Source: Candidatus Omnitrophota bacterium
GTDB taxonomy: Bacteria; Omnitrophota; Gorgyraeia; Gygaellales; Profunditerraquicolaceae
Length of the DNA stretch: 64,000 bases
Direction of reading: 5' to 3'
Assembly (NCBI GenBank): GCA_022710715.1
Contig: JAKLGJ010000003.1
Span: forward strand, 358,558 to 422,557
A program made the translations under genes and the position numbers. The notes under the pieces are model-generated. The model was given only the letters and a program-made list of their open reading frames with translations. It had not been told where the DNA came from and searched no databases. This document shows, one piece after another, positions 1 through 64,000 of the stretch (its first letter is position 1; the number at the start of each line of letters is the position of its first letter).

Positions 1-54
1 CACCATGATCCGTTTCTTCAATGGTTTAGTCGCCTGTTTCTTGAGAAGATCCAT
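1..54 (-). CDS. Hypothetical protein, N-terminal 18 codons only (MDLLKKQATKPLKKRIMV...); the gene continues beyond the window start
   Basis: ATG at 52-54 on the minus strand, preceded by GGAGG (plus-strand cctcc at 60-64). The frame is open to the window edge. Too short to classify. Confidence 0.25.
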   Translation of the reverse strand, partial: MDLLKKQATKPLKKRIMV

Positions 55-194
55 TCCAACCTCCCCCGATGACGGATAATCAATTGCGTTGCGCATTACG
101 GTCTCTCCTTTTGCTATTAGTATAAGTTCTCTCCCTGAACTGTACATTGCTTTTTTACGCTTTTTACTGACTTTTTTCCACCTTTTCCATTTAA

Positions 195-221
195 CAAAAA
201 AGGAACTCTTCTTTGAGTTCC
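195..221 (-). terminator. Rho-independent terminator downstream of the response-regulator gene
   Basis: On the minus strand: ggaactc-aaagaa-gagttcc followed by tttttt (plus-strand a-run at 195-201). It lies just 3' of the CDS ending at 259. Confidence 0.45.
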
Positions 222-258
222 TCGACGGAAAAACGCGCTTGACGCCGCTGTCCGGCAG

Positions 259-657
259 TTATCCGAGCATAACCTTTAATTTTTTCAGCAATGCCACCAC
301 GTCAAACGGCTTATTCATGAAAGCGTCGGCCAGACGTAAAATTTCCTTGCCCTCCGTATCCTCTTTTTTGTCGAGCGCTGGAATACGATCATCTTCACTG
401 CGGAACATCGGCCGGCCGGTGGTGACAAGGATCTTAAAAGGGACGCGCCGCGATTTCAGCGTGCGCAAAACATCAAGTCCGCTGACTACGGGCAGTTTTA
501 AATCAAGGATCACCAGATCGAAGGCTTCTTTCTCAAGGATCTGGAGCGCTTTTTCGCCGTCAAAAGCCGTTCTGACCAGATACCGTTCTTCTTTGAGCAA
601 TTCGGCGATCTCTTCGCAGATCTCCTCATCGTCATCAACCAGCAGGATTCTTTTCAT
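259..657 (-). CDS. Stand-alone response regulator receiver domain (CheY-like)
   Basis: MKRILLVDDDEE...DLVILDLKLP...: acidic pocket DD, phospho-acceptor Asp in LVILD, conserved T/K positions. 132 aa with no output domain. It sits 10 nt downstream of the HK gene. Confidence 0.85.
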   Translation of the reverse strand: MKRILLVDDDEEICEEIAELLKEERYLVRTAFDGEKALQILEKEAFDLVILDLKLPVVSGLDVLRTLKSRRVPFKILVTTGRPMFRSEDDRIPALDKKEDTEGKEILRLADAFMNKPFDVVALLKKLKVMLG

Positions 658-667
658 GTATCGGACC

Positions 668-3600
668 TTAAACTGTTTTCACTTCCACCGGCAGGCTTAT
701 GGTCACCGCGGTGCCCTTGCCTTGCTCGCTCTCGATCCTTACTGTCCCGTTATGCAAACTGACCAGCTGGTGGCATACCGTCAGCCCCAGCCCCGTACCT
801 TTCGACTTGGTGGTAAAAAACGGTTGCGATATTTTTTTCAAGTCATCCGGACTGATCCCCGAGCCGTTATCCCGGAAAGTCACGGTAAAGTATCCCCGGG
901 GCTTATATTCGGCGGTAATGCCGATCTTCCCCTTCTTCTCCGGCAATGCCTCGTAAGCGTTATTGAGGACATTGTTGAACATTTCCCTGACCTGCAGCGG
1001 ATCCGCCTTGATCGTATCGGCAGGCTTACAGGTACACTTCAACTGCACGTTCACTTTGGCCTTGGGGAAACGCTCGCGAGCCGCGGAAACGCATTCCTGC
1101 AGCAGCTCATGGATGGCCACCGCCTGATAGTGAGGCGTTTTAATCCGGGAATAACTTAACAGATTATTGATAATCTGGTCGCTCTCCACGACTTTTTTCT
1201 CGATGTTGACCAGGTGGCTCTGCAACCGGGCATCGCGGGACTTGCGGTTGATGTTGTACGCGGCAGTGCGGATCGCCGCCAGCGGATTGCGCAGCTCATG
1301 TGCGATCGTAGCTGCCAGCGCCCCGATCTCGGAAAGATGTTTGGCGACCGCCAGTTCTTTCTGCATCCCCAGCAACTGTTCGGTCTTGTCATTAACCATC
1401 TGCTCAAAAGCAGCTTTGTCGTTTTTCAGGATCGCTTCAGCCTGTTTCTGCTCGGTAATATCCCGGATGGTCTCGATAGCCCCGACCATGTGGCCGTCGC
1501 TGTCATACAAGGGCGACGCCTTCGCCCAGACAAACGCTCCTTTGCCGTTATACACCTGCGGGACGAAAACTTCGGCGAAGAGGATGTTTTTTTTGCGTTT
1601 GATAAAGCTGTATTTCCTCTCCATCTCCCGATCGGTCCTGCCGATCAGGTCGATCAGCATGGGCCGGGGTTTGCCGTAGAAAGGTACCGCATACGCGTAT
1701 TCCGCCTTACCGATGATCTCTTTCTTGCTCAAACCGGTCATCTCTTCTATAGCCTTGTTCCAGGCAATCACCTTTTTTTTCTTATCGATAACCAGCGTGG
1801 CATCCGGCAGGAACTCGATGATATCCTGAAGCTGCTGATTGGCCAGCCAGAGCTGTCTTTCGGCAAGCTTGGCTTCGGTATTCTCCAGGCCGTAGATGCG
1901 GATGTGCGAACCGCCCGGCACGGAAAACGACGATTGTTTGTACCAGATGCCGTTTATCTCTACATCGCGGGTGAACGGCTGGTTCCGGGACAGCTTGACC
2001 TGCTCGGACAACCAGGTCAAGCCCGCCAACCAGGGATGCTGCGCGCCCAGAGAGACCAGATCGGGGAATAGCCGCTGCGCAGCAGGATTGAGATAATGAA
2101 TATTCCCCGCGGCGTCGACTTCCACGATCGGATTGAAGTCAAGCTGGGGGAACGTGGCCAGCCAGGCAGTATGCTCCTCTTCTTTCTTGCGGCTGGTGAT
2201 ATCCGTGACCATGGCCAGAAACCCGCTGTAGGTATTGTTGGTTTCAAACAACGGCGAGGCCGAAACGATGGTCCAGAGATCGCCGCCGTCCTTCCTTTTG
2301 AGCCGGAAGTCGGTGCGAATCCTTTCTCCGCCGGCGAGCGTCTTCAGGAAAATCGTCGCTTGCTGCTGCGACTGTTCGTCCAGAAAACCGAAATAATCCT
2401 TACCCATAACCTCGGAAACCTGATAACCGAGCAGATCCGCCATGCGCTGGTTGATGAACACCACCCGGCGCGCGTTATTCACCAGAACGATACCCTCCAG
2501 CGAAGTTTCCACGATATAGCGATACCGTTCCTGGCTGGCGCGCAACGCCTCAAGCGCATGTTTATGCTCGCTGATATCCACTCCGGAAGCGATAATGCCG
2601 TTTATGCTGCCGTCGGATCTGCGCAACGGCTCGATAGTCAGATCATACCAGTAATCCTTCCCCTGATACGTCAGACAGACTTCTTCCCGTGACCCCCGGC
2701 CCGAATCAAGAACCCGCTGTTTCATCAGACGCAGACGTTGCGCCTGTTTCGGCGGATACAGCTCGTCGTCGCATTTGCCGATAAGCTCATCCACGCTTAG
2801 CTGCTTATTGGGATTATGCACCCAGGTATAGCGCAGGTTGCTATCCTGGCTGAAGACGACGGTATGCGCGTGGGCAATGCCTACCCGTAAACGCTCCTCG
2901 CTCAACCGCAACGCTTCTTCCGTAGCCCGGCGTTTAGAAATATCCCTTCCCACCGCCAGCAAACTGTAGAGCCGGCCGTCGGCATCGCGCAGCAGCTTTA
3001 CTTTCATTTCGAACCAGATGGTCGAGCCGTTCTTATGCACCATCTCGTATTCGATGGTAAACATCCTGTCGGCGGGCTGCGCAGGATCCCGCCCCGCGGC
3101 AATCATTTCGTCCTGCTTTTGCCAGGCCAGGGTCAACGAAGCCGGAGTGAATATCTGCTCCGCGGTCAACTCCAGCGCTTCCTGCGGGGTATACCCGAGC
3201 AAACGCTCGATGGAAGGGCTGACATACCTGCAGCGCATGTTGAAATCAAAGATCACGATCAGATCGGTGATATTGTCCGCCAGGAAACGATACCGGCGCT
3301 CGCTCTCCTGCAGGGCCTTTTCACTCGCTTTCTTCGCGGTGATATCGTGGGCAATCTCGAGTATCGCGATGGGATCGCCCTTACGATTCCTCTGCAGCGC
3401 CCAGCGGCTGGAAACGATGATCGGCGTGCCGTCTTTGGTATGATGGATCAGTTCGCCTTCCCAGCGGCCGGCCGCAAAAAGCTCGCTATTAACATCTTCA
3501 AGCGTGCGCGGGAACCTGGTATTAAGCAACTCGTGGGAATTGCGGTCCATCGCTTCTTCTTTACTCCAGCCGTATTGCAACTCCGCGCCGTGATTCCAGA

Positions 3601-3778
3601 GCACGATATGCCCGTCCATATCGGAGATTATGATCGTATCGTCCGCCAGATCAAGCAGCGCCACCAGCTCATCCAGCAATTCAGCCTGCTGTTCCAGTCC
3701 CACCAGGATATGCTCCGGCTTGACCGAAGAGTCCTCTTTAGCGTGGTGCTTGCGGGCGTTGTTGGGTTTTTCGCTCAT
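668..3778 (-). CDS. Multi-PAS/PAC hybrid-type sensor histidine kinase (HisKA + HATPase_c)
   Basis: 1036 aa with several PAS-like modules. H-box is HELRNPLAAI, and N/G boxes (NAYEAL, DNGSGI, GTGLGL) lie at the C-terminus. Its start overlaps the stop of the upstream response-regulator gene (3775-3778). Confidence 0.85.
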   Translation of the reverse strand: MSEKPNNARKHHAKEDSSVKPEHILVGLEQQAELLDELVALLDLADDTIIISDMDGHIVLWNHGAELQYGWSKEEAMDRNSHELLNTRFPRTLEDVNSELFAAGRWEGELIHHTKDGTPIIVSSRWALQRNRKGDPIAILEIAHDITAKKASEKALQESERRYRFLADNITDLIVIFDFNMRCRYVSPSIERLLGYTPQEALELTAEQIFTPASLTLAWQKQDEMIAAGRDPAQPADRMFTIEYEMVHKNGSTIWFEMKVKLLRDADGRLYSLLAVGRDISKRRATEEALRLSEERLRVGIAHAHTVVFSQDSNLRYTWVHNPNKQLSVDELIGKCDDELYPPKQAQRLRLMKQRVLDSGRGSREEVCLTYQGKDYWYDLTIEPLRRSDGSINGIIASGVDISEHKHALEALRASQERYRYIVETSLEGIVLVNNARRVVFINQRMADLLGYQVSEVMGKDYFGFLDEQSQQQATIFLKTLAGGERIRTDFRLKRKDGGDLWTIVSASPLFETNNTYSGFLAMVTDITSRKKEEEHTAWLATFPQLDFNPIVEVDAAGNIHYLNPAAQRLFPDLVSLGAQHPWLAGLTWLSEQVKLSRNQPFTRDVEINGIWYKQSSFSVPGGSHIRIYGLENTEAKLAERQLWLANQQLQDIIEFLPDATLVIDKKKKVIAWNKAIEEMTGLSKKEIIGKAEYAYAVPFYGKPRPMLIDLIGRTDREMERKYSFIKRKKNILFAEVFVPQVYNGKGAFVWAKASPLYDSDGHMVGAIETIRDITEQKQAEAILKNDKAAFEQMVNDKTEQLLGMQKELAVAKHLSEIGALAATIAHELRNPLAAIRTAAYNINRKSRDARLQSHLVNIEKKVVESDQIINNLLSYSRIKTPHYQAVAIHELLQECVSAARERFPKAKVNVQLKCTCKPADTIKADPLQVREMFNNVLNNAYEALPEKKGKIGITAEYKPRGYFTVTFRDNGSGISPDDLKKISQPFFTTKSKGTGLGLTVCHQLVSLHNGTVRIESEQGKGTAVTISLPVEVKTV

Positions 3779-4500
3779 GTGCGTTTCTTGGTTTTTTTGC
3801 GCTTCGTCCGGAACTGCGTGGGGGTAAGCCTGGTGAATTTTTCAAAAATGCGGATAAATGATTCGGGATTACGATACCCCAGCCGGTAGGAAATCTGGTC
3901 GACAGTCAGGCCGGTCCTGGTGAGCAACTCCTGCGCCCTGTGCACTTTCACCTGGAGCTTGTATTCGTTGAAACCGACGCCGGCGTGTTCCTTGAAAATC
4001 CGGCTTAAGTATTTCGGGCTCAAGCAGACGGTGCGGGCGACATCGTTAAGAGACGTTTTCTTTTCGGCATTGCGGCGGGCAAATTGTTTAGCGCGCTCGA
4101 TCTTTGCATGAATATCCTGGCTATCCCCGATAGAACCGCCGCCCCCCGTCAACAGGCGCTCGATGATCTCCTTGGTTTTATCGATATCCAGCGGCTTCTC
4201 GATATATTCATCGGCTCTGCCCTTGAGCGCCTCGATAGCCACATCCTTGGAGCTGTAACCGGTCAGCATCACGATCTTGAGGTCCGGGGCATTCTTTTTC
4301 ATTTCTTTGAGCACATCGGTCCCGCTGGCGCCGGGCAACATCACATCCAGAATGACCAGGTCGATCTCATTCGGTTTACGCAGAAGCGATAACGCTTCCG
4401 TTCCGCCGGAAGCTTCAATGACCTTATAGTGCTCCAGGCACTCCTTGAATTCGCTGCGGAATTCCCTGTCGTCATCAACCAGCAGTATCGTATGCGGCAT
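3775..4500 (-). CDS. Response regulator with receiver domain and AraC-type HTH output domain
   Basis: N-terminal REC (ILLVDDD, LVILDVMLPG). The C-terminus carries an AraC-family HTH signature (SLNDVARTVCLSPKYLSRIFKEH ... YRNPESFIRIFEKFTRLTP). Translationally coupled to the downstream HK. Confidence 0.85.
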   Translation of the reverse strand: MPHTILLVDDDREFRSEFKECLEHYKVIEASGGTEALSLLRKPNEIDLVILDVMLPGASGTDVLKEMKKNAPDLKIVMLTGYSSKDVAIEALKGRADEYIEKPLDIDKTKEIIERLLTGGGGSIGDSQDIHAKIERAKQFARRNAEKKTSLNDVARTVCLSPKYLSRIFKEHAGVGFNEYKLQVKVHRAQELLTRTGLTVDQISYRLGYRNPESFIRIFEKFTRLTPTQFRTKRKKTKKRT

Positions 4501-4519
4501 CGGACGGTCTCCTTACAAA

Positions 4520-4544
4520 CAAAAAACCCGGGCGCTGACCCGGG
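4520..4544 (-). terminator. Putative intrinsic terminator after the phosphorylase gene
   Basis: Hairpin cccgggcgctgacccggg, followed on the minus strand by a T-run (plus-strand a-run at 4520-4526). It lies 70-90 nt 3' of the CDS ending at 4614. Confidence 0.4.
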
Positions 4545-4613
4545 AATATACTATTTTCCTTTTTATCTGTTTTTTCATACCCTCGCGACTCCTAGGTATG
4601 ATTATAGCACAAC

Positions 4614-6632
4614 TTAAACGATGCCCCAGATATTTTTCTTGTACTGATCGAGCATCCGGTAGGTATTGAAATTTGCGCCGGCGATAAGGCAGTTGATCAT
4701 ATAGTCGAGCCATTTGGAAGAGAAATCGATCTGGCCCTTGTTATTGGTTTCGTAATACAGCTTGACCATTTCTTCCAGCGCCGCATACAGCTGTTTTGCG
4801 TCATCGACCATATGCAGGTCGCGCTCATCCCCCACCACTCCTTCCGGATTGACGTATCCGAAGATCTTTCCGATCCCTTTATCCGCCGCCTCTACCACCC
4901 ATCCGTCCAGCGTGCTGATCTGCACCACGCCGTTCAAAATAGCCTTCATGCCGCTGGTGCCGGATGCCTCAAACGGCGGCAGGGGATTGTTCAACCAGAC
5001 GTCGACGCTGGAAGTCAGAATCCTGGCGAGACTGATCTCGTAATTCTCCGGCATCATGATCTTGAGATAATCATACGCATCCACCAGCCCGTCCACCTTA
5101 TCCAGCATATCATTGATGAAGGTAAAACCCAGATTATCGCTGGGATGCGCCTTGCCGGCGAAAATGATCTGAATGGGGCCGATCTTCTTGGCCAGACTGA
5201 TCAATTTCTTGACATCCTGCAGGATCATGCTCGGCCGTTTGTACATCGCCACTCTCCTGGCCCAGCAGATGGTAAAAATATCCGGGCTGAATTTCCATTT
5301 CTCAAGAAGATTGCACAGGTCGATCTTATTCTGCTGATGCGCCTGCCAGACTTCGCGGCGAAAATCCGCTTTGTCCCGCAAACCGTCGACTTTGGTCAAC
5401 GCCATGGGATTGGCTTTGATATCGCCCAGGTCCGCGGCGTATTTCTCGAAAACCCCCTTAAAGCGGTCGGACATCCAGGTATGCGGATGCACGCCGTTGG
5501 TCACATGCTGGATCTGCTCTTTATACCTGGGGAACTGCAGTTGCATGACTTTGCCGTGGTTCAACGCCACCGCGTTGATCCGGGAAGCGATATTCATCGA
5601 AAGCAGCGTCAGGTTAATCGACCCTTTGTCTTTACCGAAGGTCTCGCAGATCTCGAAATCCTCTTTGCGCACGACACGGCTCAAATCCTCGGGAGAAAAC
5701 CGGTCATGACCGGCCTCGACCGGCGTGTGACAGGTATACACGAAATGTTTCTTGAGCGCGTCAACCTCCGCGCGCTGCAATCCCCGGGCTTTTTCCACAA
5801 ACGCGAAAACCGCGTGTCCTTCGTTAAGATGGAAAAGATTGACGTTGTAGCCGAGCTCGCGCAGCGCCGCAACCCCGCCCATGCCCAGGATAACCCGCTG
5901 CATGATCTTGATCCAGACATCATCGGACCGATAGAGCTGGTCGGTAAGATGCCGGATTTTCTCGTTATTCTCCTCTACATTGGCATCCAGCAGAACCAGA
6001 GGGACCACGGCATCGTGCTTATAGCTGTAGACGTAGTATTTCCACAAGCGCAGGTACAGGTCTTCATTGCGCAGGGAGATCTTGACTTTGTTCTTCAACG
6101 GGATCAAGCCGGGATACGACGTCAGGTCCCAGGTCATCCGTTCCGGCATCTGGCCGTACTTGAACCAGAATTTCTGCCGGAAATATCCGGTATTCCAGAG
6201 TATACCGATGGCCACTACCGGAAGCTTGTAGTCCGCCATGGTCTTGACCGTGTCCCCTGCCAGCACGCCCAGACCGCCGCTGTAAATCGGCAGGTCCACC
6301 AGCGAACGCAGGTTCAAGCTGAAATAATAATCCGCAAGGCGGCAATTGGAGAAGATTTCCTGTTCCTGACTCTTATTCTTGGGATCGATAGGGCGGGCGG
6401 AAGTGAATTTATTATAAAAACTGGTGGCCAATCCGTATTCCATGGAGAAATACGCCAGACACTTATCCTTGGGAGAGATCAAACGGCGCTCCGCCTCGAC
6501 GATACTGGAGAGCGGCAAACCGAAATAGGTCGCGTCACCGATATCCCCGGAATACCGTTCTTCAAACGCATCTACTTTGACCAGAGAGAGAAATTCGGCA
6601 AGCAGCTGCTGCTGTGTCACGCAACCCTCCAT
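4614..6632 (-). CDS. glgP: Alpha-glucan (glycogen/maltodextrin) phosphorylase, GT35 family
   Basis: Pyridoxal-phosphate lysine motif EASGTSGMK is present, with GT35-like overall conservation. The 672-aa size fits the short bacterial/archaeal alpha-glucan phosphorylases. Confidence 0.8.
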   Translation of the reverse strand: MEGCVTQQQLLAEFLSLVKVDAFEERYSGDIGDATYFGLPLSSIVEAERRLISPKDKCLAYFSMEYGLATSFYNKFTSARPIDPKNKSQEQEIFSNCRLADYYFSLNLRSLVDLPIYSGGLGVLAGDTVKTMADYKLPVVAIGILWNTGYFRQKFWFKYGQMPERMTWDLTSYPGLIPLKNKVKISLRNEDLYLRLWKYYVYSYKHDAVVPLVLLDANVEENNEKIRHLTDQLYRSDDVWIKIMQRVILGMGGVAALRELGYNVNLFHLNEGHAVFAFVEKARGLQRAEVDALKKHFVYTCHTPVEAGHDRFSPEDLSRVVRKEDFEICETFGKDKGSINLTLLSMNIASRINAVALNHGKVMQLQFPRYKEQIQHVTNGVHPHTWMSDRFKGVFEKYAADLGDIKANPMALTKVDGLRDKADFRREVWQAHQQNKIDLCNLLEKWKFSPDIFTICWARRVAMYKRPSMILQDVKKLISLAKKIGPIQIIFAGKAHPSDNLGFTFINDMLDKVDGLVDAYDYLKIMMPENYEISLARILTSSVDVWLNNPLPPFEASGTSGMKAILNGVVQISTLDGWVVEAADKGIGKIFGYVNPEGVVGDERDLHMVDDAKQLYAALEEMVKLYYETNNKGQIDFSSKWLDYMINCLIAGANFNTYRMLDQYKKNIWGIV

Positions 6633-6838
6633 GCGATTCCTTGGTTTAGCGAACAGCTAAGGCTGTCGACTATATAGTTATCGGCATAGGTACGGTTTTT
6701 TGAAACTAATAATTAACAAACCTCCATCATTATACGTTGCCCCATCCGCTGCGTCAAGCATTTTGCAGACGTTTTCCCCAACTCATTATCCGGCGGGAAC
6801 TTACAAAAGTATTCCGGTAGGCTCCGGGTACAGCAGGA

Positions 6839-7213
6839 TTACTTCTTTTTCAAAGCCCGATCGATCATGGCTTTCAATTCCGCATTATCAAACGGCTTGG
6901 TAAGATATCCGGCGTAACCGGGAATATTCTTTATCCGCTCCACCATCTCGCTGTCGGCGAAAGCGGTAAGAAAAATCACCGGTCGATACGTACCTGCGCT
7001 CAACTGCGTCGCCGTATCCACCCCATCCAGAGAGCCCTTGAGCCTGATATCCATCAGCAATACATCCGGCTGCTCCCGGGCAACATACTCAAGCGCTTCT
7101 TCTCCGCTGGCAACCACTCCCGCATCAAATTTCCATTGCTGCAGAGTATACTTAATGCTCAACGCCACAACGGGTTCATCTTCAACCACCAGTATTTTTC
7201 TCCCGGCACCCAT
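6839..7213 (-). CDS. Stand-alone response regulator receiver domain
   Basis: ILVVEDEP ... VLLMDIRLKG ... LTKP. 124 aa with no output domain. It sits 10 nt downstream of the HK gene at 7224. Confidence 0.8.
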   Translation of the reverse strand: MGAGRKILVVEDEPVVALSIKYTLQQWKFDAGVVASGEEALEYVAREQPDVLLMDIRLKGSLDGVDTATQLSAGTYRPVIFLTAFADSEMVERIKNIPGYAGYLTKPFDNAELKAMIDRALKKK

Positions 7214-7223
7214 CGCCTGCCAC

Positions 7224-9011
7224 CTATTCGCTCTTCATGACTATGCTGTAACGGGTACCTTCCCCGCCTTCCATATGGGCAATACCCAGATTCGTCGCCA
7301 GCGTAGCGACCAGCTCCAACCCCAGAGTCTTGGCTTGTTCCAGCTTGAAATCCGCGGGTAACCCCACGCCGTTGTCGGAGACGCTCAAAACATAATGTTC
7401 CCGGCTATCCTTGTATAACGTTATGGTGATCGAACCTTTCCTCTGATCCGGAAAAGCGTATTTGATGGCGTTGGTCACCAGTTCATTGACGATCAGGCCG
7501 CAGTTGATGGCTTTATCGATGCCGAACTCGATCGTGTCATCGACATCCACCGCTATTGCGATCACCCGCGGGTCAATACCGAACGAACCGCTGATCGTGG
7601 CTACCAGATCAATGAAATAACCCCGCATCACGATGCGTTCCAGATTCGCCGCTTGATAGAGCTTTTCATGCACCAGCGCGATAGACCGGACCCGGGCAAA
7701 ATTCTCCATCAGCACGCTCTTGAGCCGGCGGTCGGAAACTCTGCTCGCCTGAAGGTTAAAAAGGCTGTTGATAATCTGCAGGTTATTCTTCACCCGGTGG
7801 TTGATCTCTCGTAAAAGGATCTCCTTCTCCTTCAGAGAAGCTTTAAGCGCATCCTCCGCCTTTTTACGCTGCGTAACATCATCATACACCACTACCAGTT
7901 CGTCGGACGGTAATTTATAGACATAATTCTCTTTCCAGCCGGATACCCTCTCATCCTGATATAACGTCACGGGAAGATGCTCGGGAGTGCCGGTCTGCCA
8001 GACGCGTTGCAATACTTCCAGCAGGCCGAATTGTTTCACTCCGGGAAAAACCTCGGTAACTTTCCTGTCGATGCAATCGCCGCGCGCAATCTCTTCCGTC
8101 TTTTCCGCAGCTTTATTGAGATCCTTGAATACAAAATCCCGGCCGTTATCCACCGCAGCATAGATCGCCGCGCAACTGCCCATATTGGCGAACAATTCGC
8201 GGAATTTATATTCGCTATCCCGCAAAACATTTTCGATCAGCGTGCGCCGGGTGATATCGACCGCGGAAGTAAACAGGTATTTTTTTCCATCCGAGAATGT
8301 AACGACATCTACGGCGAAAAGCATCCTCTTGATTTCTCCGGATCGAGCGCGCAAATCCACCTCCACGCACTCCTTTCTCCCCTGGGTCAAGAAGTGATCA
8401 ATGACTCTTTCCCGATCAGCCGGACTGATCCAGATGCCCAGCTCAAAAGAAGTCTTGCCGACTGCTTGCGCTTTGGTATATCCCATCACCCGCTCAAACG
8501 CGGCATTGACGTCGATGTACCGACCGGTTTCCACCTCGGTGATAGCGGCGAGCGAAGGACTGGTATAAAAAACAGTCTTGAACTTCTCTTCCGAAGCTTT
8601 CAGCGACAATTCCGCGGTCTTGTGATCGGAGATATCGCGGGCAAGAGTGCCGACAGCGATGATCCGCCCCTTTTTGTTTCTTATGGGATATTTGCGGTCG
8701 ATCAGCCAGATATGTTTCTTCTTCAGGAACACCGATAGTTCCAGAGAAACCGGCTTTCCGGTTTTCAAGCACCGTCTGAATTGATTGTTGAATTTTTTCG
8801 CCACTGCGGGAGGGAAACAATCTTCGGCTTTCTTGCCGATGAGGTCGCCGGGTTCCAAGCCAAAAGTTCCGGCGCCGTTAAAATACACATAGGTGCCTGC
8901 GGGATCCTGAAGAAGGATAATAGAATCGGTATTTTCCGCCAGAAGATGCAGCAAATGCCGGACAGGCGCAGCGCTGGTGAGGGTGCTCTTCGCGATCTTC
9001 TTTTTGACCAT
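7224..9011 (-). CDS. PAS-domain sensor histidine kinase with HisKA_2-type phosphoacceptor
   Basis: H-box is INHRVKNNLQIINSL, which is HisKA_2 style. A C-terminal HATPase follows (NELVTNAIKYAF, DNGVGLP, GLGLELV). PAS-like segments occupy the N-terminal half. Confidence 0.8.
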   Translation of the reverse strand: MVKKKIAKSTLTSAAPVRHLLHLLAENTDSIILLQDPAGTYVYFNGAGTFGLEPGDLIGKKAEDCFPPAVAKKFNNQFRRCLKTGKPVSLELSVFLKKKHIWLIDRKYPIRNKKGRIIAVGTLARDISDHKTAELSLKASEEKFKTVFYTSPSLAAITEVETGRYIDVNAAFERVMGYTKAQAVGKTSFELGIWISPADRERVIDHFLTQGRKECVEVDLRARSGEIKRMLFAVDVVTFSDGKKYLFTSAVDITRRTLIENVLRDSEYKFRELFANMGSCAAIYAAVDNGRDFVFKDLNKAAEKTEEIARGDCIDRKVTEVFPGVKQFGLLEVLQRVWQTGTPEHLPVTLYQDERVSGWKENYVYKLPSDELVVVYDDVTQRKKAEDALKASLKEKEILLREINHRVKNNLQIINSLFNLQASRVSDRRLKSVLMENFARVRSIALVHEKLYQAANLERIVMRGYFIDLVATISGSFGIDPRVIAIAVDVDDTIEFGIDKAINCGLIVNELVTNAIKYAFPDQRKGSITITLYKDSREHYVLSVSDNGVGLPADFKLEQAKTLGLELVATLATNLGIAHMEGGEGTRYSIVMKSE

Positions 9012-9019
9012 ACGGCTGG

Positions 9020-9568
9020 TTATTTTCCGCCGGAATATTCTATGCTGTCGATCATGGATTGAATGCGCGGCTGGTGTTCATTGCGGAAGAGAAACGAGAG
9101 AATCACGCTTCCCTTTTTCCCTTCCGGGAACAAAAATACCTTCTCCTGGATGAACCCTTTGTAATTAGGGTCTTCGGTAACAAAGTAAAACCCTTTATAG
9201 CGCGGCTTATCGATGGTCCCGCGGCTTAGGATCTTGCGGTTGGCATCGAAATACCCTATGGTCTCGGCCAACTCGGAGTCGGGATTGGTAAAAATGCTCC
9301 AGTATTTCTTCCTGGTTGCGGAATCGGTGGTGGCGTCGAACGATATCATCACGATCTCCACCGGTTTCTCGTTGACGTTGACGAACGCGGTGTCCGCGAT
9401 ATCGGCGTTCTCCACCAGGAAACTTTTGTCATGCTTGAATTCCTCTGCGACGCGCATGGAAAAAGCAAAACGCTGCATCTTGAATGTCCCCGGGACATCC
9501 TGAGCGCAGACGCGCCCCCCGAGAATCACGCCCAACAGCAGACAACCGGTTAACAGAATCCTCTTCAT
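9020..9568 (-). CDS. Secreted hypothetical protein (signal peptide)
   Basis: Start chosen at the internal Met (MKRILLTGCLLLGVILGGRVCAQD), which has an RBS-like gagga upstream. No recognisable domain. Confidence 0.45.
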   Translation of the reverse strand: MKRILLTGCLLLGVILGGRVCAQDVPGTFKMQRFAFSMRVAEEFKHDKSFLVENADIADTAFVNVNEKPVEIVMISFDATTDSATRKKYWSIFTNPDSELAETIGYFDANRKILSRGTIDKPRYKGFYFVTEDPNYKGFIQEKVFLFPEGKKGSVILSFLFRNEHQPRIQSMIDSIEYSGGK

Positions 9569-9615
9569 AGGTATCCTCGTTTTGAACTCTATTTTACTCC
9601 CCTCCAAGCCGTATT

Positions 9616-10080
9616 TCAACCCTTAACTTCGCCGATATCCTCATCCCACAGAGCGGGTTTCGTTTTGATAAAAGCGGCCATAAGCTGCCGGCACTCGGGC
9701 ATGTCCAGGTTGATCAATTTCACCCCGCAGCCGCGGGCATAACGCTCGGGGCCTTTAAAAGTACGGTTCTCCCCGATAACCACCAGCGGGATTTTATAAA
9801 GAAGGATCGCCCCGGTGCACATGGCGCACGGTGAAAGAGTCGAATACAACACGCATCGCCGGTATTCACCGGCCTTGAGCCGGCCGGCATTTTCCAGACA
9901 ATCCATTTCCGCGTGCAGGATCGCAGACGTGCGCTGCACCCTGCGGTTGTGCCCCCGGCCGATAATCCGGTCGCCTTTAACCAGCACCGCGCCGATAGGA
10001 ATGCCGCCTTCGCGCAAACCCTTTCTGGCTTCTTTGAGCGCTTCGCGCAAAAAAAAGAGATGCCGGGTGGTAGTATTCAT
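9616..10080 (-). CDS. Cytosine deaminase of the CDA-fold (yeast Fcy1-like) type
   Basis: Zinc-binding motifs HAEMDCLENAG and LSPCAMCTGAI, with extended similarity to the Fcy1 pattern (GRLKAGEY..TTLYSTLSPC.MCTGAI..Y.IP..V.GEN). 154 aa. Confidence 0.7.
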   Translation of the reverse strand: MNTTTRHLFFLREALKEARKGLREGGIPIGAVLVKGDRIIGRGHNRRVQRTSAILHAEMDCLENAGRLKAGEYRRCVLYSTLSPCAMCTGAILLYKIPLVVIGENRTFKGPERYARGCGVKLINLDMPECRQLMAAFIKTKPALWDEDIGEVKG

Positions 10081-10158
10081 ATACGAGTATTATACAACTA
10101 AATGCAGCGGCAGGCAGAAGAAATTTCGGAAGGCGAGAATTTTAAAGTACGCGCGCGC

Positions 10159-11445
10159 TCAACGTTTATGGAAACCGCCGGACCGGCGATGCTGGTCAAA
10201 ACGGCCGCGGGAATGCTGCGAAGGCCGGTGCTGCCCGCCGGAATGATATCCGCCCGGACGATGCGCGCCGGACAAGCCGGCAGTGAACTGCTCCGCGGGA
10301 ATATCCTTATGTTTGGAAACCGGCAAAGTGACCCGGATAAGCTTTTCGATATCCTGAACTTCGGTTTTCTGATCCGGGGTGGCAAACGATATGGCGTGCC
10401 CCTTATGGCCGGCTCTGCCGGTGCGCCCGATGCGATGCACGTAATTCCCCGCGTCTTCCGGCAGATCATAGTTGATCACCAGCTCTATTCCGGTCACGTC
10501 GATACCGCGGGCCGCGATATCCGTAGCTACCAGCACTTTATAAGAACCTCTTTTGAAACCTTCCAGTGCTTCCCGACGCTGGTTCAGGGAACGGTTGGAA
10601 TGTATTTCAGCGGCGTTAAAACCCATCTCTTTGACTGCGCGGGCGATTTTGCGCGCGCCGATCTTGGTCCGGGTAAACAACAATACCGCGCCGTGATACT
10701 GCGCCAGCACCTTGCCTAAAAGCTTGATCTTCGATTCTTTCTTAACGATAAAAAGCTCCTGGGTAACCAGTTCCGCGGCAGTGCCGGACGGAGCGATCTC
10801 CACGCGCACCGGCAATTTCATATGCCCGGTAGCCATCTTCATGATCTCGGGGGGCATGGTGGCGGAAAAAAGCATGGTTTGCCGGTTTTTCGGCACGACT
10901 TTCAGAATCTTATCGATCTGCGGAGCAAACCCCATATCCAGCATACGGTCAGCTTCATCAAGCACGAGCATGGTCACTGCTTCCGGAATGAAATGCCATT
11001 CCCGGATATGATCGATCAGGCGGCCGGGAGTAGCGATAACCACCCGGGGATTACGCTTGAGCGCCATAATCTGATCATCCATGGGCGCGCCGCCGATAAG
11101 ACAGGCGGTTTTGATGCCAAAAGGATGGGCAATGCCCCGTATAGCTTCCTCTATCTGTATGGCCAGCTCTCGTGTCGGCGCAAGCACCAGGCCAACTCCT
11201 TTAGTCTGGGCTAAGAACTGCACCATGGGGATGGCAAAAGAATGGGTCTTGCCGGTACCGGTCTGGGCAATGCCCACTACATCTTTACCTTCAATGGCAA
11301 TAGGAATAGCCTTCTGCTGTATGGGCGTGGGGGCCTTAAATTTAATATGATCGAGTATTTCCAGGATCCTGGGCGCGATCCCCAGGCCGTCAAAACCGCT
11401 GACGTGCGGTAAAACTATCTTTGGAACTTCACTATTTTGGTTCAT
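10159..11445 (-). CDS. DEAD-box ATP-dependent RNA helicase with a C-terminal Arg/Gly-rich tail
   Basis: Motif I AQTGTGKT, Ia PTRELA, II DEAD, III SAT, VI HRIGRTGRAG. The tail contains RGRFDQHRRSGG. Confidence 0.9.
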   Translation of the reverse strand: MNQNSEVPKIVLPHVSGFDGLGIAPRILEILDHIKFKAPTPIQQKAIPIAIEGKDVVGIAQTGTGKTHSFAIPMVQFLAQTKGVGLVLAPTRELAIQIEEAIRGIAHPFGIKTACLIGGAPMDDQIMALKRNPRVVIATPGRLIDHIREWHFIPEAVTMLVLDEADRMLDMGFAPQIDKILKVVPKNRQTMLFSATMPPEIMKMATGHMKLPVRVEIAPSGTAAELVTQELFIVKKESKIKLLGKVLAQYHGAVLLFTRTKIGARKIARAVKEMGFNAAEIHSNRSLNQRREALEGFKRGSYKVLVATDIAARGIDVTGIELVINYDLPEDAGNYVHRIGRTGRAGHKGHAISFATPDQKTEVQDIEKLIRVTLPVSKHKDIPAEQFTAGLSGAHRPGGYHSGGQHRPSQHSRGRFDQHRRSGGFHKR

Positions 11446-11460
11446 TCTTCCTCCATAAAC

Positions 11461-11559
11461 AAAAATACCGTAAAGGTTAGCGCTCTGTCTTCCTTTACGG
11501 TACTAAGACATCTAATCTTTCTTACTGTACTAGTATACACTATTTTACCGTTTTGTCAA
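11461..11559 (-). promoter_or_regulatory. Sigma70-type promoter (TTGACA-N16-TATACT) plus a cold-shock-type leader with hairpin and U-run, driving the DEAD-box helicase
   Basis: Minus-strand -35 is at 11554-11559 and -10 at 11532-11537. The leader hairpin is accgtaaagg/cctttacggt (11467-11501), followed on the transcript by a U-run. The architecture matches the leaders of the two cspA genes. Confidence 0.45.
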
Positions 11560-12124
11560 CTAAATTCTTATTGACTGCCATTTTCCAGAGCAACCATGCG
11601 CCGGCAGTAAAACAAACCAGCATGGTCACTACGGCTACCCCCCTGATCCCGGTGGCAATCGCCGTATCATATTGCAGAACATTCATTTCGCTCAATAAAT
11701 ACTCCCAGTCGTGGATCACGTTATCCCCGCCAAAAGGGGTCACCATGGGTAATTCCAGGCGGCGGGCATCCGCCAGATAGGTGGCGATGTAAAATAGATT
11801 GGTGGATATCCAGCCGAAAGATAGAGCCATGCCGAAAAACTCTTTCTGGCGGTAAAAATTGAATATGGCGAAGACCGGAATGGCCAGTTGAAGGATAGTG
11901 CCTCCGGCCACCCCCATGGTCTGCCCCAGAGGCATGAACACCAGATGACCTAATTCGTGAATACCGAGATTGATCCCCCCCAGAACGCTGGTGTAAACCG
12001 GGTCAGCCAATTGCCGGAACAAAACATAGACAAAATAGACCAGTAAAGGCAACCGGGCCAGCCAATTCTTCCCCCGGCACCACTCTGCAGCTTCATCCAG
12101 CAAATTTTCTACAGATTCCCGCAA
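11540..12124 (-). CDS. Polytopic membrane protein with an intramembrane HExxH motif (possible metalloprotease-like)
   Basis: It has 4-5 hydrophobic helices, and GIHELGHLVF lies inside a predicted TM helix. No confident family call. Confidence 0.35.
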   Translation of the reverse strand: MRESVENLLDEAAEWCRGKNWLARLPLLVYFVYVLFRQLADPVYTSVLGGINLGIHELGHLVFMPLGQTMGVAGGTILQLAIPVFAIFNFYRQKEFFGMALSFGWISTNLFYIATYLADARRLELPMVTPFGGDNVIHDWEYLLSEMNVLQYDTAIATGIRGVAVVTMLVCFTAGAWLLWKMAVNKNLVDKTVK

Positions 12125-12192
12125 ATGAACCTCCGGTTATTATCATAAACCATTATACTGCCAAGAGTTCTGCAAAACAACCAATTATTGAC

Positions 12193-12234
12193 AAAAAAAA
12201 CCCCGCCATGCGCCATCAAAACGCATGAGCGGGG
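12193..12234 (-). terminator. Rho-independent terminator after cspA
   Basis: A 13-bp-arm hairpin ccccgccatgcgc / gcgcatg-a-gcgggg (12201-12234), followed on the minus strand by T8 (plus-strand a-run at 12193-12200). Confidence 0.55.
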
Positions 12235-12249
12235 TTTGTTTAAGGCAAT

Positions 12250-12450
12250 TTATAACTTCACTACATTAGTAGCTTGTTCGCCTTTCGGACCTTTGGTAAT
12301 CTCGAATTCGACTTCCTGTCCGTCGGTCAATGTCTTGTACCCTTCTCCAACGATAGCGCTATGATGTACGAATACATCGGCGCCTGACTCGGGAGTGATA
12401 AAGCCATAACCCTTTTGGTTCGAAAACCACTTCACTTTACCTTTTGCCAT
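12250..12450 (-). CDS. cspA: Cold shock protein, CspA family
   Basis: [21 protein letters not shown]...VFVHHSAI: RNP1 motif KGYGFI and RNP2 motif VFVHH. 66 aa. Confidence 0.9.
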
Positions 12451-12593
12451 TCTACTTCCACCTTCCTTTCTTCAATAGTGTAGTAAATTAAGACAAAAAA
12501 ACCGAAAGGCTAGCAATCTACTCCTTTCGGTCCTAGACTTCTAATCTTCATTTACTACAGTGATAAGTATACCATTCTCCGGCTATTTGTCAA
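12451..12593 (-). promoter_or_regulatory. Consensus sigma70 promoter (TTGACA-N16-TATACT) and a roughly 115-nt cspA 5' leader containing a hairpin plus U7 attenuator-like element
   Basis: Minus-strand -35 is at 12588-12593 and -10 at 12566-12571. The leader hairpin is ccgaaagg...cctttcgg (12502-12530), followed on the transcript by uuuuuuu (plus-strand a-run at 12495-12501). Confidence 0.5.
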
Positions 12594-12603
12594 CTTTTAT
12601 TTA

Positions 12604-13290
12604 TCAAAACAATTTATGCTCTTTAAAGCTGAAAAAAGCCTGCCTGGCGACAATAATATGATCCAGGACTTCAATGCCCAGGATCTCTCCGGCTGCAGCC
12701 AGGCGTTTATTCACCAGAATATCGTCTTCGGAAGGCTGGGTATCTCCTGAAGGATGATTATGCGCCAGAATAACCTGAACTGCCAGGCATTTTACCGCAG
12801 GTTCAAAGACTTCCCGGGGATGGACCAAACTGGCGTTGACCGTGCCCATGGAAATCACTTCCCGATGTATCTGCTGATTACGGGTATCCAGGAAAAAGAT
12901 CACAAAATGCTCTTTCTTGCTCTCCCGGATATCTCTCAAACTGTCAAAGACATCCTGCGGCGAGAGCAACTGCGCGATCCCGGCTTTCTTATCCAGAAAA
13001 AATCTGCGGCCCAACTCCAGACAAGCCAGGATTGAACAGGCTTTTGCCTGACCAATGCCTTTCACCTTACGGCATTGTTCCAGGCTGATCCGGGAGATAT
13101 CCGGCCCGGACAAGAACGCGCGTAAAGCCGCTTCTGCCAGCCCCAGGGCGCTTTTTCCGGGACACCCGCTGCGCAGAATGATCGCTATCAGTTCGGTATC
13201 GCTTAAACGATCCGGACCGTATTTGACCAGCTTTTCCCGGGGACGGTCGATCGAAGGTAAATCGTGGATAGTGATGCGTTGAGCCGGCAT
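12604..13290 (-). CDS. radC: RadC-like JAB/MPN domain protein (UPF0758)
   Basis: JAMM motif HNHPSGDTQPSEDD, and an N-terminal HhH-like region (LSDTELIAIILRSG). Confidence 0.8.
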   Translation of the reverse strand: MPAQRITIHDLPSIDRPREKLVKYGPDRLSDTELIAIILRSGCPGKSALGLAEAALRAFLSGPDISRISLEQCRKVKGIGQAKACSILACLELGRRFFLDKKAGIAQLLSPQDVFDSLRDIRESKKEHFVIFFLDTRNQQIHREVISMGTVNASLVHPREVFEPAVKCLAVQVILAHNHPSGDTQPSEDDILVNKRLAAAGEILGIEVLDHIIVARQAFFSFKEHKLF

Positions 13291-13377
13291 GATAAAACCT
13301 CCTTTCGCGCATAACGCTTTTACTCTAATAGACGCAAAAAGAGGCTGAATCTAACAGTTTTTTTTAAAAGGCAGGTT

Positions 13378-13857
13378 CTAACGATTGAGTATCCAGATGA
13401 AATAATTCAACACTGCGGCAAAACCGACCCAGGCCAGATACGGCACCAGCAGCAGCCCCGCGGGTTTGGAAAGGCGGTAAAAAACAATCACCATGGCCAG
13501 GATCAGGGTCCAGAGCACCCAGATCACTGCCAGGCCGCCCAGAGGCCAGCGCAACCCGAAAAAAACTCCCGACCAGACGACGTTCAAAGCCAGTTGCACC
13601 ATGAACAACGCTTTAGCTCTTCTGGCTGCGACGGAAACAACAGGATTTTTCCAGATCAAAAACAGGGCTACCCCCATCAAAAAATAGAGCCCTGTCCAGA
13701 CCGGAGCGAAAATCCGGTCAGGCGGAGTAAACGCCGGTTTGCTCAACGCAGCATACCATCCGGGTATGGCCGGTTGGGTGTAGAGCGCGCCGAGAAAACC
13801 CGCCAGCTGGCAGATAAAAATACTGGCGATACATTTCGATCTGTTATTTAATTGCAT
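13378..13857 (-). CDS. tspO: TspO/MBR family tryptophan-rich sensory protein
   Basis: 159 aa with 5 TM helices and a Trp-rich sequence. It carries the characteristic W[YF]..L.KP...PP..F..VW..LY pattern. Confidence 0.75.
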   Translation of the reverse strand: MQLNNRSKCIASIFICQLAGFLGALYTQPAIPGWYAALSKPAFTPPDRIFAPVWTGLYFLMGVALFLIWKNPVVSVAARRAKALFMVQLALNVVWSGVFFGLRWPLGGLAVIWVLWTLILAMVIVFYRLSKPAGLLLVPYLAWVGFAAVLNYFIWILNR

Positions 13858-13861
13858 ACGC

Positions 13862-15715
13862 CTACCATGCCAGGATCACCGCAGTCAGGTCATCGTACTG
13901 CGGCGCCGATCCCTGAAAACCGTTGAACTGCGCTTCCATGCCGCGCAGCACGGCGTCGCCGTCTTGACCGCGTAACGCGTAAAAAGTTTCTTTGAGCCGT
14001 TCGGTGCCGAACTCCTGCTGTTTCCCGTTGCGGCCTTCTGTCCAACCGTCGGTATACATGAACAGCCTGTCCCCCGGCATAACCTGTCGCCTTACGGTAG
14101 TATAGGCACAGCCGGGCATCAACCCCAGCGGAGCTGCCGAAGCCTGGCATAATTCTTCCAGCCGGTCAGCGGCGCCCGTGGTATACAGCAGCGCCGGGTG
14201 GCCGGCGCACGCGCCTTCCCAGAAACCTTCGCGCCCATGCACGATCAGGTATTGCCCGGTGACAAATCGTCCCTGGAGCAACGCCACCAACTGATCGTTC
14301 AACCGGGAGAGGACCTGCGCAGGATCGCGGGAATCTTGGGCCAGGACCCGCAGCAGGGAGATCGTCTGGGCCATGATCAACGCCGCCGGCACTCCCTTAC
14401 CGCTGACATCGCCGATGAACACCCCGTAAGTCGATTCATCCAGCCGGATCACATCGTATAAATCGCCTCCCACGAATTTTGCGGGTTTGAGGAACGTGCG
14501 CAGCTGCGCCGCCCCGATCTGCCGCAGGTCCGCAGGCAGAAAACTGCGCTGGATGGAAGCGGCGATCTCCAGCTCCTTCTCCAGAATTCGCCTTTTCTGC
14601 GTTTCTTCCAGGAATTTCAACAGCAAACCCGAGACGTACACTGCCGCGATACCGGCAAGGGGCGTAAACAGATCGATGAAGATGCCCCGCCCAGAAAAAA
14701 GCCCCCAGGCAGCGCCGGTAAACAACGCCGCCAGTCCGATGCAGAGCAAACCCGCCTGCACCGGCGCCGCGATCAAACATATCCACAGCGCAGCCAGGAA
14801 TACGGCGCCGGCAATCAACGCTCTGACGCCCGGACCGGCCCGTTTGACAAATGCCTGGCGCAGAATAGTATCGCAGATGCTCGCCTGCGCGCCGACCATG
14901 GGATACACCGGCTCCAGCGGCGTGCCGCGAAAATCGGAAGTTCCGGTGGCAGTCAGCCCCACAAAACAGATTTTATCCTTGAATACGTTCAGATCGAGGG
15001 CGGCAGGTTGATTATTTTGACGGGCGACATAGGCTTGAAGCACATCGCGATAGGAATAATGTTTGAATGTCTCTTTCCATCGACCGGGGAAATTCACCCA
15101 GAAGGCTCCCCTGGCATCCACCGGCGCGGGGATCTGCGCGGGCGGTTTTCCCAGAAACCCGGCAGCAGCCGCTAATCCCAGAGAAGGCCAGAGAACATCC
15201 GCCTGGCGGACAAAAAGCGGAACTCTGCGCACTTTGCTGTCGGCATCGACAAAGATGTTGATCTGCCCGATCCCGGCGACAACCGGTTCAAGCGGCGCCG
15301 CCACCGCAGACAATGTTCCAGTGGCCGCGGGAAGACCGGCCCCCTCCCGGAGCGAAAATGCGACCGGCAGGATCACCCTGCCGGATTTAGACAATGCGTC
15401 TATCAACAAAAAATCGTTTTTGCCGGGTTCGCTGAAAAGGATATCAAAAACGATAAGCCTGGCTTTGCTGCCGGATAAGATCTGGATCAAGCTCGCATGA
15501 AACGTCCGGGGCAACGGCCAGCGCCCCAGTTCTTTCAACGTGGAGTCATCGATTTCGATAATCGCGATTTCCGGACTGACTGCCTGCCTGGGCCGGGAAC
15601 GCATCAGCCAGTCATAACCGATCATCTCCTGTTTTTCAAAAACCCCGGTCACCGCCGCAGCGCCGATGATAAGAACGCCGGCAGCCGCAACCGACCACAG
15701 CCAGGCGCGCTTCAC
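13862..15715 (-). CDS. CHASE2 extracytoplasmic sensor fused to a SpoIIE/PP2C serine phosphatase (RsbU-like)
   Basis: Signal/TM start, then a roughly 270-aa CHASE2 region including the conserved CFVGLTATGTSDFRGTPL..YPMVG block. Three TM helices follow, then a PP2C domain (EIAASIQRSFLP ... GGDLYDV ... GDVSGKGVPAAL ... YTDG). Confidence 0.8.
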   Translation of the reverse strand: MKRAWLWSVAAAGVLIIGAAAVTGVFEKQEMIGYDWLMRSRPRQAVSPEIAIIEIDDSTLKELGRWPLPRTFHASLIQILSGSKARLIVFDILFSEPGKNDFLLIDALSKSGRVILPVAFSLREGAGLPAATGTLSAVAAPLEPVVAGIGQINIFVDADSKVRRVPLFVRQADVLWPSLGLAAAAGFLGKPPAQIPAPVDARGAFWVNFPGRWKETFKHYSYRDVLQAYVARQNNQPAALDLNVFKDKICFVGLTATGTSDFRGTPLEPVYPMVGAQASICDTILRQAFVKRAGPGVRALIAGAVFLAALWICLIAAPVQAGLLCIGLAALFTGAAWGLFSGRGIFIDLFTPLAGIAAVYVSGLLLKFLEETQKRRILEKELEIAASIQRSFLPADLRQIGAAQLRTFLKPAKFVGGDLYDVIRLDESTYGVFIGDVSGKGVPAALIMAQTISLLRVLAQDSRDPAQVLSRLNDQLVALLQGRFVTGQYLIVHGREGFWEGACAGHPALLYTTGAADRLEELCQASAAPLGLMPGCAYTTVRRQVMPGDRLFMYTDGWTEGRNGKQQEFGTERLKETFYALRGQDGDAVLRGMEAQFNGFQGSAPQYDDLTAVILAW

Positions 15716-16131
15716 AACCCGCCTCCCAGCCGTTTAACCATGCGCACCCCGCTGCCCTGATCGTAGAATTCAACTTCATCCATCAGCTTACGCATCAAAA
15801 ACACCCCCCGGCCAGAAGGCCGATTGACGTATTCCCTGCGGGTAGGATCCGGCAGATGCAGGAAATCGAAGCCCTTCCCCTGGTCATGCACGTCCATCGC
15901 CACCTGACGGCTGTCCGCTTCTATATGCACGCTGACCTGCCGGCGTGGATCGGAAGCATTGCCGTGCCGGATAGCGTTGGTCAACGCTTCTTCCAAAGCC
16001 AGCCTGATATTAAAAGCGTCTTCTTCCTGACATCCCAGCGCGCGGATCTTGTGGATCATTCCGTCGATAAAAGGCGTTACCATCTTCAGGTCTGAAAACA
16101 GCAGTTCATCGGCACGAAAAGAGTCTGTCAT
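15712..16131 (-). CDS. Anti-sigma regulatory factor-type Ser/Thr kinase (RsbW/SpoIIAB-like HATPase)
   Basis: 139 aa. N-box LALEEALTNAIRHGN and G-box DQGKGFD. Translationally coupled (4-nt overlap) to the CHASE2-PP2C gene. Confidence 0.8.
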   Translation of the reverse strand: MTDSFRADELLFSDLKMVTPFIDGMIHKIRALGCQEEDAFNIRLALEEALTNAIRHGNASDPRRQVSVHIEADSRQVAMDVHDQGKGFDFLHLPDPTRREYVNRPSGRGVFLMRKLMDEVEFYDQGSGVRMVKRLGGGL

Positions 16132-16139
16132 GGGAAAGT

Positions 16140-16532
16140 TTATTCCAGCGGTTTGCGGGGTTGGATCGTTCCTTTTTGCACCCCGTCGAGAAATTTATCC
16201 AGGTACTGATCCGCTTCCTGCAGACTGGCGAACATCTGCGGCGTAAGCACCTTCATCGTTTCAAAAACCAGCTGCACCTTAGGCTGCATATTCACCAGAG
16301 CCACTGTCCCGCCGCGCTCCTCAATGGCGAGCTTGATCCGGAATACCGCGCTCAAACCCATGCTGCTGATATAGGTCACCTGGCTCATGTCCAGCACCAG
16401 CGCCCGGGCAGCGGGGATCACCGTTTTAACCCTGTCTTCGAACTGCTGATAGGTCTGCGTATTGATTTCGCCCTTCGGGGTCAGCTGATAAATACCTTTC
16501 TCATGCTCCGCGATCGTAATATCGAATGCCAT
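16140..16532 (-). CDS. STAS-domain anti-sigma-factor antagonist (SpoIIAA/RsbV-like)
   Basis: 130 aa. Phospho-serine motif region YISSMGLSAV. It sits 8 nt upstream of the RsbW-like gene. Confidence 0.8.
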   Translation of the reverse strand: MAFDITIAEHEKGIYQLTPKGEINTQTYQQFEDRVKTVIPAARALVLDMSQVTYISSMGLSAVFRIKLAIEERGGTVALVNMQPKVQLVFETMKVLTPQMFASLQEADQYLDKFLDGVQKGTIQPRKPLE

Positions 16533-16541
16533 AACCTCTCC

Positions 16542-17516
16542 TTATCTTTTCCGGCCGCCGCCCCCCCCGCTTCTGGGTGCTTTGGCGGGAGGCGGATTCT
16601 TAGGCGCTTGCGCATTCTTAGCCGGTTGAGCATCCTTGACCGCCTGCCCATCCTTGACCGGCAGGATCATCTTCTGCGCAGCCGGGCTGTCTTTGATCTG
16701 CTGTTTGATCTCTTCGGCCTGCTGCGCGCGCGCGGGCTGATCTCCGCTGCGCAAAGGTCTGAACCCTTCGCCGGCGGACTGCTTGATCCGCTGCTTGAAA
16801 TCCTGGCGGTTGAAAGCCGGGCGCTGCTGCCGTTTGACCATCGCTTCGCCGCCGCGCCGGCGCACATCCTGTTTCAGCGATTGCCACTGCTGCCGCCGTA
16901 CCCCGGATACAGGCCGCATCTCTGCCGGCCGCTGGAACTTGCGCACCGTGGTCATTTGCCCGGGCTGAATGGGAGTGAACTGCTGCGAAACCTCGCCGCT
17001 GGACTCGAAATGACGCACATACGGCTGGCTGTCCACAGCTTCCACATCCGTTCCGTCCGCGGTTACTTTGGTCACCCAGTCCGTGCCTCTGGCGCCGGAA
17101 ACGGCAGTGGGAGTGCGGATCTCGAAAGAGCTTCCGCAGGACAAAGCGTTCACGGTGGCAAAAACCTCGCCGTCAGTCATTTCGAGCTTCTCATCGACGG
17201 ACAAAGTCAACCGCACCGTGGTATATTCACTCAAGCGAACAAGATTGGTATTGTCTTCGTTAAAAGCGAGCTCCGCCGAAGACGAACCGCCGGTCTTGAG
17301 CGTATCCCCGGCTTCCAGGATCATCCCCTCTTCGGCCGGAGCATATCCGTCGGCTTCTTTGAGCAAAACTTCCACCGTGCCGCTCAAACTGGTTATTTCC
17401 GCCTGCTGCGCGGTCTGCGCCCGCACAACGTCACCCGCCGGCCAACCGCCGCAGGCCGTCAATAAACCAACGAAAACACCTATCCCGCAGGATAACAAAG
17501 CCGTTTTTCTCCGCAT
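16542..17516 (-). CDS. FecR-domain lipoprotein with a long basic/Gln-rich disordered C-terminal tail
   Basis: Lipobox LLTAC. The FecR-like core is GTVEVL...G...EAGDTLKTGGSSSAELAF.D...RLSE.T...EIRTPTAVSGARGT. The C-terminal 130 aa are low-complexity (Q/R/K/P/A). Confidence 0.6.
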   Translation of the reverse strand: MRRKTALLSCGIGVFVGLLTACGGWPAGDVVRAQTAQQAEITSLSGTVEVLLKEADGYAPAEEGMILEAGDTLKTGGSSSAELAFNEDNTNLVRLSEYTTVRLTLSVDEKLEMTDGEVFATVNALSCGSSFEIRTPTAVSGARGTDWVTKVTADGTDVEAVDSQPYVRHFESSGEVSQQFTPIQPGQMTTVRKFQRPAEMRPVSGVRRQQWQSLKQDVRRRGGEAMVKRQQRPAFNRQDFKQRIKQSAGEGFRPLRSGDQPARAQQAEEIKQQIKDSPAAQKMILPVKDGQAVKDAQPAKNAQAPKNPPPAKAPRSGGGGGRKR

Positions 17517-17537
17517 CGGTTTCTCCCCTCTGACGTC

Positions 17538-18008
17538 TTATCTTGAGATCTTAAGCACTTTGTAGCGCAGGATACCGGCGGGGATCTTGATCTCCACGAT
17601 CTCGTTCTCTTTATGCCCGACCAGGCCTTTGCCCACAGGCGACGTGACCGAGATTTTGCGCTGCTCGAAATCCGCTTCCACCTCGGACACCAGAGTATAC
17701 TCCAGTTCATCCCCGGTATCGACGTTCTGCAGCTTTACTTTCGCGCCGATGAGTACCTCGTCGGCGGAAATGTTCATGTCGTCAAGAACGTGCACGCGGG
17801 AAAGCTTATATTCCAGCTCGGCGATGCGCTGTTCGTTATGCGCTTGCGCCTCTTTTGCCGCGTCATACTCGGCATTCTCGCTCAAATCACCGTGCGCCCT
17901 GGCTTCGGCCAGAGTCCTGGCGATTTCCCTGCGTTTGGCATTCTTGAGAAATTCGAGCTCTTCCAGCAGCTTGTGATACCCGTCCTTGGTCAAATATATT
18001 TCATCCAT
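17538..18008 (-). CDS. greA: Transcription elongation factor GreA
   Basis: Start taken at the internal Met (MDEIYLTKDGY...). It has a GreA N-terminal coiled coil (AEARAHGDLSENAEYDAAKEAQ) and a C-terminal FKBP-like domain (ISVTSPVGKGLVGHKE). Confidence 0.85.
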   Translation of the reverse strand: MDEIYLTKDGYHKLLEELEFLKNAKRREIARTLAEARAHGDLSENAEYDAAKEAQAHNEQRIAELEYKLSRVHVLDDMNISADEVLIGAKVKLQNVDTGDELEYTLVSEVEADFEQRKISVTSPVGKGLVGHKENEIVEIKIPAGILRYKVLKISR

Positions 18009-18091
18009 TCTTTTGACTCCCTGTGTGTTGATCTGCGTAAACTTCCGTAGTGCGTTCATTATAGCACATTTTTGAGCGGTTTACGCATCTG

Positions 18092-19654
18092 TTAAAGCAA
18101 ATCCGTCCTGACATAATAGATCTGTCGGCCCAGAGGTTTCCGGGTATAATGCTCAAGCATAAAGCCGACCAGTCGCTTATACCCGGAGGCAGAGATCAGT
18201 TTTTTCTGATACAGCTCAAGGAGAAAGTCTTTGTGTTGATACCGGCATTGCACCACTGCCGGCCGGCGCTCCAGGACCTGCGTAACCAGATCCTGCCGGA
18301 CAACGTCATCCCGCACGATCTTGAAATTCCCGGCAAAATAATACTGCCAGGCGGAATAAAGCCTGGTAGTGTCGCGGGCAAAGATCGGATGCAACGGCAT
18401 AATGACCAGACAGGAATCCCCGGCGCAATACTGCATCAAGCGTGCGATGGTCCGCTCATCCTGGAAATAATTATCTTTATGGCACGTCCACAAATAAGCG
18501 GCGTTGGGGATCAGCAACGCACCTCCCAGTATCCCCGCCAGCAATGCGCGAGCGGATCGCGACTTCACCCGCTCCATATACGCCGGCACATCCATGGCGC
18601 AAACAGCGATGGCGCACATAAAAAACCAGAAAGACAGGTAATAGCCGGTGTTCACCGTCGAGGTGGTAGTCAACGAGCTGACCGTGCTCAAGCAGAAAGC
18701 CAGCAGAACGATCAGCGACTGATGGTCGCGGCGGCTGCGGGAACGTTGCCACAGCAGATACGCTCCCCACCCTCCGGCTGCTGCGATAAGCAGCGGAAAG
18801 ACAACCTGGAAAACCACGATCTGACGGTTGAAGCCGAACACCCAGAAGAAAAATTCCCGCAGAATCCCGCGGCTGACGAGTATGGAAACCAGCGGGACTA
18901 TCCCCGCGCATACACCGCAGATATACGCCGCGACCTTCTTCCAGCGGTCTTCGGTCCCGCCCAGAAATACGGCGAATAACGGCAGAAAGAACAGAAGGTA
19001 TTGTTTGATCATGAATGAAGCGGCCAGAGCAAACGCGATCCCGGCAAGAAAGCTCGGGGTAATCCTTTTTCCCGGAATATCCAGGCAGAACCAGACTGTC
19101 GCCAGCAAAAACAGACTCATCAGGCTATCCGGCCGCAGGCACAGGAAACGCGCAAAGATCGCCACGCTGGAAAGCGCCAGCAGATAGATCGATACTCCGG
19201 CTTGCCGGCCCCAGGCTCTGCGGGCGATCTGCCAGCCCAGAGACGCATTCGCCGCAAAGATCACTCCCTGCGCCAGACGACTGATCGGGAATACCGCTGC
19301 AGTGGCGGGTGAATGCCGGACTGCCGGCTCCAGCAGGATCCAGAAAAACGGCGAATGGTGCTGCCAGAAATCCTTAAAAGGGATCTGTCCCTGCGACATC
19401 AACCAGGCCAGATGTAAATGCACGGCTTCGTCGTGATCCAGCTGCGCGATCAACGCCCAGATCAACAGTATGCCCAGGTTAATCGCAACCAAAGGCGCCG
19501 CGGACAACGAAGCGTTTTTCCTCAAACGCGCGTATGCCCATAACCCGCAGATAGCGGCGCACACGACAAAAAAGAACAGGTTGATCGATGAACCGAAACG
19601 CACCCCTAACTCAAACAGCATAGGCTTCTCCGGGTTTGACCTGCCAGAGATCAT
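18092..19654 (-). CDS. Polytopic membrane protein, GT-C fold glycosyltransferase-like (ArnT/PMT-like)
   Basis: About 10 TM helices in the N-terminal two-thirds, plus a soluble C-terminal domain. A DHDEA motif sits in the first loop. The true start may be the Met at 19621; the ORF overlaps the upstream gene by 11-44 nt. Confidence 0.4.
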   Translation of the reverse strand: MISGRSNPEKPMLFELGVRFGSSINLFFFVVCAAICGLWAYARLRKNASLSAAPLVAINLGILLIWALIAQLDHDEAVHLHLAWLMSQGQIPFKDFWQHHSPFFWILLEPAVRHSPATAAVFPISRLAQGVIFAANASLGWQIARRAWGRQAGVSIYLLALSSVAIFARFLCLRPDSLMSLFLLATVWFCLDIPGKRITPSFLAGIAFALAASFMIKQYLLFFLPLFAVFLGGTEDRWKKVAAYICGVCAGIVPLVSILVSRGILREFFFWVFGFNRQIVVFQVVFPLLIAAAGGWGAYLLWQRSRSRRDHQSLIVLLAFCLSTVSSLTTTSTVNTGYYLSFWFFMCAIAVCAMDVPAYMERVKSRSARALLAGILGGALLIPNAAYLWTCHKDNYFQDERTIARLMQYCAGDSCLVIMPLHPIFARDTTRLYSAWQYYFAGNFKIVRDDVVRQDLVTQVLERRPAVVQCRYQHKDFLLELYQKKLISASGYKRLVGFMLEHYTRKPLGRQIYYVRTDLL

Positions 19655-21011
19655 GGCCGGCCCCGAGAATATTCTCCGCCGCCAGTAAACCGGTGAGCAC
19701 CGAATGATCCATACTGTTATAATGAAACATCCCGAACCTGCCGATAGACTGGAGGTTGGCGAATCCGGACAGATAGCATTTAAGCTCCGCGAGGATACGC
19801 TCGTATCCCAGAGCGTAAACCGGATAGGCTTTGGGCACCCTGACCACTAACGCATCCTGGATCTGCGCCGGCCGGGCCAGCTTGATGGTTTCCAGTTCCC
19901 GTCCGGCCAATGCGATCAGAGCGGCATCGCTTTGAGACCAGAAATCGTCGGCCTCGTCGCAGAAATATTCCATGCCCAGCGAACTGGTATGCGCGTCGGC
20001 CAGCAACGCCGGGCTCCACTGGCGGAAATTCTGTATCCGGGCGACTTTGACCTCCTGCGAATGGACATAGATCCAATTATCCCGAACCAGGTCTTTTTTC
20101 TTGACGATAACATACACCAGGATCAGGCTCCGGTAACGCAATTTGCCGCACATCTCCAGGAGCTGGCGGTCAGGCAGCGGATCCAGTCTCCAGAGCAGAT
20201 CGGTAATGGGCATACTCGAACAGTAATCGCTGCCCTGATGCTCGACAACAGTGCCGGTGAGACGATCCTGGCAAACAACCGAAGTGATCCTGCGCTGCGC
20301 GTGGCGCACACGCAAGACTTCGTGATTAAGCTGCAGCTGCCCTCCCTGCCGGCTGAATTCCGAAGCGGCAGCCTCATACATCATCCCGGCGCCCAGACGC
20401 GGGTAATAGAACTCGCTGATCAGCGAGGCCACGGCATGGCCGCGATTCGCCAGTAAAGCGTTGCGTAAAGCGACCGGCAATGACATCCCCGGAATACGCT
20501 GCCCGGCCACATCCGCGGAGAGCTGTTCGCCGGAAAGTCCCCAGACTTTCTCGGTATAATCCTTGAAGAAAATATCATAGAGTTTCCGGCCGAAACGGTT
20601 GGAGACCCAGTCGGAAAAAGTCGTTTCCTGCTCACGGCGGGCCGAGAGGCGGCTGTAAAGGAAACTCAACACGATGATCAGTGAATGGAAGAAACCCATG
20701 CGGGCAATCACGTCGGGAATGGAGATGGGGTATTTCAGGAAGATGTCCCGGTAATAGATCCTGGACTGCCGGGGAATGCTCAAAAAATCATCCTTGAGCA
20801 ATCCTCTCCACCAGTCCAGCACCTGTTTGTTCTTGGTGTAGAAACGATGACCGCCGATATCGAAACCATATCCTTTGTACCGGACCGTCCGGCTGATCCC
20901 CCCTACGTGCGCTTCCTGTTCCAGGATCACGGTCTCAACCCGGTTTTCGCTCAAGCGGTGGCCGGCCGCGAGACCTGCCGGTCCTGCGCCGATAATCACG
21001 GTCTTTTTCAT
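19611..21011 (-). CDS. NAD(P)/FAD-dependent oxidoreductase (amine-oxidase / phytoene-desaturase-like Rossmann)
   Basis: N-terminal dinucleotide-binding motif VIIGAGPAGLAAGHRL..E..ILE....GG. 466 aa. Confidence 0.6.
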   Translation of the reverse strand: MKKTVIIGAGPAGLAAGHRLSENRVETVILEQEAHVGGISRTVRYKGYGFDIGGHRFYTKNKQVLDWWRGLLKDDFLSIPRQSRIYYRDIFLKYPISIPDVIARMGFFHSLIIVLSFLYSRLSARREQETTFSDWVSNRFGRKLYDIFFKDYTEKVWGLSGEQLSADVAGQRIPGMSLPVALRNALLANRGHAVASLISEFYYPRLGAGMMYEAAASEFSRQGGQLQLNHEVLRVRHAQRRITSVVCQDRLTGTVVEHQGSDYCSSMPITDLLWRLDPLPDRQLLEMCGKLRYRSLILVYVIVKKKDLVRDNWIYVHSQEVKVARIQNFRQWSPALLADAHTSSLGMEYFCDEADDFWSQSDAALIALAGRELETIKLARPAQIQDALVVRVPKAYPVYALGYERILAELKCYLSGFANLQSIGRFGMFHYNSMDHSVLTGLLAAENILGAGHDLWQVKPGEAYAV

Positions 21012-21120
21012 ACTCTTATACTACCCAATAAGCGGGCTTCTGACAAGCAGATTTTGGTCAAAAAGAAAACGCCGGCTGTTCAAGCCGGCGCTGATTCAAC
21101 ACGCGGATCACGCTACAGAT

Positions 21121-24100
21121 TTAGTTTCCTGCATTCTCTTTCTGCTTCTCGTCAAAGGCCTGGAAGAACTCCAGCAGGTCATTGTGTCCGACGAGCTGCA
21201 ACTGACCGTCTTTGAGCTCATAGGCGTCGGCACCGACCGAGAACTGGTCGAATGCGCCCATGTCCGTTGAAGTAAGCGGATGGTAGAAATACACCGATCC
21301 GATGGTAGAACTGAACTGATAGGTATCCAGATCAGCCACATTCGTCACTACCGGCTCATAAGCCATAATATCGCCGACAGGAGCGATAAACTCTTCCTCC
21401 TCCTCGACCGGCTCGGGTTCAGGAATGACCGGCTCTTCTTCATCGGGAATGTCGTTGAAATAAACGATGCCGGGAGCGGCATACACGGTAATAGCGTCCG
21501 GCGTGGTCTGCTCACGAACGCTTCCGGTCAACGCCGCGCTGACGCCTTCGATCTCGCCGTATGATATCAGGTACAGAGCCCCTTCGCCGGTAATGAGCAC
21601 GTCGAGCGGATTGTCCGTGGTGCCGATGGAGCTTTCGGAATAAATGATCTCATAATCCGGATATTCGCCGGTATACGAATAGCTGCCGCCATAGATATAC
21701 ACGGGACCGGCGCTGGTAATATGCGCTCCTTCGATATCGCCGGCAATGATCGATCCTCCGGCGATCAGGTACAGCCCGGACGCCGCGCCGTTAATCCCGG
21801 CGTTAAGAATGATATCCCCGGCAGCGTAAAGAGTCTCCAGGTTATAGTATGCAGCAAGGCCGGTTTCAGGAGTTTCTACGGCGATATCCCCTGCGGTGGA
21901 ACGAATGCTGATCCCGTCAAGCCCGTCGTCGTCGCTGTACAGATACGCGCCGAACGCGGGTTCCTCTGCGTCCCCGCAGAGAATGATTTCGCCGCTAAAG
22001 ACGATGTCGCCGGCCGATTGAAGCGAGAAATATTCTGCGGTCAGCGCAGGCATCCCGTCGCCGGTATCGCTGTACAGGCTGCCGTAGCCGTTAAGGTTTT
22101 CATCCGCGTGCAAAACGATCTCCTGCGCCTCCAGGTTACTGTACAGGTACAGATCGCCCGCGGAATACAGATAAATATATTCGGTTCTCGGCTCGAGATC
22201 GTAAACGGTCAGGGTTTCTTCCAGGGTGGAGAAAATTGAGATGGATAACGGTTCCGCATCTTCAACCGGCGTATACAGCTCTAACGTCGCGCTTGCCTCA
22301 TCCAGCGTCAGATAGAACGATCCATCCGCGCCTTCGCTGACGTAGAAATCATTGGCCCCCTGGAAGGTGTGGCGGAAACCGACCAATTCGAGATACTCGC
22401 CGGCAAAGCGCAGCTGGCCTGATCCATCCTGATCGCTGTCGGCAATGGCAGTGATGGAATCACCCATCAGGCTGTTATACGAAATCAAATCTCCCTGCGC
22501 CTGCAGGCTAAGACCGCCGAAGGTTTCAAACGGGATCTGCGCGTTTTCTGCTATGGCTTCGGAGCGCACCGGGAAATCATAACCGTCCACATCGATCTCG
22601 ATATCTCCCCCGGCGACCACGCTTACCGCTCCCGCCTGGGCTGTGGCTGACGCCGCAAGAGCTACTGCGCCCTGGCCGGTGGCCTGCGCCATTGAATACA
22701 CCTGGGATGCGCTTAACACGCTGAAATCTCCGCCTGCAGAAATCTCCAGCGGACCGCTGACAGCCGCAGCCGTATCCATGGCGTAGGCGTACGCCGTAGA
22801 ATCCAGCCCGGAAACCAGGTCGATAATGAAGCTGCCGACAGCCGAAACCAGGATCTCGCCCGCAGTGGCATCGGCGGTGTCGCTGGCCGGCACGTCCCCG
22901 CCGACATAAGAAGTACCTGCGCTGGCCAGGGTATACACGTGAGCGCTGTTAAAATTAATAGACCCGTTGGTGAACAATCCCATATCTCCGGAAACCGCCG
23001 TTGCTACCGATCCGCCCATGGCTGAAGCCGAAGAATAAACCGAAGATTCGCCGGCGATGGAAATCCCGCTCTCCTCGCTGAAAGAACCGGCGTCCAGGAC
23101 TACTTCGCCGCTGGTCGCTGCCGCAGCGCCCTCGCCCCAGGAAAGCGCGCTGGCCGCGGAATAAATGCTGCTGATGTTGTCCATCCCGGAATCAAGGTAA
23201 ATGCCCATTGCCAGGACGCCTACGTCGCCGGAGGTTGCGCCGGCATCTCCGGAAGCCTCGGCAACAGCCGAGGAATAAAGGCTGCCGGCGATCCCGACCG
23301 TGCCCTCTTCGGCGAACAAAGTCACGTCGCCGGAGAACGCTTCCGCGGAACCGTTGCCATAAGCCGTAGCGCTGGAATTGATGGTTTGATCGAGCTCGAT
23401 AGCGCCGGTCAGAGCGGTCACATCCACGTCGCCGGACCGGGCTGTCGCCTGGTTGAAAGCGTCTGCGGACGCCGAGGTGTACGCTTCTGCGCCGTTAAAG
23501 AGCTCCACGCTGCCGGCTTCGATAAGGATATCGCCGGACTCGGCGGTCGAATTATAGGAAACATCCGCGATAGCGCGGGTATTGGGATCAACGCCGTCGG
23601 AACTCAATGTCCCCGCGGCAATCAGGCTGATGTCGCCGGAATAGGCTACTGCTTCGTCTCCCTCTCCGGTTGAGGCTTCTGCCAGGGATGAGAGGAATCC
23701 TTCGTACAGCGAGATCGAGCCGCTGGCGCTTTCCAGGCTCACGTCCGAAGCGTACGCGTATGCGTAAGCGTCGCCTTCGGCGGTTGCCCAGGAAGTGAAT
23801 GATGCGGTCGCCTCATATTCGGGATTGCCCTGGGCAGTGATCCCGTTGTAACCGTATACGCTCACGCTGCCGGCGTAAGCGTAGGCCTGCGGGTATTCGC
23901 CGCCGGAGGCATAGGCTTCGGCGCGGCTGTTGAGGTCCGGAGACCCGAGCAGGCTGAAAAGACCGTAGCAGGTAATATCGATATTCCCGGTAGAAGCGTA
24001 GGCGTATTCCCGGGCATAAGCAGCGGCATTGGACTGCGCCGGGGTATAGGTCAATTGCATATCGCCGCTGGAATACAAGGCAACGTCGCCTGCGGTCAGG

Positions 24101-27100
24101 CTCACCGAATCCGCTTCCACCACTTCGCCGTAGAGCGAAGCCTCGGAATAGATCGAAGCGCCGATGCCGTTCAATGCGCCGTAGGCCGTGATCCAGAGAT
24201 CGCCGGATTCAGCTTCCAGGGTACCGGTGCCGGCGACCGAAGCGATCGAATATACCGAAAATTCGGAAAGGGTATAATTGCCGTTGATCATCAGGTTCAG
24301 ATCGCCGGAATAAGCCTGGGCATCGCTTGCGGAAGCGATTGCCGAGGAATAGAATGCGCAGGTCTGGTCCACTGATCCGGCTTCGATGTTCACCGAACCG
24401 GAAGAAGCCCGGGCGTACTCGCTGCCCTCGGCTTGCGCGGACGAATAAATATCCTGATTGACGTCCAGGAAATTAGAAGCATCAATGGTTACGTTGCCCG
24501 CGGTGGCGTACGAATAGGTCCCGCCCAGGGCCTGGGCGTTGCTGTAAACGTAACATTCGTTCAGATAAACGTCGTAGCCGGCAAGATTGACGTTGCCCGC
24601 GGTCACGCTGGTGTTCAATGCGGGATATTCGGAAATGACTTCGGAATTGGCGTAATAGACCCGCAGGGTCTGCCCGGCATAGATCGTCACATCGCCGGTA
24701 ACAGCCTGAAGCAGGTTCGGGAAGGTTCCGTCGCCGCTGGAATAGGCTTCCGCCGTGGAAACAGCGGCGTTCAGGTTGACCGATCTATACCAGCTGTGCA
24801 CGTCGATATCGTCAGCGGTGGCATACGCCTCCCCTGCGTCCAAACGGACATCCGCGGAAGCGTTGGACTGCGCCGTGGAAGGTATCTCGATATCGCCGTC
24901 CTGGGAGGCTACGGTAATCCTGCCGGAGACCGATTCCGCTCTCTGGTAGGCGTAGGTCCGGGCCTCGGAATTGAGGTACTGTTCGGAAAGGGTGATATCT
25001 CCGCCGGCGTCGATGGTTATGTCTCCGGCCAGGCCGTAAGCCTGGGCAGCTTCTCCCTGCGCCGAGGTGTCCGCGTACACGTGTGAGCCGTTGGAAAGAG
25101 CGATCGCGCCGCCGGCGTCGATCATTACCGCCAGATACGACCATTCATAATTGTTGTAATCGTAATATTCTGCTCCCGCGTAGGCCTGGGACAACGATCC
25201 GGGCTCGTTGGGCATGCTGGTCTGGGAGTCGGAGGAAGAATACACGTCGGTCATGCTCAAGTCGATATTCCCGCTGTCCGCGGAAAGAATTACGCTCGAG
25301 GAATTGGCCAGGGCCCGGGAGCCGGCGGAGGCGTGCGCGTACGAGTAAACATCTGCGCCGTATCCTGATCCAACCGAAGATATCCCGGCATTGCCGGAAA
25401 GGGTAACCGAGCCGCTGGTGGCGATAGCCGTGGAACCGGACAGGCCGTTATACACATTCGCATCGGCCGAGGAAAAGATCTGAGAGCCTTCGATATTGTT
25501 CAACAGTCCGCCGGCGCTGACGCTCACATTACCGGAAGTCGCAGTTGCGGTTTCCGATCCCGACGCGCGGGCTTGAGAGGAAATGTTCGCCCAATCCAGG
25601 GAGATGTTGCCGCCGGCGATCAGGCTCACCGCTCCGGAAACAGCGGAATTGTCGTACGCCGGACCGGATCCGGATGCATACGAAGAAATGTTGACGCCGT
25701 AATTAAAGGTAATCGCGCCGCCGGCATCCAGGGTGACATCTCCGGAGACCGCATTCTGCACCGGCTCGCCTTGGCCGCCACCCACTGTCGAACTGATGCT
25801 CACCTGATTGTCAACCAGGATATCCCCGCCTGCGGACAGATAGATCGATCCGCCCGCAGCATCGGTGAAAACATCGTTGTGAACAGTAAGGCCGGCCATT
25901 GCCTGCACGATAATATTGCCGCCGGCGTTATACATGCCGTCCGCATATTCGTCGGGATGAACAATCTGCAGATCGCGGTCATTGGAGATATAGATATCGC
26001 CGGAGCCGAGGTTCTCCGCGGCGACAGCCTGCACGTTCAAAGCCGCATCGATGCCGCTGGCCGCGGAAAGCATCGCGGCGCCTGCTGAAACCCGGCCGGT
26101 TCCCGGCTGTATCAACGTCTGACTGTAGATCTCGAAACCGGAAAGCGCGCTGGCGTACACCCTCACATCGTCAATAGCGCCTTCAGTAAGACGCGACCTG
26201 GCGCCGAAACCGCCGATCCAGAAACTCGCGCCCGTATCGACCGTGCCTTCGGGAACCGCGAATTCGCTGCCGTACTTGACGTCATCGTTGAATATGTAGA
26301 GGCTGCCTTCCGTGCCGTCGCGCACCATGGATACCTGATACCAGTTATTGTCATTAATCGCTATGGCGCTGTTGTCCATATCGTTATTCACCCAGCTCTG
26401 CAGGGAACCGTTCAAGGTCTCCAGCGCGTAACCGGTGGTGTAGAGCGGGCTCAAAGAAGCGCCCAACAATCCCACATTCTTGTCGCGCAGCTGGGTTCCG
26501 CGATACCAGCACAACAGGGTAAACGGCTCCGCGCCGAAGCCGAAATCAGTGCCGATGTTGAAATAGTCGTTGATCCCGTCAAAATAGAGCGCCTGGCCAT
26601 ATATGCCTTCCGGAACGATATCCGGGGTACCGCTGGCGTAAGCGGAATAACCGTTGCCGCTGACGTCCTGGGCATAATAATAGGAATAATACTGGTCGAA
26701 ATTCCAGTAAGCGCGCAAACCGTATTCTTCCACTTCCAGGTTACGGCGGATAATCGCGCCGTTATCCGCCCTCAAATAGACCGTTGCCAAATCAGGAGCG
26801 ACGATATCGGCCAGGGTATTCAGGATGATCCCGTTCTGTCCCTGGGCCTCCAGATACACATCGCCTTCGGAAATGATGCCATACCGCACCCGTATATCCC
26901 CGGCAGCGTATATAGCCGTTTCGGTCTGTGCGGCATAATTCTCCGCTACCAGCACCACCAGGTCTTGGTCGTTATACAGATAAATGCCGCCATATCCTTC
27001 ATTATACGCTACCAGCTTATTGACGGAAATTGCCAGGCCTTCCTCTATATTATCACCGATACCGCCATATGCTTCCAGATAGAGCTCATCCGCTTCAATG

Positions 27101-28911
27101 CAAACCCCTTCATCGCCCTGCAATAATTGTCCGGAAGAAGTCAAAACCACCAGGCCGGGAGAATAGATCTCCTGGATATAAAGCGGCGCCGAATCCTGCT
27201 CGATCCAGATATCGCCTGCGGAAGATTCCGGGTTGATCGTAGCCCGGACATAGCCGACATTGGTCAATATGGGGTTGGCCATGGTTCCGATACCGGAACC
27301 GGCCCGCATATTAAGGAAAGCTGTCCCTGTTTCTGAAGTGGCGGAAATTACATATTCTCCGGCATTGTAAATCGCGCCAATGCCCGGATCATAGGTAGTG
27401 TCCCATTCATACCAGAAATATTCTTCGCCTTCGGAAAAACGCTCGTGATCGGCGTAAAGATTGAGGGTGGAATTGTAACCGAGGAAAATGTCGCCGGTGA
27501 TGGTGATATCTTGCCAGGCATCAACCGTGACTGTGGTGTATTCACCGATGGTACCGCTATACTCGTTGGTGGCAGGGTCTAATAATGCATTACCGGGGGT
27601 AAATCCCGGAGGCGCCCGGCCGTTTAAAATGCCGTAAAAGCCCAATTGGGCGAAAGCGTCTACCCGCGCGACGCCGCCGTTACCGGAAACCGCGCCTGCG
27701 GAAAAATCTATTACTGCGTTCTTATTCACGAAAGTGTTGCCGTTTTTGGAATCGACCAGGATCCGGCCGCCGTTCCCGGCCAAACCGACTGCCTGCGCTT
27801 CCGTAACGCTGTTTTCATCCAGAACCGTCAAGGTATCGCTGACAATACTGATCTCTCCGGCTGTGCCCTGCTCCAGAGCATTGGCGGAAATGATACCCTG
27901 CTGCAGAATTGTTGCGGCTTCCAGGGCTATTTTGCCGCCATCCGGGCTGGTCGCGCTCAAAGCATCGGCTACGATCCTGCCTTCCGGGGCATTGGTAATC
28001 CCGGCATCGCTTACCTTAATATGTACTTGTGCAGCTTCCAGGGTACCGCTGTTGACTACTGGCGCCCCTTCCGCTACCAGTTCGATCACCCCGTCCTTTT
28101 CCACCAGAGAGGTTACTTTCACCAAACCGGTGTTATTGATGGCGTAATCGAAAACGCGATTGAGCACTTTAGCGGTCAAAATAACTTTGCCGCCTTGAGC
28201 CAGGATGGTGCCGCTATTCTTGACCGCGGAATCGATCCTCCGGCCATCCGGTCCGAATAACTCTTCCTGCACAGCCTGATCGATCGCTACGGAAATGGCG
28301 TTGGAATCTTCCAGCGACAAAGTCATCTTTTCACCGGAAGCCAGGACCACGGTGCCCAGATCAGCCTGGATCACCATTCGGTTATCCACTGCGTGTCCCA
28401 GCAGACAGACATAACCGCCGGCCTGCGCGGTGATCGTGCCCTGATTGATGATGTATCCGGCTTTACCGGCTTTGCTGAAAACGTAATTGCCTTTCAGGAA
28501 ATCTTCATTGGAAATGTTCAAGGTCGAAGCGACCAATCCGGCAACATCAACCTGCGAACCCGGTCCGAAAACAATCCCGTTGGGGTTGATCAGGAATACT
28601 TTTCCATTGGCGCTCAATGAACCCAGAATGCTGGAAGGATCACCGCCAACCACGCGGTTCAGCGCTACCGCGCTGGCAGAAGGCTGCGCGAAACGCACTG
28701 CTTCCTGCGCGGCAATATTGAAACTGTTGTAATCCACAATGAGTTTATCGGAAGGGGTAGTGACGGTCAGGGAATCGGCTTGAGAACGATCAAAGGTTGC
28801 GCTGCCGGCAACCACATTCTCGCCTTCAGGCAAGGCATAAACAAAAGAACAGCAACTTAAAAGGATGCTGGTTGCTGCTATCAGTATTCTTACATGGGTT
28901 TGTTTCGGCAT
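21121..28911 (-). CDS. Giant two-partner-secretion exoprotein (TpsA/filamentous-haemagglutinin-like, 2596 aa) with an N-terminal TPS domain, an internal LamG/concanavalin-like domain, and a long Tyr/Ala/Ser/Gly-rich beta-helical repeat region
   Basis: Signal peptide, then a TPS domain with ALNRV....NPNGIVFG (aa ~30-300). LamG-like block YGQALYFDGINDYFNIG...CWYRG...WYQVSMVRDG..SLYIFND...FWIGG...IDDVRVYASALS (aa ~745-930). It is followed by about 1500 aa of degenerate ~38-aa repeats (consensus ~[SA]GD[VI].[LV].A.G.I.L....YSSA.A.A). The C-terminus has an acidic linker (DEEEPVIPEPEPVEEEEEF) and a ~100-aa tail domain. Encoded immediately downstream of the tpsB gene. Confidence 0.8.
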   Translation of the reverse strand: MPKQTHVRILIAATSILLSCCSFVYALPEGENVVAGSATFDRSQADSLTVTTPSDKLIVDYNSFNIAAQEAVRFAQPSASAVALNRVVGGDPSSILGSLSANGKVFLINPNGIVFGPGSQVDVAGLVASTLNISNEDFLKGNYVFSKAGKAGYIINQGTITAQAGGYVCLLGHAVDNRMVIQADLGTVVLASGEKMTLSLEDSNAISVAIDQAVQEELFGPDGRRIDSAVKNSGTILAQGGKVILTAKVLNRVFDYAINNTGLVKVTSLVEKDGVIELVAEGAPVVNSGTLEAAQVHIKVSDAGITNAPEGRIVADALSATSPDGGKIALEAATILQQGIISANALEQGTAGEISIVSDTLTVLDENSVTEAQAVGLAGNGGRILVDSKNGNTFVNKNAVIDFSAGAVSGNGGVARVDAFAQLGFYGILNGRAPPGFTPGNALLDPATNEYSGTIGEYTTVTVDAWQDITITGDIFLGYNSTLNLYADHERFSEGEEYFWYEWDTTYDPGIGAIYNAGEYVISATSETGTAFLNMRAGSGIGTMANPILTNVGYVRATINPESSAGDIWIEQDSAPLYIQEIYSPGLVVLTSSGQLLQGDEGVCIEADELYLEAYGGIGDNIEEGLAISVNKLVAYNEGYGGIYLYNDQDLVVLVAENYAAQTETAIYAAGDIRVRYGIISEGDVYLEAQGQNGIILNTLADIVAPDLATVYLRADNGAIIRRNLEVEEYGLRAYWNFDQYYSYYYAQDVSGNGYSAYASGTPDIVPEGIYGQALYFDGINDYFNIGTDFGFGAEPFTLLCWYRGTQLRDKNVGLLGASLSPLYTTGYALETLNGSLQSWVNNDMDNSAIAINDNNWYQVSMVRDGTEGSLYIFNDDVKYGSEFAVPEGTVDTGASFWIGGFGARSRLTEGAIDDVRVYASALSGFEIYSQTLIQPGTGRVSAGAAMLSAASGIDAALNVQAVAAENLGSGDIYISNDRDLQIVHPDEYADGMYNAGGNIIVQAMAGLTVHNDVFTDAAGGSIYLSAGGDILVDNQVSISSTVGGGQGEPVQNAVSGDVTLDAGGAITFNYGVNISSYASGSGPAYDNSAVSGAVSLIAGGNISLDWANISSQARASGSETATATSGNVSVSAGGLLNNIEGSQIFSSADANVYNGLSGSTAIATSGSVTLSGNAGISSVGSGYGADVYSYAHASAGSRALANSSSVILSADSGNIDLSMTDVYSSSDSQTSMPNEPGSLSQAYAGAEYYDYNNYEWSYLAVMIDAGGAIALSNGSHVYADTSAQGEAAQAYGLAGDITIDAGGDITLSEQYLNSEARTYAYQRAESVSGRITVASQDGDIEIPSTAQSNASADVRLDAGEAYATADDIDVHSWYRSVNLNAAVSTAEAYSSGDGTFPNLLQAVTGDVTIYAGQTLRVYYANSEVISEYPALNTSVTAGNVNLAGYDVYLNECYVYSNAQALGGTYSYATAGNVTIDASNFLDVNQDIYSSAQAEGSEYARASSGSVNIEAGSVDQTCAFYSSAIASASDAQAYSGDLNLMINGNYTLSEFSVYSIASVAGTGTLEAESGDLWITAYGALNGIGASIYSEASLYGEVVEADSVSLTAGDVALYSSGDMQLTYTPAQSNAAAYAREYAYASTGNIDITCYGLFSLLGSPDLNSRAEAYASGGEYPQAYAYAGSVSVYGYNGITAQGNPEYEATASFTSWATAEGDAYAYAYASDVSLESASGSISLYEGFLSSLAEASTGEGDEAVAYSGDISLIAAGTLSSDGVDPNTRAIADVSYNSTAESGDILIEAGSVELFNGAEAYTSASADAFNQATARSGDVDVTALTGAIELDQTINSSATAYGNGSAEAFSGDVTLFAEEGTVGIAGSLYSSAVAEASGDAGATSGDVGVLAMGIYLDSGMDNISSIYSAASALSWGEGAAAATSGEVVLDAGSFSEESGISIAGESSVYSSASAMGGSVATAVSGDMGLFTNGSINFNSAHVYTLASAGTSYVGGDVPASDTADATAGEILVSAVGSFIIDLVSGLDSTAYAYAMDTAAAVSGPLEISAGGDFSVLSASQVYSMAQATGQGAVALAASATAQAGAVSVVAGGDIEIDVDGYDFPVRSEAIAENAQIPFETFGGLSLQAQGDLISYNSLMGDSITAIADSDQDGSGQLRFAGEYLELVGFRHTFQGANDFYVSEGADGSFYLTLDEASATLELYTPVEDAEPLSISIFSTLEETLTVYDLEPRTEYIYLYSAGDLYLYSNLEAQEIVLHADENLNGYGSLYSDTGDGMPALTAEYFSLQSAGDIVFSGEIILCGDAEEPAFGAYLYSDDDGLDGISIRSTAGDIAVETPETGLAAYYNLETLYAAGDIILNAGINGAASGLYLIAGGSIIAGDIEGAHITSAGPVYIYGGSYSYTGEYPDYEIIYSESSIGTTDNPLDVLITGEGALYLISYGEIEGVSAALTGSVREQTTPDAITVYAAPGIVYFNDIPDEEEPVIPEPEPVEEEEEFIAPVGDIMAYEPVVTNVADLDTYQFSSTIGSVYFYHPLTSTDMGAFDQFSVGADAYELKDGQLQLVGHNDLLEFFQAFDEKQKENAGN

Positions 28912-29027
28912 TCAGAGGATTGAATCACTGACCGTGGCTGTAAGTGACTCGCATTGAAAAGGTTTTCTTCCTACTCTAACTTATAAGTAAGTATACTCTA
29001 AAAGTGCTGATTTGTCAAGGAAAACCA

Positions 29028-30731
29028 TTAAAATTGCTTGGATGCTGAAAGCCAGGGATGGAAATGATCGCCGTCCGACGGTGTTTTAGCCAGCGGCCAG
29101 GCCAGGTCAACCCGCAGGGAAAAATCCTCCGGCAGGGTAAACCTGAAACCGAAGCCCACGCTGCGCAGAGTGCCGCGTTTCCTCTCTCCTGCCTGGGGAT
29201 TCTTCAGACGCACCCAGCCCAGATCATAGAAGAGCGCAGTTTTGAAAGCATTGTAGAATGTTGCTTTGGAGAAAGGAACCTTTAAATCTTTGGGACAGCA
29301 ATACGGCGGAATGATCCATTCCAAAGTGGAAGTGAATCCCTGATCCCCGACATATTCGCCGGAAGGATACCCTCTGACATTGGAGATGCCGCCAATCTGC
29401 ATCTGCTGGGAAGCAGCCAGGACATACGGGGAAAGCTGCAGCTGATTTTTCCACAAAACCGCGGTGGACCAGGGAGCTTTCTGCAAATGCAGCAGATTCG
29501 CGGAATGCTTAAGGAACTTGCCGCCTGCGCCGGTTCGCGAAGCGCGGCTGTCTTTAGCTTTCAAGCCGCCCATGATGCCGGAAAATCCAAAATCGGATTC
29601 GGGAGAAAAAATCGTTCTGCCGCCCCAGGGATTGGAGTAATCGATATCAAAACCCAGCTTCGCCCAACGCAACCGGTCCCGGCTCTGTTCGACTCCGGCC
29701 TGAAAGTTGAACGAATCCAGATAATCGAACCCGGTGTTGAACGTAACCGTCAGATCGTTGCGGCTTAACATTTCGTACATGCCGAATATTCCGTACATCC
29801 GGCTTTTTCCCCGGGACTGTAAAGCCCGGTATTCCTGACCCAGGGCAAGTTTCGAGTGGGTAGCGTAGACGCCCACTTTTGTCCGCGGATTCACCGGCGC
29901 CAGGTAACGAGCGGCAAGCAAACGATAATCTTCCGCATCAGCCAGCTGATACTGCAAAGAGAAAATGTCGTCAAAACCGAGCAGATTGTTATGGCTTAAG
30001 GTGGTGGAATAACGGTCTTTGCGCACATAACGGGAACCGTAATTGTCCCAATCCAGCCGGGCGTGCAGAGGCAATCGGTCGGTCACCTGCAAAACGATAT
30101 CCGTGGACCCGGGGTCTTTTCCCGGGACCAGCACTGCTTTGACCTGGCGGTCGGGATGCTCATTGAGCTTGGAGAGGCTTACCCGGAGATCGTCATAGTT
30201 GAACGGCTCTCCCCTTTCAAGGATGATCGCCTTGCGGATCAGAGCGGATCGAAAAAAACGGTTGCCCTTTACCTCCACATCCCCGGTAGTTCCCTCTATG
30301 GCCTTGATCTGCAGCTCGCCGCCTTCGATTTTCTGGGGAGGCAGGTAGCCGCGCGAGGTCACATACCCCTTACTGCGGTAAGCGTCGGTAATCAGATCGA
30401 CCACTTTCTGCATATCCGCTAAAGAAATCTCTTTGTTCTCGAACGGAGCCACGATATCCGCGATTTCCATCTGGCTTAAGAGAGTAACGCCGGTAACAGT
30501 GATCTTCTTGACGAAAGCCTTTTGATCTTTGGAAGGCAACGGCTGTGAAACTACCGGCTGCTCTTCTATGACCGGAGCCGCCGGTTCCTGTTCAATGCGT
30601 TCCCGCAGAGCTTTCTCCTGCTCGATCTGACGTTCCTCCTGCTGGACTTTCTCCGCCTGCTGGGCAAGAACCAACGAAGGGAATAACAACGTCATAGAGA
30701 TGATCACTATGCCGATCTTTGATCTGTTCAT
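29028..30731 (-). CDS. ShlB/FhaC/HecB-family TpsB outer-membrane transporter (POTRA domains plus 16-strand barrel)
   Basis: Signal peptide. POTRA region ITVTGVTLLSQMEI...YRSKGYVTSRGYLPPQKIEGGELQIKAIEGTTGDVEVKGN. A C-terminal barrel has alternating hydrophobic residues and ends SASKQF. Confidence 0.85.
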   Translation of the reverse strand: MNRSKIGIVIISMTLLFPSLVLAQQAEKVQQEERQIEQEKALRERIEQEPAAPVIEEQPVVSQPLPSKDQKAFVKKITVTGVTLLSQMEIADIVAPFENKEISLADMQKVVDLITDAYRSKGYVTSRGYLPPQKIEGGELQIKAIEGTTGDVEVKGNRFFRSALIRKAIILERGEPFNYDDLRVSLSKLNEHPDRQVKAVLVPGKDPGSTDIVLQVTDRLPLHARLDWDNYGSRYVRKDRYSTTLSHNNLLGFDDIFSLQYQLADAEDYRLLAARYLAPVNPRTKVGVYATHSKLALGQEYRALQSRGKSRMYGIFGMYEMLSRNDLTVTFNTGFDYLDSFNFQAGVEQSRDRLRWAKLGFDIDYSNPWGGRTIFSPESDFGFSGIMGGLKAKDSRASRTGAGGKFLKHSANLLHLQKAPWSTAVLWKNQLQLSPYVLAASQQMQIGGISNVRGYPSGEYVGDQGFTSTLEWIIPPYCCPKDLKVPFSKATFYNAFKTALFYDLGWVRLKNPQAGERKRGTLRSVGFGFRFTLPEDFSLRVDLAWPLAKTPSDGDHFHPWLSASKQF

Positions 30732-30925
30732 ATACCCCTCTCTTTTTCTGGAAATAGATCCTGCGGCCTGCCTGCGCCCGGAAGAAAGCAGGAGTGTAAA
30801 TTTCGCGTATATACGTATTTTATCATAGACTTTCGTCTCTGCAATAAATTATTATTCTAACCGGTCACCAAACGTTGTGATGATTTTTTGCTTGAATTTT
30901 AACGCAATTACGCTACAATACAAGT

Positions 30926-31663
30926 ATGTTCCTCTTTATCCGGCTGGTACTGGCGCATTTCCTGGGAGATTTCCCCTTTCAGTTCGACACCATTTACAAA
31001 CTGAAGTTCCAGGGGATCAAAGGAATCATCCCGCATGTACTGATCATTGCCGGCTGCAGCCTGTTGCTCTCCTGGCCTTATCTCAACCTGCCGCTGATGT
31101 GGGTCTTTATTGCGTTTGTCACCGCCGTACATTTGATCGAAGATTCCATCAAACTGAATTTCGGGACTAAAAAGTTCAGCTTCTGGGCATATATCGTCGA
31201 CCAACTGGTACATGTGGGCACTATCGCGCTTTTGCTGCTTACCGATCTCAAGCATCTTCCCCCTCCGGCAAACCAGGAAAACGTCCTGGTGCGGATCTAT
31301 ACCAATAACCATCTGATGCTTTTCATCATCGCGCTGATCGTGGCCACGTATAACGGGCATTTCCTGATCCGCTGCTTCAAAGACACCTTTTTTACCCGAG
31401 TAAATCAATGTTATATGCACGAAAAATGGTTCGGGATGGTAGAACGGGGAATGATCGTAGCGCTCTTCTTCGCTCGGGTGCCTCTTTTGATCCTGCTGGC
31501 AGTTAGCCTGTTGCTGCGGCCGCTGGCCTACCGCCTGCTCAAAAAACCTCTCTCTTTACACTCCTGCTTCATATCCAGAGCGGATACCGCGTTGAGCTGG
31601 ACGGTGGGAATGCTCACCGGCATAGCCCTCTGGCTACTTCAAACCCACTACCCGGTATATTGA
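30926..31663 (+). CDS. DUF3307-family polytopic membrane protein
   Basis: The only clear plus-strand gene in this region. N-terminal LAHFLGDFPFQ motif typical of DUF3307. 6-7 TM helices. Confidence 0.45.
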   Translation: MFLFIRLVLAHFLGDFPFQFDTIYKLKFQGIKGIIPHVLIIAGCSLLLSWPYLNLPLMWVFIAFVTAVHLIEDSIKLNFGTKKFSFWAYIVDQLVHVGTIALLLLTDLKHLPPPANQENVLVRIYTNNHLMLFIIALIVATYNGHFLIRCFKDTFFTRVNQCYMHEKWFGMVERGMIVALFFARVPLLILLAVSLLLRPLAYRLLKKPLSLHSCFISRADTALSWTVGMLTGIALWLLQTHYPVY

Positions 31664-33883
31664 AATAGGTTTGGCCTTACCCTTGACCGAGATCGGCTCG
31701 AGTTTTTCCACGTTGATCTGGTCCTTGACCTGCTCGTAGGTACCCTCGCTTATGATGATCTCGTCTTTGCTCGCCGCCGCGCAAAGCCGGGCGCCCAGGT
31801 TCACATTATCGCCGATGACCGTGTAATCCATGCGCGCGGCAGACCCCATGTTCCCCACGACCATATCCCCGGTATTGATCCCGATCCCGATCTGCAAAGC
31901 CTGTTTCTTCTCCTGATCCCACTTTGTCTTGAGCCCCTTCATCTTTTCCTGTATCTCGATGGCGGTGCGCACCGCCATCAAAGCGTGGTTGTTGACATGC
32001 TGATTGCCCGGCGCCCCGAAGAACGCCATCAGCTCATCTCCTACGAATTTATCCAGCGTGCCGTTATACTTGAAAACCACATCCACCTGCTGGGTGAGGA
32101 TCTCGTTGAGCATGGCCACGACTTCTTCGGGTTGATGCGATTCCGAAAACGAAGTGAATCCTCTGACGTCGGAGAAGATGACCGTGAGCATCCTGCGCTC
32201 CCCGCCCAGCTTCAGGCGGGAAGGATCATCGAGCAACTCGGTGATGACCGCGTCGGAAAGATAATGGCCGAAGGCGTGTTTGATCCAGAGCTTCTCTTTC
32301 TCTTCGGTAAAGAAACGGAAGCTGGTGATGGACATGAAACCGAAGACGACGATGCCCGTCGGCCCCACCAGGTCGATCCAGAGCCCGGCAGTGATAAAAA
32401 GATATAAAGCCAGCAGGAAAAAACCCACCGCATACCCCAGAACGATAAGCAGGCTCTTCCAGAGTTTAAGCAGCGAGCTGAACCCTACCACCAGAGCGGT
32501 GAACAGAAAGATCAGTATGCGCGGCAGCGCCGACTGCCGGACGATGAAACGCTCGGTGAGAATGGTATTGATCAGGTTGGAGTGCGTGCCGACCATGGGA
32601 TAATGGTCCTGCAGCGGGATCGGACGCAGGTCATGCGTGCCGGTGGCGGTCAGGCCGACGATACAGATCTTATCCCTGACTATGGACGCAAGCAGATCTT
32701 TAAGCTTCTGCGCGTCCTTGCGCCAGTAAGCAAGCTCTTTTTCGGTCAACGCCTCTCCCGGCTGTTCCAGTCGCCGGCGGTTCTGCTGCAGCTCCAGGAT
32801 ATCGCCATACGATACATGCTTGAAGGTGGAATCCCAGGTGCCGTGCCAGTTCACCAGCATGCATCCCTGTTCATCCACCGGGATAACGATATCCTTGATC
32901 CCGGGATGAAAACGCGCTCCTTTAAAAATGATCCGGTTCCTGCCGATTTCCACCTTCTTTACTTCCAACCGGTCAAGCAGCGCGGCAACGGTCAGCTGGG
33001 GCAGGATATTGTCATGGTAGCGCACGAATAACGGGACCTTGCGGGTGACCCCGTCCAGATCAGGATCGGCATTGATGAACCCGCTTCCTTTCATCCTCTC
33101 CGCGAAAAGACGGATAGGGACATTCAATCTTCCGGACTCTTTTTTGAACGGCCAGCGGTCAACGGGGATGTCCGCGGCGAATCTTTTCACGAAAAAATCC
33201 ACCAGTTTTTGATGTTCCACTTCCCCCTGGACGATAATCTCTTCGGCGTCAAACAAAAACCACCCGTAGGTTTTCTCCATCTGATCCAGGATATCCTCAA
33301 ACGAACTGTCCGGCTGCTTGCGCAGCAGCTCGCGCGCTACTTCTTCAAGCAGCATTCTCCTGGCTTCAGGAAGCTTTTCTCCCACCATCTTGATATCGAT
33401 GCCCAGATGCGCGGCGGCTTCCCGCGCGGAGAGATCGATTTTCTTCAGGAGCAATTCTTTCAGTTTGGGGAACGGGAAAGCTTTGACTTCGTCGAAATAA
33501 AACGGCAGGTAGGTTATGGCAGAACGGTAGATAGCGTCGTTGAACAGCGCGTCCTGCTGCGGGTCATCCTTGAATTCTTCGCTGAAAATGACATCCCAGA
33601 GCACCTGCTTGGCGCCGCATTCTTTCAAGAAGGACGTCAACTGGGCGTGATAGCTCCTCGGCCAGGGCCATCTGCCTACTCGATCCAGACTTTTTTCGTC
33701 TATATCGATGTGCACGATCGGCCCCCGGGTAGGCATCGCCCCCCGAAGGATAAAACGCAGGTCTAACGCTTTGAGTTCAAGAATCTGGTAGGCCCTTGAC
33801 TGTAAGGAAAGCAGCAGCAGGCCCGCCACGCCGAGCGCAAAAGCAAGGCTGACCAGTAGTTTAATGCGGGTTTTCTTATTCAC
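31634..33883 (-). CDS. CHASE2-sensor class III adenylate/guanylate cyclase
   Basis: N-terminal TM, then a CHASE2 region (ICIVGLTATGTHDLRPIPL..YPMVG) and a TM bundle. The C-terminal cyclase domain has TVIFSDVRGFTSFSE ... FVGDELMAFFGAP ... GINTGDMVVGNMG. Confidence 0.85.
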   Translation of the reverse strand: MNKKTRIKLLVSLAFALGVAGLLLLSLQSRAYQILELKALDLRFILRGAMPTRGPIVHIDIDEKSLDRVGRWPWPRSYHAQLTSFLKECGAKQVLWDVIFSEEFKDDPQQDALFNDAIYRSAITYLPFYFDEVKAFPFPKLKELLLKKIDLSAREAAAHLGIDIKMVGEKLPEARRMLLEEVARELLRKQPDSSFEDILDQMEKTYGWFLFDAEEIIVQGEVEHQKLVDFFVKRFAADIPVDRWPFKKESGRLNVPIRLFAERMKGSGFINADPDLDGVTRKVPLFVRYHDNILPQLTVAALLDRLEVKKVEIGRNRIIFKGARFHPGIKDIVIPVDEQGCMLVNWHGTWDSTFKHVSYGDILELQQNRRRLEQPGEALTEKELAYWRKDAQKLKDLLASIVRDKICIVGLTATGTHDLRPIPLQDHYPMVGTHSNLINTILTERFIVRQSALPRILIFLFTALVVGFSSLLKLWKSLLIVLGYAVGFFLLALYLFITAGLWIDLVGPTGIVVFGFMSITSFRFFTEEKEKLWIKHAFGHYLSDAVITELLDDPSRLKLGGERRMLTVIFSDVRGFTSFSESHQPEEVVAMLNEILTQQVDVVFKYNGTLDKFVGDELMAFFGAPGNQHVNNHALMAVRTAIEIQEKMKGLKTKWDQEKKQALQIGIGINTGDMVVGNMGSAARMDYTVIGDNVNLGARLCAAASKDEIIISEGTYEQVKDQINVEKLEPISVKGKAKPISIYRVVGLK

Positions 33884-33907
33884 TACTCTCTCTAGCCTTC
33901 TATGCCA

Positions 33908-34945
33908 TTAGAAACGGTAATAGGTGGTCAAGGCGATCAGTGAGCCGGAATAACGCTCTGAAGGTTCGTTAGAGCGATTCTGCCGATACGTATAGCTCAA
34001 ACCGAAGGTCGTGGCTTTATTATACGCGTAATAGAGCGCGGTATTGATCAGATAGGTCTTGTCGCGCTCGTGCGCGCCGGCGTCATTGATCAACGTGCGG
34101 CTGCGGAAATCACGATACTGCCGGGAAGCCGAAGCATACCCCGAAAACTTATCGTTAAAAATATGGGTGAACGCGGCGCCCAGCCGGTATGAATCATAAT
34201 CATAGTAATTCAGGTATTTATCGTTGGAGTTATTGTTGAAATACTGGAAAGTGAGCTTCAGCATGTCTTTGGTGAAATATTTACCGATCTCGTAATCGAC
34301 GGTATTGCGCACATCCTTGCGGTTCTTGGTGGTGACCAGAGCGCTGGTGGTGCGGTTATACCTCCTGGAATAATCGCGGTAGCTCAATCCATAGCCAAGG
34401 GTTTGGAACATCTTATTCCCCAGCATATGCTTGAGCTTGCCGCCCAGTTCATGCTCGGTGTAATCATCGACTCCGGTCTGGATATATTCGATGGAGTCAA
34501 AAGCGTAGCCGCCGGACAGATTCAGATTTTTTGTCAACGCGTGATCGATCTCGCCGCTGACGCCGTTACGGATGACATCGAGCTTGCTTTCTCCGGCGTA
34601 CATCAGGTTCATCACTTCATAACTCGCCGTTACCCCGGTTTTCTCGGAAAGAGAGCTGACGAACGTCCCGCGCAGGAACTGCTGGGTATACATATCCCCT
34701 TCCCGGCGGCTATCCAGCCAGGTATTGTTATCATAACCAACGGAGACCGCGGCCAGCCAGCCGACCATGCCTTTGTCGATAAGCGTCTGTTTCGGCTCAA
34801 GATAGATCTTCTTATGCGGCTCCAGATACATCTGTTTCGTGCGCGGAGTCACTTCCTCATCGGGCTTATCCTGCGCGAAACCGGCGGCAGGAATAAGCGC
34901 CAACCCCAGGATTACCATTAGCGACTTACGATACATGCTCTTCAT
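33908..34945 (-). CDS. Putative outer-membrane beta-barrel protein
   Basis: Signal peptide (LALIPAAGFAQD). Alternating amphipathic strands rich in Y/T/S. The C-terminal residue is aromatic (YYRF). Confidence 0.5.
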   Translation of the reverse strand: MKSMYRKSLMVILGLALIPAAGFAQDKPDEEVTPRTKQMYLEPHKKIYLEPKQTLIDKGMVGWLAAVSVGYDNNTWLDSRREGDMYTQQFLRGTFVSSLSEKTGVTASYEVMNLMYAGESKLDVIRNGVSGEIDHALTKNLNLSGGYAFDSIEYIQTGVDDYTEHELGGKLKHMLGNKMFQTLGYGLSYRDYSRRYNRTTSALVTTKNRKDVRNTVDYEIGKYFTKDMLKLTFQYFNNNSNDKYLNYYDYDSYRLGAAFTHIFNDKFSGYASASRQYRDFRSRTLINDAGAHERDKTYLINTALYYAYNKATTFGLSYTYRQNRSNEPSERYSGSLIALTTYYRF

Positions 34946-34970
34946 TGTCCCTCCTTAGAAAAATCCGGGT

Positions 34971-35804
34971 TTAATACTGCGGCTCTTCTTCGATAACCGT
35001 ACGCAATTCTTCGATCTTCTTTTCGGTATTGGAATCGTCGGTCGCTTCTTTCAGGGTATCGACGACTTCTTCGATCACGCCGGTCTGCTCGACTGCCTCG
35101 GCCGCTTTCTCCTGCACGGTCTCACGCAACCTGCGTGCGCCTTCGGATTCGACGCGCTCCCTGCCTTCAGCGCGCGAAGTCAGGTCTTCCTTGATATTAT
35201 CGAACCGGTCGAATTCCCGCATGCTGATCTGGCTCAAAGCTCCCGGAGATTCAAAACGGTCGATAAAGGTTTTGAACCCCTGCGGCAGCATAATATCCGA
35301 AAGCTGGTTCTTTTCGGCGTCGAATGTTTTGACAAACACCGTGTCTTTATACGCGGATACCTCGTCGGAATCAACTTCGCTGTACACCATATAGCTGGAT
35401 CCTCTGACGCCGGCTACCGCGGAAGGCGTGGTGACTTCGAAGCTCAACCCTTCCTTAATATTCTCCATGTTGGAATACACCCGGCCGCGGGAAAGGTTCA
35501 AACGGTCGATCTGATCGTCGGATTCGGTATTCAGGACCACCAGGGTCTTTTCTCCCAGACGGATGGTGTTCTTTTTCTCCGCATCGAGAGCGATATCCAC
35601 TTCGGAACGCCGGGCGGTGCGGATAGAATCGCCGATATCCACTTTCATGCCCTTTTCCAAAGTCTTCCAGACCCCGTCGGTTGACGACATGACCTGGACG
35701 TTTCCCTTGACATAGATAGCTTCGGCTGCCTCAACCAGCGCGGCGCCGCAGAACAGCCCGCATAACAGCATTGCGCCTGTAACCACTTTCTGATATTTTT
35801 TCAT
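34971..35804 (-). CDS. FecR-domain periplasmic protein with an acidic, probably coiled-coil C-terminal tail
   Basis: Signal peptide. FecR-like core GNVQVM....W..L..G..V..GDSIRT...SEVDIAL......RL.E.T......FEVTTPSAVAGVRGS. The C-terminal 90 aa are E/K-rich. Confidence 0.6.
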   Translation of the reverse strand: MKKYQKVVTGAMLLCGLFCGAALVEAAEAIYVKGNVQVMSSTDGVWKTLEKGMKVDIGDSIRTARRSEVDIALDAEKKNTIRLGEKTLVVLNTESDDQIDRLNLSRGRVYSNMENIKEGLSFEVTTPSAVAGVRGSSYMVYSEVDSDEVSAYKDTVFVKTFDAEKNQLSDIMLPQGFKTFIDRFESPGALSQISMREFDRFDNIKEDLTSRAEGRERVESEGARRLRETVQEKAAEAVEQTGVIEEVVDTLKEATDDSNTEKKIEELRTVIEEEPQY

Positions 35805-35864
35805 GCCTGCCTCTCCCTTTTATACGCCTATTAGCGACATTCCATCCAACGTCATCGATCTACT

Positions 35865-37604
35865 TTAGAATCCTTTGGTCACACACCACCAGATATGCGG
35901 GGAATCGCCGTCTTTCGGCTCATCTTCCGTAAGCGGCCACCCTACATCGACGCGGGTGGACAGGCTTTTGTCGGGAACGGTGAAGGTAAAGCCAAAACCG
36001 GCGGAAGCCAGTTCAACGCGTTTTGCGTCTGTAGGCTGCGGATTCTTCAACGTCGCCTTAGCCCAATCCATAAACGTGAACAGTTTGATCGCATCGTACA
36101 TCTTGGTCTTGGAACCCGGGACGTTCATGGAGCGGGAAACGCCGAACGGCGGAAAAGTAAACCCGGCCATCAGGGATTGCCCGGAGTCTCCGGGAGCCTG
36201 GGCGCGGGGATAACCGCGGTCGTCGATAACGCCCATGAAACCGCCCACGCTGAACACGTTCACGCCGGTCAGCGACTGGTTGGAAAGCTGCCAGTGGCCC
36301 TTGGTGATAAAATCGATCCCGTTGAAAAGCTTCTGCCTGCGGGCGATCACCAGGTGATTCTTCTTGTAACCGCTGCCCGCGCCCTTGACCGAAGTAGAAT
36401 CGTCCTCGCGGGTAGAACCGCCGAACAGCCTCGGGATGCCGATCTCCAGGTCATTGCTGATCACCCATCTGCCGTATTTATCCGCGCGGTTGAAATCCAG
36501 CCCCCACATAAGCGCACGGAACAGATCGGAACTCTGCTGGCGTCCGTATTTCCACCAGTGGATATCCTTCTGGACATAGCCGTATTGCGAACTCAATTCA
36601 AAATCCGGCTGATCGACCAGGGACTGATAGAACCAGAAATACCATTTATGTGCGTGCTTCTCGAAATCCGTATCCGGGTTGTCCGACCCGACATAATCTT
36701 CCTTCTTATACGGCATGTAATACAGTTCCAGCTTCCAGTTCCGGTTCAAGGGAAGGAAGTAATCCGCGTCGTAAAGCTTATGCGTATTACCTTCCGTCAA
36801 CTGCGCCTTGAAGGTAATGGAATCGTCATGGCCGGTAAGGTTATTGTTGGTGAAGAATGTCTTGTACCGTCTATAGTTGATGAATTCCGACCCGTAATTA
36901 TCCGTCTGCAGGGTTACGTGCAGGGGAGATTTATCTTTCACGGTCAGGGTAATATCGGTAAATCCGGTGGCGACATTGGGATCGCAGGTAAGCGCGACTT
37001 TGCGGTCCGGATGCTTGTTCATCTTATACAGATCGTTATTGAGCTCTTTGAAATTGAACAGGTCGCCTTCCTGCAAGCCGACCTTCTTTCTCAAGATCTC
37101 TGTGGAGAACGTCTGGTTGCCTTCGATAATGATCTTGCCGGTGCGGCCTTCCGAAACCTGTATCTCGAGAATTCCCGCAGAAAGCTTGTCCGTATTGACC
37201 ACGCCGAAAGAAGTGATGTAGCCTTCGCGAGTGTAGGCGCGGGTGACCGTATCCGCGACCATCTGGATCTGCCGGGCGGATAGTTCCCTGTTTTCATACT
37301 CCGCCTTGAGCTTGTTGATCGCTTCCGGGGCGAGAATGGTCGAGCCGACCACCGAAACTTCGCTGATCTTCGTCTTGCCGGCGGGAATGACCGGTTTGGG
37401 CATCTGGGCTTCGACGCGCTGTTTAAGTACGATCGCCGGAGACTTAACCCTCTTGCTTGAAAGACTATCGGCTATCGCCTGCGCCTTGGGACCGTCCTCA
37501 TCTCCTCCGTCTACGGCGAATACCGCAGCGGGAATTGCCATGACCGCGAAAAACAGGGTGAGCGCAAAAAACAGTGAATTGCGTAACCATTCTTTGTTCA
37601 GCAT
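35865..37604 (-). CDS. ShlB/FhaC-family (TpsB-like, Omp85 superfamily) outer-membrane transporter with no adjacent TpsA
   Basis: Signal peptide. POTRA region ISEVSVVGSTILAPEAI...YTREGYITSFGVVNTDKLSAGILEIQVSEGRTGKIIIEGN. The barrel ends VTKGF. About 30% similar to the TpsB at 29028 across the POTRA region. Confidence 0.8.
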   Translation of the reverse strand: MLNKEWLRNSLFFALTLFFAVMAIPAAVFAVDGGDEDGPKAQAIADSLSSKRVKSPAIVLKQRVEAQMPKPVIPAGKTKISEVSVVGSTILAPEAINKLKAEYENRELSARQIQMVADTVTRAYTREGYITSFGVVNTDKLSAGILEIQVSEGRTGKIIIEGNQTFSTEILRKKVGLQEGDLFNFKELNNDLYKMNKHPDRKVALTCDPNVATGFTDITLTVKDKSPLHVTLQTDNYGSEFINYRRYKTFFTNNNLTGHDDSITFKAQLTEGNTHKLYDADYFLPLNRNWKLELYYMPYKKEDYVGSDNPDTDFEKHAHKWYFWFYQSLVDQPDFELSSQYGYVQKDIHWWKYGRQQSSDLFRALMWGLDFNRADKYGRWVISNDLEIGIPRLFGGSTREDDSTSVKGAGSGYKKNHLVIARRQKLFNGIDFITKGHWQLSNQSLTGVNVFSVGGFMGVIDDRGYPRAQAPGDSGQSLMAGFTFPPFGVSRSMNVPGSKTKMYDAIKLFTFMDWAKATLKNPQPTDAKRVELASAGFGFTFTVPDKSLSTRVDVGWPLTEDEPKDGDSPHIWWCVTKGF

Positions 37605-37706
37605 GGATACATCCTCCTTTTACAAGACGCCAAACCTACATACGCACAGGTATATAGGTATTATGTTAAAGACTCCCCGTAAAATTGTCAAGCTAATACT
37701 GCGCTC

Positions 37707-38384
37707 TTATTTTTCGTTAAGCTTTTGCGAAAAATAGTTGATAAAAATGACCACAAAGAGCACGCAAACCATTAATTGCGCCATGACCACTACCTGCCCG
37801 GCATGATCCCTGGCGGTGATATCCCCGAATCCCACCGTGGTAGTAGCCACAATGCTGAAATACAAAGCGCCGATCGCATCCACCGGCCGGGAAAGCAGAT
37901 CATACGCCCGATAGATCACCGCGAAACCGAAAGCGATCTCGGCGTAATGCAGAAAGATCAATACCAGCGACCGGCGATAGGAAATTGCCGCGGAATGGAC
38001 GTCCGCAAGGAAGATCAAATGGAGAATGTGCACCAGCGTATCGCTCATCAGATACACCACCAGAAAGATCACTGCCGGCGATTGATACCCGCGCGTAAAC
38101 AGCACTGCCAGGGGGAAGAAGAACTTGAGAACCGCATAGACCTCGACTGCCAGCCTCCGGCCGCGGCTCCCCCACCGGCCGAAAATATCGCGGATGAGCA
38201 AAACCGGATACAAAAACTGGATCGCGCACAAGAACAGACGCACCAGCCGCTCCAGACCGTAATTTTCCTCGTTCCAGACTTTCTTGAGGAACTTCCACTG
38301 CTGGGCGTAGGCTTCCGCGAGCCGCGGTTCGCCGCCTGAAGCGGTTGCAGGATTCAAAAAAAGTTTAAGCAACGTTTTATGCAT
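37707..38384 (-). CDS. Potassium-channel-like ion channel (pore loop TTVGFGD)
   Basis: C-terminal pore helix with the selectivity filter FSIVATTTVGFGDITA. Several TM helices. Confidence 0.65.
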   Translation of the reverse strand: MHKTLLKLFLNPATASGGEPRLAEAYAQQWKFLKKVWNEENYGLERLVRLFLCAIQFLYPVLLIRDIFGRWGSRGRRLAVEVYAVLKFFFPLAVLFTRGYQSPAVIFLVVYLMSDTLVHILHLIFLADVHSAAISYRRSLVLIFLHYAEIAFGFAVIYRAYDLLSRPVDAIGALYFSIVATTTVGFGDITARDHAGQVVVMAQLMVCVLFVVIFINYFSQKLNEK

Positions 38385-38395
38385 ACAGCGTGAGC

Positions 38396-39226
38396 CTAGT
38401 TCTCGGAAATAGTGTAATACTGCATTTCGTCATCCGGAGTAAACCATTTGCCGTCCGCGCCGGCGGAAATATACTTTTTATCCGTGATCTCCCTGCCGTC
38501 GTCGCTGTAAAAGTATTCCTTGGCGGACGAGACCGCATCATCACCGGTAAACCACTGCCCATCCGGCCCCTTACCGTTCTTCTCGGTATGATACTCCACT
38601 GCCCGGCTCAACCTGCCCTGGCTGTCATACTCGAAACGGTGGTATTTCTCCAGCTCTTCAGGCACGTACTCCTCATCCCGGATGATCAATCCTTGCGGAT
38701 TATAGGTAAACGTCATCACGCGGATCTTTTTATTCCTGGGATCGAAACGGGTGATCCGGGTTTTCTTGCCGTCGGCGTCATACGCATACGCCGCGGTAAA
38801 CTGCTTATGACCTGTAGCGTCAAAACCGAGCTCTTTTTCCAGCTTGCCGTTACGGCCGTAACGCATCACTTGATAGTCCTGCAGTTCATCATCGGCGGTA
38901 AAAGCCGCGGCATCCTTACCCGGTTTAAAGGTTGACTTCTTGAGAACAACGCCTTTCGCGTCCAGATCTTTAAGGTAATAGAGATAGACCTGGTCGTCCT
39001 GGGTAAACATCAGTTTATCCGGCCCGGCGATATACCGGACTTCCTTTTTCACCAGCGCGACTTTCGGGTTGATCATCCGCTCCTGCTTGATATCGGCGAT
39101 CCCGGTCTTCTGCACCGTAAACCGCTCTTCCTCGACGTCGCGGATTTGAGCGTAGCCCTGGACCGGCGCGCACGCTATCCAGCTTACCATTCCCAGGCAC
39201 AGCATTTTCATCAGTTTTATATTCAT
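38396..39226 (-). CDS. Secreted protein with short YD/RHS-type repeats
   Basis: Signal peptide. Repeats are YAYDADGKKTRITRFD, FEYDSQGRLSRAVEY and YFYSDDGREITDKKY (consensus Y.YD..G.L). Only 276 aa, so not a full Rhs toxin. Confidence 0.5.
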   Translation of the reverse strand: MNIKLMKMLCLGMVSWIACAPVQGYAQIRDVEEERFTVQKTGIADIKQERMINPKVALVKKEVRYIAGPDKLMFTQDDQVYLYYLKDLDAKGVVLKKSTFKPGKDAAAFTADDELQDYQVMRYGRNGKLEKELGFDATGHKQFTAAYAYDADGKKTRITRFDPRNKKIRVMTFTYNPQGLIIRDEEYVPEELEKYHRFEYDSQGRLSRAVEYHTEKNGKGPDGQWFTGDDAVSSAKEYFYSDDGREITDKKYISAGADGKWFTPDDEMQYYTISEN

Positions 39227-39236
39227 CGTACACTTC

Positions 39237-40328
39237 CTATTTTTCCGGCGCGCTGAATACCGCGGGCGTATTAGCCGTGGCGAGCGTCTTAACCACGCGA
39301 AAACCGATCACCTGCCGGCTCAAATGATCAAAACTGCGATACCGGTTATTATAGACGTCCGGCGTCAATACGCAATCCATGATAAAGGGACGCCCCATCT
39401 CTTTGCGGTAACCCGGATCGAGAAGAAAACTTCCGCCCCGGACTACCCGCGCCGCACGGAAATCCTTGAACACCGGCAGATTGAAGAATAATACCTGACC
39501 GGGACCCGCCGGCGCGGTCTGCCGGGCTTCGCCGGCGTAAAAATCGTTATACCAGTCGTTGCACCATTCCGCGACATTACCGGCCAGATCGGCGATACCC
39601 AGTTTGCTGTCGCCTCGGGGAGAATACGAACCTACCGGCCGGGTATCCACATCCACCGGATTCTTCACCGTATGCTTGATATTCGCCAGCGTATCTTTGG
39701 CCGGAGCCTTTCCCCAGGGATAGGGGCGCCGGTCGTTATACGTAGCCGCATATTCCCATTCCGCCTCCGTAGGCAGACGATAACCGCTCTTGCCGTACAC
39801 CTGGCAGGACCAGTCGTCAAGATTATATAACGGAGTCAGTCCTTCTTTTTCGCTAAGCATATTGCAGTAGAATGCCGCGCCGTACCAGGAGACCTCGACC
39901 ACCGGAAAGGTCTCCTTGCCCGGATGCGGCGCAAACTTTCCGCCGGCAAAAGTGATCTGGGAATGCTCGTCGAACACATCCTGGTATTTCTGCGGAGACT
40001 TACTCACGCCGCGGGCTTCTCTTCTTTTAGCGGTCTCGGATAAGGCCGCAGTATCCAGATAGCCCCTGGCCAGGGCGTAATTGAGCATGTCCGCGTAGTT
40101 CTGATTGGTGACTTCGTATTTGCCGATGGCGAACCCATCGGTCAGCTTCACCTCATGCACCGGCTGGGCATTATCGAAAGCGCTGCTGCCCATGGTAAAC
40201 GCGCCTGCCGGGACCTGCACCATGGTTAACGGAACATTCTGCGGCTCTCCATCCGCCGCCAGAGCCTGCGCCGCGATAATCAGCGCAACTCCCATCAAAG
40301 TTACAGCTATCATACCTATTTTTTTCAT
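39237..40328 (-). CDS. Formylglycine-generating-enzyme (FGE-sulfatase/SUMF1) family protein, secreted
   Basis: Start taken at MKKIGMIAVTLMG (signal peptide); the longer ORF in the track is an N-terminal over-extension. Motifs GYRLPTEAEWEYAA, GNVAEWCNDWY, RVVRGGSF. Confidence 0.8.
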   Translation of the reverse strand: MKKIGMIAVTLMGVALIIAAQALAADGEPQNVPLTMVQVPAGAFTMGSSAFDNAQPVHEVKLTDGFAIGKYEVTNQNYADMLNYALARGYLDTAALSETAKRREARGVSKSPQKYQDVFDEHSQITFAGGKFAPHPGKETFPVVEVSWYGAAFYCNMLSEKEGLTPLYNLDDWSCQVYGKSGYRLPTEAEWEYAATYNDRRPYPWGKAPAKDTLANIKHTVKNPVDVDTRPVGSYSPRGDSKLGIADLAGNVAEWCNDWYNDFYAGEARQTAPAGPGQVLFFNLPVFKDFRAARVVRGGSFLLDPGYRKEMGRPFIMDCVLTPDVYNNRYRSFDHLSRQVIGFRVVKTLATANTPAVFSAPEK

Positions 40329-40368
40329 GGCATCCTCGAATAGGAACGTTCTTGTTAACGCCCGGCTC

Positions 40369-41976
40369 TTAGAAACCCAGGCGGCATCCTGAATTCTTCC
40401 CGTCCTCCGACTTGGGAAAATTTGCCGCAAAGCGCAGAGAGATGCGCAGATATTTCGGTGCGGGACTCGACCACACTCCGCCGCGGTTGCCCGCGCCTGC
40501 GCCGTCTTTACCCGGCCAGTTGGCGACATTGGCGAAACCGTCTTCGGCCAGAACTCCGTCGCCGTGCTGCCCGTCATAGATGCGGCCGAGCTGATGGCCG
40601 ATGGTAATGCAGCGTTCCCACACGTTGCCGGAAAGATTGTGTACGCCGTAAAAAGAAGCGCCGGCATTGACCCTGGGATCGATACCCGCGTGCTGACTGT
40701 TCTCGAAAAGCTCGCCTGAAACCGGGCCTTCGAATCCCGGATTATCCGGAACCGTCTTTTTACCTACATCAAAAGGAGCGATGCCGCCGCCGAAACAGGC
40801 GTTGACTGCGCCGGTCTGGGGAACCTTCTTCTCCACACCGGAACCGTCGGCGCCGTCAAAGGTCTGGGCGCGTCCTACCAGAGGCGAATCCATATCCACG
40901 CCCCAGGCCAGTTCGTTAACCAGCGGTTGCCCCGGGCCGCGGGCTGCTTTTTCATATTCCAGCTCGGTGATCGGCCTTAAACCCGCCCAGTCGCCGATCG
41001 CGGTAATATTCGACCAGGACATGAAATTGACCGCGCGGGCCGGAGCGTAGGTGTAGAATTTCACCGGCTCGGCGGTCCCATTGCCTTTTTTCGCCACCAC
41101 GATGGCGTTACGCAGATGCTCTTCTTCACTGTTGGTCTTGACATAGTAATTCTTGATCTCGTCGCCGCTGATATCCGATTCCACCATGCTTTGCTGCTGC
41201 TTACGGGTCAGCGTATTCACAAAATTGCAGAACTGCTGGGAAGTCAATTCGTATTTCATCACCCAGAACGGATCGAATCCCTTGGGGAATGTCTGCGGCA
41301 CGGTGAACGGAGTATCTTCGCGGCTGCGGGGATTGTCCTGATCGCAGAACAACGCGCCGTCGACTTTATCCACCAGGATCGGCTCTTCGGATTTGATCAG
41401 ATAAGAACCGTTATTAGGATAGGTATACAGGGTATTATCCGGGCCATCCGGTCCTTTGGGGTCGCCCACATAGAACTTGCTCCGGGGAATATAGACCATT
41501 TCAAAACCAAAAACCTTTATCGCGGTCTTTTTTACCTGATCCGCGGTCAATCCGTCTCTGGCAAAATCCCAGACCAGCACGGCATTGCGGGAAAACACGC
41601 TGCCGCTGCCTTTGGTCTTGAAAATGAATGCGCCGGTCTTCTCTGCCGGGATCCACAGCCCCAGATCCGGATTATCCCCCGGAGAGAACAACGCCGGCGC
41701 GGCGTCCACGCCGTTGAACGCTTTGCCGCTGGCGCTGGTCAAAGACACGTGCTTCCAGGTCCGGTCAGGCGCGAGGAACTTGGCAAACACCCAGACTCCG
41801 TCGCAATTCGTTTCGTTCTTCCAGGAATTATCCCAGGAGAGATTAAACTGCACCTTGGCGGCTTTGCGGTCGGTATTGATCTCGCTGACCATCCCGTTAT
41901 CGATCTTCAAATGGCTGGCAAAAGCCAGCATCGGAACCAAGAGCATCGCTGCAACCAACAACACCAGCTTTTTCAT
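40369..41976 (-). CDS. FGE-sulfatase/SUMF1 family protein, secreted paralog with a large N-terminal extension
   Basis: Signal peptide MKKLVLLVAAMLLVPMLAFA. C-terminal FGE-like motifs ELEYEKAARG, HNLSGNVWERC, NRGGVWSS. The N-terminal 300 aa match no recognised domain. Confidence 0.7.
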   Translation of the reverse strand: MKKLVLLVAAMLLVPMLAFASHLKIDNGMVSEINTDRKAAKVQFNLSWDNSWKNETNCDGVWVFAKFLAPDRTWKHVSLTSASGKAFNGVDAAPALFSPGDNPDLGLWIPAEKTGAFIFKTKGSGSVFSRNAVLVWDFARDGLTADQVKKTAIKVFGFEMVYIPRSKFYVGDPKGPDGPDNTLYTYPNNGSYLIKSEEPILVDKVDGALFCDQDNPRSREDTPFTVPQTFPKGFDPFWVMKYELTSQQFCNFVNTLTRKQQQSMVESDISGDEIKNYYVKTNSEEEHLRNAIVVAKKGNGTAEPVKFYTYAPARAVNFMSWSNITAIGDWAGLRPITELEYEKAARGPGQPLVNELAWGVDMDSPLVGRAQTFDGADGSGVEKKVPQTGAVNACFGGGIAPFDVGKKTVPDNPGFEGPVSGELFENSQHAGIDPRVNAGASFYGVHNLSGNVWERCITIGHQLGRIYDGQHGDGVLAEDGFANVANWPGKDGAGAGNRGGVWSSPAPKYLRISLRFAANFPKSEDGKNSGCRLGF

Positions 41977-41994
41977 ACCATCTCCTTTGTTATG

Positions 41995-42054
41995 GGGACG
42001 TTCCCCAAGGTACCACCCCTGGTTACAGGGGTGGTACCTTGGGGAACGTCCCCT
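41995..42054. repeat. Perfect 60-nt palindrome: 28-bp stem and 4-nt loop (GGGGACGTTCCCCAAGGTACCACCCCTG-gtta-CAGGGGTGGTACCTTGGGGAACGTCCCC)
   Basis: Read directly from the sequence. It lies in the 82-nt gap between the MFS stop (42059) and the FGE-sulfatase start (41976). A second copy of one arm occurs at 50979..51006. Confidence 0.9.
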
Positions 42055-42058
42055 TTCA

Positions 42059-43483
42059 TCAATGACCGGGAACTTTAACCGTTTTGTATTGCTCGAACCC
42101 GCCTTTGCGCGCGCTTTGCATCGCGCTCACCAGACTCCACACCGTAGCCACCCCCAATCCCGCGGCCAGGAAATTGAACTGCGACCTGAACACGTCCTGC
42201 CCGGGAAACGCGGAAGCCGCTTTCAAGATCACCGGTGACATAAACTGGCCCAGATAAATACCACAGCTGACCACAGCCATGGAGAAAGCCCGGGAAGTAT
42301 CACCGGCAATACGCGCCACGCGCAAAAGCAGCAGCGGCATCAATATCCCTGAACTGAACCCGATACACACCATCGGGATCAGAACCGCGATCAGAGAACC
42401 GGCCTGACCCAGCAAAGCATAACCGATGGCCATAGCCACAATGCCCACCACCGCGCAATACGGCCCCCACATGCGCAAAAGCATGGCCAGTATCACGCCG
42501 GAGAACACGCCGACCATGGTCATGGTCGACAGAAAGAACCCCGATATTCCCGGCCGGCCCAGGCGTTCCGTAGAAACCACCAGACCGTCAGGTATTCTCG
42601 TTACCACGAATTTTCTCGAGCGATCCTGGATCAACCAGGATTTCCCCGGCTCCTTGACCGCAAAAGAAGCCCGTTCAGAAATCATGATCCCGTTTTCTTT
42701 AAAGGACGTCCGCACCGACTCGGCAAGAGTTCCCGCAGCCAGGCTGGATTCCAATTCAGCCTTATCCTTGAAGAGCGGAGTAACGCTGGTGTACATTTTC
42801 TGCTGATTTTCGATAAACATCGCCAGATTGGTCGGCGCGGCATAGAATGCCACCATCATCAGAGCGCCCAGGAATGCGCACCAGTAGATCTGCCAGGGCA
42901 GAGTTGCCTTGGCCGGACCGCCGGTTTGTTTGACCGGAGGCTCGGGCAGCCAGAAGAATACCGTAAACATGATCACCGCGGACAAGCCGTAAACGCCAAA
43001 AGCATACCGCCAGCTGAAACACGCCAGCCAGCCGGATAAAAGCAAAAATATCACCCCGCCGAAATGCGAAACCGATCCTGAAAGCCCCATCATCTTCGCG
43101 CGTTCGGCTTTCTCGTAAAAATCCGCGATCAGGCTGATAGACAAAGGAATGATCAATCCCACGCCGATGCCGAAGATGCCGCGGATGATCAACAGCTGGG
43201 TAATGGTGCGGGCCAGCCCCCCGCCTACCCCGCCCAGAAAATAGATGAGTAAGCCGACGAGCAAAATGGTTTTCTTCTTCATTCTGCCGGCGAGCCAGCC
43301 GCCCAGCAGACTGAAAGGAATGATCAATAAAGACGGCAAGGTCAGCACCAGCTTGATCATGGTGATATCCGCAGCGGGAAAAGCCTGGCGGATCTTAGCC
43401 AGCGCCGGAGAAATGGCCGCGGAAGCCATGACCGTCAATAACGAGATCGAGAGTATGCTTATTCTTACCAGCAGATTGTTCAT
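42059..43483 (-). CDS. MFS-type transporter (12 TM) with an inserted soluble loop domain
   Basis: N-terminal and C-terminal 6-TM bundles. GRMKKK occurs after TM2. A ~90-aa hydrophilic insertion (KAELESSLAAGTLAES...) lies between the halves. Confidence 0.65.
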   Translation of the reverse strand: MNNLLVRISILSISLLTVMASAAISPALAKIRQAFPAADITMIKLVLTLPSLLIIPFSLLGGWLAGRMKKKTILLVGLLIYFLGGVGGGLARTITQLLIIRGIFGIGVGLIIPLSISLIADFYEKAERAKMMGLSGSVSHFGGVIFLLLSGWLACFSWRYAFGVYGLSAVIMFTVFFWLPEPPVKQTGGPAKATLPWQIYWCAFLGALMMVAFYAAPTNLAMFIENQQKMYTSVTPLFKDKAELESSLAAGTLAESVRTSFKENGIMISERASFAVKEPGKSWLIQDRSRKFVVTRIPDGLVVSTERLGRPGISGFFLSTMTMVGVFSGVILAMLLRMWGPYCAVVGIVAMAIGYALLGQAGSLIAVLIPMVCIGFSSGILMPLLLLRVARIAGDTSRAFSMAVVSCGIYLGQFMSPVILKAASAFPGQDVFRSQFNFLAAGLGVATVWSLVSAMQSARKGGFEQYKTVKVPGH

Positions 43484-43495
43484 CTTTTTTCTCCT

Positions 43496-44083
43496 TTATA
43501 AAGACCTGGCCAGTTCCTGGCCGAACTCCGCAGCCGAACCCGGTCCGTCGGCAGTAATGATCCTACCTTCCCGCTCCACCGGCTTAGAGGTATATTTAAC
43601 ACCTTCGGCTTTCAATTGATCGGCCATGGTGGGAAATACCGTGGCTTTCTTGCCTTTAAGCAGGCCCGCCTTTGCCAGGATCATCGGCGCGATACAGATA
43701 GCGCCGACTATTTTACGTTTTCTGACCGCGTCCTGCGCGAGCTGCTGCGCTACCGGATCAGTAACGTATTCTGCGGCGCCGGCGCCGCCGATAAAAACCA
43801 CCGCGTCAAAATCACCCGCCGCTACGTCTTTGAGCAACATATCCACCCGGGCTTTGGCGCCTTTCATGCCCACTGCCTCTCCCAGCTGGGTGGAAGCCAC
43901 GGTTATGTTAACCCCTTTTTGCAGCAAGATAGCGAACGGCCGGCTGAACTCTTCTTCCTGGAAATCTTTGGCGGCGATTATAAATACCGCCTTTTTCGGT
44001 TTGGTTTCAGCCCGGGCTCCGGAAAACAGGGAAAAACACATCAAAAAGGCCATGACAAAACTAAGCGTTTTTTTCATCTGCAC
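43496..44083 (-). CDS. DJ-1/PfpI family protein with a signal peptide (exported)
   Basis: Signal peptide MKKTLSFVMAFLMCFSLFSGARA. DJ-1 fold motifs AVVFIGGAGA and the nucleophile-elbow VGAICIAP. Confidence 0.75.
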   Translation of the reverse strand: MQMKKTLSFVMAFLMCFSLFSGARAETKPKKAVFIIAAKDFQEEEFSRPFAILLQKGVNITVASTQLGEAVGMKGAKARVDMLLKDVAAGDFDAVVFIGGAGAAEYVTDPVAQQLAQDAVRKRKIVGAICIAPMILAKAGLLKGKKATVFPTMADQLKAEGVKYTSKPVEREGRIITADGPGSAAEFGQELARSL

Positions 44084-44098
44084 TCTCTTTTTTTTGTC

Positions 44099-46096
44099 TT
44101 ACCTGATGGTGCGTACCGGCCGAAAAGGATACTTCCCCTCTTTCTTGCCGGCGTAATATCCGTCGTAACCGAACTGGAAATTAACTCCCCAGCCGAACGT
44201 ATCCCCATAGGTGGTCGACGACCAGTAAAATCCCAGAGGCGCGGTTTTGGTGCCGGGGAAATAATTCTTATGGAACCAACAGCCGTCTTTAAAGGAAAGA
44301 TCCATCAGCGATCCGATTTCGCGTATCGTAGGCAACCGCCAATCCTTATACCCGGCCAGCTCCATATCCTGGCAGAATTTCATCGCTTCTTCCCAGTTCA
44401 ATTCCGGACCTTCGTCTTTTTTCCACATCAGATTGGAATTAAGATCCGTGACCGTACCGTCGCCGTTATCTTTGAAATCATAGGCGTTGATGATCCCGAA
44501 ACGCCTGCTGTAGCCGCCTCTCACCGCGCGCACCGGATAATAGGAGGTTTTCAAATAGCAGATCGCGCAGCCATAAGCAAAATAAACGCCCCAGCCGAAT
44601 ATCGGCTCTTTAACGTCGGAATCTTTGGACCAGTAGAATGCCGGCAGGCAATCCAGGAAGAATTTCGGGTCGCAAGCCGGGATCTGTCCGTTGTAATCCA
44701 CGATCATGCGCAGCTCTTCGCGGGAAGGCAGCCGCCAGTCGCGAAAACCGCCGAAATTTTTTTTGTTGAGTTCTTTGACGTAGGTAAAAGCGTCTTCCCA
44801 GGTATAGCTGTCGCCGCCGAAATTAACGTCATGCGCTGCCGGTGACTTGACCTCCCAGATCAGGCCGGTATTGTTATCTTTGACCATGCGCCAGCCTTTT
44901 TCCCAGGTAGCTTTGTCCGAAAGCAGCCGTCCCTCTGTCCCCAGCTTGCTGAAAGATAACGGATAGATACTGTAAGAACCATCCTGCCCGAAATAACGCT
45001 CGCCGGGTTTGGGCGCTTTGATAATATCGCCGTTCTCGGTATAACAGCGCTTCTGGCCGGAATCCGGGAATTTGAACTTCACCTCCTGCGCAGCCGCGGG
45101 CTTGTTCACGTTGCGCACTGCCCGGAAAAGAAGCTTGGCGTTCTTGGAAGCGTAATACCCGTCGTAGCCGAAACAGAAATTAGTCACCCAGACATAAATG
45201 CCTTCATAAGGAGTCGAGGAGAAATAATGCAAAAGCGGCGGCTTCAATCCGTCCGCCGGAAAGAAATCCTTGAAATACCACCAGCCGTTGGTGTAATCGA
45301 GGTTCAAAATGGTGTTCAATTCTTTGAGATTGGGCATGCGCCAGTCGTCGTGGCCGGCTAAACGCATTTCGCGGCACACTTTCAGCGCCGCATACCAGTC
45401 CATGCGTTCGTTCTCGCCCTTCTGCCACATCAGGCCGGTAATGCCGTCGGTGATCGTGCCGTCGCCGTTATCCTTGAAACGCGAAGGATCAGCCACTCCA
45501 TACTTACGATTCGCTCCTCCCCTGACTGCGCGCACAAACCGTTCGCTCGACGGCGTATAGCAAATGCCGCTGCCCAAGCCGAAGAACAATCCCCAGATAA
45601 AAGGCTTCTGCATATTATACGGATTAGCCGTCCAGTACAGATCGCTCTGGGTATTGGGAAAATAATTCAAGTCAACCGCCGGATTCGTGCGGCCGTAATC
45701 CAGGATAGTGCGCAGTTCGTCTTTATTGGGCATGCGCCAGTCGGAAAAACCGCTGTACTTGGCCTTGTTGAGCTTCTTGATGTAGGCGTCGCCGGCCTTT
45801 TTCCAGGAATAACGATCCGCGGTATAATTGACATCGCCTTTTTTGGGAGATTTAACTTCCCAGACCAGGCCAGTATTGTTGTCCAGCACGCAGCGCAGCC
45901 CGTCTTTCCACTCTGCTGCGTCTTCAAGCACCTTCCCGGCCTTGCCCAGCTTGGTAAACGACATGGGATTGACCGTGAAGCACCCATTCTGTCCCCAGAG
46001 TTCATCCCCGGGCTTGACCTCGATCTCCAGCCCCTGCTTATCGAAACATTTGATCGCGCCGGCATCCGGCATCCTGAACACTTTGGATTCTTTCAT
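44099..46096 (-). CDS. DUF1566 (Lcl C-terminal-like) repeat protein, four tandem repeats of about 165 aa
   Basis: Start taken at MKESKVF (ATG at 46094-46096, with AGGAGG 5 nt upstream). Each repeat contains W..A...C.....GY.DWR[LM]P...EL..I: SDWRMPNKDEL, DDWRMPNLKEL, RDWRLPSREEL and KDWRLPTIREI. Confidence 0.7.
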   Translation of the reverse strand: MKESKVFRMPDAGAIKCFDKQGLEIEVKPGDELWGQNGCFTVNPMSFTKLGKAGKVLEDAAEWKDGLRCVLDNNTGLVWEVKSPKKGDVNYTADRYSWKKAGDAYIKKLNKAKYSGFSDWRMPNKDELRTILDYGRTNPAVDLNYFPNTQSDLYWTANPYNMQKPFIWGLFFGLGSGICYTPSSERFVRAVRGGANRKYGVADPSRFKDNGDGTITDGITGLMWQKGENERMDWYAALKVCREMRLAGHDDWRMPNLKELNTILNLDYTNGWWYFKDFFPADGLKPPLLHYFSSTPYEGIYVWVTNFCFGYDGYYASKNAKLLFRAVRNVNKPAAAQEVKFKFPDSGQKRCYTENGDIIKAPKPGERYFGQDGSYSIYPLSFSKLGTEGRLLSDKATWEKGWRMVKDNNTGLIWEVKSPAAHDVNFGGDSYTWEDAFTYVKELNKKNFGGFRDWRLPSREELRMIVDYNGQIPACDPKFFLDCLPAFYWSKDSDVKEPIFGWGVYFAYGCAICYLKTSYYPVRAVRGGYSRRFGIINAYDFKDNGDGTVTDLNSNLMWKKDEGPELNWEEAMKFCQDMELAGYKDWRLPTIREIGSLMDLSFKDGCWFHKNYFPGTKTAPLGFYWSSTTYGDTFGWGVNFQFGYDGYYAGKKEGKYPFRPVRTIR

Positions 46097-46112
46097 AGAA
46101 CCTCCTGAACAT

Positions 46113-46144
46113 GTCATTGCGAGCCCCGCAGGGGCGAAGCAATC
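46113..46144. repeat. Left flanking nested-hairpin repeat of the GIY-YIG cassette (gtcattgcgag-ccccgcagggg-cgaagcaatc)
   Basis: The unit is itself a hairpin: outer arms attgc/gcaat and inner arms gcccc/ggggc. It is an imperfect inverted repeat of 46438..46475. Confidence 0.7.
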
Positions 46145-46431
46145 TACAATTTCTTATACAAATCCTCGAATTGCGGATTCATCTGGGCGATCAAATCAAG
46201 TTTCTTTTGCCTCGATCCACCCTTGATCTGCTTTTCCCGGGTAATTGCCTCGTAGATGTCATCAAATACTTCATAAAAAACCAGTTTGGTCACGTTATAC
46301 TTTTTAGTAAAACCTTCAAATTTTTTCTCTTTGTGTTCATATACCCTTTTTTTCAAGTCGCTGGTTACGCCGGTATAGAATACCTTATTATTCCAGTTAG
46401 TCAGGATATACACACAACCTTGCTTTTCCAT
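46144..46431 (-). CDS. Small GIY-YIG nuclease-domain protein (COG2827-like)
   Basis: 95 aa. GIY-YIG core CVYILTNWNNKVFYTGVTSDLKKRVYEH ... with a conserved Arg and Glu (EAITREKQIKG). Confidence 0.8.
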   Translation of the reverse strand: MEKQGCVYILTNWNNKVFYTGVTSDLKKRVYEHKEKKFEGFTKKYNVTKLVFYEVFDDIYEAITREKQIKGGSRQKKLDLIAQMNPQFEDLYKKL

Positions 46432-46437
46432 GCTTCA

Positions 46438-46475
46438 GATTGCTTCGTCGCCCCTTCGGGGCTCCTCGCAATGAC
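46438..46475. repeat. Right flanking nested-hairpin repeat of the GIY-YIG cassette (gattgcttcg-tcgccccttcggggctcctcgcaatgac), plus a further partial copy tcgcaatgac at 46490-46499
   Basis: The reverse complement of the left repeat, with indels. It has its own inner hairpin gcccc-ttc-ggggc. Confidence 0.7.
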
Positions 46476-46503
46476 TTTGACTTTGCTCATCGCAATGACG
46501 ATT

Positions 46504-46899
46504 TCACGATTCCATCAGTTCGACCAGATTTCCATCCGGATCTTTGAGGAAGAAATACTTTCTGCCGTCGGCAAAGACGCGCAGGTCCGTGGCTAAACCC
46601 ACGCGCGCTTGCTTGAATTTCTTGAAAGCGGCTTCGATATTTCCGGTTTCCAGGGAAAAATGTTTGACGCCGAGGGTATGCAGATCATTATCCAGCGTCT
46701 TTCTGTACTGCGGCAGCGGTTTGCGCTTCTTGAACTCGAAAAGCTCCAGGGTCATATCTTTATTCTTGAGCAGGACGATGGTCATGCCTTTATCTTTGAA
46801 GCTGTAGCGTTTGCTCACGCGCAATCCAAAGTGCTTCTTGTAGAAAGCCGCGGATCGAGCAATATTCGCAACGCTTAAAGCTATGTGTCCAAGTTTCAT
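46504..46899 (-). CDS. VOC-family (glyoxalase/bleomycin-resistance/dioxygenase fold) protein
   Basis: Start taken at MKLGHIALSVANIARSAAFYKKHFGL. The fold ends DPDGNLVELME. The 5' extension in the ORF track is rejected. Confidence 0.7.
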   Translation of the reverse strand: MKLGHIALSVANIARSAAFYKKHFGLRVSKRYSFKDKGMTIVLLKNKDMTLELFEFKKRKPLPQYRKTLDNDLHTLGVKHFSLETGNIEAAFKKFKQARVGLATDLRVFADGRKYFFLKDPDGNLVELMES

Positions 46900-47121
46900 A
46901 TGCCATTCCGAATGCTGCAAGACTGTTCGCACAGCCGCAATATTGACGGGTGATTTGGCTTGGTTGAACAGGGCGTACGGAAATTCGAGCGGCCAGAGTG
47001 TCCCCGCTATAACGTCAGGGACGAGCGAGAATTTACGCCGAGTGAGTCCGTCTCGGTGGGACGGACGAACGTCCCTGCGAAACCAAGACAAAACAGGACC
47101 CGTTAATATTGCGGCTGCTCG

Positions 47122-48774
47122 CTACACCTTGCCCAGCCCGAACGGCGGATACACTTCGGACTCGACCACCACGTCGATGATCGCCGCCTTGCCGCAGGCC
47201 AGCGCTTTCTGGAACACCGCGTCGAAATCTTCGAGCTTCTCCACCCGCGCGCCGAAGGCTTTGCAGGCCTCGGCGTATTTGACGAAATCCGGATTGGTGA
47301 ACTGCATGAACGCCTGATCGTTGAACAGGTTCAACAGGAATTTCTTGATCACGTTGAACTCGCCGTTATCGAAGATCACCCAGATCACCGGGATATTGTA
47401 CTGGATCGCTGTCATCAACTCGAACCCCGCCATCTGATACGCGCCGTCTCCGCAGCCGCAGACCACAACTTTATCCGGATGCGCGCATTTTACGCCGATC
47501 GCGCCGTTGACGTGGCTGGCCATGGGACCGAAGCTGCCGGGATTCTGGTAGATCTGATTTTTGGTCAGGTGCATGTAGCAGTTGAGCCACAACATATGCG
47601 CTCCGGCATCGCCCATCACGAACGAATTCGCGGGCAGGTTGCGGGAGATCGCTTTAGCCAGATCAGCGGGATGTATCTTGGTCCCCGGAGCCTGCACCGG
47701 CCGGTCGAACCAGAGATCTTTTTCAACTTTTTTAGGAGCGACGGTTTTGACTCTTTTGCTCAACGCTTCGGTCAAAGCGATGATCGCCGGCCTGGCGTCG
47801 CTCAACACCGGGTAATCCGCTTTATACACTTTGTCGATCTCATGCCGGTCGATATTGATATGGATGAGGATCTTGTCTTTGAACAGATCCGGTTTGAACC
47901 CGAAGCTCCAGTTCTGGGCAAAAGAATTACCGATGGCCAGGATCACTTTCGCTCCCATGATATATTTGTTGGCGCCGGGATCTCCGGAGGTGCCGAAGAT
48001 GCCTACATTCAACGGATGATCCTCGGGAATCAGGCCTTTGGAATCCATGGTCGCGCTGAAAGGTATCTGGAATTTCTCAACCAGCGTCTGCGCTTCTCTT
48101 TCCCCATGGCTGCGCACCACGCCGTACCCCAGCACCGCGCAAATCGGCTCGTTGTTCTGCAGCGCTTTAGCCAGAGCATCGGCTACGGCGTCGATATCCT
48201 GCTGTCTGGGCAGCACTTTCTTGATATCGACTTTGATCTCGCGGAAATTTTTCACCTGCATGATGGTCACGTCCTTGGGCACGTGGATATGCACCGGGCC
48301 GGGCCGGCCTTCATAAGCCAGATTGATCAATTCTTCCAGGATATCGCAGGTGGAATCCGGGTCTTCGATGACCATGGACTTCTTGGTGGTGGCGTTGAAC
48401 ATCGCCGGAGAATCCGGAGTGCGGGATTTACCGGTAGCTTCGTTCAACGCGCCCTTGCCGCGGTCGCGGGCCGAAGTATAGCCGGAAATCCCCAGAACAG
48501 GCAGTGAATCCGAATACGCCACGGCCAGGCCGGAGAACAAATTGAATTCCCCGGGACCGCCGGTAGCGAAACACACGCCCAGCTTGTCCGAGAACATGGA
48601 GTATCCGCAGGCCATGAACGAAGCCGCCTGCTCGTTACGGATGATCACGGTTTTGATCTGGGGGGATTTCTTGAGCGCGAGGAGCATCGAGCCGTTGACC
48701 TGGCCGGAACCGCCGAATACATGGTCCACGCCGATATGTTCGAGTGTTTTGACGATCGCTTCATTGACATCCAT
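47122..48774 (-). CDS. Thiamine-pyrophosphate-dependent enzyme of the acetolactate synthase large-subunit family
   Basis: N-terminal TPP (Pyr) domain (HVFGGSGQVNGSMLLAL ... GVCFATGGPGEFN). C-terminal TPP-binding motif GDGAYQMAGFELMTAIQYNIPVIWVIFDNGEFN. Confidence 0.8.
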   Translation of the reverse strand: MDVNEAIVKTLEHIGVDHVFGGSGQVNGSMLLALKKSPQIKTVIIRNEQAASFMACGYSMFSDKLGVCFATGGPGEFNLFSGLAVAYSDSLPVLGISGYTSARDRGKGALNEATGKSRTPDSPAMFNATTKKSMVIEDPDSTCDILEELINLAYEGRPGPVHIHVPKDVTIMQVKNFREIKVDIKKVLPRQQDIDAVADALAKALQNNEPICAVLGYGVVRSHGEREAQTLVEKFQIPFSATMDSKGLIPEDHPLNVGIFGTSGDPGANKYIMGAKVILAIGNSFAQNWSFGFKPDLFKDKILIHINIDRHEIDKVYKADYPVLSDARPAIIALTEALSKRVKTVAPKKVEKDLWFDRPVQAPGTKIHPADLAKAISRNLPANSFVMGDAGAHMLWLNCYMHLTKNQIYQNPGSFGPMASHVNGAIGVKCAHPDKVVVCGCGDGAYQMAGFELMTAIQYNIPVIWVIFDNGEFNVIKKFLLNLFNDQAFMQFTNPDFVKYAEACKAFGARVEKLEDFDAVFQKALACGKAAIIDVVVESEVYPPFGLGKV

Positions 48775-48785
48775 GGACGACTCCT

Positions 48786-49010
48786 TTATTTAGGCGGCTG
48801 ATTGAACTTGCCTATTGCCAGTTTCGGCGGGTTTTCCGAGAACATCACCCCGTTGCAGGCGGCGTTGTCCAGGGTGTAGCCGTCGAAGAACAGATAAATG
48901 CGGTCTTTGGGAACTTTGGAAATTTCGGAAAAAATGGTGATGTATTTGTCGGCGAGGACTTTTTTCTGATCGTCGGTCAACTCTAAGGAATGGATGATGA
49001 TTGCGGGCAT
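48786..49010 (-). CDS. Tautomerase-superfamily (4-OT-like) small protein
   Basis: Start taken at MPAIIIHS... (Pro1 after Met removal), with GGAGG upstream. 74 aa in a beta-alpha-beta pattern (MPAIIIHSLELTDDQKKVLADKYITIFSEI). Confidence 0.45.
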   Translation of the reverse strand: MPAIIIHSLELTDDQKKVLADKYITIFSEISKVPKDRIYLFFDGYTLDNAACNGVMFSENPPKLAIGKFNQPPK

Positions 49011-49103
49011 ATGCGCCTCCGAAAGTTTGTGCGGCTGGAACGAATGGGATTGCGCTTGCGGGCCGCCGCAATAAGCGGCAGCCCGCAGCACTCAACGACT
49101 GTA

Positions 49104-49910
49104 TTAGCCTACTTTGATCTTCTTCAGGCCGGCTTTGCCTTCTTTGGCCAGGACATCGAGGACTTCCACGATCTTCTTGCCATACGCGATGGACGATTCG
49201 ACCGATGTTCCGGTGACGAACGGCCAGTCAAAAGCTACGCGCGGATTGTCGCGGGAAGCTTTCTCTTCGGCGATGCATTTACCCTGCGGGCCGACCGCGT
49301 CGCGCACGATATGCTCCAGTGGCCACAAGAAACCGGGAGTATGCACGTCGGTGCCTTTATTATCCGGGCTGGCGCCGTAGAGATCATAGGTAAAGTCCCA
49401 ATCCGGTCCGTAGAAATCCCAGGATGCCGGATGCGCGGTGATCTGCTTGCCGAAGATAACGCTGTTCTTGGTCTTGGGATTGCGGCAATAGACCAAAGTA
49501 GCCACAGAATAGCACAGCGCGCCTACCAGCTTGTCCTGCGCGATAGCGTCGATGATAAGCTTGTGCACGTTATAGTTATTGCACATATCGATCATTGCGC
49601 CCAGGCCGCCGGTCAAAACCAGCGCGTCGTAATTCTTCATATCCGCGTCTTTGAATTTGATCGGATTTGCCCATTCTTTACCGTCGGTCAACTCTTTGAT
49701 GCGCTTGCAGACGTCCGGCGGATTGGTGTTGAATTTGATGATCGGATCGAAGAAGTTCGGATCGCAGCTCACTGCCAGGGGCAGCGGCTTCTTGCCGAAC
49801 CAGGTGGTCAGAGTAACGTCATGGCCGGCCTTCTTGATGATATCCCACGGCGCCTGAAGTTCCTCTCCCCACGTCCCATAGTTTGTCGCACAGATCAATA
49901 CCTTTGCCAT
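49104..49910 (-). CDS. DJ-1/PfpI-superfamily (class I glutamine-amidotransferase-like) protein
   Basis: DALVLTGGLGAMIDMC...KLVGALCYSVATL matches the DJ-1 pattern (GG.GA ... nucleophile elbow C). 268 aa. Confidence 0.5.
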   Translation of the reverse strand: MAKVLICATNYGTWGEELQAPWDIIKKAGHDVTLTTWFGKKPLPLAVSCDPNFFDPIIKFNTNPPDVCKRIKELTDGKEWANPIKFKDADMKNYDALVLTGGLGAMIDMCNNYNVHKLIIDAIAQDKLVGALCYSVATLVYCRNPKTKNSVIFGKQITAHPASWDFYGPDWDFTYDLYGASPDNKGTDVHTPGFLWPLEHIVRDAVGPQGKCIAEEKASRDNPRVAFDWPFVTGTSVESSIAYGKKIVEVLDVLAKEGKAGLKKIKVG

Positions 49911-50002
49911 ATACTCCTCCTCGTGTTACCAATCCTCCATACTGGCTTAAACACCGACGCATCTACGAGCGGCGGCAGCCGGATTGGGTGCTGCGTTGAT
50001 TG

Positions 50003-50371
50003 TTATTTCTTCGCTTTGATCCTCTTTCCCGCGTTGCCGCCCTTGGACATCCAGGGAAAGTCCTTCTTGACCGGGGTGAAAAGATCGATCGCCTCGGTCT
50101 GACCGACGGCCACGAACTCGTGCCAGACGTTCGGCGGGATGAAATAAGCGTCCCCCGCCTTGAGCACGGCTTTTTCTTTGCCGATGAGCATCTTGAAGCC
50201 GCCCTTGATCACGTAGCCGAACTGCTCCTGCTTGTGCTTGTGCCATTTGACCACGCTCTTATCGGCCATGTCCCAGTGCTGGGCATTGAGCTTGTTTCCT
50301 TCGCCCAGGTACTGGCGGATCACCCCTCCTCCCATGTCGAACTTGTCCAGCTTTTTCCTGTATACGTACAT
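50003..50371 (-). CDS. Cupin-domain protein
   Basis: Cupin_2-like motifs HKHKQEQFGYVIKG ... GDAYFIPPNVWHEFVAVG. 122 aa. Confidence 0.6.
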   Translation of the reverse strand: MYVYRKKLDKFDMGGGVIRQYLGEGNKLNAQHWDMADKSVVKWHKHKQEQFGYVIKGGFKMLIGKEKAVLKAGDAYFIPPNVWHEFVAVGQTEAIDLFTPVKKDFPWMSKGGNAGKRIKAKK

Positions 50372-50389
50372 CCGGGACCTCGCTTTCTT

Positions 50390-50956
50390 TCAGGCTTTGT
50401 CGATCATCTCGATTATTTTCCTGGCGAATACGTTGCAATGGCCGCCGCTGCGGGCAGTCACCAGGTCGCCGTCAACCACCACATCCTCATTCACGTACAC
50501 CGCGCCCATATTCTTAGCGTCGCCGAGCAGGTTGTTGTGCACCACCAGCTTCCGGCCGCGCACCAGTTCCGGCGCCGACGCCACCAGCCACAGGCCGTGG
50601 CAGATAATGCCTTTGATGATCTTCTTTTCGGTAAAAGCGCGCTTCAGGAATTCCGTAGCCGGAGAAAGTTTGGCGATATCTTCGGTGTAACGCAACCGGT
50701 CCGCGACCATGCCGGCCGGAACAATGATGGCGGAATAACTCTTCAGGGTAACGTCGTCCATATTCTCGAAACTTTCGCGAACCTCCATCGGCGCGCGGTA
50801 TTCATGCCCCTGGAACGTCAATGAAGCGCAGCCCCAGAGCCGGGTCAGGAAATGCACGTCCAGGCCTTCTTCGGCAAAACGGAATTTATAATACCAGATT
50901 TCAGGCTCGTAATAATCGCCTTCCAGCAGAATGCCGATTTTCTTGCCTTTTAACAT
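50390..50956 (-). CDS. PfpI/DJ-1 family intracellular protease/amidase
   Basis: KKIGILLEGDYYE ... nucleophile elbow IKGIICHGLWLV ... EDVVVDGDLVTARSGG. 188 aa, with GAGGAGG 5 nt upstream. Confidence 0.8.
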   Translation of the reverse strand: MLKGKKIGILLEGDYYEPEIWYYKFRFAEEGLDVHFLTRLWGCASLTFQGHEYRAPMEVRESFENMDDVTLKSYSAIIVPAGMVADRLRYTEDIAKLSPATEFLKRAFTEKKIIKGIICHGLWLVASAPELVRGRKLVVHNNLLGDAKNMGAVYVNEDVVVDGDLVTARSGGHCNVFARKIIEMIDKA

Positions 50957-50973
50957 ACTTCCTCCTCGAGTTC

Positions 50974-52521
50974 CTACGCAGGGGTGGTACCTTTGGGAAC
51001 GTCCCCTTTGTATTTGACTGCAAGCATGGTGATGTCGTCGGATTGCGCCGCGCCCCTGGCAAAGGAATACACCGCGTCGCGCACTTTGCCGATCATCGTC
51101 TTCATATCGCTGCCGTTGAGCCCGGAGAGCGTGGCCTTCAACCTGGCGTCGGTGAATTGCTGGTGCTCGGGGTCCATCGCTTCGGTAACTCCGTCGGTAT
51201 ACAGCACGATGGATTCACCCGGCCGCATCACTATGCCGTTATTGCCGCACCTGGTCTGTTCCATCACCCCCATGACCATCCCCGCCGGCACTTTGATAAA
51301 ATCAGCCGCCCCGCCGACCTTGATCAATAGCGGCGGGTTGTGCCCGGCGTTGCAGTATTGCAGATTCCCGTTCTCCATATTCAGGATGGCGCAGAACACG
51401 GTGACGAACAGACAGCTCTGGTTATCGGGATAGAGAATATTATTGACCCTGGACAGTATCTCGTTGGTAGGCAACCCTTCCTTGGCCTTGGTCTTGATCA
51501 ACGTCTTGGTGATGGTCATGAACAGCGCGGCGGGCACGCCCTTGCCGGAAACGTCGCCGATAACGAAACACAGGCGTTTGTCGTCCACAAAAAAGAAATC
51601 GTAAAAATCGCCGCCGACCTCTTTAGCCGGGTCCATCATCGCGAAAATCTCGAATTCCTTACGCTGCGGGAACACCTGCGGCAGCATGCTCGCCTGGATC
51701 TCCTGGGCGATGCGCAATTCGCTTTCGATGCGCTCCCGTGACGCGGTTTCCGCTTTGAGATTCTCGATGAAACGTTTGATCGACATCTCGATCAGATCGA
51801 GAGCCATCGCCGGATCATGGGCGAAGAACTTGATCACCTCGTCCCGGCCCATGGTATAGGCTTCCAGGTCCTCCTCGCATACCGCGGAAGCGGTGCGCTG
51901 CTTGAAGGGAGAGAATATCCCCATCTCGCCGATAACTTCCCCCTCCGGGATAACCTTGTTGATCTCGACCAGCCGGATCGCGCCTTTCTTGATATAGAAC
52001 ATCCGGTCAGCTTTGTCTCCGGCCTTGAAAAGCGTATCGCCCTTCTTGAAACGCTCCAGTTTCATGAACGTGATCGGCCAGCGGCAACCGGCAGCTTCCC
52101 CGGGAACGATCGGGGTACTCCCGTTCTTCTTGATCAAGGTCAGAACATTGCGGTCGTTCTCCCTCTTATAACTGACCTGATCCATGAGCTTGCGTATCAT
52201 GTAAATACCCAGGCCGCCGATCTTGCGTTCTTCCATCGGCGCGGTTATATCCGGCGCCGCCAGAGCAAGCGGATCGAACGGGATCCCGGAATCGCTGATC
52301 TGTATCTCCAAAGCGTCCGGTTTATTATCAAAAGCGATCTCCAGTTCGCCGTCTTTGTCCGGATAGGCGTAATTGATCACGTTCACCAGGGCTTCTTCGC
52401 AGGCGAGCTGAATCTTGTTGGCGGCTTCGTTATCGAAACCCTGCCTGGAGGCAGCGCCCCGGATAAAGGAGAACATGGCTTCCAAATGCTGGAGTTTTGC
52501 CGGTAGGACTAATCGTTCCAT
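50974..52521 (-). CDS. Three-domain signalling enzyme: N-terminal RsbW-like anti-sigma-factor-type Ser/Thr kinase (HATPase), central cyclic-nucleotide-binding domain, C-terminal SpoIIE/PP2C phosphatase
   Basis: aa 1-135 has the N-box CEEALVNVINYAYP, the G1 box SDSGIPFDP and the G2 box GGLGIYMIRKLMD. aa 145-265 is a cNMP-binding domain (FKKGDTLFKAGDKADRMFYIKKGAIRL..GEVIGEMGIF...RTASAVC). aa 270-505 is a PP2C domain (IAQEIQASMLP ... GGDFYDF ... GDVSGKGVPAALFM ... LYTDGVTEA). The last 10 codons are encoded by a copy of the 42-kb palindrome arm. Confidence 0.8.
   Translation of the reverse strand: MERLVLPAKLQHLEAMFSFIRGAASRQGFDNEAANKIQLACEEALVNVINYAYPDKDGELEIAFDNKPDALEIQISDSGIPFDPLALAAPDITAPMEERKIGGLGIYMIRKLMDQVSYKRENDRNVLTLIKKNGSTPIVPGEAAGCRWPITFMKLERFKKGDTLFKAGDKADRMFYIKKGAIRLVEINKVIPEGEVIGEMGIFSPFKQRTASAVCEEDLEAYTMGRDEVIKFFAHDPAMALDLIEMSIKRFIENLKAETASRERIESELRIAQEIQASMLPQVFPQRKEFEIFAMMDPAKEVGGDFYDFFFVDDKRLCFVIGDVSGKGVPAALFMTITKTLIKTKAKEGLPTNEILSRVNNILYPDNQSCLFVTVFCAILNMENGNLQYCNAGHNPPLLIKVGGAADFIKVPAGMVMGVMEQTRCGNNGIVMRPGESIVLYTDGVTEAMDPEHQQFTDARLKATLSGLNGSDMKTMIGKVRDAVYSFARGAAQSDDITMLAVKYKGDVPKGTTPA
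50979..51006. repeat. Second copy of one arm of the 60-nt palindrome, 27/28 identical (CAGGGGTGGTACCTTTGGGAACGTCCCC)
   Basis: Read directly from the sequence. It overlaps the 3' end, including the stop codon region, of the fused kinase/cNMP/PP2C gene. It sits 22 nt upstream of the PfpI start. Confidence 0.6.
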
Positions 52522-52538
52522 AATAGATCTGTTGCGAA

Positions 52539-52859
52539 TTACTCGGTATAGGTAGCCTGAATGGTCATGAAGTTATCCAAACCGCTCATTTTGACGACGC
52601 TCAAGATGGCATCCTGCGCCCCGACCAGGAAAATTTGCGCGTCCACGCCGATCTTCTGTTTGGCGAAGATGATCACGCGCAGCCCCGCGCTGGAGATATA
52701 TTCCAGTTCTCTGGCGTGAAACACCAGTCGCGCTATTTTCTGACCGGCGAATTTCTTCAGTTCGCCCTGCAAGCCTTCGGCATTGGTCGCGTCCAGGCGC
52801 CCGCAGAGATCGACTTTCACCACATCGTTGTTGCAGGTGACGGCATATTTTGATTCCAT
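52539..52859 (-). CDS. STAS-domain anti-sigma-factor antagonist
   Basis: 106 aa, with the phospho-Ser region YISSAGLRVIIF. It lies 17 nt upstream of the fused kinase/phosphatase gene and 3 nt downstream of glgX. Confidence 0.8.
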   Translation of the reverse strand: MESKYAVTCNNDVVKVDLCGRLDATNAEGLQGELKKFAGQKIARLVFHARELEYISSAGLRVIIFAKQKIGVDAQIFLVGAQDAILSVVKMSGLDNFMTIQATYTE

Positions 52860-52862
52860 GGA

Positions 52863-55016
52863 TTAAGACTCCTTTCGTGATTTCTTTTTCTTATCCCTGC
52901 CCACCAGGATCACCACTGACCTGGGACCGACTAAAAATTCTTTCTGGCTCGCCAGACCGACCTCTTTGCCGGGCACCCAGATATCGTGCGGGGGCGCGGC
53001 GTCGGTATTGGCAAACACCGCCCACTCCATATAATCGGGGAGCTGCGGCATTTCGAATCCGTGCATCTCCCAGTGCATATTCATTGCGACGTAGACGGAA
53101 TTGTCGTCTACCGTGCCGCCTTTGGCGTGCATACCGCAGAGCATGAACGCCAGACAGCGGCTCTCCTCGGACCAATCCACGTTCCAGGCTTTCTGACCGT
53201 GCCAGGTAATATCGGCGAAACCCGATCCCATATAATCGCGGTTCTGGAAATGTCCGCGGTTGCGCAAAACCGGATGCGCCCGGCGGAAAGCGATCATGTT
53301 CTTGAAAAAATTGAAGAGTTCCTTATTCTTGTCCAGGAGCGACCAATCTATCCAGGAAATCTCATTATCCTGGCAATACGCGTTATTGTTGCCCCACTGG
53401 GTATTGGCCATTTCATCGCCGGCTAAGAGCATCGGCGTGCCCTGACTGACCAGCAGCATCGCCACCGCGTTCTTCATCTGTTTGATACGCAGACGATTAA
53501 CCTGCGGGTCGGTGGATTCGCCTTCCCATCCGCAGTTCCAGCTGTAATTATCGTTGGACCCGTCGCCGTTGTTCTCGCCGTTGGCTTCGTTATGCTTGCC
53601 GTTATAAGCGACCATGTCATACAGGGTGAAACCGTCGTGAGCGGTGACAAAGTTGATCGAAGCGGTGGCGCCTCTGCCCGCCATCTGATACAGGTCGGGA
53701 GATCCCTGCAACCGCTGGGCCATGGCGCCGAGCATATTCGGCTCGCCCTTGAGGAACCTGCGCAGATCATCCCGGTATTTTCCGTTCCATTCCGCCCATC
53801 TGCCCCAGGCCGGGAAACAACCCACCTGATACAACCCGCCGGCGTCCCAGGCTTCGGCGATCAGTTTGCATTTTCCCAGGATAGGGTCGAAAGCCAGGGT
53901 TTCCAGAAGCGGCGGGCTGTGCATGGGCGCGCCGTTCTGATCGCGGCCCAGGATGGACGCGAGATCGAAACGGAAACCGTCCACATGGTAATCCGCGGCC
54001 CAGTAACGCAGGCAGTCCAGGATCATGTTGCGCACGATAGGATTATTACAGTTAAGCGTGTTGCCGCAACCCGAAAAATTGAAATAATACCCCTCGGGCG
54101 TGAGCAGATAATAGGTCTTGTTGTCGATACCCCGGTAGGAAATATACGGACCGCGCTCGTTCCCTTCGGCGGTATGGTTGAACACCACGTCGAGGATGAC
54201 CTCGATGCCGTTCTTGTGCAATTCCCGGATCAGGGTTTTGCATTCATCCACCTGCATGCCGAATTTTCCGGTGGCCGCGAATCCGGCCTTAGGCGCGAAA
54301 AATCCGACGTTGCTGTACCCCCAGTAATTATAAAGCGTTTTGCCGGTGGTCGGGGAAATGCGGGAGTTCTCGAATTCATCGAATTCGTGAATAGGCATCA
54401 GCTCGATACAGTTGATCCCCAGCTCCTTGAGATAGGGGATTTTCTCGCGGATGCCGGAAAAAGTCCCGGGATGCTTGACCCCGGAAGAAGGATTCTGGGT
54501 AAACCCGCGCACGTGCGTTTCATAAAAGATCAGGTCTTCCACCGGCGTTTCCAGGGGATGGTCGTTCTCCCAGTCGAAATCGTCGAAGATGATGCGCGCG
54601 CGGTGCTGGTACATATCGTTCCAGTCCGGCTGCTTGCCCCAGACATCCCTGCCGCCGATGGCTTTGGCGTAGGGATCCATCAGCACCCTGGTCTTGTCGA
54701 AACGATGCCCTTCTCTGGCATCAAAAGGCCCCTCCATATAAAATCCGTATTCCAGATTTTCGTAGTCCAGGTCGAACACCACCATGGTAAATACATTACC
54801 AATGCGGAATTCGTCTTTAAAAGTAATGACGCTGAACGGTTTAGGCTCGTGCTTGTTAAACAGCGCGAGTTTGCAGGAAGTGGCTGACCGGGAATAAACC
54901 GAAAAATTCACTCCCCCGGGAACGATGGACGCGCCGAACGGCAACGGCTTGCCGACGCGCAAGCGGAACTTGCCGCAATCGGATACATGCGTGGGATGCA
55001 GATCGACCCTGAACAT
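52863..55016 (-). CDS. glgX: Glycogen debranching enzyme (GlgX/isoamylase type, GH13)
   Basis: N-terminal CBM48-like region, GH13 region II GFRFDLASILGRD, and further blocks VILDVVFNHT and EAWD. 717 aa. Its start ATG overlaps the stop of the upstream STAS gene (TAATG). Confidence 0.85.
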   Translation of the reverse strand: MFRVDLHPTHVSDCGKFRLRVGKPLPFGASIVPGGVNFSVYSRSATSCKLALFNKHEPKPFSVITFKDEFRIGNVFTMVVFDLDYENLEYGFYMEGPFDAREGHRFDKTRVLMDPYAKAIGGRDVWGKQPDWNDMYQHRARIIFDDFDWENDHPLETPVEDLIFYETHVRGFTQNPSSGVKHPGTFSGIREKIPYLKELGINCIELMPIHEFDEFENSRISPTTGKTLYNYWGYSNVGFFAPKAGFAATGKFGMQVDECKTLIRELHKNGIEVILDVVFNHTAEGNERGPYISYRGIDNKTYYLLTPEGYYFNFSGCGNTLNCNNPIVRNMILDCLRYWAADYHVDGFRFDLASILGRDQNGAPMHSPPLLETLAFDPILGKCKLIAEAWDAGGLYQVGCFPAWGRWAEWNGKYRDDLRRFLKGEPNMLGAMAQRLQGSPDLYQMAGRGATASINFVTAHDGFTLYDMVAYNGKHNEANGENNGDGSNDNYSWNCGWEGESTDPQVNRLRIKQMKNAVAMLLVSQGTPMLLAGDEMANTQWGNNNAYCQDNEISWIDWSLLDKNKELFNFFKNMIAFRRAHPVLRNRGHFQNRDYMGSGFADITWHGQKAWNVDWSEESRCLAFMLCGMHAKGGTVDDNSVYVAMNMHWEMHGFEMPQLPDYMEWAVFANTDAAPPHDIWVPGKEVGLASQKEFLVGPRSVVILVGRDKKKKSRKES

Positions 55017-55357
55017 TAACCCTCCTTGGCCAGCGCCTCGACAGCAGAGGCAACGCAGTCAAACATCTTGAAGAAGTTGCTGAATCCCGTCATCTCCATC
55101 ACGTCTTTAACTTCGTCGGAGAGACCACTCAACACCAGCACTCCGCCCTGGGTGGAAAGCTGTTTTGCCGCCAATAACAAAAGGCGCAAGCCTGCGCTGG
55201 AAACATACTTGCACTCTTTAAGGTCCAGCACCATGGAAATTTTCGAGGAGATCAACGGCATGATCTTATCCTGGGCGTCGCTCACCGTGCCGCCGTCAAG
55301 GCTGCCGGAAAAACTGGTAACAGTCACACCGTTCTGCGTAGTTGTACTGATCTCCAT
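55016..55357 (-). CDS. STAS-domain anti-sigma-factor antagonist
   Basis: Start taken at MEISTTTQNG, with GGAGG upstream. Phospho-Ser region YVSSAGLRLLLLA. Its stop overlaps the glgX start by 1 nt. Confidence 0.75.
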   Translation of the reverse strand: MEISTTTQNGVTVTSFSGSLDGGTVSDAQDKIMPLISSKISMVLDLKECKYVSSAGLRLLLLAAKQLSTQGGVLVLSGLSDEVKDVMEMTGFSNFFKMFDCVASAVEALAKEG

Positions 55358-55383
55358 AGAACCTCCTTGCCCACGAGGGCAAC

Positions 55384-55457
55384 CCTTGCGCAATTCTCCG
55401 CCACATGGCGGACACTGACGCAATGCCGATCTGCGTCAGGTGCGATCTGCGCAAGGG
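55384..55457 (-). promoter_or_regulatory. Multi-stem RNA/DNA structure upstream of the STAS-glgX-STAS-kinase/phosphatase operon
   Basis: The outer 10-bp stem cccttgcgca (55384-55393) / tgcgcaaggg (55448-55457) encloses two inner hairpins: ccgcc-acat-ggcgg (around 55399-55411), and ctgacgca-atgccgatc-tgcgtcag (55415-55439). No adjacent U-run, so it is not a canonical terminator. Confidence 0.3.
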
Positions 55458-55480
55458 GGTGCCAAAGGGGATATTTTATT

Positions 55481-57298
55481 TTACACCGGCACGATCCTGA
55501 CCTTGATCTTGGGCCGGTAATTCACGTTAGGGATCTGAACAGTCAGATTCGCCGCGTCGAAATTCTTCCAGGGATTGCCGTCTACCCAGACGTCGGAAAT
55601 GCGAATGCTGCCCGCAGGCAGGATATCCGGCTGCACGCGTAACACGTCACCGGGGAATCCGTGCGGCAACGGCTTGAAATACAGATCCAGCGGTTGTTTG
55701 GTATACAACAGATTCTGATAGATCTGCGCCAGATAGCACAATTCAATGGAATGATAACAGGCCATGGAATGGCTGCCCTTCAGACGCTCCGTTCCCAGCA
55801 AAAACGGCAAGCCGTTGTTCAACACGTTGAAATAGACCGCGCCGTCGTCATGGTCCAGATAAAAAGCGTTGTAGAACGCCGCGGATTCCCGTCCCAGACG
55901 CAGATATTCGGGATCTTTGAGTACGCCGTACATGATATCGTACGCGAGTATCCCCTGCTCCTGCTGCCACCAGGCTTTGCGGTCATGCCAGACATGGCGG
56001 TAGCATTTCTCTCCGGGAGCCAGTTCGCGCTCCATCACGTCGTACCAGCCGCCGCGCTGCACGTCCATGCCCACGGTAGGCATGATCTGGGCGATCTTTC
56101 TGGCAAATTCGACGTATTCCTTTCGGGGAGTGAGACTGTTGATACGCAGCAGATTCCAGGCGATCTTGAGGTTATGGCCGATGACGCCGCGGTTCTGCTG
56201 CCATCCCCAGGTCTTGTCGTGGCTCCAATCTTCGTGGAATTTCTCCTGCACGAACGGCGAATGCGCGTAATCCTGAAAATGATCGGTAATGCAATCCGCG
56301 GTATACTTGAGAAAATCGCGGTACTTGGGATCGCCGGTAGCCAGCCAGAGATTGATCAGATACGCCGGAGCATGATCTCCTACCGAGTTCCAGTTCTTTC
56401 TGCCGCGGTTGCGGCCCAGGCTTTCGGCCCGGGGATTCAAGGCGATGGGGTCGACATGCGAAAAATAGCCGCCTTTTTCCTTATCCAGGAAGAAACGATC
56501 GAACAGATCGATGGTCATCTTGATATCTTTCATGATCGCCGGATCGCCGGTAATGCGGTAGGTCTGGGTAGGACCGGCCAGAGCATAGATCTGTTCGTAC
56601 GCGGGAATAGCGTCGTAATCGTCGCCGAATTCCGAAGCGAATACTTTATGCTCCTGGGCATGCTTGACATCGATGCCGTGATACCAGTACACCACATTCT
56701 CGTCGGTATCGTAGAAACGCATGTGATCGCGCAGGTACTGCGTGCCTTTTTCCGCGGCTTCCAGGAAACGGTCTTCGCCGGTCAAAAGGAACGCCGACGC
56801 CATGCCGTAAACCATACGCGAGATAGTATCGGTTTCCTGACGGTGTTCCGGTTTGCGTTCGCCGGTCAAAGAGATCATGGTGCGGTAATTCTTGTAATCG
56901 ATCGTATCGGGACTGCCGAATTCCGCTTTGATATAGAAATCCGCGATGCTCACCGCCTGCTTCACCCACCAGTCGGCTTCTTCGAAACGGTATTTACCCA
57001 GCCCTTCCCCGGGGAACACCAGCACTTTGGCGTCAAAATCAAATCCTTTATTTTCCGGGTAAAAGATCCCCAGGACAAACAAATACTGTCCCGGAACCAT
57101 CAAAGAGTCGATTTTTCCGGTATAATCGCACCAGCCCTCATGAAGGTTACGCGGCCCCTTGGCATAGGCAGTAGGTGTCATCCGCGCGGAAAATTCACGC
57201 CCGTCCGTGGTTTTCATGGTAAATGTTTTTTTAGCAGAATCATAACTCGTTACGTAGCCAGCGATTGTATCAGAGAACTCAAAACGTATCTCATTCAT
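55481..57298 (-). CDS. N-acylglucosamine 2-epimerase (AGE)-superfamily / six-hairpin (alpha/alpha)6 glycosidase-like protein with an N-terminal extension
   Basis: The C-terminal ~400 aa resemble the AGE/cellobiose-2-epimerase fold (KIAWNLLRI, GGWYDVMERE, RKAWWQQEQGILAYD). The N-terminal ~200 aa are unassigned. Confidence 0.45.
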   Translation of the reverse strand: MNEIRFEFSDTIAGYVTSYDSAKKTFTMKTTDGREFSARMTPTAYAKGPRNLHEGWCDYTGKIDSLMVPGQYLFVLGIFYPENKGFDFDAKVLVFPGEGLGKYRFEEADWWVKQAVSIADFYIKAEFGSPDTIDYKNYRTMISLTGERKPEHRQETDTISRMVYGMASAFLLTGEDRFLEAAEKGTQYLRDHMRFYDTDENVVYWYHGIDVKHAQEHKVFASEFGDDYDAIPAYEQIYALAGPTQTYRITGDPAIMKDIKMTIDLFDRFFLDKEKGGYFSHVDPIALNPRAESLGRNRGRKNWNSVGDHAPAYLINLWLATGDPKYRDFLKYTADCITDHFQDYAHSPFVQEKFHEDWSHDKTWGWQQNRGVIGHNLKIAWNLLRINSLTPRKEYVEFARKIAQIMPTVGMDVQRGGWYDVMERELAPGEKCYRHVWHDRKAWWQQEQGILAYDIMYGVLKDPEYLRLGRESAAFYNAFYLDHDDGAVYFNVLNNGLPFLLGTERLKGSHSMACYHSIELCYLAQIYQNLLYTKQPLDLYFKPLPHGFPGDVLRVQPDILPAGSIRISDVWVDGNPWKNFDAANLTVQIPNVNYRPKIKVRIVPV

Positions 57299-57495
57299 CG
57301 ATGTTCCCCCTTTGTATGGTTTGATGGTTATCAGGAAGAAAGGTTAGACAATAAAAAAGCCGAGACAGGATTGTCCCAGCATGAATTAGAGCATATTTTC
57401 CGGATAAACGTATTTCGTAAGGCCTGCATAATCCTCCTGCCAAGCGAGAACTGCGTTTTCCTACAATATACCTGCTTACCTAATTGTAACTTGCT

Positions 57496-57523
57496 ATTAT
57501 ATCATTTTTCTTTGAATTGACAA
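57496..57523 (-). promoter_or_regulatory. Sigma70-type promoter TTGTCA-N16-TATAAT for the AGE-family gene
   Basis: Minus-strand -35 is the complement of 57518-57523, and -10 is the complement of 57496-57501. This would give a ~190-nt 5' UTR. Confidence 0.4.
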
Positions 57524-57551
57524 GTATTTTGAAAGAAAAGACGATACAGCA

Positions 57552-58178
57552 TTAATCATTCAAATAATAGTTGCCTTTTCCCGCCCCCATGCCGGTCATG
57601 CCGGAACCGCCTTTTCTTGTTCCCGGCTTGGCCCCGTGCTCGCGTAAATAAGCGGCGATTTCCGTATTCTGACGGAACACGGCCATGGACAGAGGCGTTG
57701 CTCCGGTATCGGTCCGGGCATTGACATCCGCGCCGCTCTCTACCAGGATCTTCAGCGCTGCAAAATGGCCGCTTTGACCTTTAAAAGCGGCGAAATGCAG
57801 CGGAGTCGAATCGTTCTGCGTACGGGCATTGACGTCCGCGCCGCGGTCGATCAGAATGCGGGCGCATTCAGGCTGCGCCTGGGAAGCCGCGACATGTAAA
57901 GGAGTGCCGCCGTTATTATTGCGGATATTGGGATCGGCTTTATAGGTGTCCAGCAACAGCTTCAGTACTTCGGGCTGTCCCCTGCCCACGGCCCAGTGCA
58001 CCGGGGTTTTCCCGATATCATCTTTTAACGTCAGCAAAGTGATATTTTTATCCAATAACGCTTTTACCCTGGCGATATCCCCGCTCTTGGCAGCCTCATG
58101 GATCTCGGCTGCGCAGGCCGGAGAAACCGCTACACACCAGATAACCGCCGCTATAAGATACCGGACAGCCTGTCGCAT
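57552..58178 (-). CDS. Secreted ankyrin-repeat protein (about 5 ANK repeats)
   Basis: Start taken at MRQAVRYLIAAVIWCVAVSPACA (signal peptide, with GAGGAGG upstream). ANK consensus G.TPLH.AA..G....V..LL..GAD.NA is repeated (GKTPVHWAV, GGTPLHVAA, STPLHFAA, GATPLSMAV). Confidence 0.75.
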   Translation of the reverse strand: MRQAVRYLIAAVIWCVAVSPACAAEIHEAAKSGDIARVKALLDKNITLLTLKDDIGKTPVHWAVGRGQPEVLKLLLDTYKADPNIRNNNGGTPLHVAASQAQPECARILIDRGADVNARTQNDSTPLHFAAFKGQSGHFAALKILVESGADVNARTDTGATPLSMAVFRQNTEIAAYLREHGAKPGTRKGGSGMTGMGAGKGNYYLND

Positions 58179-58191
58179 GTCTTCCTCCTCT

Positions 58192-60102
58192 TTAATTGAA
58201 CCGTAAAATGAGCATGGTGATATCGTCCGACTGCGGCGCGTTACGGACAAAAACGCTTACTTCTTCCCGCACGGTACGGATCATCTCCACCAGATACTTG
58301 TCCCGGCCCAGGCGGGAAAGCGCATCCTGCAACCGTTGTTCGGAGAACAACCGCTTTTCCGGATCCATAGCTTCAGTGACACCGTCCGTATACAGAAAGA
58401 TCGTGTCGCCGTGCCCCAGGTTAAGTTTCCGGGAAGTAAATTTAAAATTCTGCATCGGGCCCAGGACAAACCCTTTATCCACGGTCAAGAACTCGAACGG
58501 CCGGCCGTCGAGACTGACCAGCGGCGGATTATGCCCGGCGTTGGCGAACTCCACCTCCCCGGTTGCGGTATCGAGTATCCCGCAAAAAACCGTGGCAAAC
58601 ATGGTCGCGGTATTGTCCAGAGCCAGAATATTGTTCACCTTGTAGAGTATCTCGTGCGCCGCCAACCCCTGCAACGCTTCGTTCTTGAGCAACGTTTTGG
58701 TGATCATCATGAACAGCGCCGCCGGCACGCCTTTGCCGGAAACATCGCCCATCACGAAGAACAAGCGTTTTTCATCGATCAGGCAGAAATCGTAGAAGTC
58801 CCCTCCGACTTCCTTGGCCGGCTCCATCATCGCGTAAATATCGAATTCCTTGCGGTCCGGAAAAGCCGGGAATATCCGCGGCAGGATGCCGGTCTGGATT
58901 TCGTGCGCGATCTTGAGCTCACTCTCAATGCGCTCTTTGGCGGCAGTGGTTTCGGTCAAGCGCTTGATGTACTCCTTGAGCGCGGACTGCATGTTCCCGA
59001 AAGCCCGGGATAACCTGCCCACTTCGTCCGCGGAATCAACCGCCGGCAGCTTGGCGTCGAAATTCCCCTCTCCGATACTGTGCGCTGCCCGCGAGATCAA
59101 ACGCAACGGTTTGGTGATGGAATGCGCCAGCAACGCGATCACCAGCACGAGAAAAATGATGCCGGCTCCGGCCATCGCCCCGGTCAGGGCGGTTTGCCGG
59201 CGGATATCTTCAAAGAGCTCATCCTGCGGGAACACCACTGCCAGCGTCCAGCCGGTAGAGGGCACCGGCGCGTAATACATCCAGCTTTTCTTGTTCCTGG
59301 CCAGGGAAGTGAACGGCACAAACCCGCTTTCCCCGCGGACCATCCGTCTGCCGATCTCGCGCAAAGCCGGATCGTTCCGGCTTTCGGCTACGCTGAAAAC
59401 AGTTTCATTCATGATCAATTCCTTCAACGGATGGGTAATGATCATGCCGTTGCGGGAAATAAGATACGCGTCGCCGGTTTTGAAGATCTTGACCGAAGAA
59501 ACGATATCCGTAAGCCATTGCAGGGAAATATCGGCATTGACGATACCCTTGAGCTTGCGCCCCTGCGCCGAAGCCTGGTAAAACGGGACCGAATAGCTGG
59601 CCATCAGCACATCGTCAAAATAAGGTTCGGTCCAGACCGCTCTGCCCAGTTCCCGGGGTATTTGATACCAGTCAAGAGTAAAGTAACGGTACGCTTCGGC
59701 GCCCAGATTGTACAGAACCAATCCGGACTTTTCCTTGGCGTAATAGGGACAGAAATAAAGCGATTTCGGGTCGAAGGCATACGGTTCAAAAGCTATCCCC
59801 ATACCGTAGAGCTCTTTATTATTGACCACCACCAGCTTGAGCAGCCTCTCGATACGTTCCTTGCTGACCGCGCCTTCCTCGAGATAATCCGCGACGGTAT
59901 CCGCGGTTTTTTTCACCGAAGCCAGTTCGATCTCGATCTTATTCACCGTGCGCAGGGCAAGATTCTCGGCGTTCTCCCGGATCTTGGCCATGATAATACC
60001 TTCGGAAAAACGGTAATTGAAACCGATGATCGCCAGCAGGATCACGACGCAGCAGCCGGACACATACAGAATGAATTTAACCGCGAGGCTTCTTATTTTC
60101 AT
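58192..60102 (-). CDS. dCache-like extracytoplasmic sensor - HAMP - SpoIIE/PP2C phosphatase (RsbU-like)
   Basis: N-terminal TM, then a ~270-aa periplasmic Cache-like domain and a second TM. HAMP region ITKPLRLISRAAHSIGEGNFD ... DEVGRLSRAFGNM. The PP2C domain has AHEIQTGILP, GGDFYDF, GDVSGKGVPAALFM and LYTDGVTEA. Confidence 0.8.
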   Translation of the reverse strand: MKIRSLAVKFILYVSGCCVVILLAIIGFNYRFSEGIIMAKIRENAENLALRTVNKIEIELASVKKTADTVADYLEEGAVSKERIERLLKLVVVNNKELYGMGIAFEPYAFDPKSLYFCPYYAKEKSGLVLYNLGAEAYRYFTLDWYQIPRELGRAVWTEPYFDDVLMASYSVPFYQASAQGRKLKGIVNADISLQWLTDIVSSVKIFKTGDAYLISRNGMIITHPLKELIMNETVFSVAESRNDPALREIGRRMVRGESGFVPFTSLARNKKSWMYYAPVPSTGWTLAVVFPQDELFEDIRRQTALTGAMAGAGIIFLVLVIALLAHSITKPLRLISRAAHSIGEGNFDAKLPAVDSADEVGRLSRAFGNMQSALKEYIKRLTETTAAKERIESELKIAHEIQTGILPRIFPAFPDRKEFDIYAMMEPAKEVGGDFYDFCLIDEKRLFFVMGDVSGKGVPAALFMMITKTLLKNEALQGLAAHEILYKVNNILALDNTATMFATVFCGILDTATGEVEFANAGHNPPLVSLDGRPFEFLTVDKGFVLGPMQNFKFTSRKLNLGHGDTIFLYTDGVTEAMDPEKRLFSEQRLQDALSRLGRDKYLVEMIRTVREEVSVFVRNAPQSDDITMLILRFN

Positions 60103-61088
60103 GGCTCGTCCTGAACCGGGATGGAAAAAGAGTCAAACGCAGGCGCCGCTTTGATCAAACCTTTCCGCGCAAGCTCGCCCGAGACGCGCAGGTAATCGTT
60201 CTGATTCAACCGTCCCAGCGCCGCTGCATCGTTGCCGGGCAGGATAAGATCTTTCATCCGTTCGAGCATCCAGCGCTGATGCACGCGATTGGCCGGCACG
60301 TGCGCCGTTTGCATGTACCGCAGCACGATATCCAGCGTTTCATCCGGATGTTCAAAAGCATACCGCCATCCCGCAAGCGAAGCCCGGACAAAAGCCGCGG
60401 CGGCCTGCGGCGCATCGCGCAGCGTTTCCTCCCGGCAATAAATTCCGTCTTCCGGGAAATTCAGCCCGTAATCGCTGAAGAAAAACGTGGAGAGCTCGTC
60501 GGAATTGAACCCGGCGTTGAGTAGAGTGTGATACTCGTTATACCACATCGCCGAGATCACATCCACGCCGCCCATCAGGAACAGATTGACGGTATACCCC
60601 TGCGGAACGATCTGCGCCTGCACCCCGTTATCGCGCAGGAATGCCTGCGGCTGCAACTGCAAATCGCCTTCCCACAGACTGACCTTTTTTCCGGCCATAT
60701 CCTGTGGTTTGAGGATCCCGCTGGACTTCCTGGCCACCAGCATCAACGCCGAACGCTGGACGATCTGGCTGATGTTGACGATTTTCATTCCTTCGGCGCG
60801 ACGGCGCAGCGCCGGCGAAAGCCACATCACGCCGAAATCCGCGGTGCCGGCAGCCAGCATTTCTTCGGGAGGATTCTCCGGGCCGCCTTCCAGGATGGTC
60901 ACATCCAGACCGGCAGCTTTATACAGCCCTTTTTCATACGCGACGTAATAGCCGGCGAACTGGGCCTGCGGTTTCCACAGCGGGATGAACGAAACTTTTT
61001 TGAGCTGCGCCTGTTCGGCAGATACGGCGGGACAAAACGAGAGAGTAATAAGTAAGCAGAAAATACGCAGGAACATGCGGGATCTCAT
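60099..61088 (-). CDS. Periplasmic substrate-binding protein of the NMT1/THI5 (SsuA/TauA-like) family
   Basis: Start taken at MRSRMFLRIFCLLITLSFCPAVSA (signal peptide). Type-II SBP pattern (VSFIPLWKPQAQFAGYYVAYEKGLYKAAGLDVTILEGG). Its stop overlaps the Cache-HAMP-PP2C start (ATGA). Confidence 0.55.
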   Translation of the reverse strand: MRSRMFLRIFCLLITLSFCPAVSAEQAQLKKVSFIPLWKPQAQFAGYYVAYEKGLYKAAGLDVTILEGGPENPPEEMLAAGTADFGVMWLSPALRRRAEGMKIVNISQIVQRSALMLVARKSSGILKPQDMAGKKVSLWEGDLQLQPQAFLRDNGVQAQIVPQGYTVNLFLMGGVDVISAMWYNEYHTLLNAGFNSDELSTFFFSDYGLNFPEDGIYCREETLRDAPQAAAAFVRASLAGWRYAFEHPDETLDIVLRYMQTAHVPANRVHQRWMLERMKDLILPGNDAAALGRLNQNDYLRVSGELARKGLIKAAPAFDSFSIPVQDEP

Positions 61089-61372
61089 AGCCCCTCTATA
61101 AAAACGACATTGGTCTGTGCCGCCAGATGACGCAGCTTCCTGGCTGCGGTATATTCGGGAGAATCCCACCACTGCCGGGCCTGTTCCATGGAAGGAAACT
61201 CGATGATCACAACCCGTTGCGGTTGCCAGTCGCCTTCTTTAACTTCGGCCGCGCCTCCCCTGACCAGCGGTTTACCGCCGTAGGCGAGAATCGTCGGCGC
61301 ACCCCGCTTCTTGTACTCTTCGTAACCGAGCGGATCCCTGACATCGATATCGAGGATGACGTAGGCAGACAT
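61085..61372 (-). CDS. DUF1330-family small protein
   Basis: Start taken at MSAYVILDIDV. Conserved YGG..LVRGG..E..EG.W.P.RVVIIEFPS.E.A..W..S.EY. Its stop overlaps the SBP start (ATGA). Confidence 0.5.
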   Translation of the reverse strand: MSAYVILDIDVRDPLGYEEYKKRGAPTILAYGGKPLVRGGAAEVKEGDWQPQRVVIIEFPSMEQARQWWDSPEYTAARKLRHLAAQTNVVFIEGL

Positions 61373-61462
61373 GCGGCTATTATACACCAGCGCCCCGATT
61401 CGTGTAAAGAAGTTCCAAAACCGCTTGACCATACCCGCGACTTCCTATACAATACGCTTGTT

Positions 61463-62209
61463 ATGGACAAAACCCTCGCGATCAAGAAAGTCGGAATCAC
61501 CGGTTCCTCGGGCAACATCGGCTCTACCCTGCAACAAGGGCTCTGCGACAAATACGAGCTTTCACTTTTCGATATCAAAGAGGCCAAACTGCTCTGCAGC
61601 GCGCATTTCAAAAAAGTGGACTTCGCCGAACCCGGACAGGTTAACGGGATCTTCAACGGCCTGGACGCGCTGATACACCTTGCCGGCAATCCCCGTCCCG
61701 ACGCTCCCCGGCAGCAAACGTACCGCAACAATTTCGCCGCCACCAGCTATGTGTTCGAAGAAGCCCGGCGCGCCGGCGTCAAAAAAATCGTTTACGCCAG
61801 CTCGAACTTCTATCATGAAGCGGCCATAGGCCAGATACTGCAGGGCGATGCCACCGAACGCATCACCCTGGATTTCCCGCCCAGCCCGATCTGCCTTTAC
61901 GGGGAATCGAAAGTATTCGGCGAAAGCCTCGGCCGGCACCTGGCTTACCTGGGCATGCCGTTCGTAGCCCTGCGCATCGGCTGGACCGTGCCCCAGGACA
62001 ACCCCGCGATGTACGGGGGCGATTATATGCGCGCGGTTTTCTGCAGTAAACGCGACCTGGTGCAGGCGTTCGACAAAGCGCTGGAGATCGACACGGAATT
62101 CCTGGCCGCGTTCGTCACCAGCAACAATACCCGCAACGTCTTTGATCTCGCCGAAACCCGCAAGAAACTGGGGTTCTCACCGCAAGACAACGCAGATACC
62201 TACTTTTAA
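61463..62209 (+). CDS. NAD-dependent epimerase/dehydratase-family (extended SDR) protein
   Basis: Start at MDKTLAIKKVGITGSSGNIGSTL (Rossmann GxxGxxG), with the catalytic YGESK. The long 5' extension in the ORF track, antisense to the DUF1330/SBP genes, is rejected. Confidence 0.75.
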   Translation: MDKTLAIKKVGITGSSGNIGSTLQQGLCDKYELSLFDIKEAKLLCSAHFKKVDFAEPGQVNGIFNGLDALIHLAGNPRPDAPRQQTYRNNFAATSYVFEEARRAGVKKIVYASSNFYHEAAIGQILQGDATERITLDFPPSPICLYGESKVFGESLGRHLAYLGMPFVALRIGWTVPQDNPAMYGGDYMRAVFCSKRDLVQAFDKALEIDTEFLAAFVTSNNTRNVFDLAETRKKLGFSPQDNADTYF

Positions 62210-62314
62210 ACAATCAGGCTGTTTTTGCCGATAGCGAAACAACGGGCGTGTTTATTTTTCGAGGATAGAAACGGGTTATGGCCGGCTTTGCGCTCGACCG
62301 CCCCTCCTGTTTTC

Positions 62315-62689
62315 TTACTTCTCTTTGATGCGCTTCTGGATCTCGCCGAAATACCGGTCGGCTTCCGCGACACTCTCGAACATCTGAACGTTGGGCAAAG
62401 CGTGCACGATCTTGAAAACCTGTTCGATATGCGGCGGGACATTGGACATCATAAAGGTCGTTCCACGGGCCGTTGCGGCTTTATGCAATTCCAGAACCGC
62501 GCCGATGCCCATACTGCTGATATACTCGAGGGCTTTGAGATCCAGAGAAAGAGCCCTGGGAGATTTCTCCAGACAGATCATCGCTTTGGACTTGAAATCC
62601 TGATACGTCTCCGTATCCAGTGAACCGGTAAGCACGCACACCACGATTTGATCTTCATCGTTTCTAAGAATATTCACCTTAAGCGCCAT
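62315..62689 (-). CDS. STAS-domain anti-sigma-factor antagonist
   Basis: 124 aa, with the phospho-Ser region YISSMGIGAVLEL. Confidence 0.75.
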   Translation of the reverse strand: MALKVNILRNDEDQIVVCVLTGSLDTETYQDFKSKAMICLEKSPRALSLDLKALEYISSMGIGAVLELHKAATARGTTFMMSNVPPHIEQVFKIVHALPNVQMFESVAEADRYFGEIQKRIKEK

Positions 62690-62719
62690 ACAAACCTCCT
62701 GCGATTAACCGGTCAACGA

Positions 62720-62974
62720 TCATTTCTTCCGAATATTCTCGGCATCCTTTTCCAGAATAGTTGCATCGACTTTGGTCGGAACGATCATCAGTTTGCGGTA
62801 TTGCGCAGCGCAACTGGTATACGCGGACAGGGTTTTATACGCGACATGACAGGCAACCATGGAATCACAGAGTTTTGCGTCATGCTGACGGATATTCAAG
62901 ATCAACTGTACGGGAATGGCGATAAGCAGGAAAACCAGGACCGCGGAGAGCACTATCTGATTGACTTTGTTCAT
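62720..62974 (-). CDS. Small single-pass membrane protein (hypothetical)
   Basis: Start taken at MNKVNQIVLSAVLVFLLIAIPV, with GAGGAGG 5 nt upstream. One TM helix. 84 aa. Confidence 0.35.
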   Translation of the reverse strand: MNKVNQIVLSAVLVFLLIAIPVQLILNIRQHDAKLCDSMVACHVAYKTLSAYTSCAAQYRKLMIVPTKVDATILEKDAENIRKK

Positions 62975-63045
62975 CCCACCTCCTCTATTGGGGTTTTCTT
63001 GATTATACCCTGTCGGAGGCCGGTTGTAAATTAAGAAAAAAGAAA

Positions 63046-63077
63046 ACAAAAAAGGCGCCGGTTTCCCGGCGCCTTTT
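63046..63077 (-). terminator. Bidirectional rho-independent terminator
   Basis: Hairpin ggcgccgg-tttc-ccggcgcc (63054-63073), flanked by a plus-strand a-run (63041-63053) and ttt (63074-63077). It lies just 3' of the CSD gene that ends at 63093. Confidence 0.55.
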
Positions 63078-63092
63078 AGCGATCAAAAACAG

Positions 63093-63305
63093 CTATGCTG
63101 CCGCAGTGGCAATTTTAATATTGACTGCGCGCGGACCTTTCGGTGAATTTTCCACATCGAATTCCACAGCTTGTTCTTCATTCAAAGCTTCCATTCTGAC
63201 TTCGACCAGGCTGGACTGATGGAAAAACACTTCCCTGCCGTCGGTATCGCTGATAAATCCGAAGCCTCTGTCACGAACAAGCTTCTTGATCTTTCCCGTA
63301 TGCAT
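63093..63305 (-). CDS. Cold-shock-domain protein (divergent CSD)
   Basis: GKIKKLVRDRGFGFISDTDGREVFFHQSSL: RNP1-like RGFGFI and RNP2-like VFFHQ. 70 aa. Confidence 0.7.
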   Translation of the reverse strand: MHTGKIKKLVRDRGFGFISDTDGREVFFHQSSLVEVRMEALNEEQAVEFDVENSPKGPRAVNIKIATAAA

Positions 63306-63337
63306 AACTGCTCCTTCCGTTACTACTTCGTTGCTGC

Positions 63338-63372
63338 AAAAAAGAAGCCCGGCCCCTTACGAGGGGCCAGGC
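63338..63372 (-). terminator. Putative intrinsic terminator after cspA (second copy)
   Basis: Hairpin gcccggcccc-ttacga-ggggccaggc with one mismatch, followed on the minus strand by a T-run (plus-strand caaaaaag at 63338-63344). Confidence 0.4.
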
Positions 63373-63388
63373 TGCGATACTCTAAAAA

Positions 63389-63589
63389 CTAGAGTTTAGC
63401 TACGTTAGTAGCCTGTTCTCCTTTAGGACCCTTGGTGATTTCGAACTCCACCTCCTGTCCTTCTTCCAGCGATTTATATCCTTCGCCCAGAATAGCGCTA
63501 TGATGCACGAAGACATCATTGCCGTTTTCCGGAGTGATAAATCCGTAACCTTTCTGATTAGAGAACCATTTTACTTTACCTTTTGCCAT
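63389..63589 (-). CDS. cspA: Cold shock protein, CspA family (near-identical paralog of the gene at 12250)
   Basis: [33 protein letters not shown]. 66 aa, about 89% identical to the first copy. Confidence 0.9.
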
Positions 63590-63742
63590 GTTCTTGTTAC
63601 CTCCCTTCTTCGTTATTATAGTACCTCAAGGAAGAAACAAAAAAACCGCAAGGCGTCGTCATCTTCTGCCTATGCGGTCTTAAGATTTCTTTTCCTTTAG
63701 TAACTACAGTTAGTAGTATACCTGTTTTTCGGAATAAGTCAA
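63590..63742 (-). promoter_or_regulatory. Sigma70-type promoter (TTGACT-N16-TATACT) and cspA-type leader with hairpin plus U-run
   Basis: -35 is the complement of 63737-63742 and -10 the complement of 63715-63720. The leader hairpin is accgca-aggc...gcct-a-tgcggt (63646-63679), preceded on the plus strand by an a-run (63637-63645). Confidence 0.5.
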
Positions 63743-64000
63743 GCTTTTTTTTGGCGATGTTTCCAGACCTCTATGACCGCGGGCAGGATGGAAATGAGGA
63801 TGATAACGATGACCACAATGAGAAAATGCTCTTTGACCATGGGGACATTGCCGAAATAATAACCGCCCAGCACGAATGAACAGACCCAGAGCAACCCACC
63901 GGTCACATTATATAAGAGGAATTTACCGTAGTGCATCTTGCCGATACCCGCGACAAAAGGCGCGAACGTGCGTACGATGGGGATGAAACGAGCCAGAATG
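63739..64000 (-). CDS. DedA/VTT-family membrane protein, C-terminal part (gene continues past the window end)
   Basis: The reading frame is open from 64000 down to the stop at 63739. DedA-like conserved block [34 protein letters not shown]. Confidence 0.6.

Follow-up and report, generated by a model that had tools for sequence, protein, structure and literature searches.

Several partner switches are established that act independently of sigma factors, among them SypA/E, BtrUVW, RbaVW, and HmpUVW (PMC8256260, PMC10120452). In SypE of Vibrio fischeri, a central regulatory domain separates an N-terminal RsbW-like kinase from a C-terminal PP2C phosphatase, and the STAS protein on which SypE acts is itself the output (PMC10120452, PMC8256260). 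The SiaABCD system of Pseudomonas aeruginosa couples a membrane HAMP-PP2C phosphatase, a kinase, and a small phospho-protein to an enzyme, not to a sigma factor (PMC7647112), and the Rsb system of Chlamydia trachomatis comprises RsbU, which carries a periplasmic sensor, RsbV1/RsbV2, and RsbW (PMC4552016, PMC11619594). From the perspective of signal input, pairs of FecR and CHASE2 proteins have been reported in Burkholderia (BiofilmReg; PMC5192318), in S. meliloti (CyaD1/SMc02177; PMC5498481), and in cyclase clusters of Campylobacterota (PMC9239204), and the outer-membrane (OM) barrel NsrA of S. meliloti signals to CyaD1, as cited in PMC13001267. As for transporters, the phospho-regulation of MlaB was posed as an open question by Kolich et al. 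(PMC7367683, PMC5016091 on MlaFEDB).

Here, we analyzed a stretch of 64,000 nucleotides from a Candidatus Omnitrophota bacterium (the window), in which four tightly packed minus-strand genes, separated by 9 nt, then 8 nt, then a 4-nt overlap, encode a FecR-domain protein, a STAS protein, an RsbW-type kinase, and a CHASE2-PP2C phosphatase according to their ORFs and Pfam matches. The coordinates that an initial annotation had given for this cassette (13862-17516) proved exact for all four genes, and every catalytic and phospho-acceptor motif is intact in the sequence. The reading that we favor, with a probability of roughly 55%, is that of a complete phospho-STAS cassette with an envelope-facing input, which would form one arm of a lineage-specific Omnitrophota network and whose STAS output would bear on non-transcriptional partners.

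In STAS1, the proposed phospho-acceptor Ser57 aligns with the phospho-Ser of SpoIIAA in a PDB alignment and lies at the N-terminus of helix 2 in an AF2 model (pLDDT 83) whose best-matching folds are SpoIIAA and RsbV. Residues S56, S57, G59, and L60 are invariant across 31 orthologues, the C-terminal extension EADxYLDKFLDGVQKGTI is conserved, and the NCBIfam ant_ant_sig score is barely over its cut-off (53.7 vs 53.45). When RsbW1 is aligned to RsbW and SpoIIAB, the N-box EALTNAIRHG, G1 DQGKGF, and G2 GRGVFL are all there; its scores with the NCBIfam equivalog models of SpoIIAB and RsbW do not reach the cut-offs (49 vs 135 and 45 vs 145). The phosphatase, whose more than 1600 homologues are for the most part from Omnitrophota, consists of TM1, a periplasmic CHASE2 domain, about three TM segments, and a cytoplasmic SpoIIE/PPM domain (hydropathy places TM at 4-27 and 294-369), and its metal-binding Asp motifs (GDxYD, DVSGKG, TDG, DD) are invariant among aligned homologues.

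FecR1, for its part, carries a signal peptide with the lipobox LTAC22, has its FecR domain at residues 71-160, and ends in some 130 aa of basic, low-complexity sequence; it weakly matches models of the Leptospira lipoproteins LipL45/Lsa33. It had been described as a lipoprotein, which holds for this protein but not for its family, since a lipobox occurs in just 3 of 56 homologous FecR proteins of related loci, most of which carry an ordinary signal peptide. A FecR gene beside CHASE2 is a recurrent pairing, already known in Burkholderia, Sinorhizobium, and Campylobacterota, and FecR1 is the kind of accessory protein that CHASE2 receptors typically have, not anti-sigma-like; we propose it as the periplasmic co-sensor of the CHASE2 domain.

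Table. Features of the window, with the matches that identify them
Feature	Coordinates	Strand	Length (aa)	Basis
CHASE2-PP2C membrane phosphatase	13862-15715	-	617	CHASE2 E 6e-54; SpoIIE E 4e-39
RsbW1, GHKL serine kinase of RsbW/SpoIIAB type	15712-16131	-	139	HATPase_c_2 E 2e-27
STAS1, stand-alone STAS	16140-16532	-	130	PF01740 E 1e-17
FecR1, secreted FecR-domain protein	16542-17516	-	324	PF04773 E 2e-8
Second FecR/CHASE2 cluster	31634-37604	-		Pfam
CHASE2 class-III cyclase	31634-33883	-		Pfam
OM beta-barrel, 14 strands	33908-34945	-		AF2 model pLDDT 83
FecR2	34971-35804	-		Pfam
ShlB/POTRA_2	35865-37604	-		Pfam
RsbW-like kinase + cNMP-binding + PP2C fusion	50974-52521	-	515	Pfam
STAS2	52539-52859	-	106	Pfam STAS; NCBIfam ant_ant_sig 67 bits
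GlgX/isoamylase-type debranching enzyme	52863-55016	-		Pfam CBM_48 + Alpha-amylase + ISOA1-3_C
STAS3	55016-55357	-	113 in source gene call (L105)	Pfam STAS
dCache+HAMP+PP2C membrane phosphatase	58192-60102	-	636	Pfam
NMT1/THI5-like periplasmic binding-protein homologue	60099-61172	-		Pfam
STAS4	62315-62689	-	124	Pfam STAS; STAS1 paralogue, 37% identity

Beyond the cassette, Pfam bore out the inventory first proposed for the window, that is, four STAS genes (16140, 52539, 55016, and 62315, all complete ORFs of 106-135 aa), two RsbW-like kinase domains, and three PP2C phosphatases with three different inputs (CHASE2, dCache+HAMP, and cNMP-binding). The second kinase domain is the N-terminus of a fusion protein, and its fusion to cNMP_binding and SpoIIE domains was absent from that inventory. 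This protein, in which the phosphate-binding cassette GEMGIF...RTASAV is intact and whose PDB matches are Rv1364c (best), RssB, RsbW, and CRP, shares an operon with two STAS genes that flank GlgX, STAS3 (NCBIfam ant_ant_sig, 80 bits; longest ORF extending to 55423) on one side, with its stop overlapping the start of GlgX, and STAS2 on the other. We propose that the fusion is a bifunctional regulator of the SypE kind in which a cyclic nucleotide, and not a receiver domain, does the gating. It would form a second arm with STAS2 and STAS3 around GlgX, itself a candidate non-sigma target. The cyclic nucleotide might possibly come from the CHASE2 class-III cyclase of the second FecR/CHASE2 cluster, which is kept in a related species (L107) and whose barrel model matches the folds of CymA, OmpG, and FadL; in another locus (L085), a CHASE2-cyclase lies directly upstream of a cNMP-PP2C gene. 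The dCache-PP2C protein, a paralogue that shares 56% identity with the fusion in its catalytic domain, would add a third input to the network, and the NMT1/THI5-like protein, whose gene overlaps the phosphatase start by 4 nt and which is paired with it in L003, L004, and L105 as well, may be its accessory sensor. Lastly, STAS4 is the closest paralogue of STAS1. In 20 of 74 loci, the gene that immediately follows CHASE2-PP2C encodes a STAS protein, which is of the STAS4 type in close relatives (L003, L004, and L079 among them); STAS4 is therefore probably a second substrate of the CHASE2-PP2C arm.

On these elements, a mechanism can be proposed in which an envelope or periplasmic cue would reach CHASE2 through FecR1, which is presumably lipid-anchored in this genome and whose equivalent in sister clades is paired with an OM barrel, and CHASE2 would set PP2C activity. 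RsbW1 would phosphorylate STAS1 and the PP2C domain would remove the phosphate, probably likewise from STAS4, its ancestral downstream neighbor, and STAS proteins freed of phosphate would bind RsbW1 and/or a downstream partner.

With regard to this partner, the positive hints for a non-sigma output come from synteny, namely the bracketed Mla operon of sister clades and the position of GlgX between STAS genes. Across 78 species-level genomes, 46 loci had at least 5.5 kb upstream of CHASE2-PP2C. The genes present there were RsbW (40 loci), STAS (38), FecR (35), MlaF (32), MlaD (32), MlaE (30), and the barrel (27). The typical Omnitrophota order is RsbW-STAS-MlaE-MlaF-MlaD-FecR-OM barrel-CHASE2-PP2C, with a median intergenic gap of at most 34 nt at all junctions, and RsbW and CHASE2-PP2C bracket a lipid-transporter operon in most Omnitrophota; in one checked locus (L017), Pfam recognized MlaE (E 7e-82), MlaD, and ABC_tran, and MlaF best matched solved MlaF structures. 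Since no sigma gene travels with these genes in about 100 related loci and RsbW and CHASE2-PP2C bracket STAS-MlaE-MlaF-MlaD in most Omnitrophota, an output on non-transcriptional partners, and not on a dedicated sigma factor next door, appears most likely, and it is plausible that the STAS proteins act on such partners as SypA, SiaC, or MlaB do. The Mla genes are absent from the window, and STAS1 and STAS4 (YISSMG...EADxYL) belong to another subfamily than the Mla-linked STAS (YIDSSGLATL), so the Mla link is not directly transferable to it; judging from an unbootstrapped NJ tree, the arrangement in the window clade seems to be a derived one that has no Mla genes.

The most serious alternative, which we nonetheless consider less likely, is that RsbW1 and the fusion kinase sequester a remote sigma factor, which could be the housekeeping one, as proposed for Chlamydia, with the STAS proteins as ordinary antagonists and the phosphatases as mere additional inputs, in the manner of RsbU and RsbP in Bacillus. 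STAS1, STAS2, and STAS3 do score over the NCBIfam cut-off of the anti-sigma-factor-antagonist superfamily, and the nearest solved folds and sequences are those of SpoIIAA/SpoIIAB and RsbV/RsbW. Moreover, an ECF sigma gene lies just downstream of a related cNMP-PP2C in two soil contigs (L087 and L092). However, RsbW1 is far under the equivalog cut-offs, the conserved neighbors are transport and carbohydrate genes (MlaEFD, GlgX), and the fact that the STAS proteins outnumber the kinases by four to two and carry additional conserved motifs at their C-termini suggests that they have their own partners. A syntenic sigma gene was found in none of about 100 related loci, and the 975 kb of Omnitrophota loci hold only two ECF genes, both unrelated. 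As initially annotated, no sigma gene accompanies the modules in the window either, where no sigma-70-family domain came up when practically all plausible ORFs were scanned with Pfam, and no sigma factor in a permissive phmmer/jackhmmer screen of all ORFs of at least 60 aa; nor is there one immediately outside, as no sigma-family Pfam match is recorded among called genes up to 10 kb beyond either end on the 1.62-Mb source contig. With no sigma gene nearby, the module may act on proteins directly, but this is weak evidence, since there are switches whose sigma target is encoded far away. Thus, the non-sigma targets put forward by the initial annotation are plausible from Mla and GlgX synteny, and are not shown by the absence of an adjacent sigma gene. 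As a matter of fact, the Chlamydia Rsb system, which it had invoked as a non-sigma precedent, argues the opposite way, as this dispersed system with two RsbV proteins and a periplasmic-sensor RsbU is a proposed regulator of sigma-66, encoded elsewhere (PMC4552016, PMC11619594).

A second alternative is that independent systems merely share 64 kb, with no network behind them and with the numbers of STAS, kinase, and PP2C genes a coincidence. The modules are indeed 33 kb apart in the window, and the sensor domain differs from one phosphatase to the next. Yet the CHASE2 module, STAS4, AGE, STAS3-GlgX-STAS2, and the fusion are contiguous in three related loci (L003, L004, and L079), where they form a supercluster of about 17 kb that also includes dCache-PP2C in the first two, and the order STAS3-GlgX-STAS2-fusion is kept in these three as well as in L080, L082, L083, L084, and L086. 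Since relatives show synteny for these genes, their enrichment in the window is not due to chance, and the recurrence of STAS4 after CHASE2-PP2C, together with the 56% identity of the dCache and cNMP PP2C domains, further makes coincidence very improbable. The window-wide network proposed at the outset is thereby supported, and that these modules belong together as one conserved multi-sensor network is, on the strength of this synteny, one of the new findings.

SulP transporters do contain STAS domains, and an anti-sigma factor gave the FecR domain its name; that the STAS genes are SulP/SLC26 fragments and the FecR protein a FecR-type anti-sigma of an ECF system has a negligible probability and is rejected as far as sequence goes, because weak sulP-model matches concern solely the STAS of relatives, whereas the STAS genes of the window are complete, stand-alone, and SpoIIAA-like, hence of the antagonist type that the initial annotation assumed, with no Sulfate_transp gene nearby and a SpoIIAA/RsbV fold for STAS1, and FecR1 starts with a signal peptide, without an N-terminal or cytoplasmic anti-sigma domain in Pfam and without an adjacent ECF sigma or TonB-dependent transducer gene.

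Compared with known systems, the cassette is built from the three protein families that also make up the RsbU/RsbP-RsbV-RsbW-sigmaB and SpoIIE-SpoIIAA-SpoIIAB-sigmaF systems of Bacillus subtilis: PPM phosphatases, STAS proteins whose phospho-Ser lies at helix 2, and GHKL Ser kinases. These systems supply the closest solved structures and probably have in common with the window the convergence of several differently sensing phosphatases. Unlike them, the cassette has no sigma gene in its operon, a kinase that lies under the RsbW/SpoIIAB equivalog cut-offs, and a membrane-receptor phosphatase in which CHASE2 forms the periplasmic domain and whose partner is a secreted FecR protein. Chlamydia, like Omnitrophota a member of the PVC group, resembles the window in its transmembrane sensor PP2C, whose layout is that of dCache+HAMP-PP2C (sequence comparison detected no similarity to the chlamydial sensor domain), in having more STAS proteins than kinases, in its dispersed genes, and in lacking an adjacent sigma gene, but it is without CHASE2 or FecR input.

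The fusion has the same three-part layout as SypE, with STAS genes adjacent, but its central domain is cNMP-binding, not a receiver, and its two STAS genes flank GlgX, not a polysaccharide locus. Rv1364c of Mycobacterium tuberculosis is likewise a single polypeptide that combines an RsbW-like kinase with PP2C, but its domain order and sensor are different, and it also includes the STAS domain. With respect to SiaABCD, the best NCBIfam match of dCache-PP2C is SiaA (89 bits, under the cut-off), but the window has no SiaA equivalog and no adjacent SiaD-like cyclase, and its substrates are canonical STAS proteins. In E. coli MlaFEDB, the STAS subunit MlaB (PMC7367683, PMC5016091) has Thr52 at the position of the STAS phospho-site, and in about 30 related Omnitrophota genomes MlaE-MlaF-MlaD comes immediately after a STAS gene (median gap 0 nt); unlike MlaB, this STAS is SpoIIAA-like in length and score (91.6 bits as an SpoIIAA-type antagonist, 31.9 vs a cut-off of 90 with the MlaB model, hence no MlaB equivalog), and the E. 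coli operon is without a dedicated kinase or phosphatase. Finally, where known FecR-CHASE2 pairs feed a histidine kinase or cyclase and involve a LysM domain or a barrel partner, the output of the cassette is a PP2C leading into a partner switch, and FecR1 is marked by its lipobox and its long basic tail; an OM beta-barrel takes part in signaling in S. meliloti, and most Omnitrophota loci, as well as the second cluster of the window, have a barrel gene interposed between those for FecR and CHASE2.

The module composed of FecR1, STAS1, the kinase RsbW1 and a CHASE2-bearing phosphatase (CHASE2-PP2C) is a predicted partner-switching set, in which the STAS antagonist, the kinase and the phosphatase can each be recognized; its envelope input would come through the FecR/CHASE2 pair, and it belongs to a conserved multi-input supercluster. 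The observation made in the initial annotation is confirmed: its module coordinates are exactly those of four ORFs, and Pfam returns the same census of four STAS proteins, two RsbW-like kinase domains and three PP2C phosphatases, with the precision that the second kinase is the N-terminal domain of a fusion protein. Its interpretation, a network that probably controls non-sigma targets, is partly supported. The window DNA is found on a 1.62-Mb JGI contig (3300010429, Ga0116241_10000002), and its CHASE2-PP2C protein is 100% identical to one encoded in an NCBI MAG. Nearly all window genes lie on the minus strand, and three ORFs of 370-619 aa on the plus strand (16161-17465, 55661-57520 and 48990-50102), opposite real genes and without Pfam match, were discarded as GC-rich artefacts. 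Within the module, successive genes are separated by 9 nt, then 8 nt (STAS1/RsbW1), and finally overlap by 4 nt; GreA (21 nt upstream) and TspO (4 nt downstream) are close, yet are not conserved neighbors, and a promoter/terminator scan of 12400-18400 gave nothing decisive for the transcription unit. Elsewhere in the window, a CspA-type cold-shock gene is present in two nearly identical copies separated by 51 kb, with a third CSD gene near the second copy. A two-partner secretion pair, whose 2596-aa TpsA carries TPS and Laminin_G_3 domains, is probably an insertion, because it is missing from an otherwise collinear relative (L107).

Coordinates of the features discussed, in window positions
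Feature	Position	Strand	Remarks
FecR-domain protein (FecR1)	16542-17516	-	head of module
STAS1	16140-16532	-	Pfam
RsbW1, HATPase_c_2 kinase	15712-16131	-	Pfam E 2e-27
CHASE2+SpoIIE phosphatase	13862-15715	-	Pfam
STAS2	52539-52859	-	Pfam
STAS3	55016-55423	-	Pfam; 113 aa in source gene call
STAS4	62315-62689	-	Pfam
dCache+HAMP PP2C	58192-60102	-	Pfam
Kinase-cNMP_binding-PP2C fusion	50974-52521	-	Pfam
Operon STAS3-GlgX-STAS2-fusion	50974-55423	-	
Second FecR/CHASE2 cluster	31634-37604	-	ShlB/POTRA_2, FecR2, 14-strand OM beta-barrel, CHASE2 class-III cyclase
OM beta-barrel	33908-34945		
AGE-family enzyme	55481-57298		upstream of STAS3-GlgX-STAS2-fusion
Glycogen phosphorylase-like gene	4614-6632		
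DJ-1/PfpI genes	43496-44083; 46504-47091; 48786-50956	-	
TPP enzyme	47122-48774		
NMT1/THI5-like binding-protein gene	60099-61172	-	
CspA-type cold-shock genes	12250-12450; 63389-63589	-	
Third CSD gene	63093-63305	-	
Two-partner secretion pair	21121-30731	-	ShlB-type transporter 29028-30731

STAS1 has the conserved serine of a stand-alone STAS antagonist at the N-terminus of helix 2, according to both alignment and model: Ser57 aligns with the phosphorylated serine of SpoIIAA, Ser56, Ser57, Gly59 and Leu60 are invariant among 31 orthologues, and helix 2 begins at residue 57 in the AF2 model (pLDDT 83), which structurally most resembles SpoIIAA and RsbV in kinase complexes, with MlaB lower in the list. 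The homologue search reached about 100 close Omnitrophota orthologues and no distant contexts, and orthologues have in common a conserved C-terminal extension past the Pfam domain. As for RsbW1, alignment to RsbW/SpoIIAB shows that it has N, G1 and G2 boxes, which identify a kinase of the GHKL serine type, and a status of SpoIIAB or RsbW equivalog was rejected on the curated NCBIfam cut-offs (48.9 vs 135 for spIIAB, 44.7 vs 145 for RsbW). Its top PDB sequence match is a 304-aa “SenB” (9qih), before RsbW and SpoIIAB. The phosphatase combines a Pfam SpoIIE domain (E 4e-39), in which D418, D421, D436, D556, D608 and D609 do not vary across 12 aligned sequences, with CHASE2 at residues 14-314 (E 6e-54), and its hydropathy segments at 4-27 (TM1) and 294-369 (a TM cluster) give the layout of a CHASE2 receptor, that is, TM1, periplasmic CHASE2, about three TM segments and a cytoplasmic PP2C.

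From the perspective of signal input, FecR1 has an N-terminal signal peptide with a lipobox (LTAC22) and, as its only feature of an anti-sigma factor, a FecR domain at residues 71-160. It has no cytoplasmic anti-sigma domain, and neither an ECF sigma gene nor a TonB-dependent receptor gene was found near it, on which grounds we set aside an anti-sigma factor of the FecI/FecR/FecA type. The lipobox occurs in only 3 of the 56 FecR1 homologues, weak similarity is seen to Leptospira LipL45-type lipoproteins, and in the close clade FecR has instead acquired a long basic tail and the barrel has disappeared. Most Omnitrophota loci carry a 14-strand outer-membrane (OM) beta-barrel gene between FecR and CHASE2. 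FecR adjoins CHASE2 in 35 of the 46 informative Omnitrophota loci, and the pairing has been reported in Burkholderia (PMC5192318), S. meliloti (PMC5498481) and Campylobacterota (PMC9239204), such that a FecR accessory associated with a CHASE2 sensor is a predicted pairing across lineages. The window holds a second FecR/CHASE2 cluster, also kept in another species (L107), whose FecR-barrel-CHASE2 core is the same as in the Mla-linked PP2C operons described below and whose barrel (model pLDDT 83) matches CymA, OmpG and FadL. P0243, considered as an in-genome paralogue, turned out to be an orthologue in another species.

The modules dispersed over the window are one system. In two related loci (L003 and L004; PP2C 54-55% identical), all of them lie within about 17 kb in the order NMT1, dCache-PP2C, FecR, STAS1, RsbW, CHASE2-PP2C, STAS4, AGE-like enzyme, STAS3, GlgX, STAS2, fusion, DJ-1; in L003 only, genes for an ankyrin protein and a PAS histidine kinase intervene after dCache-PP2C and before FecR. 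The CHASE2 module is likewise joined to the GlgX block in L079, the order AGE-STAS3-GlgX-STAS2-fusion-DJ-1-cupin-DJ-1-TPP is kept in seven more contigs at 61-69% identity, and a STAS gene, of the STAS4 type in close relatives, lies directly 3' of CHASE2-PP2C in 20 of 74 loci. All-against-all clustering of close-clade neighbors returned only generic two-component genes. Immediately 5' of the gene for each membrane phosphatase lies one for a secreted accessory protein, FecR for CHASE2 and an NMT1-type protein for dCache-PP2C, the latter pair being kept in L003, L004 and L105. The NMT1/THI5-like periplasmic binding-protein gene overlaps the start of the dCache-HAMP-PP2C gene by 4 nt.

The pattern of paralogy among STAS proteins, kinases and phosphatases suggests that this putative network has two arms. 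Identity is 37% between STAS1 and STAS4 and 30% between STAS2 and STAS3, RsbW1 resembles the RsbW linked to Mla more closely than it does the kinase domain of the fusion, and the PP2C domains of the dCache and cNMP proteins share 56% identity with each other but only 36-37% with that of CHASE2-PP2C. The fusion (HATPase_c_2 6-131, cNMP_binding 156-235, SpoIIE 313-504) retains the phosphate-binding cassette GE...RTA in its cNMP domain, and it shows the SypE-like succession of kinase, central regulator and C-terminal PP2C with an adjacent STAS, since STAS2 lies 17 nt upstream. The genes of the STAS3-GlgX-STAS2-fusion operon overlap or nearly abut, the operon is kept in at least eight related contigs, and the window also encodes a glycogen phosphorylase-like protein and an AGE-family enzyme; this operon may be tied to glycogen metabolism. 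The three DJ-1/PfpI genes are grouped with a glyoxalase, a cupin, a tautomerase-like ORF and a TPP enzyme in a block that is kept 3' of the fusion gene in L079-L086 and that may handle reactive aldehydes, for instance methylglyoxal.

The customary interpretation of partner switches is that they regulate sigma factors. In the present case, Pfam returned no Sigma70 domain across essentially every plausible window ORF, and a permissive sequence screen of all window ORFs of at least 60 aa returned no sigma factor. This screen used four sigma sequences, to which the two ECFs that it found and jackhmmer were added; with four queries it is weak for planctomycete-type ECFs (E 0.004 in L087 vs 7e-61 by Pfam), and the window stays negative after the additions. 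No sigma factor lies in the 10 kb past either window end, where two-component and glycerol metabolism genes occupy one side and DedA, a Mrp/hydrogenase-like complex and ABC-F the other, no cognate sigma gene is syntenic with the module in about 100 related loci, and 975 kb from 78 related genomes hold only two ECF genes, unrelated, in L018 and L061. The only sigma adjacency of the whole study, which we count as a caution, is found in two soil metagenome contigs, where a planctomycete-type ECF gene (PF07638, E 7e-61; L087 2166-2741, L092 1288-1761) lies just 3' of a kinase-less, about 57% identical relative of the cNMP-PP2C.

The claim that no sigma factor stands beside the modules is thereby borne out by Pfam, the sequence screen, the flanks and the related loci. 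The step taken from there in the initial annotation, toward a non-sigma target, is unsafe because Chlamydia Rsb, which it cited, is thought to act on sigma-66, encoded elsewhere (PMC4552016, PMC11619594). A remote sigma factor could likewise be the target here, which we regard as the less probable outcome while granting it real weight; the dCache-PP2C of the window shows no similarity to the chlamydial RsbU sensor in a PDB sequence search. Sigma-independent outputs of partner switches have precedents in SypA, BtrV, RbaV and HmpV (PMC8256260, PMC10120452) and in SiaC (PMC7647112). We favor a non-sigma output mediated by STAS proteins, with a probability of roughly 0.55.

With regard to this non-sigma output, about two thirds of species-level relatives present the order RsbW, STAS, MlaE, MlaF, MlaD, FecR, barrel, CHASE2-PP2C, with median gaps of at most 34 nt at every junction and of 0 nt between STAS and MlaE, and the best matches of the MlaF from L017 are solved MlaF proteins. 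As a tight 8-gene operon, this arrangement occurs in about 30 Omnitrophota genomes (L013-L066; e.g. 2960-9899 in L017). The arrangement of the window looks derived, because a neighbor-joining tree rooted on Desulfovibrio homologues, built without bootstrap support values, nests the window clade between two deep clades with the Mla-linked order. On gene context, the Mla-linked STAS is a candidate phosphorylatable MlaB-like subunit. Phospho-regulation of MlaB-like STAS proteins was explicitly left as a question in structural work on MlaFB (Kolich et al., PMC7367683), and our literature search found no paper tying Mla to RsbW-type kinases, nor any on the 8-gene operon. A 425-aa ORF of L088, considered as a STAS-MlaE fusion that would have been Rosetta-stone evidence, has the STAS domain only by Pfam.

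That the STAS proteins of the window are themselves MlaB is a reading we rejected, the window having no Mla genes; STAS1 has no match to the mlaB_1 model and STAS3 scores 25.5 against a cut-off of 90, a cut-off that the Mla-linked STAS of relatives also fails (31.9 vs 90). The Mla-linked STAS (YIDSSGLATL) forms a subfamily distinct from STAS1/STAS4 (YISSMG...EADxYL). The possibility raised at the outset that the STAS proteins are SulP/SLC26 transporter fragments falls, all four being complete ORFs of 106-135 aa with no transporter domain adjacent.

In our most likely working model, an envelope cue would act through FecR1 on CHASE2 and thereby set the activity of the PP2C, which would oppose RsbW1 on STAS1 and STAS4. 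In the second arm, STAS2 and STAS3 would be the substrates of the SypE-like, cNMP-gated kinase/phosphatase, the paralogous dCache-PP2C would add a further input, and the CHASE2-cyclase of the window could provide the nucleotide; in L085, a CHASE2-cyclase lies directly upstream of a cNMP-PP2C. A more far-reaching joint reading, speculative and in our eyes rather doubtful, is that phospho-STAS proteins act on machines other than RNA polymerase. The RsbW and CHASE2-PP2C pair would then be an envelope-homeostasis switch with a direct phospho-STAS output, and in most Omnitrophota the STAS encoded right beside mlaE would serve as an MlaB-type subunit open to phosphorylation, through whose dephosphorylation a relay from OM barrel to FecR to CHASE2 would tune MlaFED lipid transport. 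In the genome of the window, STAS1 and STAS4, as derived forms, would reach a target of this kind in trans, and the debranching enzyme GlgX would be gated by STAS2 and STAS3 in response to cNMP. FecR-domain proteins would then serve generally as co-sensors for CHASE2, an orphan domain.

Direct action of the STAS proteins on machines would assign a role to the FecR and OM-barrel partners of CHASE2, would show uncultured Omnitrophota wiring envelope, solute and cyclic-nucleotide cues into a single phospho-STAS network, and would furnish a first natural pair of kinase and phosphatase acting on an MlaB-like subunit, thereby addressing the question left by the MlaFB work (PMC7367683). If the target were a remote sigma factor, the locus would be an ordinary Rsb-type system, though richly sensored. 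This phylum-wide partner-switch family accompanies a Mla lipid transporter operon or a glycogen-debranching enzyme; a sigma gene is never among its companions, the kinase-less relatives of L087 and L092 aside. Its importance would grow if the Mla or GlgX link were direct.

Among known systems, the second FecR/CHASE2 cluster resembles the NsrA-to-CyaD1 relay of S. meliloti, where NsrA, an OM barrel, is reported to pass a signal on to CHASE2 cyclases (PMC13001267). The fusion differs from SypE in its central domain, which is cNMP-binding here and REC in SypE. Phylogenetically, the studied system nearest to the network of the window is Chlamydia Rsb.

Follow-up and report, generated by a model that had tools for sequence, protein, structure and literature searches.

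Omnitrophota are widespread, uncultivated bacteria that have been described as ultra-small and as suspected predators or parasites (PMC10066038; bioRxiv 10.1101/2023.11.21.568195), and this suspected life on other cells makes their mode of attachment matter. Published discussion of the phylum centres on poorly annotated giant ORFs, and two-partner secretion (TPS) in Omnitrophota is mentioned neither by Seymour et al. (2023; PMC10066038) nor in two giant-protein preprints on the phylum, nor did a full-text search return a mention. Here we analyse a stretch of 64,000 nucleotides (the window) from an uncultivated bacterium, Candidatus Omnitrophota bacterium (GCA_022710715.1, JAKLGJ010000003.1:358558-422557), in which such a locus encodes an exoprotein of 2596 aa. 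The locus raises the question of whether this protein serves in attachment or as a toxin, and which part of it might hold it on the cell. It shows that the phylum has a TPS exoprotein family whose parts can be recognised, namely a LamG module, a solenoid stalk that is predicted well and an undescribed, conserved C-terminal module. All features described below lie on the minus strand, and their coordinates are those of the window.

The tpsB-tpsA gene pair

According to ORF calling and Pfam, tpsB (29028..30731) encodes an Omp85-family TpsB transporter of 567 aa, composed of a signal peptide, a charged N-terminal segment, POTRA domains (POTRA_2 at aa 74-147, E 2.1e-21) and a ShlB-type barrel (ShlB at aa 208-530, E 6.8e-24). 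After a spacer of 116 nt it is followed on the same strand by tpsA (21121..28911; ORF and translation), the exoprotein gene. The original prediction of a two-partner locus was confirmed, both ORFs being recovered with exactly the predicted boundaries and with Pfam domains that agree. The same arrangement was found in all seven homologous loci examined, where a tpsB of 567-570 aa lies immediately upstream of tpsA. The type Vb hallmarks of an adjacent Omp85-family barrel with ShlB-type POTRA domains and of an N-terminal TPS domain (PF05860/TIGR01901) including the NPNG motif are present in TpsB and TpsA, respectively, and the two genes are, judging by these domains, a type Vb (two-partner) secretion pair. 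An identical protein (P0001) carries the NCBI name 'filamentous hemagglutinin N-terminal domain-containing protein [Candidatus Omnitrophota...]'. A consensus scan of the spacer found a promoter-like site (TTGACA-17-TATACT, 11/12; 28990..29018), which is a consensus match only, to a consensus that may not be the one used by Omnitrophota; the number of such sites in the region was not above that in shuffled sequence.

TpsA begins with a putative Sec-type signal peptide (aa 1-26; 28834..28911), recognised by inspection from its basic n-region, hydrophobic core and VYA/LPEG cleavage site (…SCCSFVYA/LPEGENVV, cut after VYA), and the (F/Y)ALPEGE junction is kept in its homologues. The TPS secretion domain, together with a lineage-specific conserved extension up to GILNGRAPPGF (aa 427-437), occupies 27577..28755 (Pfam, NCBIfam and translation). 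PF05860 matches at aa 53-292 (E 9.2e-34) and TIGR01901 with an E value of 1.2e-24, and the motif NPNGIVFG lies at aa 109-116, in keeping with the canonical TPS domain that had been proposed. A large number of Omnitrophota TpsA proteins whose passengers are unrelated align to the query only in its N-terminal 11-25%, with 45-63% identity, and the GRAPPG motif is seen in these proteins too.

The passenger: LamG module and repeat array

About one third along the protein lies a Laminin_G_3 / concanavalin-like (LamG) module (aa 778-928; 26128..26580), where a LamG-like domain had been placed at aa ~745-930. PF13385 matches there above its curated cut-off (E 2.7e-10; 41 bits against 27.6) and over the full domain (profile positions 1-150 of 151), and weak PDB sequence matches to the LG domains of neurexin and agrin agree with Pfam. 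The module is 44-74% identical among 14 family members, and PF13385 is precomputed in 17 of the 120 best TpsA homologues (the query protein included), mostly from Omnitrophota MAGs. The combination of LamG with TpsA, earlier held to be uncommon, therefore recurs in Omnitrophota and is not rare in the lineage. The closest full-length homologue (P0002) has no PF13385 flag in the precomputed table, yet its sequence there is 49% identical in the alignment. LamG folds serve in protein-protein contacts as well, and carbohydrate binding by the LamG module of TpsA is thus only putative.

Behind the LamG module, about 29 degenerate Tyr/Ala/Ser-rich units of ~34 aa form a predicted beta-solenoid stalk (aa ~1021-2122; 22546..25851). 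An HMM built from 14 anchored units found 29 units between aa ~1020 and ~2120, with successive strong units mostly spaced by 34 aa (range 29-40). The Tyr-rich degenerate repeats of the original prediction are thus real, and it is their dimensions that have to be revised: the period is ~34 rather than ~38 aa, and the pattern SGD[VI]..L.AGG ... YSSA.A.A extends over ~1100 aa inside a beta-rich passenger of ~1500 aa rather than over all of it. Between aa 401 and 2500, TpsA consists of 7.2% Y, 13.8% A, 11.5% S and 11.7% G. AlphaFold2 modelled the beta-helix expected for this region with high confidence (aa 1745-2125; pLDDT 91.8, pTM 0.91), and in the model each unit contributes four strands to an all-beta solenoid. 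Foldseek returned only weak matches to the model, nearly all of them to beta-helix or beta-solenoid proteins, among them tapirin and the TPS domains of HMW1 and EtpA, both adhesins, and of HxuA, a hemophore.

The repeat array varies more between family members than any other region, and one homologue (P0011) lacks it. Since metagenome assembly is error-prone at long repetitive genes, a collapsed or expanded repeat had to be considered. We give this explanation practically no weight. Tandem Repeats Finder detected no DNA tandem repeat in tpsA apart from a 24-nt hexamer run, the units being only degenerately alike at the protein level, and the identical TpsA is on record from four contigs of several sources, the longest of 1.62 Mb; both results argue against an assembly collapse. 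A 59%-identical homologue is, moreover, nearly equal in length (2598 aa) and collinear with TpsA throughout.

The C-terminal part of the passenger (aa 2123-2489; 21445..22545) is built, according to the translation, from different, AGDI-type repeats and ends in a conserved APGIVYFN. It is 28-65% identical across the family, and a PPGxVYFNG-type motif precedes the linker in distant members too. The passenger is a lysine desert, with 3 Lys in 2169 aa and a pI of 4.05; the passengers of the wider family contain 1-3% Lys. Like the terminator behind tpsA and the conserved neighbours described below, this composition had gone unremarked in the original prediction.

The genes downstream and the C-terminal module

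Whether TpsA may be a toxin can be judged from the end of the protein and from what follows its gene. A sequence scan found an intrinsic-terminator-like hairpin (21068..21092; 10-bp stem with 7 GC pairs, 5-nt loop, T-run) that begins 29 nt past the tpsA stop codon, appears to end the tpsB-tpsA unit and leaves no space for an immunity gene. The gap of 110 nt 3' of tpsA consists mostly of this hairpin and of a promoter-like site of the downstream gene pair (21046..21018; consensus scan), and no ORF of at least 60 aa lies wholly inside it. The next gene is, as predicted, an FAD oxidoreductase of the PRK07208/amine-oxidase family (19611..21011; 466 aa; Pfam; NCBIfam NF005548, E 2e-163), which overlaps a gene for a PMT_2-like GT-C membrane glycosyltransferase (18092..19654; Pfam). 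This pair is also found 3' of tpsA at three homologous loci (P0005, P0008 and P0013), and at a further one (P0014) a PMT_2 gene lies ahead of tpsB; a functional link of these neighbours to TpsA is only a lead. In the seven homologous loci the downstream genes are unrelated housekeeping or metabolic genes, and no conserved small ORF was found behind tpsA.

To suspected predators or parasites (PMC10066038; bioRxiv 10.1101/2023.11.21.568195), TpsA could be of use against prey or host cells, either as a toxin of contact-dependent inhibition (CdiA-like) or as a cytolysin of the ShlA type, and toxins and cytolysins are indeed delivered by TPS systems (PMC5422565). We nevertheless consider such a role very unlikely here. 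In addition to the absence of a small ORF downstream, in this locus and in its homologues, TpsA matches no toxin family and no PT-VENN in Pfam at E<=0.1 and contains no VENN motif. In place of a variable toxin domain it has a C-terminus that is conserved in 339 protein clusters and not polymorphic. The earlier preference for an adhesin over a CDI toxin, and the view that no toxin/immunity pair sits at the C-terminus, hold up in this respect; that TpsA is an adhesin is what we infer.

The conserved C-terminus is preceded by an acidic Pro/Glu linker (DEEEPVIPEPEPVEEEEEF; aa 2490-2508; 21388..21444; translation), in the place of which homologues carry linkers that are likewise of low complexity and rich in Pro but differ in length. 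The module itself, delimited by alignment and profile search, comprises the last ~85 aa (aa 2508-2596; 21124..21390) and follows the pattern ...Q.N.F...GxVYFYHPLT..D..AFD.F.L..GAYE.I.G.L.L.GH..LL.FF..F..K.K with a basic tail, Y36, H37, P38 and Y57 of the alignment (A1) being (nearly) invariant. Linker and terminal domain had both been anticipated, the latter as a domain with no evident homologue, a label that can now be corrected. A profile search against 1.84 billion representatives returned 339 clusters at E<=1e-3 (243 at <=1e-10), and of the 150 matches listed out of these 339, 149 have the module at their extreme C-terminus. It is found on 50 of the 120 best TpsA homologues, across very different passengers, and is 35-67% identical within the family; every inspected carrier with a complete N-terminus is a TPS-domain protein, i.e., a TpsA. 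The profile search thus points to an undescribed module that is common to hundreds of related secreted proteins, has no match in Pfam, NCBIfam or PDB, and would give Pfam and NCBIfam a new domain family of ~340 protein clusters.

One of the homologous loci (L003) has two tpsA genes (1116 and 2789 aa) behind one tpsB, and both end in the module, in agreement with a role connected to the transporter that they share. Within the last ~1700 aa of TpsA, lysines are confined to the module (aa 2567, 2589 and 2591), and in relatives it ends in KKKKK, as would fit a part that does not cross the outer membrane; given the 1-3% Lys in the passengers of the wider family, this argument is weak beyond the present protein. 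Cysteine is absent from aa 2313-2596 and from the consensus of the module alignment, and the AlphaFold2 model of the module is of low confidence (pLDDT 64.6) and found no structural neighbour, so that an extracellular tip, a quality-control or a membrane-binding role would be equally compatible with the anatomy. We posit that the module is plausibly a cysteine-free periplasmic anchor, by analogy with known exoproteins.

Two other roles for the module have to be weighed against this one. It could be exported and sit at the distal tip of the fibre (cf. the C-terminal domain of mature Bordetella FHA) as a shared binding or self-association element, with LamG and the repeats as accessories, and its conservation across passengers, its terminal position and the flexible linker before it all agree with such a placement. 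One would expect a binding tip to change with its target, while here the passengers vary and the tip is constant; the sharing of the module by two TpsAs of one TpsB and the presence in it of the basic residues that the passenger avoids also speak against a tip, which we regard as unlikely. Alternatively, the module may be a periplasmic regulatory or quality-control element that is degraded to release or mature the fibre, like the prodomain of FhaB, which has the same layout, a Pro-rich linker ahead of a conserved extreme C-terminus, and is described as remaining intracellular (Noel et al., 2012, as cited in PMC5422565). To this idea we lend little credence, as the module resembles no described family in Pfam or NCBIfam and no dedicated protease gene is adjacent to tpsB-tpsA. 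The prodomain of FhaB has a size of ~1200 aa, and a module of ~85 aa is far smaller.

Proposed role and comparison with known systems

TpsA probably serves in attachment by binding sugars and is probably not a toxin. We hold it to be reasonably likely that it is a TPS-secreted, adhesin-type solenoid fibre that the C-terminal module tethers to the cell via TpsB. TpsA would leave the cytoplasm through Sec; the POTRA domains of TpsB would recognise its N-terminal TPS domain, and its chain would pass the outer membrane inside the TpsB barrel. Once outside, it would fold as a long, very acidic and lysine-free beta-solenoid fibre, in which LamG, ~1/3 along its length, is the likely ligand- or glycan-binding element and the ~34-aa Tyr/Ala/Ser repeats may serve as an expandable stalk. 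The C-terminal module, behind its flexible Pro/Glu linker, would most plausibly stay periplasmic at TpsB as a stopper or anchor that keeps the fibre on the cell, and ultra-small, probably host-dependent cells might in this way attach to a partner cell or surface. As a tentative extension, to which we assign a modest chance, Omnitrophota (and a few MAGs binned elsewhere) may have a lineage-specific type Vb subtype. The extended TPS region of ~440 aa and the cysteine-free module of ~85 aa (YFYHPLT...KKKK) would be its constant chassis, between which passengers are swapped; the module would act as a disulfide-free periplasmic stopper via TpsB, and the lysine-free, Tyr-laddered LamG solenoid would be a nanobacterial host-attachment organelle.

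The locus resembles FHA/FhaB-FhaC of Bordetella, HMW1 and EtpA in its pair of a TpsB with POTRA domains and ShlB barrel and a TpsA, in the N-terminal TPS domain with NPNG and in the long beta-helical passenger of degenerate repeats. The TPS domain alone is detectably related to these proteins. TpsA differs from them in its LamG module, its 34-aa Tyr/Ala/Ser repeat and its near lack of lysine, in a C-terminal module that matches no described family, in the order of tpsB before tpsA and in its uncultivated Omnitrophota host; the likeness to the Pro-rich segment and conserved extreme C-terminus of FhaB is one of layout only. The CdiA/CdiB/CdiI systems likewise use TPS to secrete a filamentous protein of very large size whose C-terminal region is distinct, whereas their VENN/pretoxin demarcation and immunity gene are absent here and the C-terminus of TpsA is conserved.

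Large Laminin_G_3-bearing proteins of Omnitrophota have been proposed as cell-adhesion factors (Seymour et al., 2023; PMC10066038), and TpsA has the phylum, the Pfam module and the proposed role in cell-cell adhesion in common with these giant ORFs. Unlike TpsA, they are described as having multiple predicted transmembrane helices along with large predicted extracellular domains.

HMW1 and HxuA are described as being held by C-terminal periplasmic anchors that depend on a disulfide (Buscher et al., 2006; reviewed in PMC5422565). The last ~85 aa of TpsA likewise form a short terminal domain by which the exoprotein could be retained on its transporter, and in both cases presence or absence of the domain separates TpsA subfamilies. 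The anchor of HMW1 and HxuA is a disulfide-bonded loop, whereas the present module is cysteine-free, with a YFYHPLT core and a basic tail; lacking the cysteine pair, it is not of the HMW1/HxuA type and is at most an analogue, not a homologue. The module may represent a second, disulfide-independent way for a TpsA to stay on the cell.

The two-partner secretion pair

The genes tpsB (29028..30731, minus strand, 567-aa ORF) and tpsA (21121..28911, minus strand, 2596-aa ORF) lie exactly where the original prediction placed them. The predicted TPS secretion domain of TpsA was recovered with Pfam (PF05860, aa 53-292, E 9.2e-34) and by the NCBIfam adhes_NPXG model (E 1.2e-24), and TpsB displays a ShlB-type POTRA domain and a ShlB barrel in Pfam. 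The LamG module passed the Pfam check as well, as Laminin_G_3 at aa 778-928 over the full profile length (E 2.7e-10, 41 bits vs a gathering score of 27.6), and this stretch has weak sequence matches to neurexin/agrin LG domains in the PDB. The combination of TpsA with LamG had been considered uncommon. It is recurrent in the Omnitrophota lineage, as PF13385 is precomputed in 17 of the 120 best TpsA matches, the query (P0001) included. Laminin_G_3 in giant Omnitrophota ORFs has been proposed as a possible adhesion module (PMC10066038), and the Omnitrophota papers searched make no mention of two-partner secretion. P0001 is named 'filamentous hemagglutinin N-terminal domain-containing protein' by NCBI and derives from a Candidatus Omnitrophota MAG; the majority of its named relatives are likewise Omnitrophota.

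The tpsB-tpsA spacer contains a near-consensus sigma-70-like promoter (TTGACA-17-TATACT, 28990..29018, minus strand; a match to consensus only), and promoter-like sites in the region do not exceed the count in shuffled sequences. The site hints that tpsA might be transcribed separately. Scans for tRNA and Rfam families across the whole window yielded no match.

A role of TpsA as a toxin was rejected. No toxin or pretoxin family matched at E <= 0.1 in Pfam, the VENN motif is absent from the sequence, and the C-terminus is conserved and not polymorphic in the family. Directly after tpsA, 29 nt past its stop codon, begins a strong terminator-like hairpin (21092..21068, 10-bp stem with 7 GC pairs, T-run), followed by a promoter-like site and then the next gene, and no conserved small ORF is seen 3' of tpsA at any of the seven homologous loci. 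This agrees with the earlier view that no CDI toxin/immunity pair is present. Overall, TpsA is probably a TPS-secreted, non-toxic, adhesin-like fibre.

Repeat array, lysine content and family organization

With the SG[D/x][VI] motif as anchor, 14 units were used to build a repeat HMM, which placed 29 units in TpsA from aa ~1020 to ~2120, with the strong units mostly spaced by 34 aa. The originally proposed period of ~38 aa is thus replaced by one of ~34 aa. Degenerate repeats are indeed present, with the patterned array spanning ~1100 aa instead of ~1500 aa. Between this array and the linker lie a further ~360 aa (aa 2123-2489), in which the repeat is of another, AGDI type. An assembly collapse or artefact was ruled out, because no DNA-level tandem repeat was found in the tpsA gene, the identical protein is recorded on four contigs (the longest of 1.62 Mb), and a homologue of 2598 aa with 59% identity is collinear with TpsA from end to end.

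An AlphaFold2 model of the repeat segment aa 1745-2125, computed with 12 orthologous or paralogous rows, is all-beta and of high confidence (pLDDT 91.8, pTM 0.91). Mapped onto the sequence, it shows four strands per unit, which are as follows: strand a (xAxAx) leading into the SGD turn, strand b (VxLxA) leading into the GG turn, strand c (xIxL), and the long strand d (IYSSAxAxA) that often continues into strand a of the next unit. In a Foldseek search of the PDB, only weak structural matches came up (best E 0.026, TM <= 0.31), nearly all of them beta-helix or solenoid proteins, including tapirin adhesins, curli CsgA, SufD and the TPS domains of HMW1, HxuA and EtpA. The model thus supports a predicted beta-solenoid stalk as such and not one particular coil geometry. 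Since Ala alternates (A.A.A) and Tyr recurs at a fixed position, small residues may face inward and a Tyr ladder may run along one face.

Most of TpsA is nearly devoid of lysine. Between aa 398 and 2566 (21214..27720, minus strand), only three Lys occur in 2169 residues, against a background of 5.8% averaged over 14 other proteins of the window (binomial P ~8e-52). Arg accounts for 1.8% of this stretch, with a pI of 4.05 and a net charge of ~-258. Within the C-terminal ~1700 aa, lysines are confined to the C-terminal module (aa 2508-2596), which in relatives typically ends in a KKKKK tail. The closest family is also Lys-poor (0-0.8% in P0002-P0012 and P0014, 1.5% in P0013), and most other TpsA matches contain 1-3%. 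Some unrelated TpsA matches, for example P0074, P0081 and P0102, are nearly Lys-free as well. Candidate causes are charge-dependent translocation, protease avoidance and avoidance of amine chemistry.

In order to compare TpsA with 14 relatives, identity was determined region by region. It amounts to 52-78% in the TPS domain, 39-63% in the extension after it, 44-74% in LamG, 22-63% in three repeat segments and 35-67% in the linker plus C-terminal module. In one relative of 1539 aa (P0011) the Tyr-rich array is wholly absent. Judged by sequence, the family appears to combine a constant N-terminal export module and a constant C-terminal module with a variable, expandable middle. The extension ends at the motif GILNGRAPPGF (aa 427-437; 27601..27633, minus strand), ~135 aa past the Pfam boundary of the TPS domain, and this motif is kept in most Omnitrophota relatives, whatever their passenger. 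Its conservation suggests an extended secretion module of ~440 aa in this lineage.

Neighbouring genes

Downstream of tpsA, within 18092..21011 (minus strand), lie the genes for an FAD oxidoreductase of the PRK07208/amine-oxidase family (NF005548, E 2e-163) and a PMT_2-like GT-C membrane glycosyltransferase, which overlap by 44 nt. They form a separate transcription unit, with the terminator and the promoter-like site in between, and are followed by the GreA gene. The same pair follows tpsA at the loci of the homologues P0005, P0008 and P0013, and at the P0014 locus a PMT_2 gene is found immediately upstream of tpsB. Glycosylation by this pair, either of the Ser/Thr/Tyr-rich passenger or of the envelope, is a possible lead.

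On the upstream side, an oppositely oriented DUF3307 gene lies between the TPS pair and an apparent second operon (31634..37604, minus strand). This operon is headed by an 'orphan' TpsB-like gene (35865..37604, POTRA_2+ShlB, 579 aa) and further encodes a FecR-domain protein with weak similarity to Leptospira Lsa33/LipL45 (34971..35804), a 345-aa Tyr-rich putative beta-barrel (33908..34945) and a CHASE2 adenylate/guanylate cyclase (31634..33883). The operon lacks a gene for a TpsA. This four-gene block is also present at the homologous locus L015, and in part at L013 and the P0013 locus. For the FecR protein, a role as substrate of the orphan transporter or as partner of the CHASE2 sensor is conceivable. 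The whole gene order around the TPS pair recurs at the P0005 and P0013 loci and partly at P0010 and P0008, and is missing at P0002, P0009 and P0014. We did not adopt a functional coupling of the CHASE2/FecR genes to the TPS pair, since shared ancestry accounts equally well for a block that is syntenic at P0005, P0010 and P0013 and absent at P0002, P0009 and P0014; they are treated as syntenic neighbours and not as parts of the TPS system.

A second FecR/CHASE2 set (13862..17516, minus strand) consists of a FecR-domain protein (16542..17516), two ORFs that by eye resemble a STAS-type anti-sigma-factor antagonist (130 aa, 16140..16532) and an anti-sigma kinase (139 aa, 15712..16131), and a CHASE2-SpoIIE (PP2C) phosphatase (13862..15715). 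The arrangement resembles a partner-switching module whose input, via CHASE2, is extracytoplasmic. FecR-CHASE2 pairing is also found in the Burkholderia 'BiofilmReg' operon (PMC5192318). Elsewhere in the window, two adjacent FGE-sulfatase (formylglycine-generating-enzyme-like) ORFs of 476 and 535 aa (39237..41976, minus strand) overlap by ~300 nt as listed, so that one start codon is probably mis-assigned.

The C-terminal module and the relation to known systems

The C-terminal domain had been thought to lack an evident homologue, which was refuted. The same sequence ends 50 of the 120 best homologues of TpsA, with the consensus ...GxVYFYHPLT..D.SAFD.F.L..GAYEFI.G.L.L.GH.GLLP.LE..KKKK, and Y36, H37, P38 and Y57 are nearly invariant in an alignment of 28 tails. 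A profile from this alignment, searched against 1.84 billion representative proteins, gave 339 matches at E <= 1e-3, of which 243 reach <= 1e-10. Among the 150 matches listed, 149 fall within ~20 residues of the C-terminus; the one placed elsewhere, in the low-complexity repeat protein P0241, is spurious. The C-terminal 88 aa had no match in a word-indexed homology search, a limitation of the index, as the exhaustive profile search returned 339 clusters. Searches of Pfam, NCBIfam and PDB profiles with the module yielded no match. Its AlphaFold2 model (helix-hairpin-helix-hairpin-helix) is of low confidence (pLDDT 64.6) and has no structural neighbour, the best Foldseek E of 1.8 being meaningless.

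Many module-bearing homologues have only the N-terminal 11-25% in common with TpsA, and their passengers are unrelated, comprising Ig-like, MBG, GLUG, beta-helix or FG-GAP domains. Wherever the N-terminus of a retrieved member is evidently complete, it includes a signal peptide as well as a TPS motif of the NPNG type, and short members without start or signal look like contig-truncated fragments. Six of the eight module loci that a consensus-peptide scan of species-representative genomes revealed belong to Omnitrophota MAGs. The other two, one 'Deltaproteobacteria' and one 'Planctomycetia', are on 4-6-kb contigs that may be mis-binned. At the homologous locus L003 (4728..18370), a single tpsB precedes two tpsA genes, encoding P0184 (1116 aa, without a listed LamG match) and P0009 (2789 aa, with LamG). 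The conserved module terminates both proteins, and one transporter may here serve two substrates.

By analogy with the established type Vb pathway (PMC5422565), TpsA would leave the cytoplasm by Sec export, its TPS domain would be recognised by the POTRA domains of TpsB, and the chain would thread through the barrel and fold outside the cell into a beta-helix around the TPS domain as nucleus. LamG would then be the ligand-binding element and the repeats a length-variable stalk.

For the C-terminal module we tentatively favour a role as periplasmic stopper or anchor, at somewhat less than even odds. It is constant while passengers vary, is terminal in nearly all matches listed, and holds the basic residues that the passenger shuns; both TpsAs behind the one TpsB of L003 carry it. 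A flexible Pro/Glu-rich linker, present before the module in the family members inspected (aa 2490-2508 in TpsA), could span the pore. A tripartite sorting signal of the PEP-CTERM/LPXTG style (motif, transmembrane helix, basic tail) was rejected, as the 45 residues from YHPLT to the basic tail are acidic and amphipathic and form no transmembrane helix. A distal tip domain and a regulatory element resembling the FhaB prodomain are possible, less favoured alternatives to the anchor. HMW1 and HxuA also offer a precedent for the anchor reading, as their C-termini remain periplasmic and lock the protein in its transporter (PMC5422565). The TpsA module, however, does not have the disulfide loop that defines this anchor, and is therefore an analogue at most and not a member.

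The locus genuinely belongs to the TPS (type Vb) class, in which existing annotation already places TpsA at the level of its N-terminal domain. The C-terminal module, the 34-aa Tyr/Ala/Ser solenoid repeat, the lysine desert and the constant-chassis/variable-passenger organization in Omnitrophota match no described family. The locus is thus not a new kind of system, but it can inform the biology of Omnitrophota and work on the retention of TpsA proteins.

Follow-up and report, generated by a model that had tools for sequence, protein, structure and literature searches.

FecR-domain proteins encoded beside CHASE2 receptors in two clusters of an Omnitrophota genome, one of which also holds an orphan TpsB-like transporter and an outer-membrane barrel

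Gene Organization of the Two Clusters

Two gene clusters in which a FecR-domain protein accompanies a CHASE2 receptor were analysed in the window, that is, the whole stretch of 64,000 nucleotides from contig JAKLGJ010000003.1 of a metagenome-assembled Candidatus Omnitrophota genome. The open reading frames of both clusters were found at the coordinates listed here, and gene calls made independently on public copies of the contig concur. Cluster 1 (13862..17516) holds four genes:

16542..17516, minus strand: FecR1, a FecR-domain lipoprotein of 324 aa (Pfam FecR 34.8 bits; lipobox LTAC, Cys22)
16140..16532, minus strand: STAS-domain protein of the anti-sigma-antagonist type, 130 aa (Pfam STAS 64.1 bits)
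15712..16131, minus strand: RsbW-like serine kinase/anti-sigma factor, 139 aa (Pfam HATPase_c_2 96.3 bits)
13862..15715, minus strand: CHASE2 receptor with a PP2C (SpoIIE) phosphatase, 617 aa (Pfam CHASE2 183.8 and SpoIIE 135.1 bits)

This cluster had been described as an operon that begins with the FecR lipoprotein and ends with the CHASE2-PP2C gene, which was confirmed by Pfam, the lipobox and the coordinates, the intergenic gaps being 9, 8 and −4 bp. The co-encoded phosphatase (PP2C), antagonist (STAS) and kinase (HATPase_c_2) make up the RsbU/RsbV/RsbW set, here in one operon, but the phosphatase differs from RsbU in being a membrane receptor that takes its input through an extracytoplasmic CHASE2 domain and has a FecR lipoprotein as partner. 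The genes scanned near the cluster include no sigma factor gene. In a metagenome scan, relatives were found with the CHASE2-PP2C protein as query and none with FecR1, and the CHASE2-PP2C orthologues with the same operon displayed 52–57% identity. The cluster is kept in nine metagenome loci that lack the flanking genes of the window. Orthologues of FecR1 head the same operon in loci L102–L110, the STAS gene is kept in L102 and L104–L109, and the HATPase_c_2 gene in L102 and L104–L111.

Cluster 2 (31634..37604) and the features next to it are the following:

37663..37691, minus strand: promoter-like site TTGACA-17-TAACAT (consensus scan), in the 102-bp gap 5′ of the TpsB-like gene
35865..37604, minus strand: TpsB-like (Omp85-family) outer-membrane protein, 579 aa (Pfam POTRA_2, POTRA and ShlB)
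34971..35804, minus strand: FecR2, an exported FecR-domain protein of 277 aa (Pfam FecR 42.4 bits, cut-off 24)
33908..34945, minus strand: outer-membrane beta-barrel of 14 strands, 345 aa (Pfam BBP2_2 below threshold, nothing else)
31634..33883, minus strand: CHASE2 receptor with a class III nucleotidyl cyclase, 749 aa (Pfam CHASE2 166.8 and Guanylate_cyc 95.6 bits)
30926..31663, plus strand: DUF3307 membrane protein (Pfam DUF3307 52.8 bits)
30731..29028: canonical TpsB (ShlB 85 bits)
28911..21121: canonical TpsA, 2596 aa (TPS domain 118 bits)

The open reading frames, domains and gene order claimed for cluster 2 by the initial annotation (TpsB-like, FecR2, barrel, CHASE2-cyclase) were borne out by the coordinates and by Pfam; the whole set lies on the minus strand, with intergenic gaps of 60, 25 and 24 bp. 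The DUF3307 gene is convergent with the CHASE2-cyclase gene, and their 3′ ends overlap by 30 bp. The site upstream of the TpsB-like gene might tentatively be taken as a promoter, the count of promoter-like sites in the region being not above that of shuffled sequence. According to hydropathy, the CHASE2-cyclase consists of a first transmembrane segment (TM1, residues 9–27), an extracytoplasmic CHASE2 region of about 420 aa, a transmembrane cluster (447–519) and a cytoplasmic cyclase (566–739). Both CHASE2 domains (PF05226) sit between TM1 and a transmembrane cluster, with the cytoplasmic output after it.

Properties of the Encoded Proteins

Both FecR proteins matched PF04773 above the cut-off of 24 bits (42.4 for FecR2 and 34.8 for FecR1), and the FecR assignment thus stood in profile searches. 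Over 213 aa their identity is 26% (pairwise E = 1e-24), and they share the motif TP[ST]AV[AS]G[AV]RG[ST], present as TPTAVSGARGT from residue 135 of FecR1 and as TPSAVAGVRGS from residue 126 of FecR2. The motif had been presented as a core of this particular pair, but it turned out to be more general: when aligned visually and through the coordinates of the Pfam model, RG^S of FecR2 (134–136) and RG^T of FecR1 (143–145) fall on ALG^TEF of E. coli FecR, and self-cleavage has been reported at Gly181-Thr182 of FecR and Gly191-Thr192 of FoxR (PMC9249621). Judged by its letters, it is the signature that the FecR family carries at its site of Gly-Thr autoproteolysis. The oppositely charged tails were found as described, with net charges of +21 in FecR1 (basic, Q-rich) and −12 in FecR2 (acidic, helical). 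FecR2 has an all-beta FecR domain at about residues 27–192 and, at its N-terminus, a hydrophobic stretch interpreted as a signal peptide, with no lipobox; a soluble protein of the periplasm is predicted. Fold comparison gave it the fold of the PupR signalling domain, a periplasmic domain of the FecR/PupR type, while phmmer against PDB sequences gave nothing meaningful and tblastn against plasmids gave no match. The 120 FecR2 homologues listed were all standalone (119 with PF04773 only and one without a precomputed Pfam match), with no fusion of FecR to POTRA/ShlB or to CHASE2 among them. A classical FecR anti-sigma role was rejected on architecture. Compared with FecA-FecR-FecI and PupB-PupR, the FecR proteins of the window lack a transmembrane anchor, the DUF4880 anti-sigma domain that E. 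coli FecR has and the FecR_C/STN subdomain (PF16344), PF04773 being their only Pfam match, and their receiver is a CHASE2 enzyme and not a sigma factor. The genes scanned around the two clusters include neither an ECF sigma factor nor a TonB-dependent transducer, and sigma-70 r2/r4 and TonB-dependent receptor domains were found neither in these genes nor elsewhere in the window.

The TpsB-like protein comprises a signal peptide, a conserved N-terminal segment, two POTRA domains and a ShlB-type barrel, with Pfam scores each above cut-off (POTRA_2 57, POTRA 42.9 and ShlB 33.1 bits). The nearest solved structures were those of CdiB (6wim, E = 4.5e-14) and FhaC. It is 32% identical over 534 aa to the canonical TpsB of the window and is a full-length Omp85/TpsB paralogue. 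The L6 motif R-G-[YF]-P, DRGY in the window protein, was invariant across 68 orthologues, and the protein is under purifying selection. FhaC, CdiB and ShlB share with it the two POTRA domains, the ShlB-type barrel and the R-G-[YF] of L6; it differs from them in adjoining signalling genes and in having an adjacent TPS-domain cargo in none of six related loci. The claim that no TpsA lies beside the TpsB-like gene held in part: no TPS-domain gene is directly adjacent to it in the window or in any related locus, but a canonical TpsB/TpsA pair, on which the initial annotation was silent, lies 0.9 kb beyond the CHASE2-cyclase gene and about 5 kb from the TpsB-like gene. In this pair, TpsB is placed 116 bp upstream of TpsA. 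The pair bears on the condition that the initial annotation had set for its own refutation, but it was seen at that position in this genome only, being absent there from L007 and L098–L101.

The barrel has a disordered N-terminal segment (residues 24–49) and YYRF at its C-terminus. Its 14 antiparallel strands form a barrel of the monomeric type, resembling a small channel such as CymA or OmpG at 8–10% sequence identity; it differs from these in that low identity and in the placement of its gene in a signalling operon.

Conservation of Cluster 2 in Omnitrophota

Cluster 2 is kept down to about 44% identity, including at loci with unrelated upstream genes (L099 and L101). The TpsB-like gene lies upstream of FecR in L007, L098, L099, L100 and L101, directly adjoining it in L007, L098 and L101 and separated from it by an ion-channel gene in L100 and a TPR gene in L099. 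L049 retains FecR, barrel and CHASE2 with no TpsB-like gene, and the 14-strand barrel is absent from L099; neither component is therefore essential to the core mechanism. A 606-aa FecR protein of L099 was considered as a FecR-barrel fusion and was rejected, as it did not resemble the barrel family. Wherever the flanks of an Omnitrophota locus are complete, FecR has one or more outer-membrane barrel genes next to it, and the DUF3307 gene follows the CHASE2 cyclase convergently in the window and in all six loci that reach it (L007, L049, L098, L099, L100 and L101). Transport genes (Ion_trans_2, MFS, TMEM175 and Zip) recur near the Omnitrophota loci, and upstream FGE-sulfatase genes are syntenic in several of them. 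The link between the TpsB-like gene and the FecR-CHASE2 module was found only in Omnitrophota, with one distant match elsewhere among the best 80 CHASE2 loci of the survey described below; more distant TpsB-like relatives (L008 and L010) occur without FecR or CHASE2.

Survey of FecR beside CHASE2

The co-occurrence of FecR and CHASE2 was evaluated in the best 80 CHASE2-anchored loci from 28 lineages, a sample obtained with one peptide pattern, ranked by similarity to one query and biased towards Paraburkholderia, Pseudomonas and Marinobacter genomes, of which it contains many. A FecR-domain gene was present within 2 kb of CHASE2 in 63 of the 80, and in 59 of these it lay upstream on the same strand, no more than 200 bp away. 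The outer flanks of the same loci (928 kb) gave no FecR match; for matches spread evenly, the chance of all 63 falling in the near zone would be about 1e-38. The lineages with FecR numbered 19 of 28 and included Patescibacteria, a spirochaete and Alpha-, Beta- and Gammaproteobacteria, and Pfam confirmed FecR in all 14 partner proteins sampled. FecR partners accompanied three CHASE2 outputs, namely cyclase, PP2C and histidine kinase, and the pairing follows the CHASE2 sensor, not the output enzyme. In four annotated proteobacterial loci the end of the FecR gene and the start of the CHASE2 gene share one or four bases, a junction compatible with translational coupling. FecR was missing from 17 of the 80 best loci; in ten of these, which stayed negative with an iterated HMM, the DNA upstream extends for 2 kb or more. 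CHASE2 is therefore not always dependent on FecR. Missed matches were rejected as the cause, since an iterated HMM at E < 1 found none; an Omnitrophota CHASE2-GGDEF gene is among these negative loci. No TpsB was found nearby in 79 of the 80 best loci, Patescibacteria included. The enrichment anticipated from the repeated pairing in the window was thus found. The proposal that the exported FecR protein is the extracytoplasmic partner of CHASE2 is supported by this enrichment, by the gene junctions, by the conserved clusters and by NsrA of S. meliloti.

Comparison with Known FecR-CHASE2 Systems

In S. meliloti, NsrA, an outer-membrane protein with a FecR domain, is described, in two reports that quote the original study, as needed if the CHASE2 cyclase CyaK is to perceive its signal (PMC13001267, PMC7529298). 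According to Pfam, NsrA (1197 aa) consists of FecR, TPR and an unassigned C-terminal region of about 600 aa, and its gene abuts cyaK. Both systems have a FecR-domain protein encoded just upstream of a CHASE2 class III cyclase, with the barrel gene alone in between in the window, and both have an outer-membrane beta-barrel component. They differ in that NsrA is one polypeptide, whereas FecR (277 aa) and barrel (345 aa) are separate genes in the window with no TPR, and in that NsrA loci contain no TpsB-like or DUF3307 gene. The barrel displayed no detectable homology to the NsrA C-terminal region (BLASTP E = 0.14; hhalign probability 0.2%), and a homologous relationship was rejected on both results, the likeness being one of architecture only. 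A reading of the TpsB-like protein and FecR as a split NsrA was also rejected, Pfam giving NsrA no POTRA or ShlB; Sinorhizobium was not among the matches listed by tblastn of the TpsB-like protein against plasmids.

The ‘BiofilmReg’ operon of Burkholderia and PA4035/PA4036 of Pseudomonas combine a LysM-FecR protein with a CHASE2 histidine kinase (PMC5192318). They share with the window, and with many loci of the survey, the exported FecR-domain protein directly upstream of CHASE2, but differ in the peptidoglycan-binding LysM, in the histidine kinase with its response regulator and in encoding no outer-membrane proteins. A cAMP cluster of Campylobacterota comprises a CHASE2 cyclase, a phosphodiesterase, a FecR-domain protein of the outer membrane and a TPR-containing protein, for which one pathway has been proposed (PMC9239204). 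By description only, it shares the grouping of a CHASE2 cyclase with a FecR-domain envelope protein and differs in the phosphodiesterase and the TPR protein, with no TpsB-type gene reported. The pairing of FecR with CHASE2 is therefore already documented in S. meliloti (with genetic evidence), in Burkholderia/Pseudomonas and in Campylobacterota, and the orphan TpsB-like gene and small outer-membrane channel in the operon are a new, lineage-specific variation.

Proposed Mechanism and Alternative Explanations

The reading that we favour, and consider rather probable, is that both clusters are envelope-to-cytoplasm signalling modules in which the exported FecR protein is a co-sensor or adaptor for the CHASE2 receptor. 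The analysis itself establishes the domains and folds, the predicted export signals and topology, the adjacency of the genes with its conservation, and the enrichment across phyla; we infer that FecR binds CHASE2 directly, which way the signal runs and what part is taken by the TpsB-like protein, the channel and the DUF3307 protein. In cluster 2, a cue from outside or from the envelope would be let in or picked up by the outer-membrane proteins, FecR2 would pass it on by binding to the CHASE2 domain, and the cytoplasmic class III cyclase would change its activity, altering the level of cAMP (or cGMP); for this signal, a fusion of RsbW and PP2C with cNMP binding, encoded at 50974..52521, is a candidate reader. 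In cluster 1, the lipoprotein FecR1 would be the co-sensor or adaptor for the CHASE2-PP2C phosphatase, which may dephosphorylate the STAS protein and so reset the RsbW-like kinase by partner switching. A bolder extension, which we regard as possible yet speculative, is that Omnitrophota recruited the TpsB-like protein from secretion to signalling, with or without the channel, its POTRA domains docking the FecR adaptor and thereby gating the CHASE2 cyclase; CHASE2 would then be a universal receiver for FecR co-sensors and not a ligand sensor, with the accessory parts (LysM, TPR-barrel, DUF5667 and outer-membrane partners) defining the input.

That FecR and CHASE2 are neighbours through inherited synteny alone, with no functional coupling, is very improbable. 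Many of the sampled loci do come from closely related genera, and in several Omnitrophota loci the synteny extends to the upstream FGE-sulfatase genes; nevertheless, the adjacency recurs in 19 lineages of several phyla with varied FecR accessory domains and CHASE2 outputs, the 928 kb of outer flanks gave no FecR match, the flanking contexts differ, and the genetic evidence from S. meliloti argues for coupling. The outer-membrane proteins, on the other hand, could lie downstream of the sensor, the channel and the TpsB-like protein being outputs or co-regulated cargo and thus envelope or uptake functions under cAMP control of FecR-CHASE2. Such an arrangement, which we hold to be unlikely, would suit the resemblance of the barrel to general or substrate-specific diffusion channels (CymA and OmpG), the variation of the outer-membrane genes between loci in which FecR and CHASE2 are constant, and the recurrence nearby of Ion_trans_2, MFS, TMEM175 and Zip genes. 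It is at odds with NsrA, the outer-membrane barrel of the one characterised system, which is required for signal perception and so acts upstream of the cyclase (PMC7529298), and with the finding that no fully flanked Omnitrophota locus lacks an outer-membrane barrel gene next to FecR.

Two further explanations, both of which appear unlikely, concern the TpsB-like protein as a transporter. The initial annotation had raised FecR as its substrate, and a dedicated FecR exporter, i.e., a TPS-like pair with non-canonical cargo that would bring FecR to the cell surface or outer membrane, agrees with the 60 bp between the two genes, their adjacency in L007, L098 and L101, the lack of TpsA beside the TpsB-like gene in every related locus and the invariant L6, which makes an active machine of the Omp85 type probable. 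The suggestion found no support in the remaining evidence: FecR2 has no TPS-domain Pfam match and has the fold of the PupR signalling domain, L049 keeps FecR, barrel and CHASE2 without the transporter gene, an ion-channel gene (L100) or a TPR gene (L099) separates the two, 79 of the 80 best CHASE2 loci, those outside the clade and including Patescibacteria, have no TpsB nearby, and a FecR protein at the cell surface could not contact the periplasmic CHASE2 domain. The other explanation, given the same low standing, is that the TpsB-like protein serves a conventional TpsA elsewhere, such as that at 21121..28911, and is only incidentally beside FecR-CHASE2. Its clear paralogy, at 32% identity, to the canonical TpsB found 5 kb from it, the TpsA gene less than 7 kb off and the distant relatives L008 and L010 without FecR or CHASE2 are in line with this, but the TpsA of the window has its own TpsB 116 bp upstream, no TPS-domain gene occurs within 6–8 kb of the cluster in L007, L098, L099, L100 and L101, and the TpsB-like gene stays just upstream of FecR/CHASE2 despite unrelated upstream context in L099 and L101.

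Significance

Omnitrophota is, to our knowledge, a phylum without cultured representatives, and its operon provides a rare case of a cargo-less two-partner-secretion transporter among signalling genes. The core FecR-CHASE2 pairing is no discovery, having been noted for three clades, in papers confined to single clades, with genetic support in S. meliloti. CHASE2 has been described as a widespread extracytoplasmic sensor domain with unknown signals (PMC5192318). About four-fifths of the sampled CHASE2 genes are directly preceded by a FecR-domain gene, regardless of the output enzyme, and the FecR proteins bear different envelope-anchoring or envelope-spanning parts in different lineages. The pairing moves the question away from what binds CHASE2 and, if true, a role of CHASE2 as receiver of FecR would account for the failure to find a ligand of CHASE2.

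Organization of the Two Clusters

All the ORFs named in the initial annotation were found at the positions it proposed, on the minus strand, and each of its domain assignments, including FecR, was backed by Pfam profiles. The genes of both clusters are as follows.

Cluster 2
37604..35865, minus strand, TpsB-like protein (Pfam POTRA_2, POTRA and ShlB)
35804..34971, minus strand, FecR2, FecR-domain exported protein (Pfam FecR, 42.4 bits)
34945..33908, minus strand, barrel, 14-strand outer-membrane protein of 345 aa (only a sub-threshold beta-barrel-porin match in Pfam)
33883..31634, minus strand, CHASE2 receptor with class III cyclase (Pfam)

Cluster 1
17516..16542, minus strand, FecR1, FecR-domain lipoprotein (Pfam FecR, 34.8 bits)
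within cluster 1, minus strand, STAS protein (Pfam)
within cluster 1, minus strand, HATPase_c_2 protein, RsbW-like (Pfam)
15715..13862, minus strand, CHASE2 receptor with PP2C/SpoIIE (Pfam)

Neighbouring genes are separated by 60, 25 and 24 bp in cluster 2; in cluster 1 the spacings are 9, 8 and −4 bp. The cluster 2 protein lengths in public gene calls were in agreement (579, 277, 345 (336 in one call) and 749 aa), and the DNA of the window was also matched in an anaerobic-digester metagenome contig and in the Candidatus Omnitrophota MAG GCA_035390565.1. In both receptors the CHASE2 domain is preceded by an N-terminal TM helix and followed by a TM cluster.

FecR1 and FecR2 share 26% identity across 213 aa (pairwise E = 1e-24). 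FecR1 carries the lipobox LTAC, and FecR2 an N-terminal hydrophobic segment, read as a signal peptide, without a lipobox. The motif TP[ST]AV[AS]G[AV]RG[ST] and the oppositely charged tails described previously were confirmed, with tail net charges of +21 and −12. The motif was aligned with TALG^TEF of E. coli FecR, the Gly181-Thr182 self-cleavage site, and RG^T was found at the equivalent position in the FecR-domain outer-membrane protein NsrA of S. meliloti and in the Paraburkholderia and Pseudomonas partners; it is therefore a signature of the FecR family.

Association of FecR with CHASE2

The proposal that the FecR-domain protein is the partner of CHASE2 was evaluated by a gene-neighbourhood survey, in which a one-genome-per-species collection was queried with a six-sequence CHASE2 alignment and all ORFs of the best 80 CHASE2-anchored loci (28 lineages; one peptide pattern) were annotated with purpose-built FecR, TpsB and CHASE2 HMMs. 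FecR was enriched beside CHASE2, with a FecR ORF at most 2 kb from the CHASE2 gene in 63 of these 80 loci and in 19 of the 28 lineages. In 59 loci it was on the same strand, upstream by no more than 200 bp; in three it lay 1.1–1.8 kb upstream and in one just downstream. The HMM gave no FecR match in 928 kb of outer flanks of the same loci; with an even spread, the probability of all 63 matches landing in the near zone would be about 1e-38. Upstream DNA was shorter than 2 kb in seven of the 17 FecR-negative loci, and the remaining ones still yielded no FecR when searched again with an iterated HMM. The survey is biased by its single peptide pattern, by the restriction to the best 80 matches and by the many genomes drawn from few genera, but the enrichment is robust, since it holds when loci are collapsed to lineages and the flanks serve as an internal control. 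The FecR domain was confirmed by Pfam in all 14 partner proteins submitted, and the junction between FecR and CHASE2 genes is an overlap of 1 or 4 bases in four annotated proteobacterial loci. Cyclase, PP2C and histidine kinase outputs were all seen with FecR pairing; the sole GGDEF-output locus sampled (L017) had no nearby FecR gene.

The partnership is thus supported, yet the idea is not new. A Burkholderia operon encodes a response regulator, a LysM-FecR protein, a CHASE2 histidine kinase and a DUF4136 protein, and has its Pseudomonas counterpart in PA4035-PA4036 (PMC5192318). Similarly, the gene clusters of Campylobacterota CHASE2 cyclases include a phosphodiesterase, a TPR protein and an outer-membrane protein with a FecR domain, and one common pathway was proposed for them all (PMC9239204). 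In S. meliloti, CHASE2 cyclases are described as responding to a plant signal via NsrA (PMC13001267, PMC7529298). The nsrA gene is located on pSymB, abutting cyaK, and its product comprises FecR (66-160), TPR (about 417-531) and a C-terminal region of about 600 aa, treated as the barrel in the literature.

The accessory domains of the FecR partners differ between lineages. LysM is present in many Proteobacteria and DUF5667 in Patescibacteria; in S. meliloti, in Methylocystis and in one spirochaete, TPR is combined with a long C-terminal region, and the partners of Pseudomonas and Omnitrophota have no accessory domain. In three Patescibacteria/Uhrbacteria loci (L039, L068 and L076), FecR proteins of about 700 aa are encoded abutting CHASE2 genes; both of those scanned (L039 and L068) contained DUF5667, and the L039 receptor is a cyclase. 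Since these lineages are not known to possess an outer membrane, coupling between FecR and CHASE2 would be independent of proteins located there.

Conservation in Omnitrophota

Searches for relatives of cluster 2 were anchored on the TpsB-like protein or on FecR. L007 (54% identity), L098 (49%) and L101 preserve the arrangement TpsB-like, FecR, barrel, CHASE2 cyclase and convergent DUF3307. An ion-channel gene in L100, and GAF and SpoIIE genes in L011, sit between the TpsB-like and FecR genes. In L099 the TpsB-like gene is followed by genes for a TPR protein, a FecR protein of 606 aa, the cyclase and DUF3307, and the 14-strand barrel is missing. Upstream of the module, L099 has an adhesin-like gene and L101 has OEP/MFP/MacB efflux genes, contexts without relation to that of the window, so the linkage is not merely inherited synteny. 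The barrel and DUF3307 families had matches in Omnitrophota loci only.

The cluster 1 order FecR, STAS, RsbW-like and CHASE2-PP2C was kept in L102 and L104-L109 (52–57% identity). In L103 the FecR gene is the immediate neighbour of the receptor gene, whereas L110 yielded every cluster 1 gene except STAS. The flanking genes of cluster 1 in the window were absent from all these related loci. A second STAS gene was observed just downstream of CHASE2-PP2C in L102 and L105-L109, its place being taken in the window by TspO, and a further PP2C-like gene lies upstream of FecR in L102 and L105-L107; L102:8037-8423 and L102:1428-3338 are examples of these extra genes.

The TpsB-like Gene and Alternative Explanations

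The initial annotation described the TpsB-like gene as lacking an adjacent TpsA gene. This holds in L007 and L098-L101, where no TPS-domain gene was found within 6–8 kb, but in the window a canonical two-partner secretion pair had been missed, starting 0.9 kb past the CHASE2 cyclase gene with the convergent DUF3307 gene between:

30731..29028, minus strand, canonical TpsB (ShlB, 85 bits)
28911..21121, minus strand, TpsA of 2596 aa, starting 116 bp after TpsB (TPS domain, 118 bits, and a Laminin_G_3 domain)

No such pair stands here in those related loci, which makes its presence beside cluster 2 specific to the present genome. The TpsB-like protein is a paralogue of the canonical TpsB (32% identity across 534 aa), with CdiB and FhaC as its closest solved relatives. 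The L6 motif R-G-[YF]-P shows no variation among 68 orthologues, and the stretch following the signal peptide is also conserved; the protein is very probably functional.

Three alternatives to the main reading were weighed, all of them less supported than it. That FecR is cargo of the TpsB-like transporter, as suggested earlier, found no support: L049 keeps the synteny of the window but has no TpsB-like gene, and outside Omnitrophota a TpsB-type ORF near CHASE2 was seen in only one of the best 80 loci, 8 kb off and on the opposite strand. The orphan might instead serve a distant TpsA, in line with its paralogy to the canonical TpsB and with the more distant TpsB-like relatives in L008 and L010, which occur without FecR and CHASE2; the lack of a nearby TPS-domain gene in the related loci and its recurrent place beside FecR and CHASE2 speak against this. 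Finally, the outer-membrane proteins could be co-regulated outputs, a reading that their variability across loci would favour and that the retention of at least one of them in every locus with complete flanks disfavours.

Neighbouring Genes

Several further genes were observed around the clusters:

30926..31663, plus strand, DUF3307 membrane protein, encoded convergently to the CHASE2 cyclase gene, the 3' end of which it overlaps by 30 bp
37707..38384, minus strand, small K+-channel-type gene (Ion_trans_2), immediately upstream of the TpsB-like gene
38396..41976, minus strand, two FGE-sulfatase-family genes and a 276-aa exported protein (weak DUF6156/DUF4595 hints only), upstream of the ion-channel gene
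50974..52521, minus strand, 515-aa protein with HATPase_c_2 (RsbW-like kinase), cyclic-nucleotide-binding and PP2C/SpoIIE phosphatase domains
58192..60102, minus strand, dCache-HAMP-PP2C (SpoIIE) sensor phosphatase
668..4500, minus strand, multi-PAS histidine kinase (1036 aa) with AraC-type response regulator
57552..58250, minus strand, ankyrin-repeat protein
44099..46117, minus strand, four-Lcl_C-repeat protein

The DUF3307 position was kept in all six related Omnitrophota loci reaching that far, other flanks differing in some, and no DUF3307 gene was seen beside CHASE2 outside this phylum. An Ion_trans_2 orthologue adjoins the module in L007, L049, L098, L100 and L011, and in L100 it is the gene that separates TpsB-like from FecR; a TMEM175 channel gene is nearby instead in L101, and a cNMP-binding Zip transporter is encoded in L100. 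The FGE-sulfatase and 276-aa genes keep their synteny with the module in L007, L049 and L098, but not in L099 or L101. With CHASE2-PP2C, the cNMP-binding fusion and the dCache protein, at least three PP2C-type signalling proteins are encoded in 64 kb. The 515-aa protein is a candidate cAMP/cGMP effector that could tie the CHASE2 cyclase to partner-switching regulation.

Proposed Role of the Modules

The best-supported reading is that both clusters are trans-envelope signalling modules, in which the exported FecR domain would act as co-sensor or adaptor of CHASE2. The output would be the cytoplasmic cyclase of the receptor in cluster 2 and, in cluster 1, its PP2C, driving a STAS/RsbW partner switch. 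The Omnitrophota FecR partner shares its operon-like cluster with one or two outer-membrane proteins, at least one of which is retained wherever the flanks are complete; by analogy with NsrA and FecA-FecR, these may supply or admit the input. The earlier interpretation holds in part: the FecR-CHASE2 partnership itself is well supported and already described, and the cargo idea is without support. The Omnitrophota arrangement is a new form, particular to this lineage, of an established type of module.
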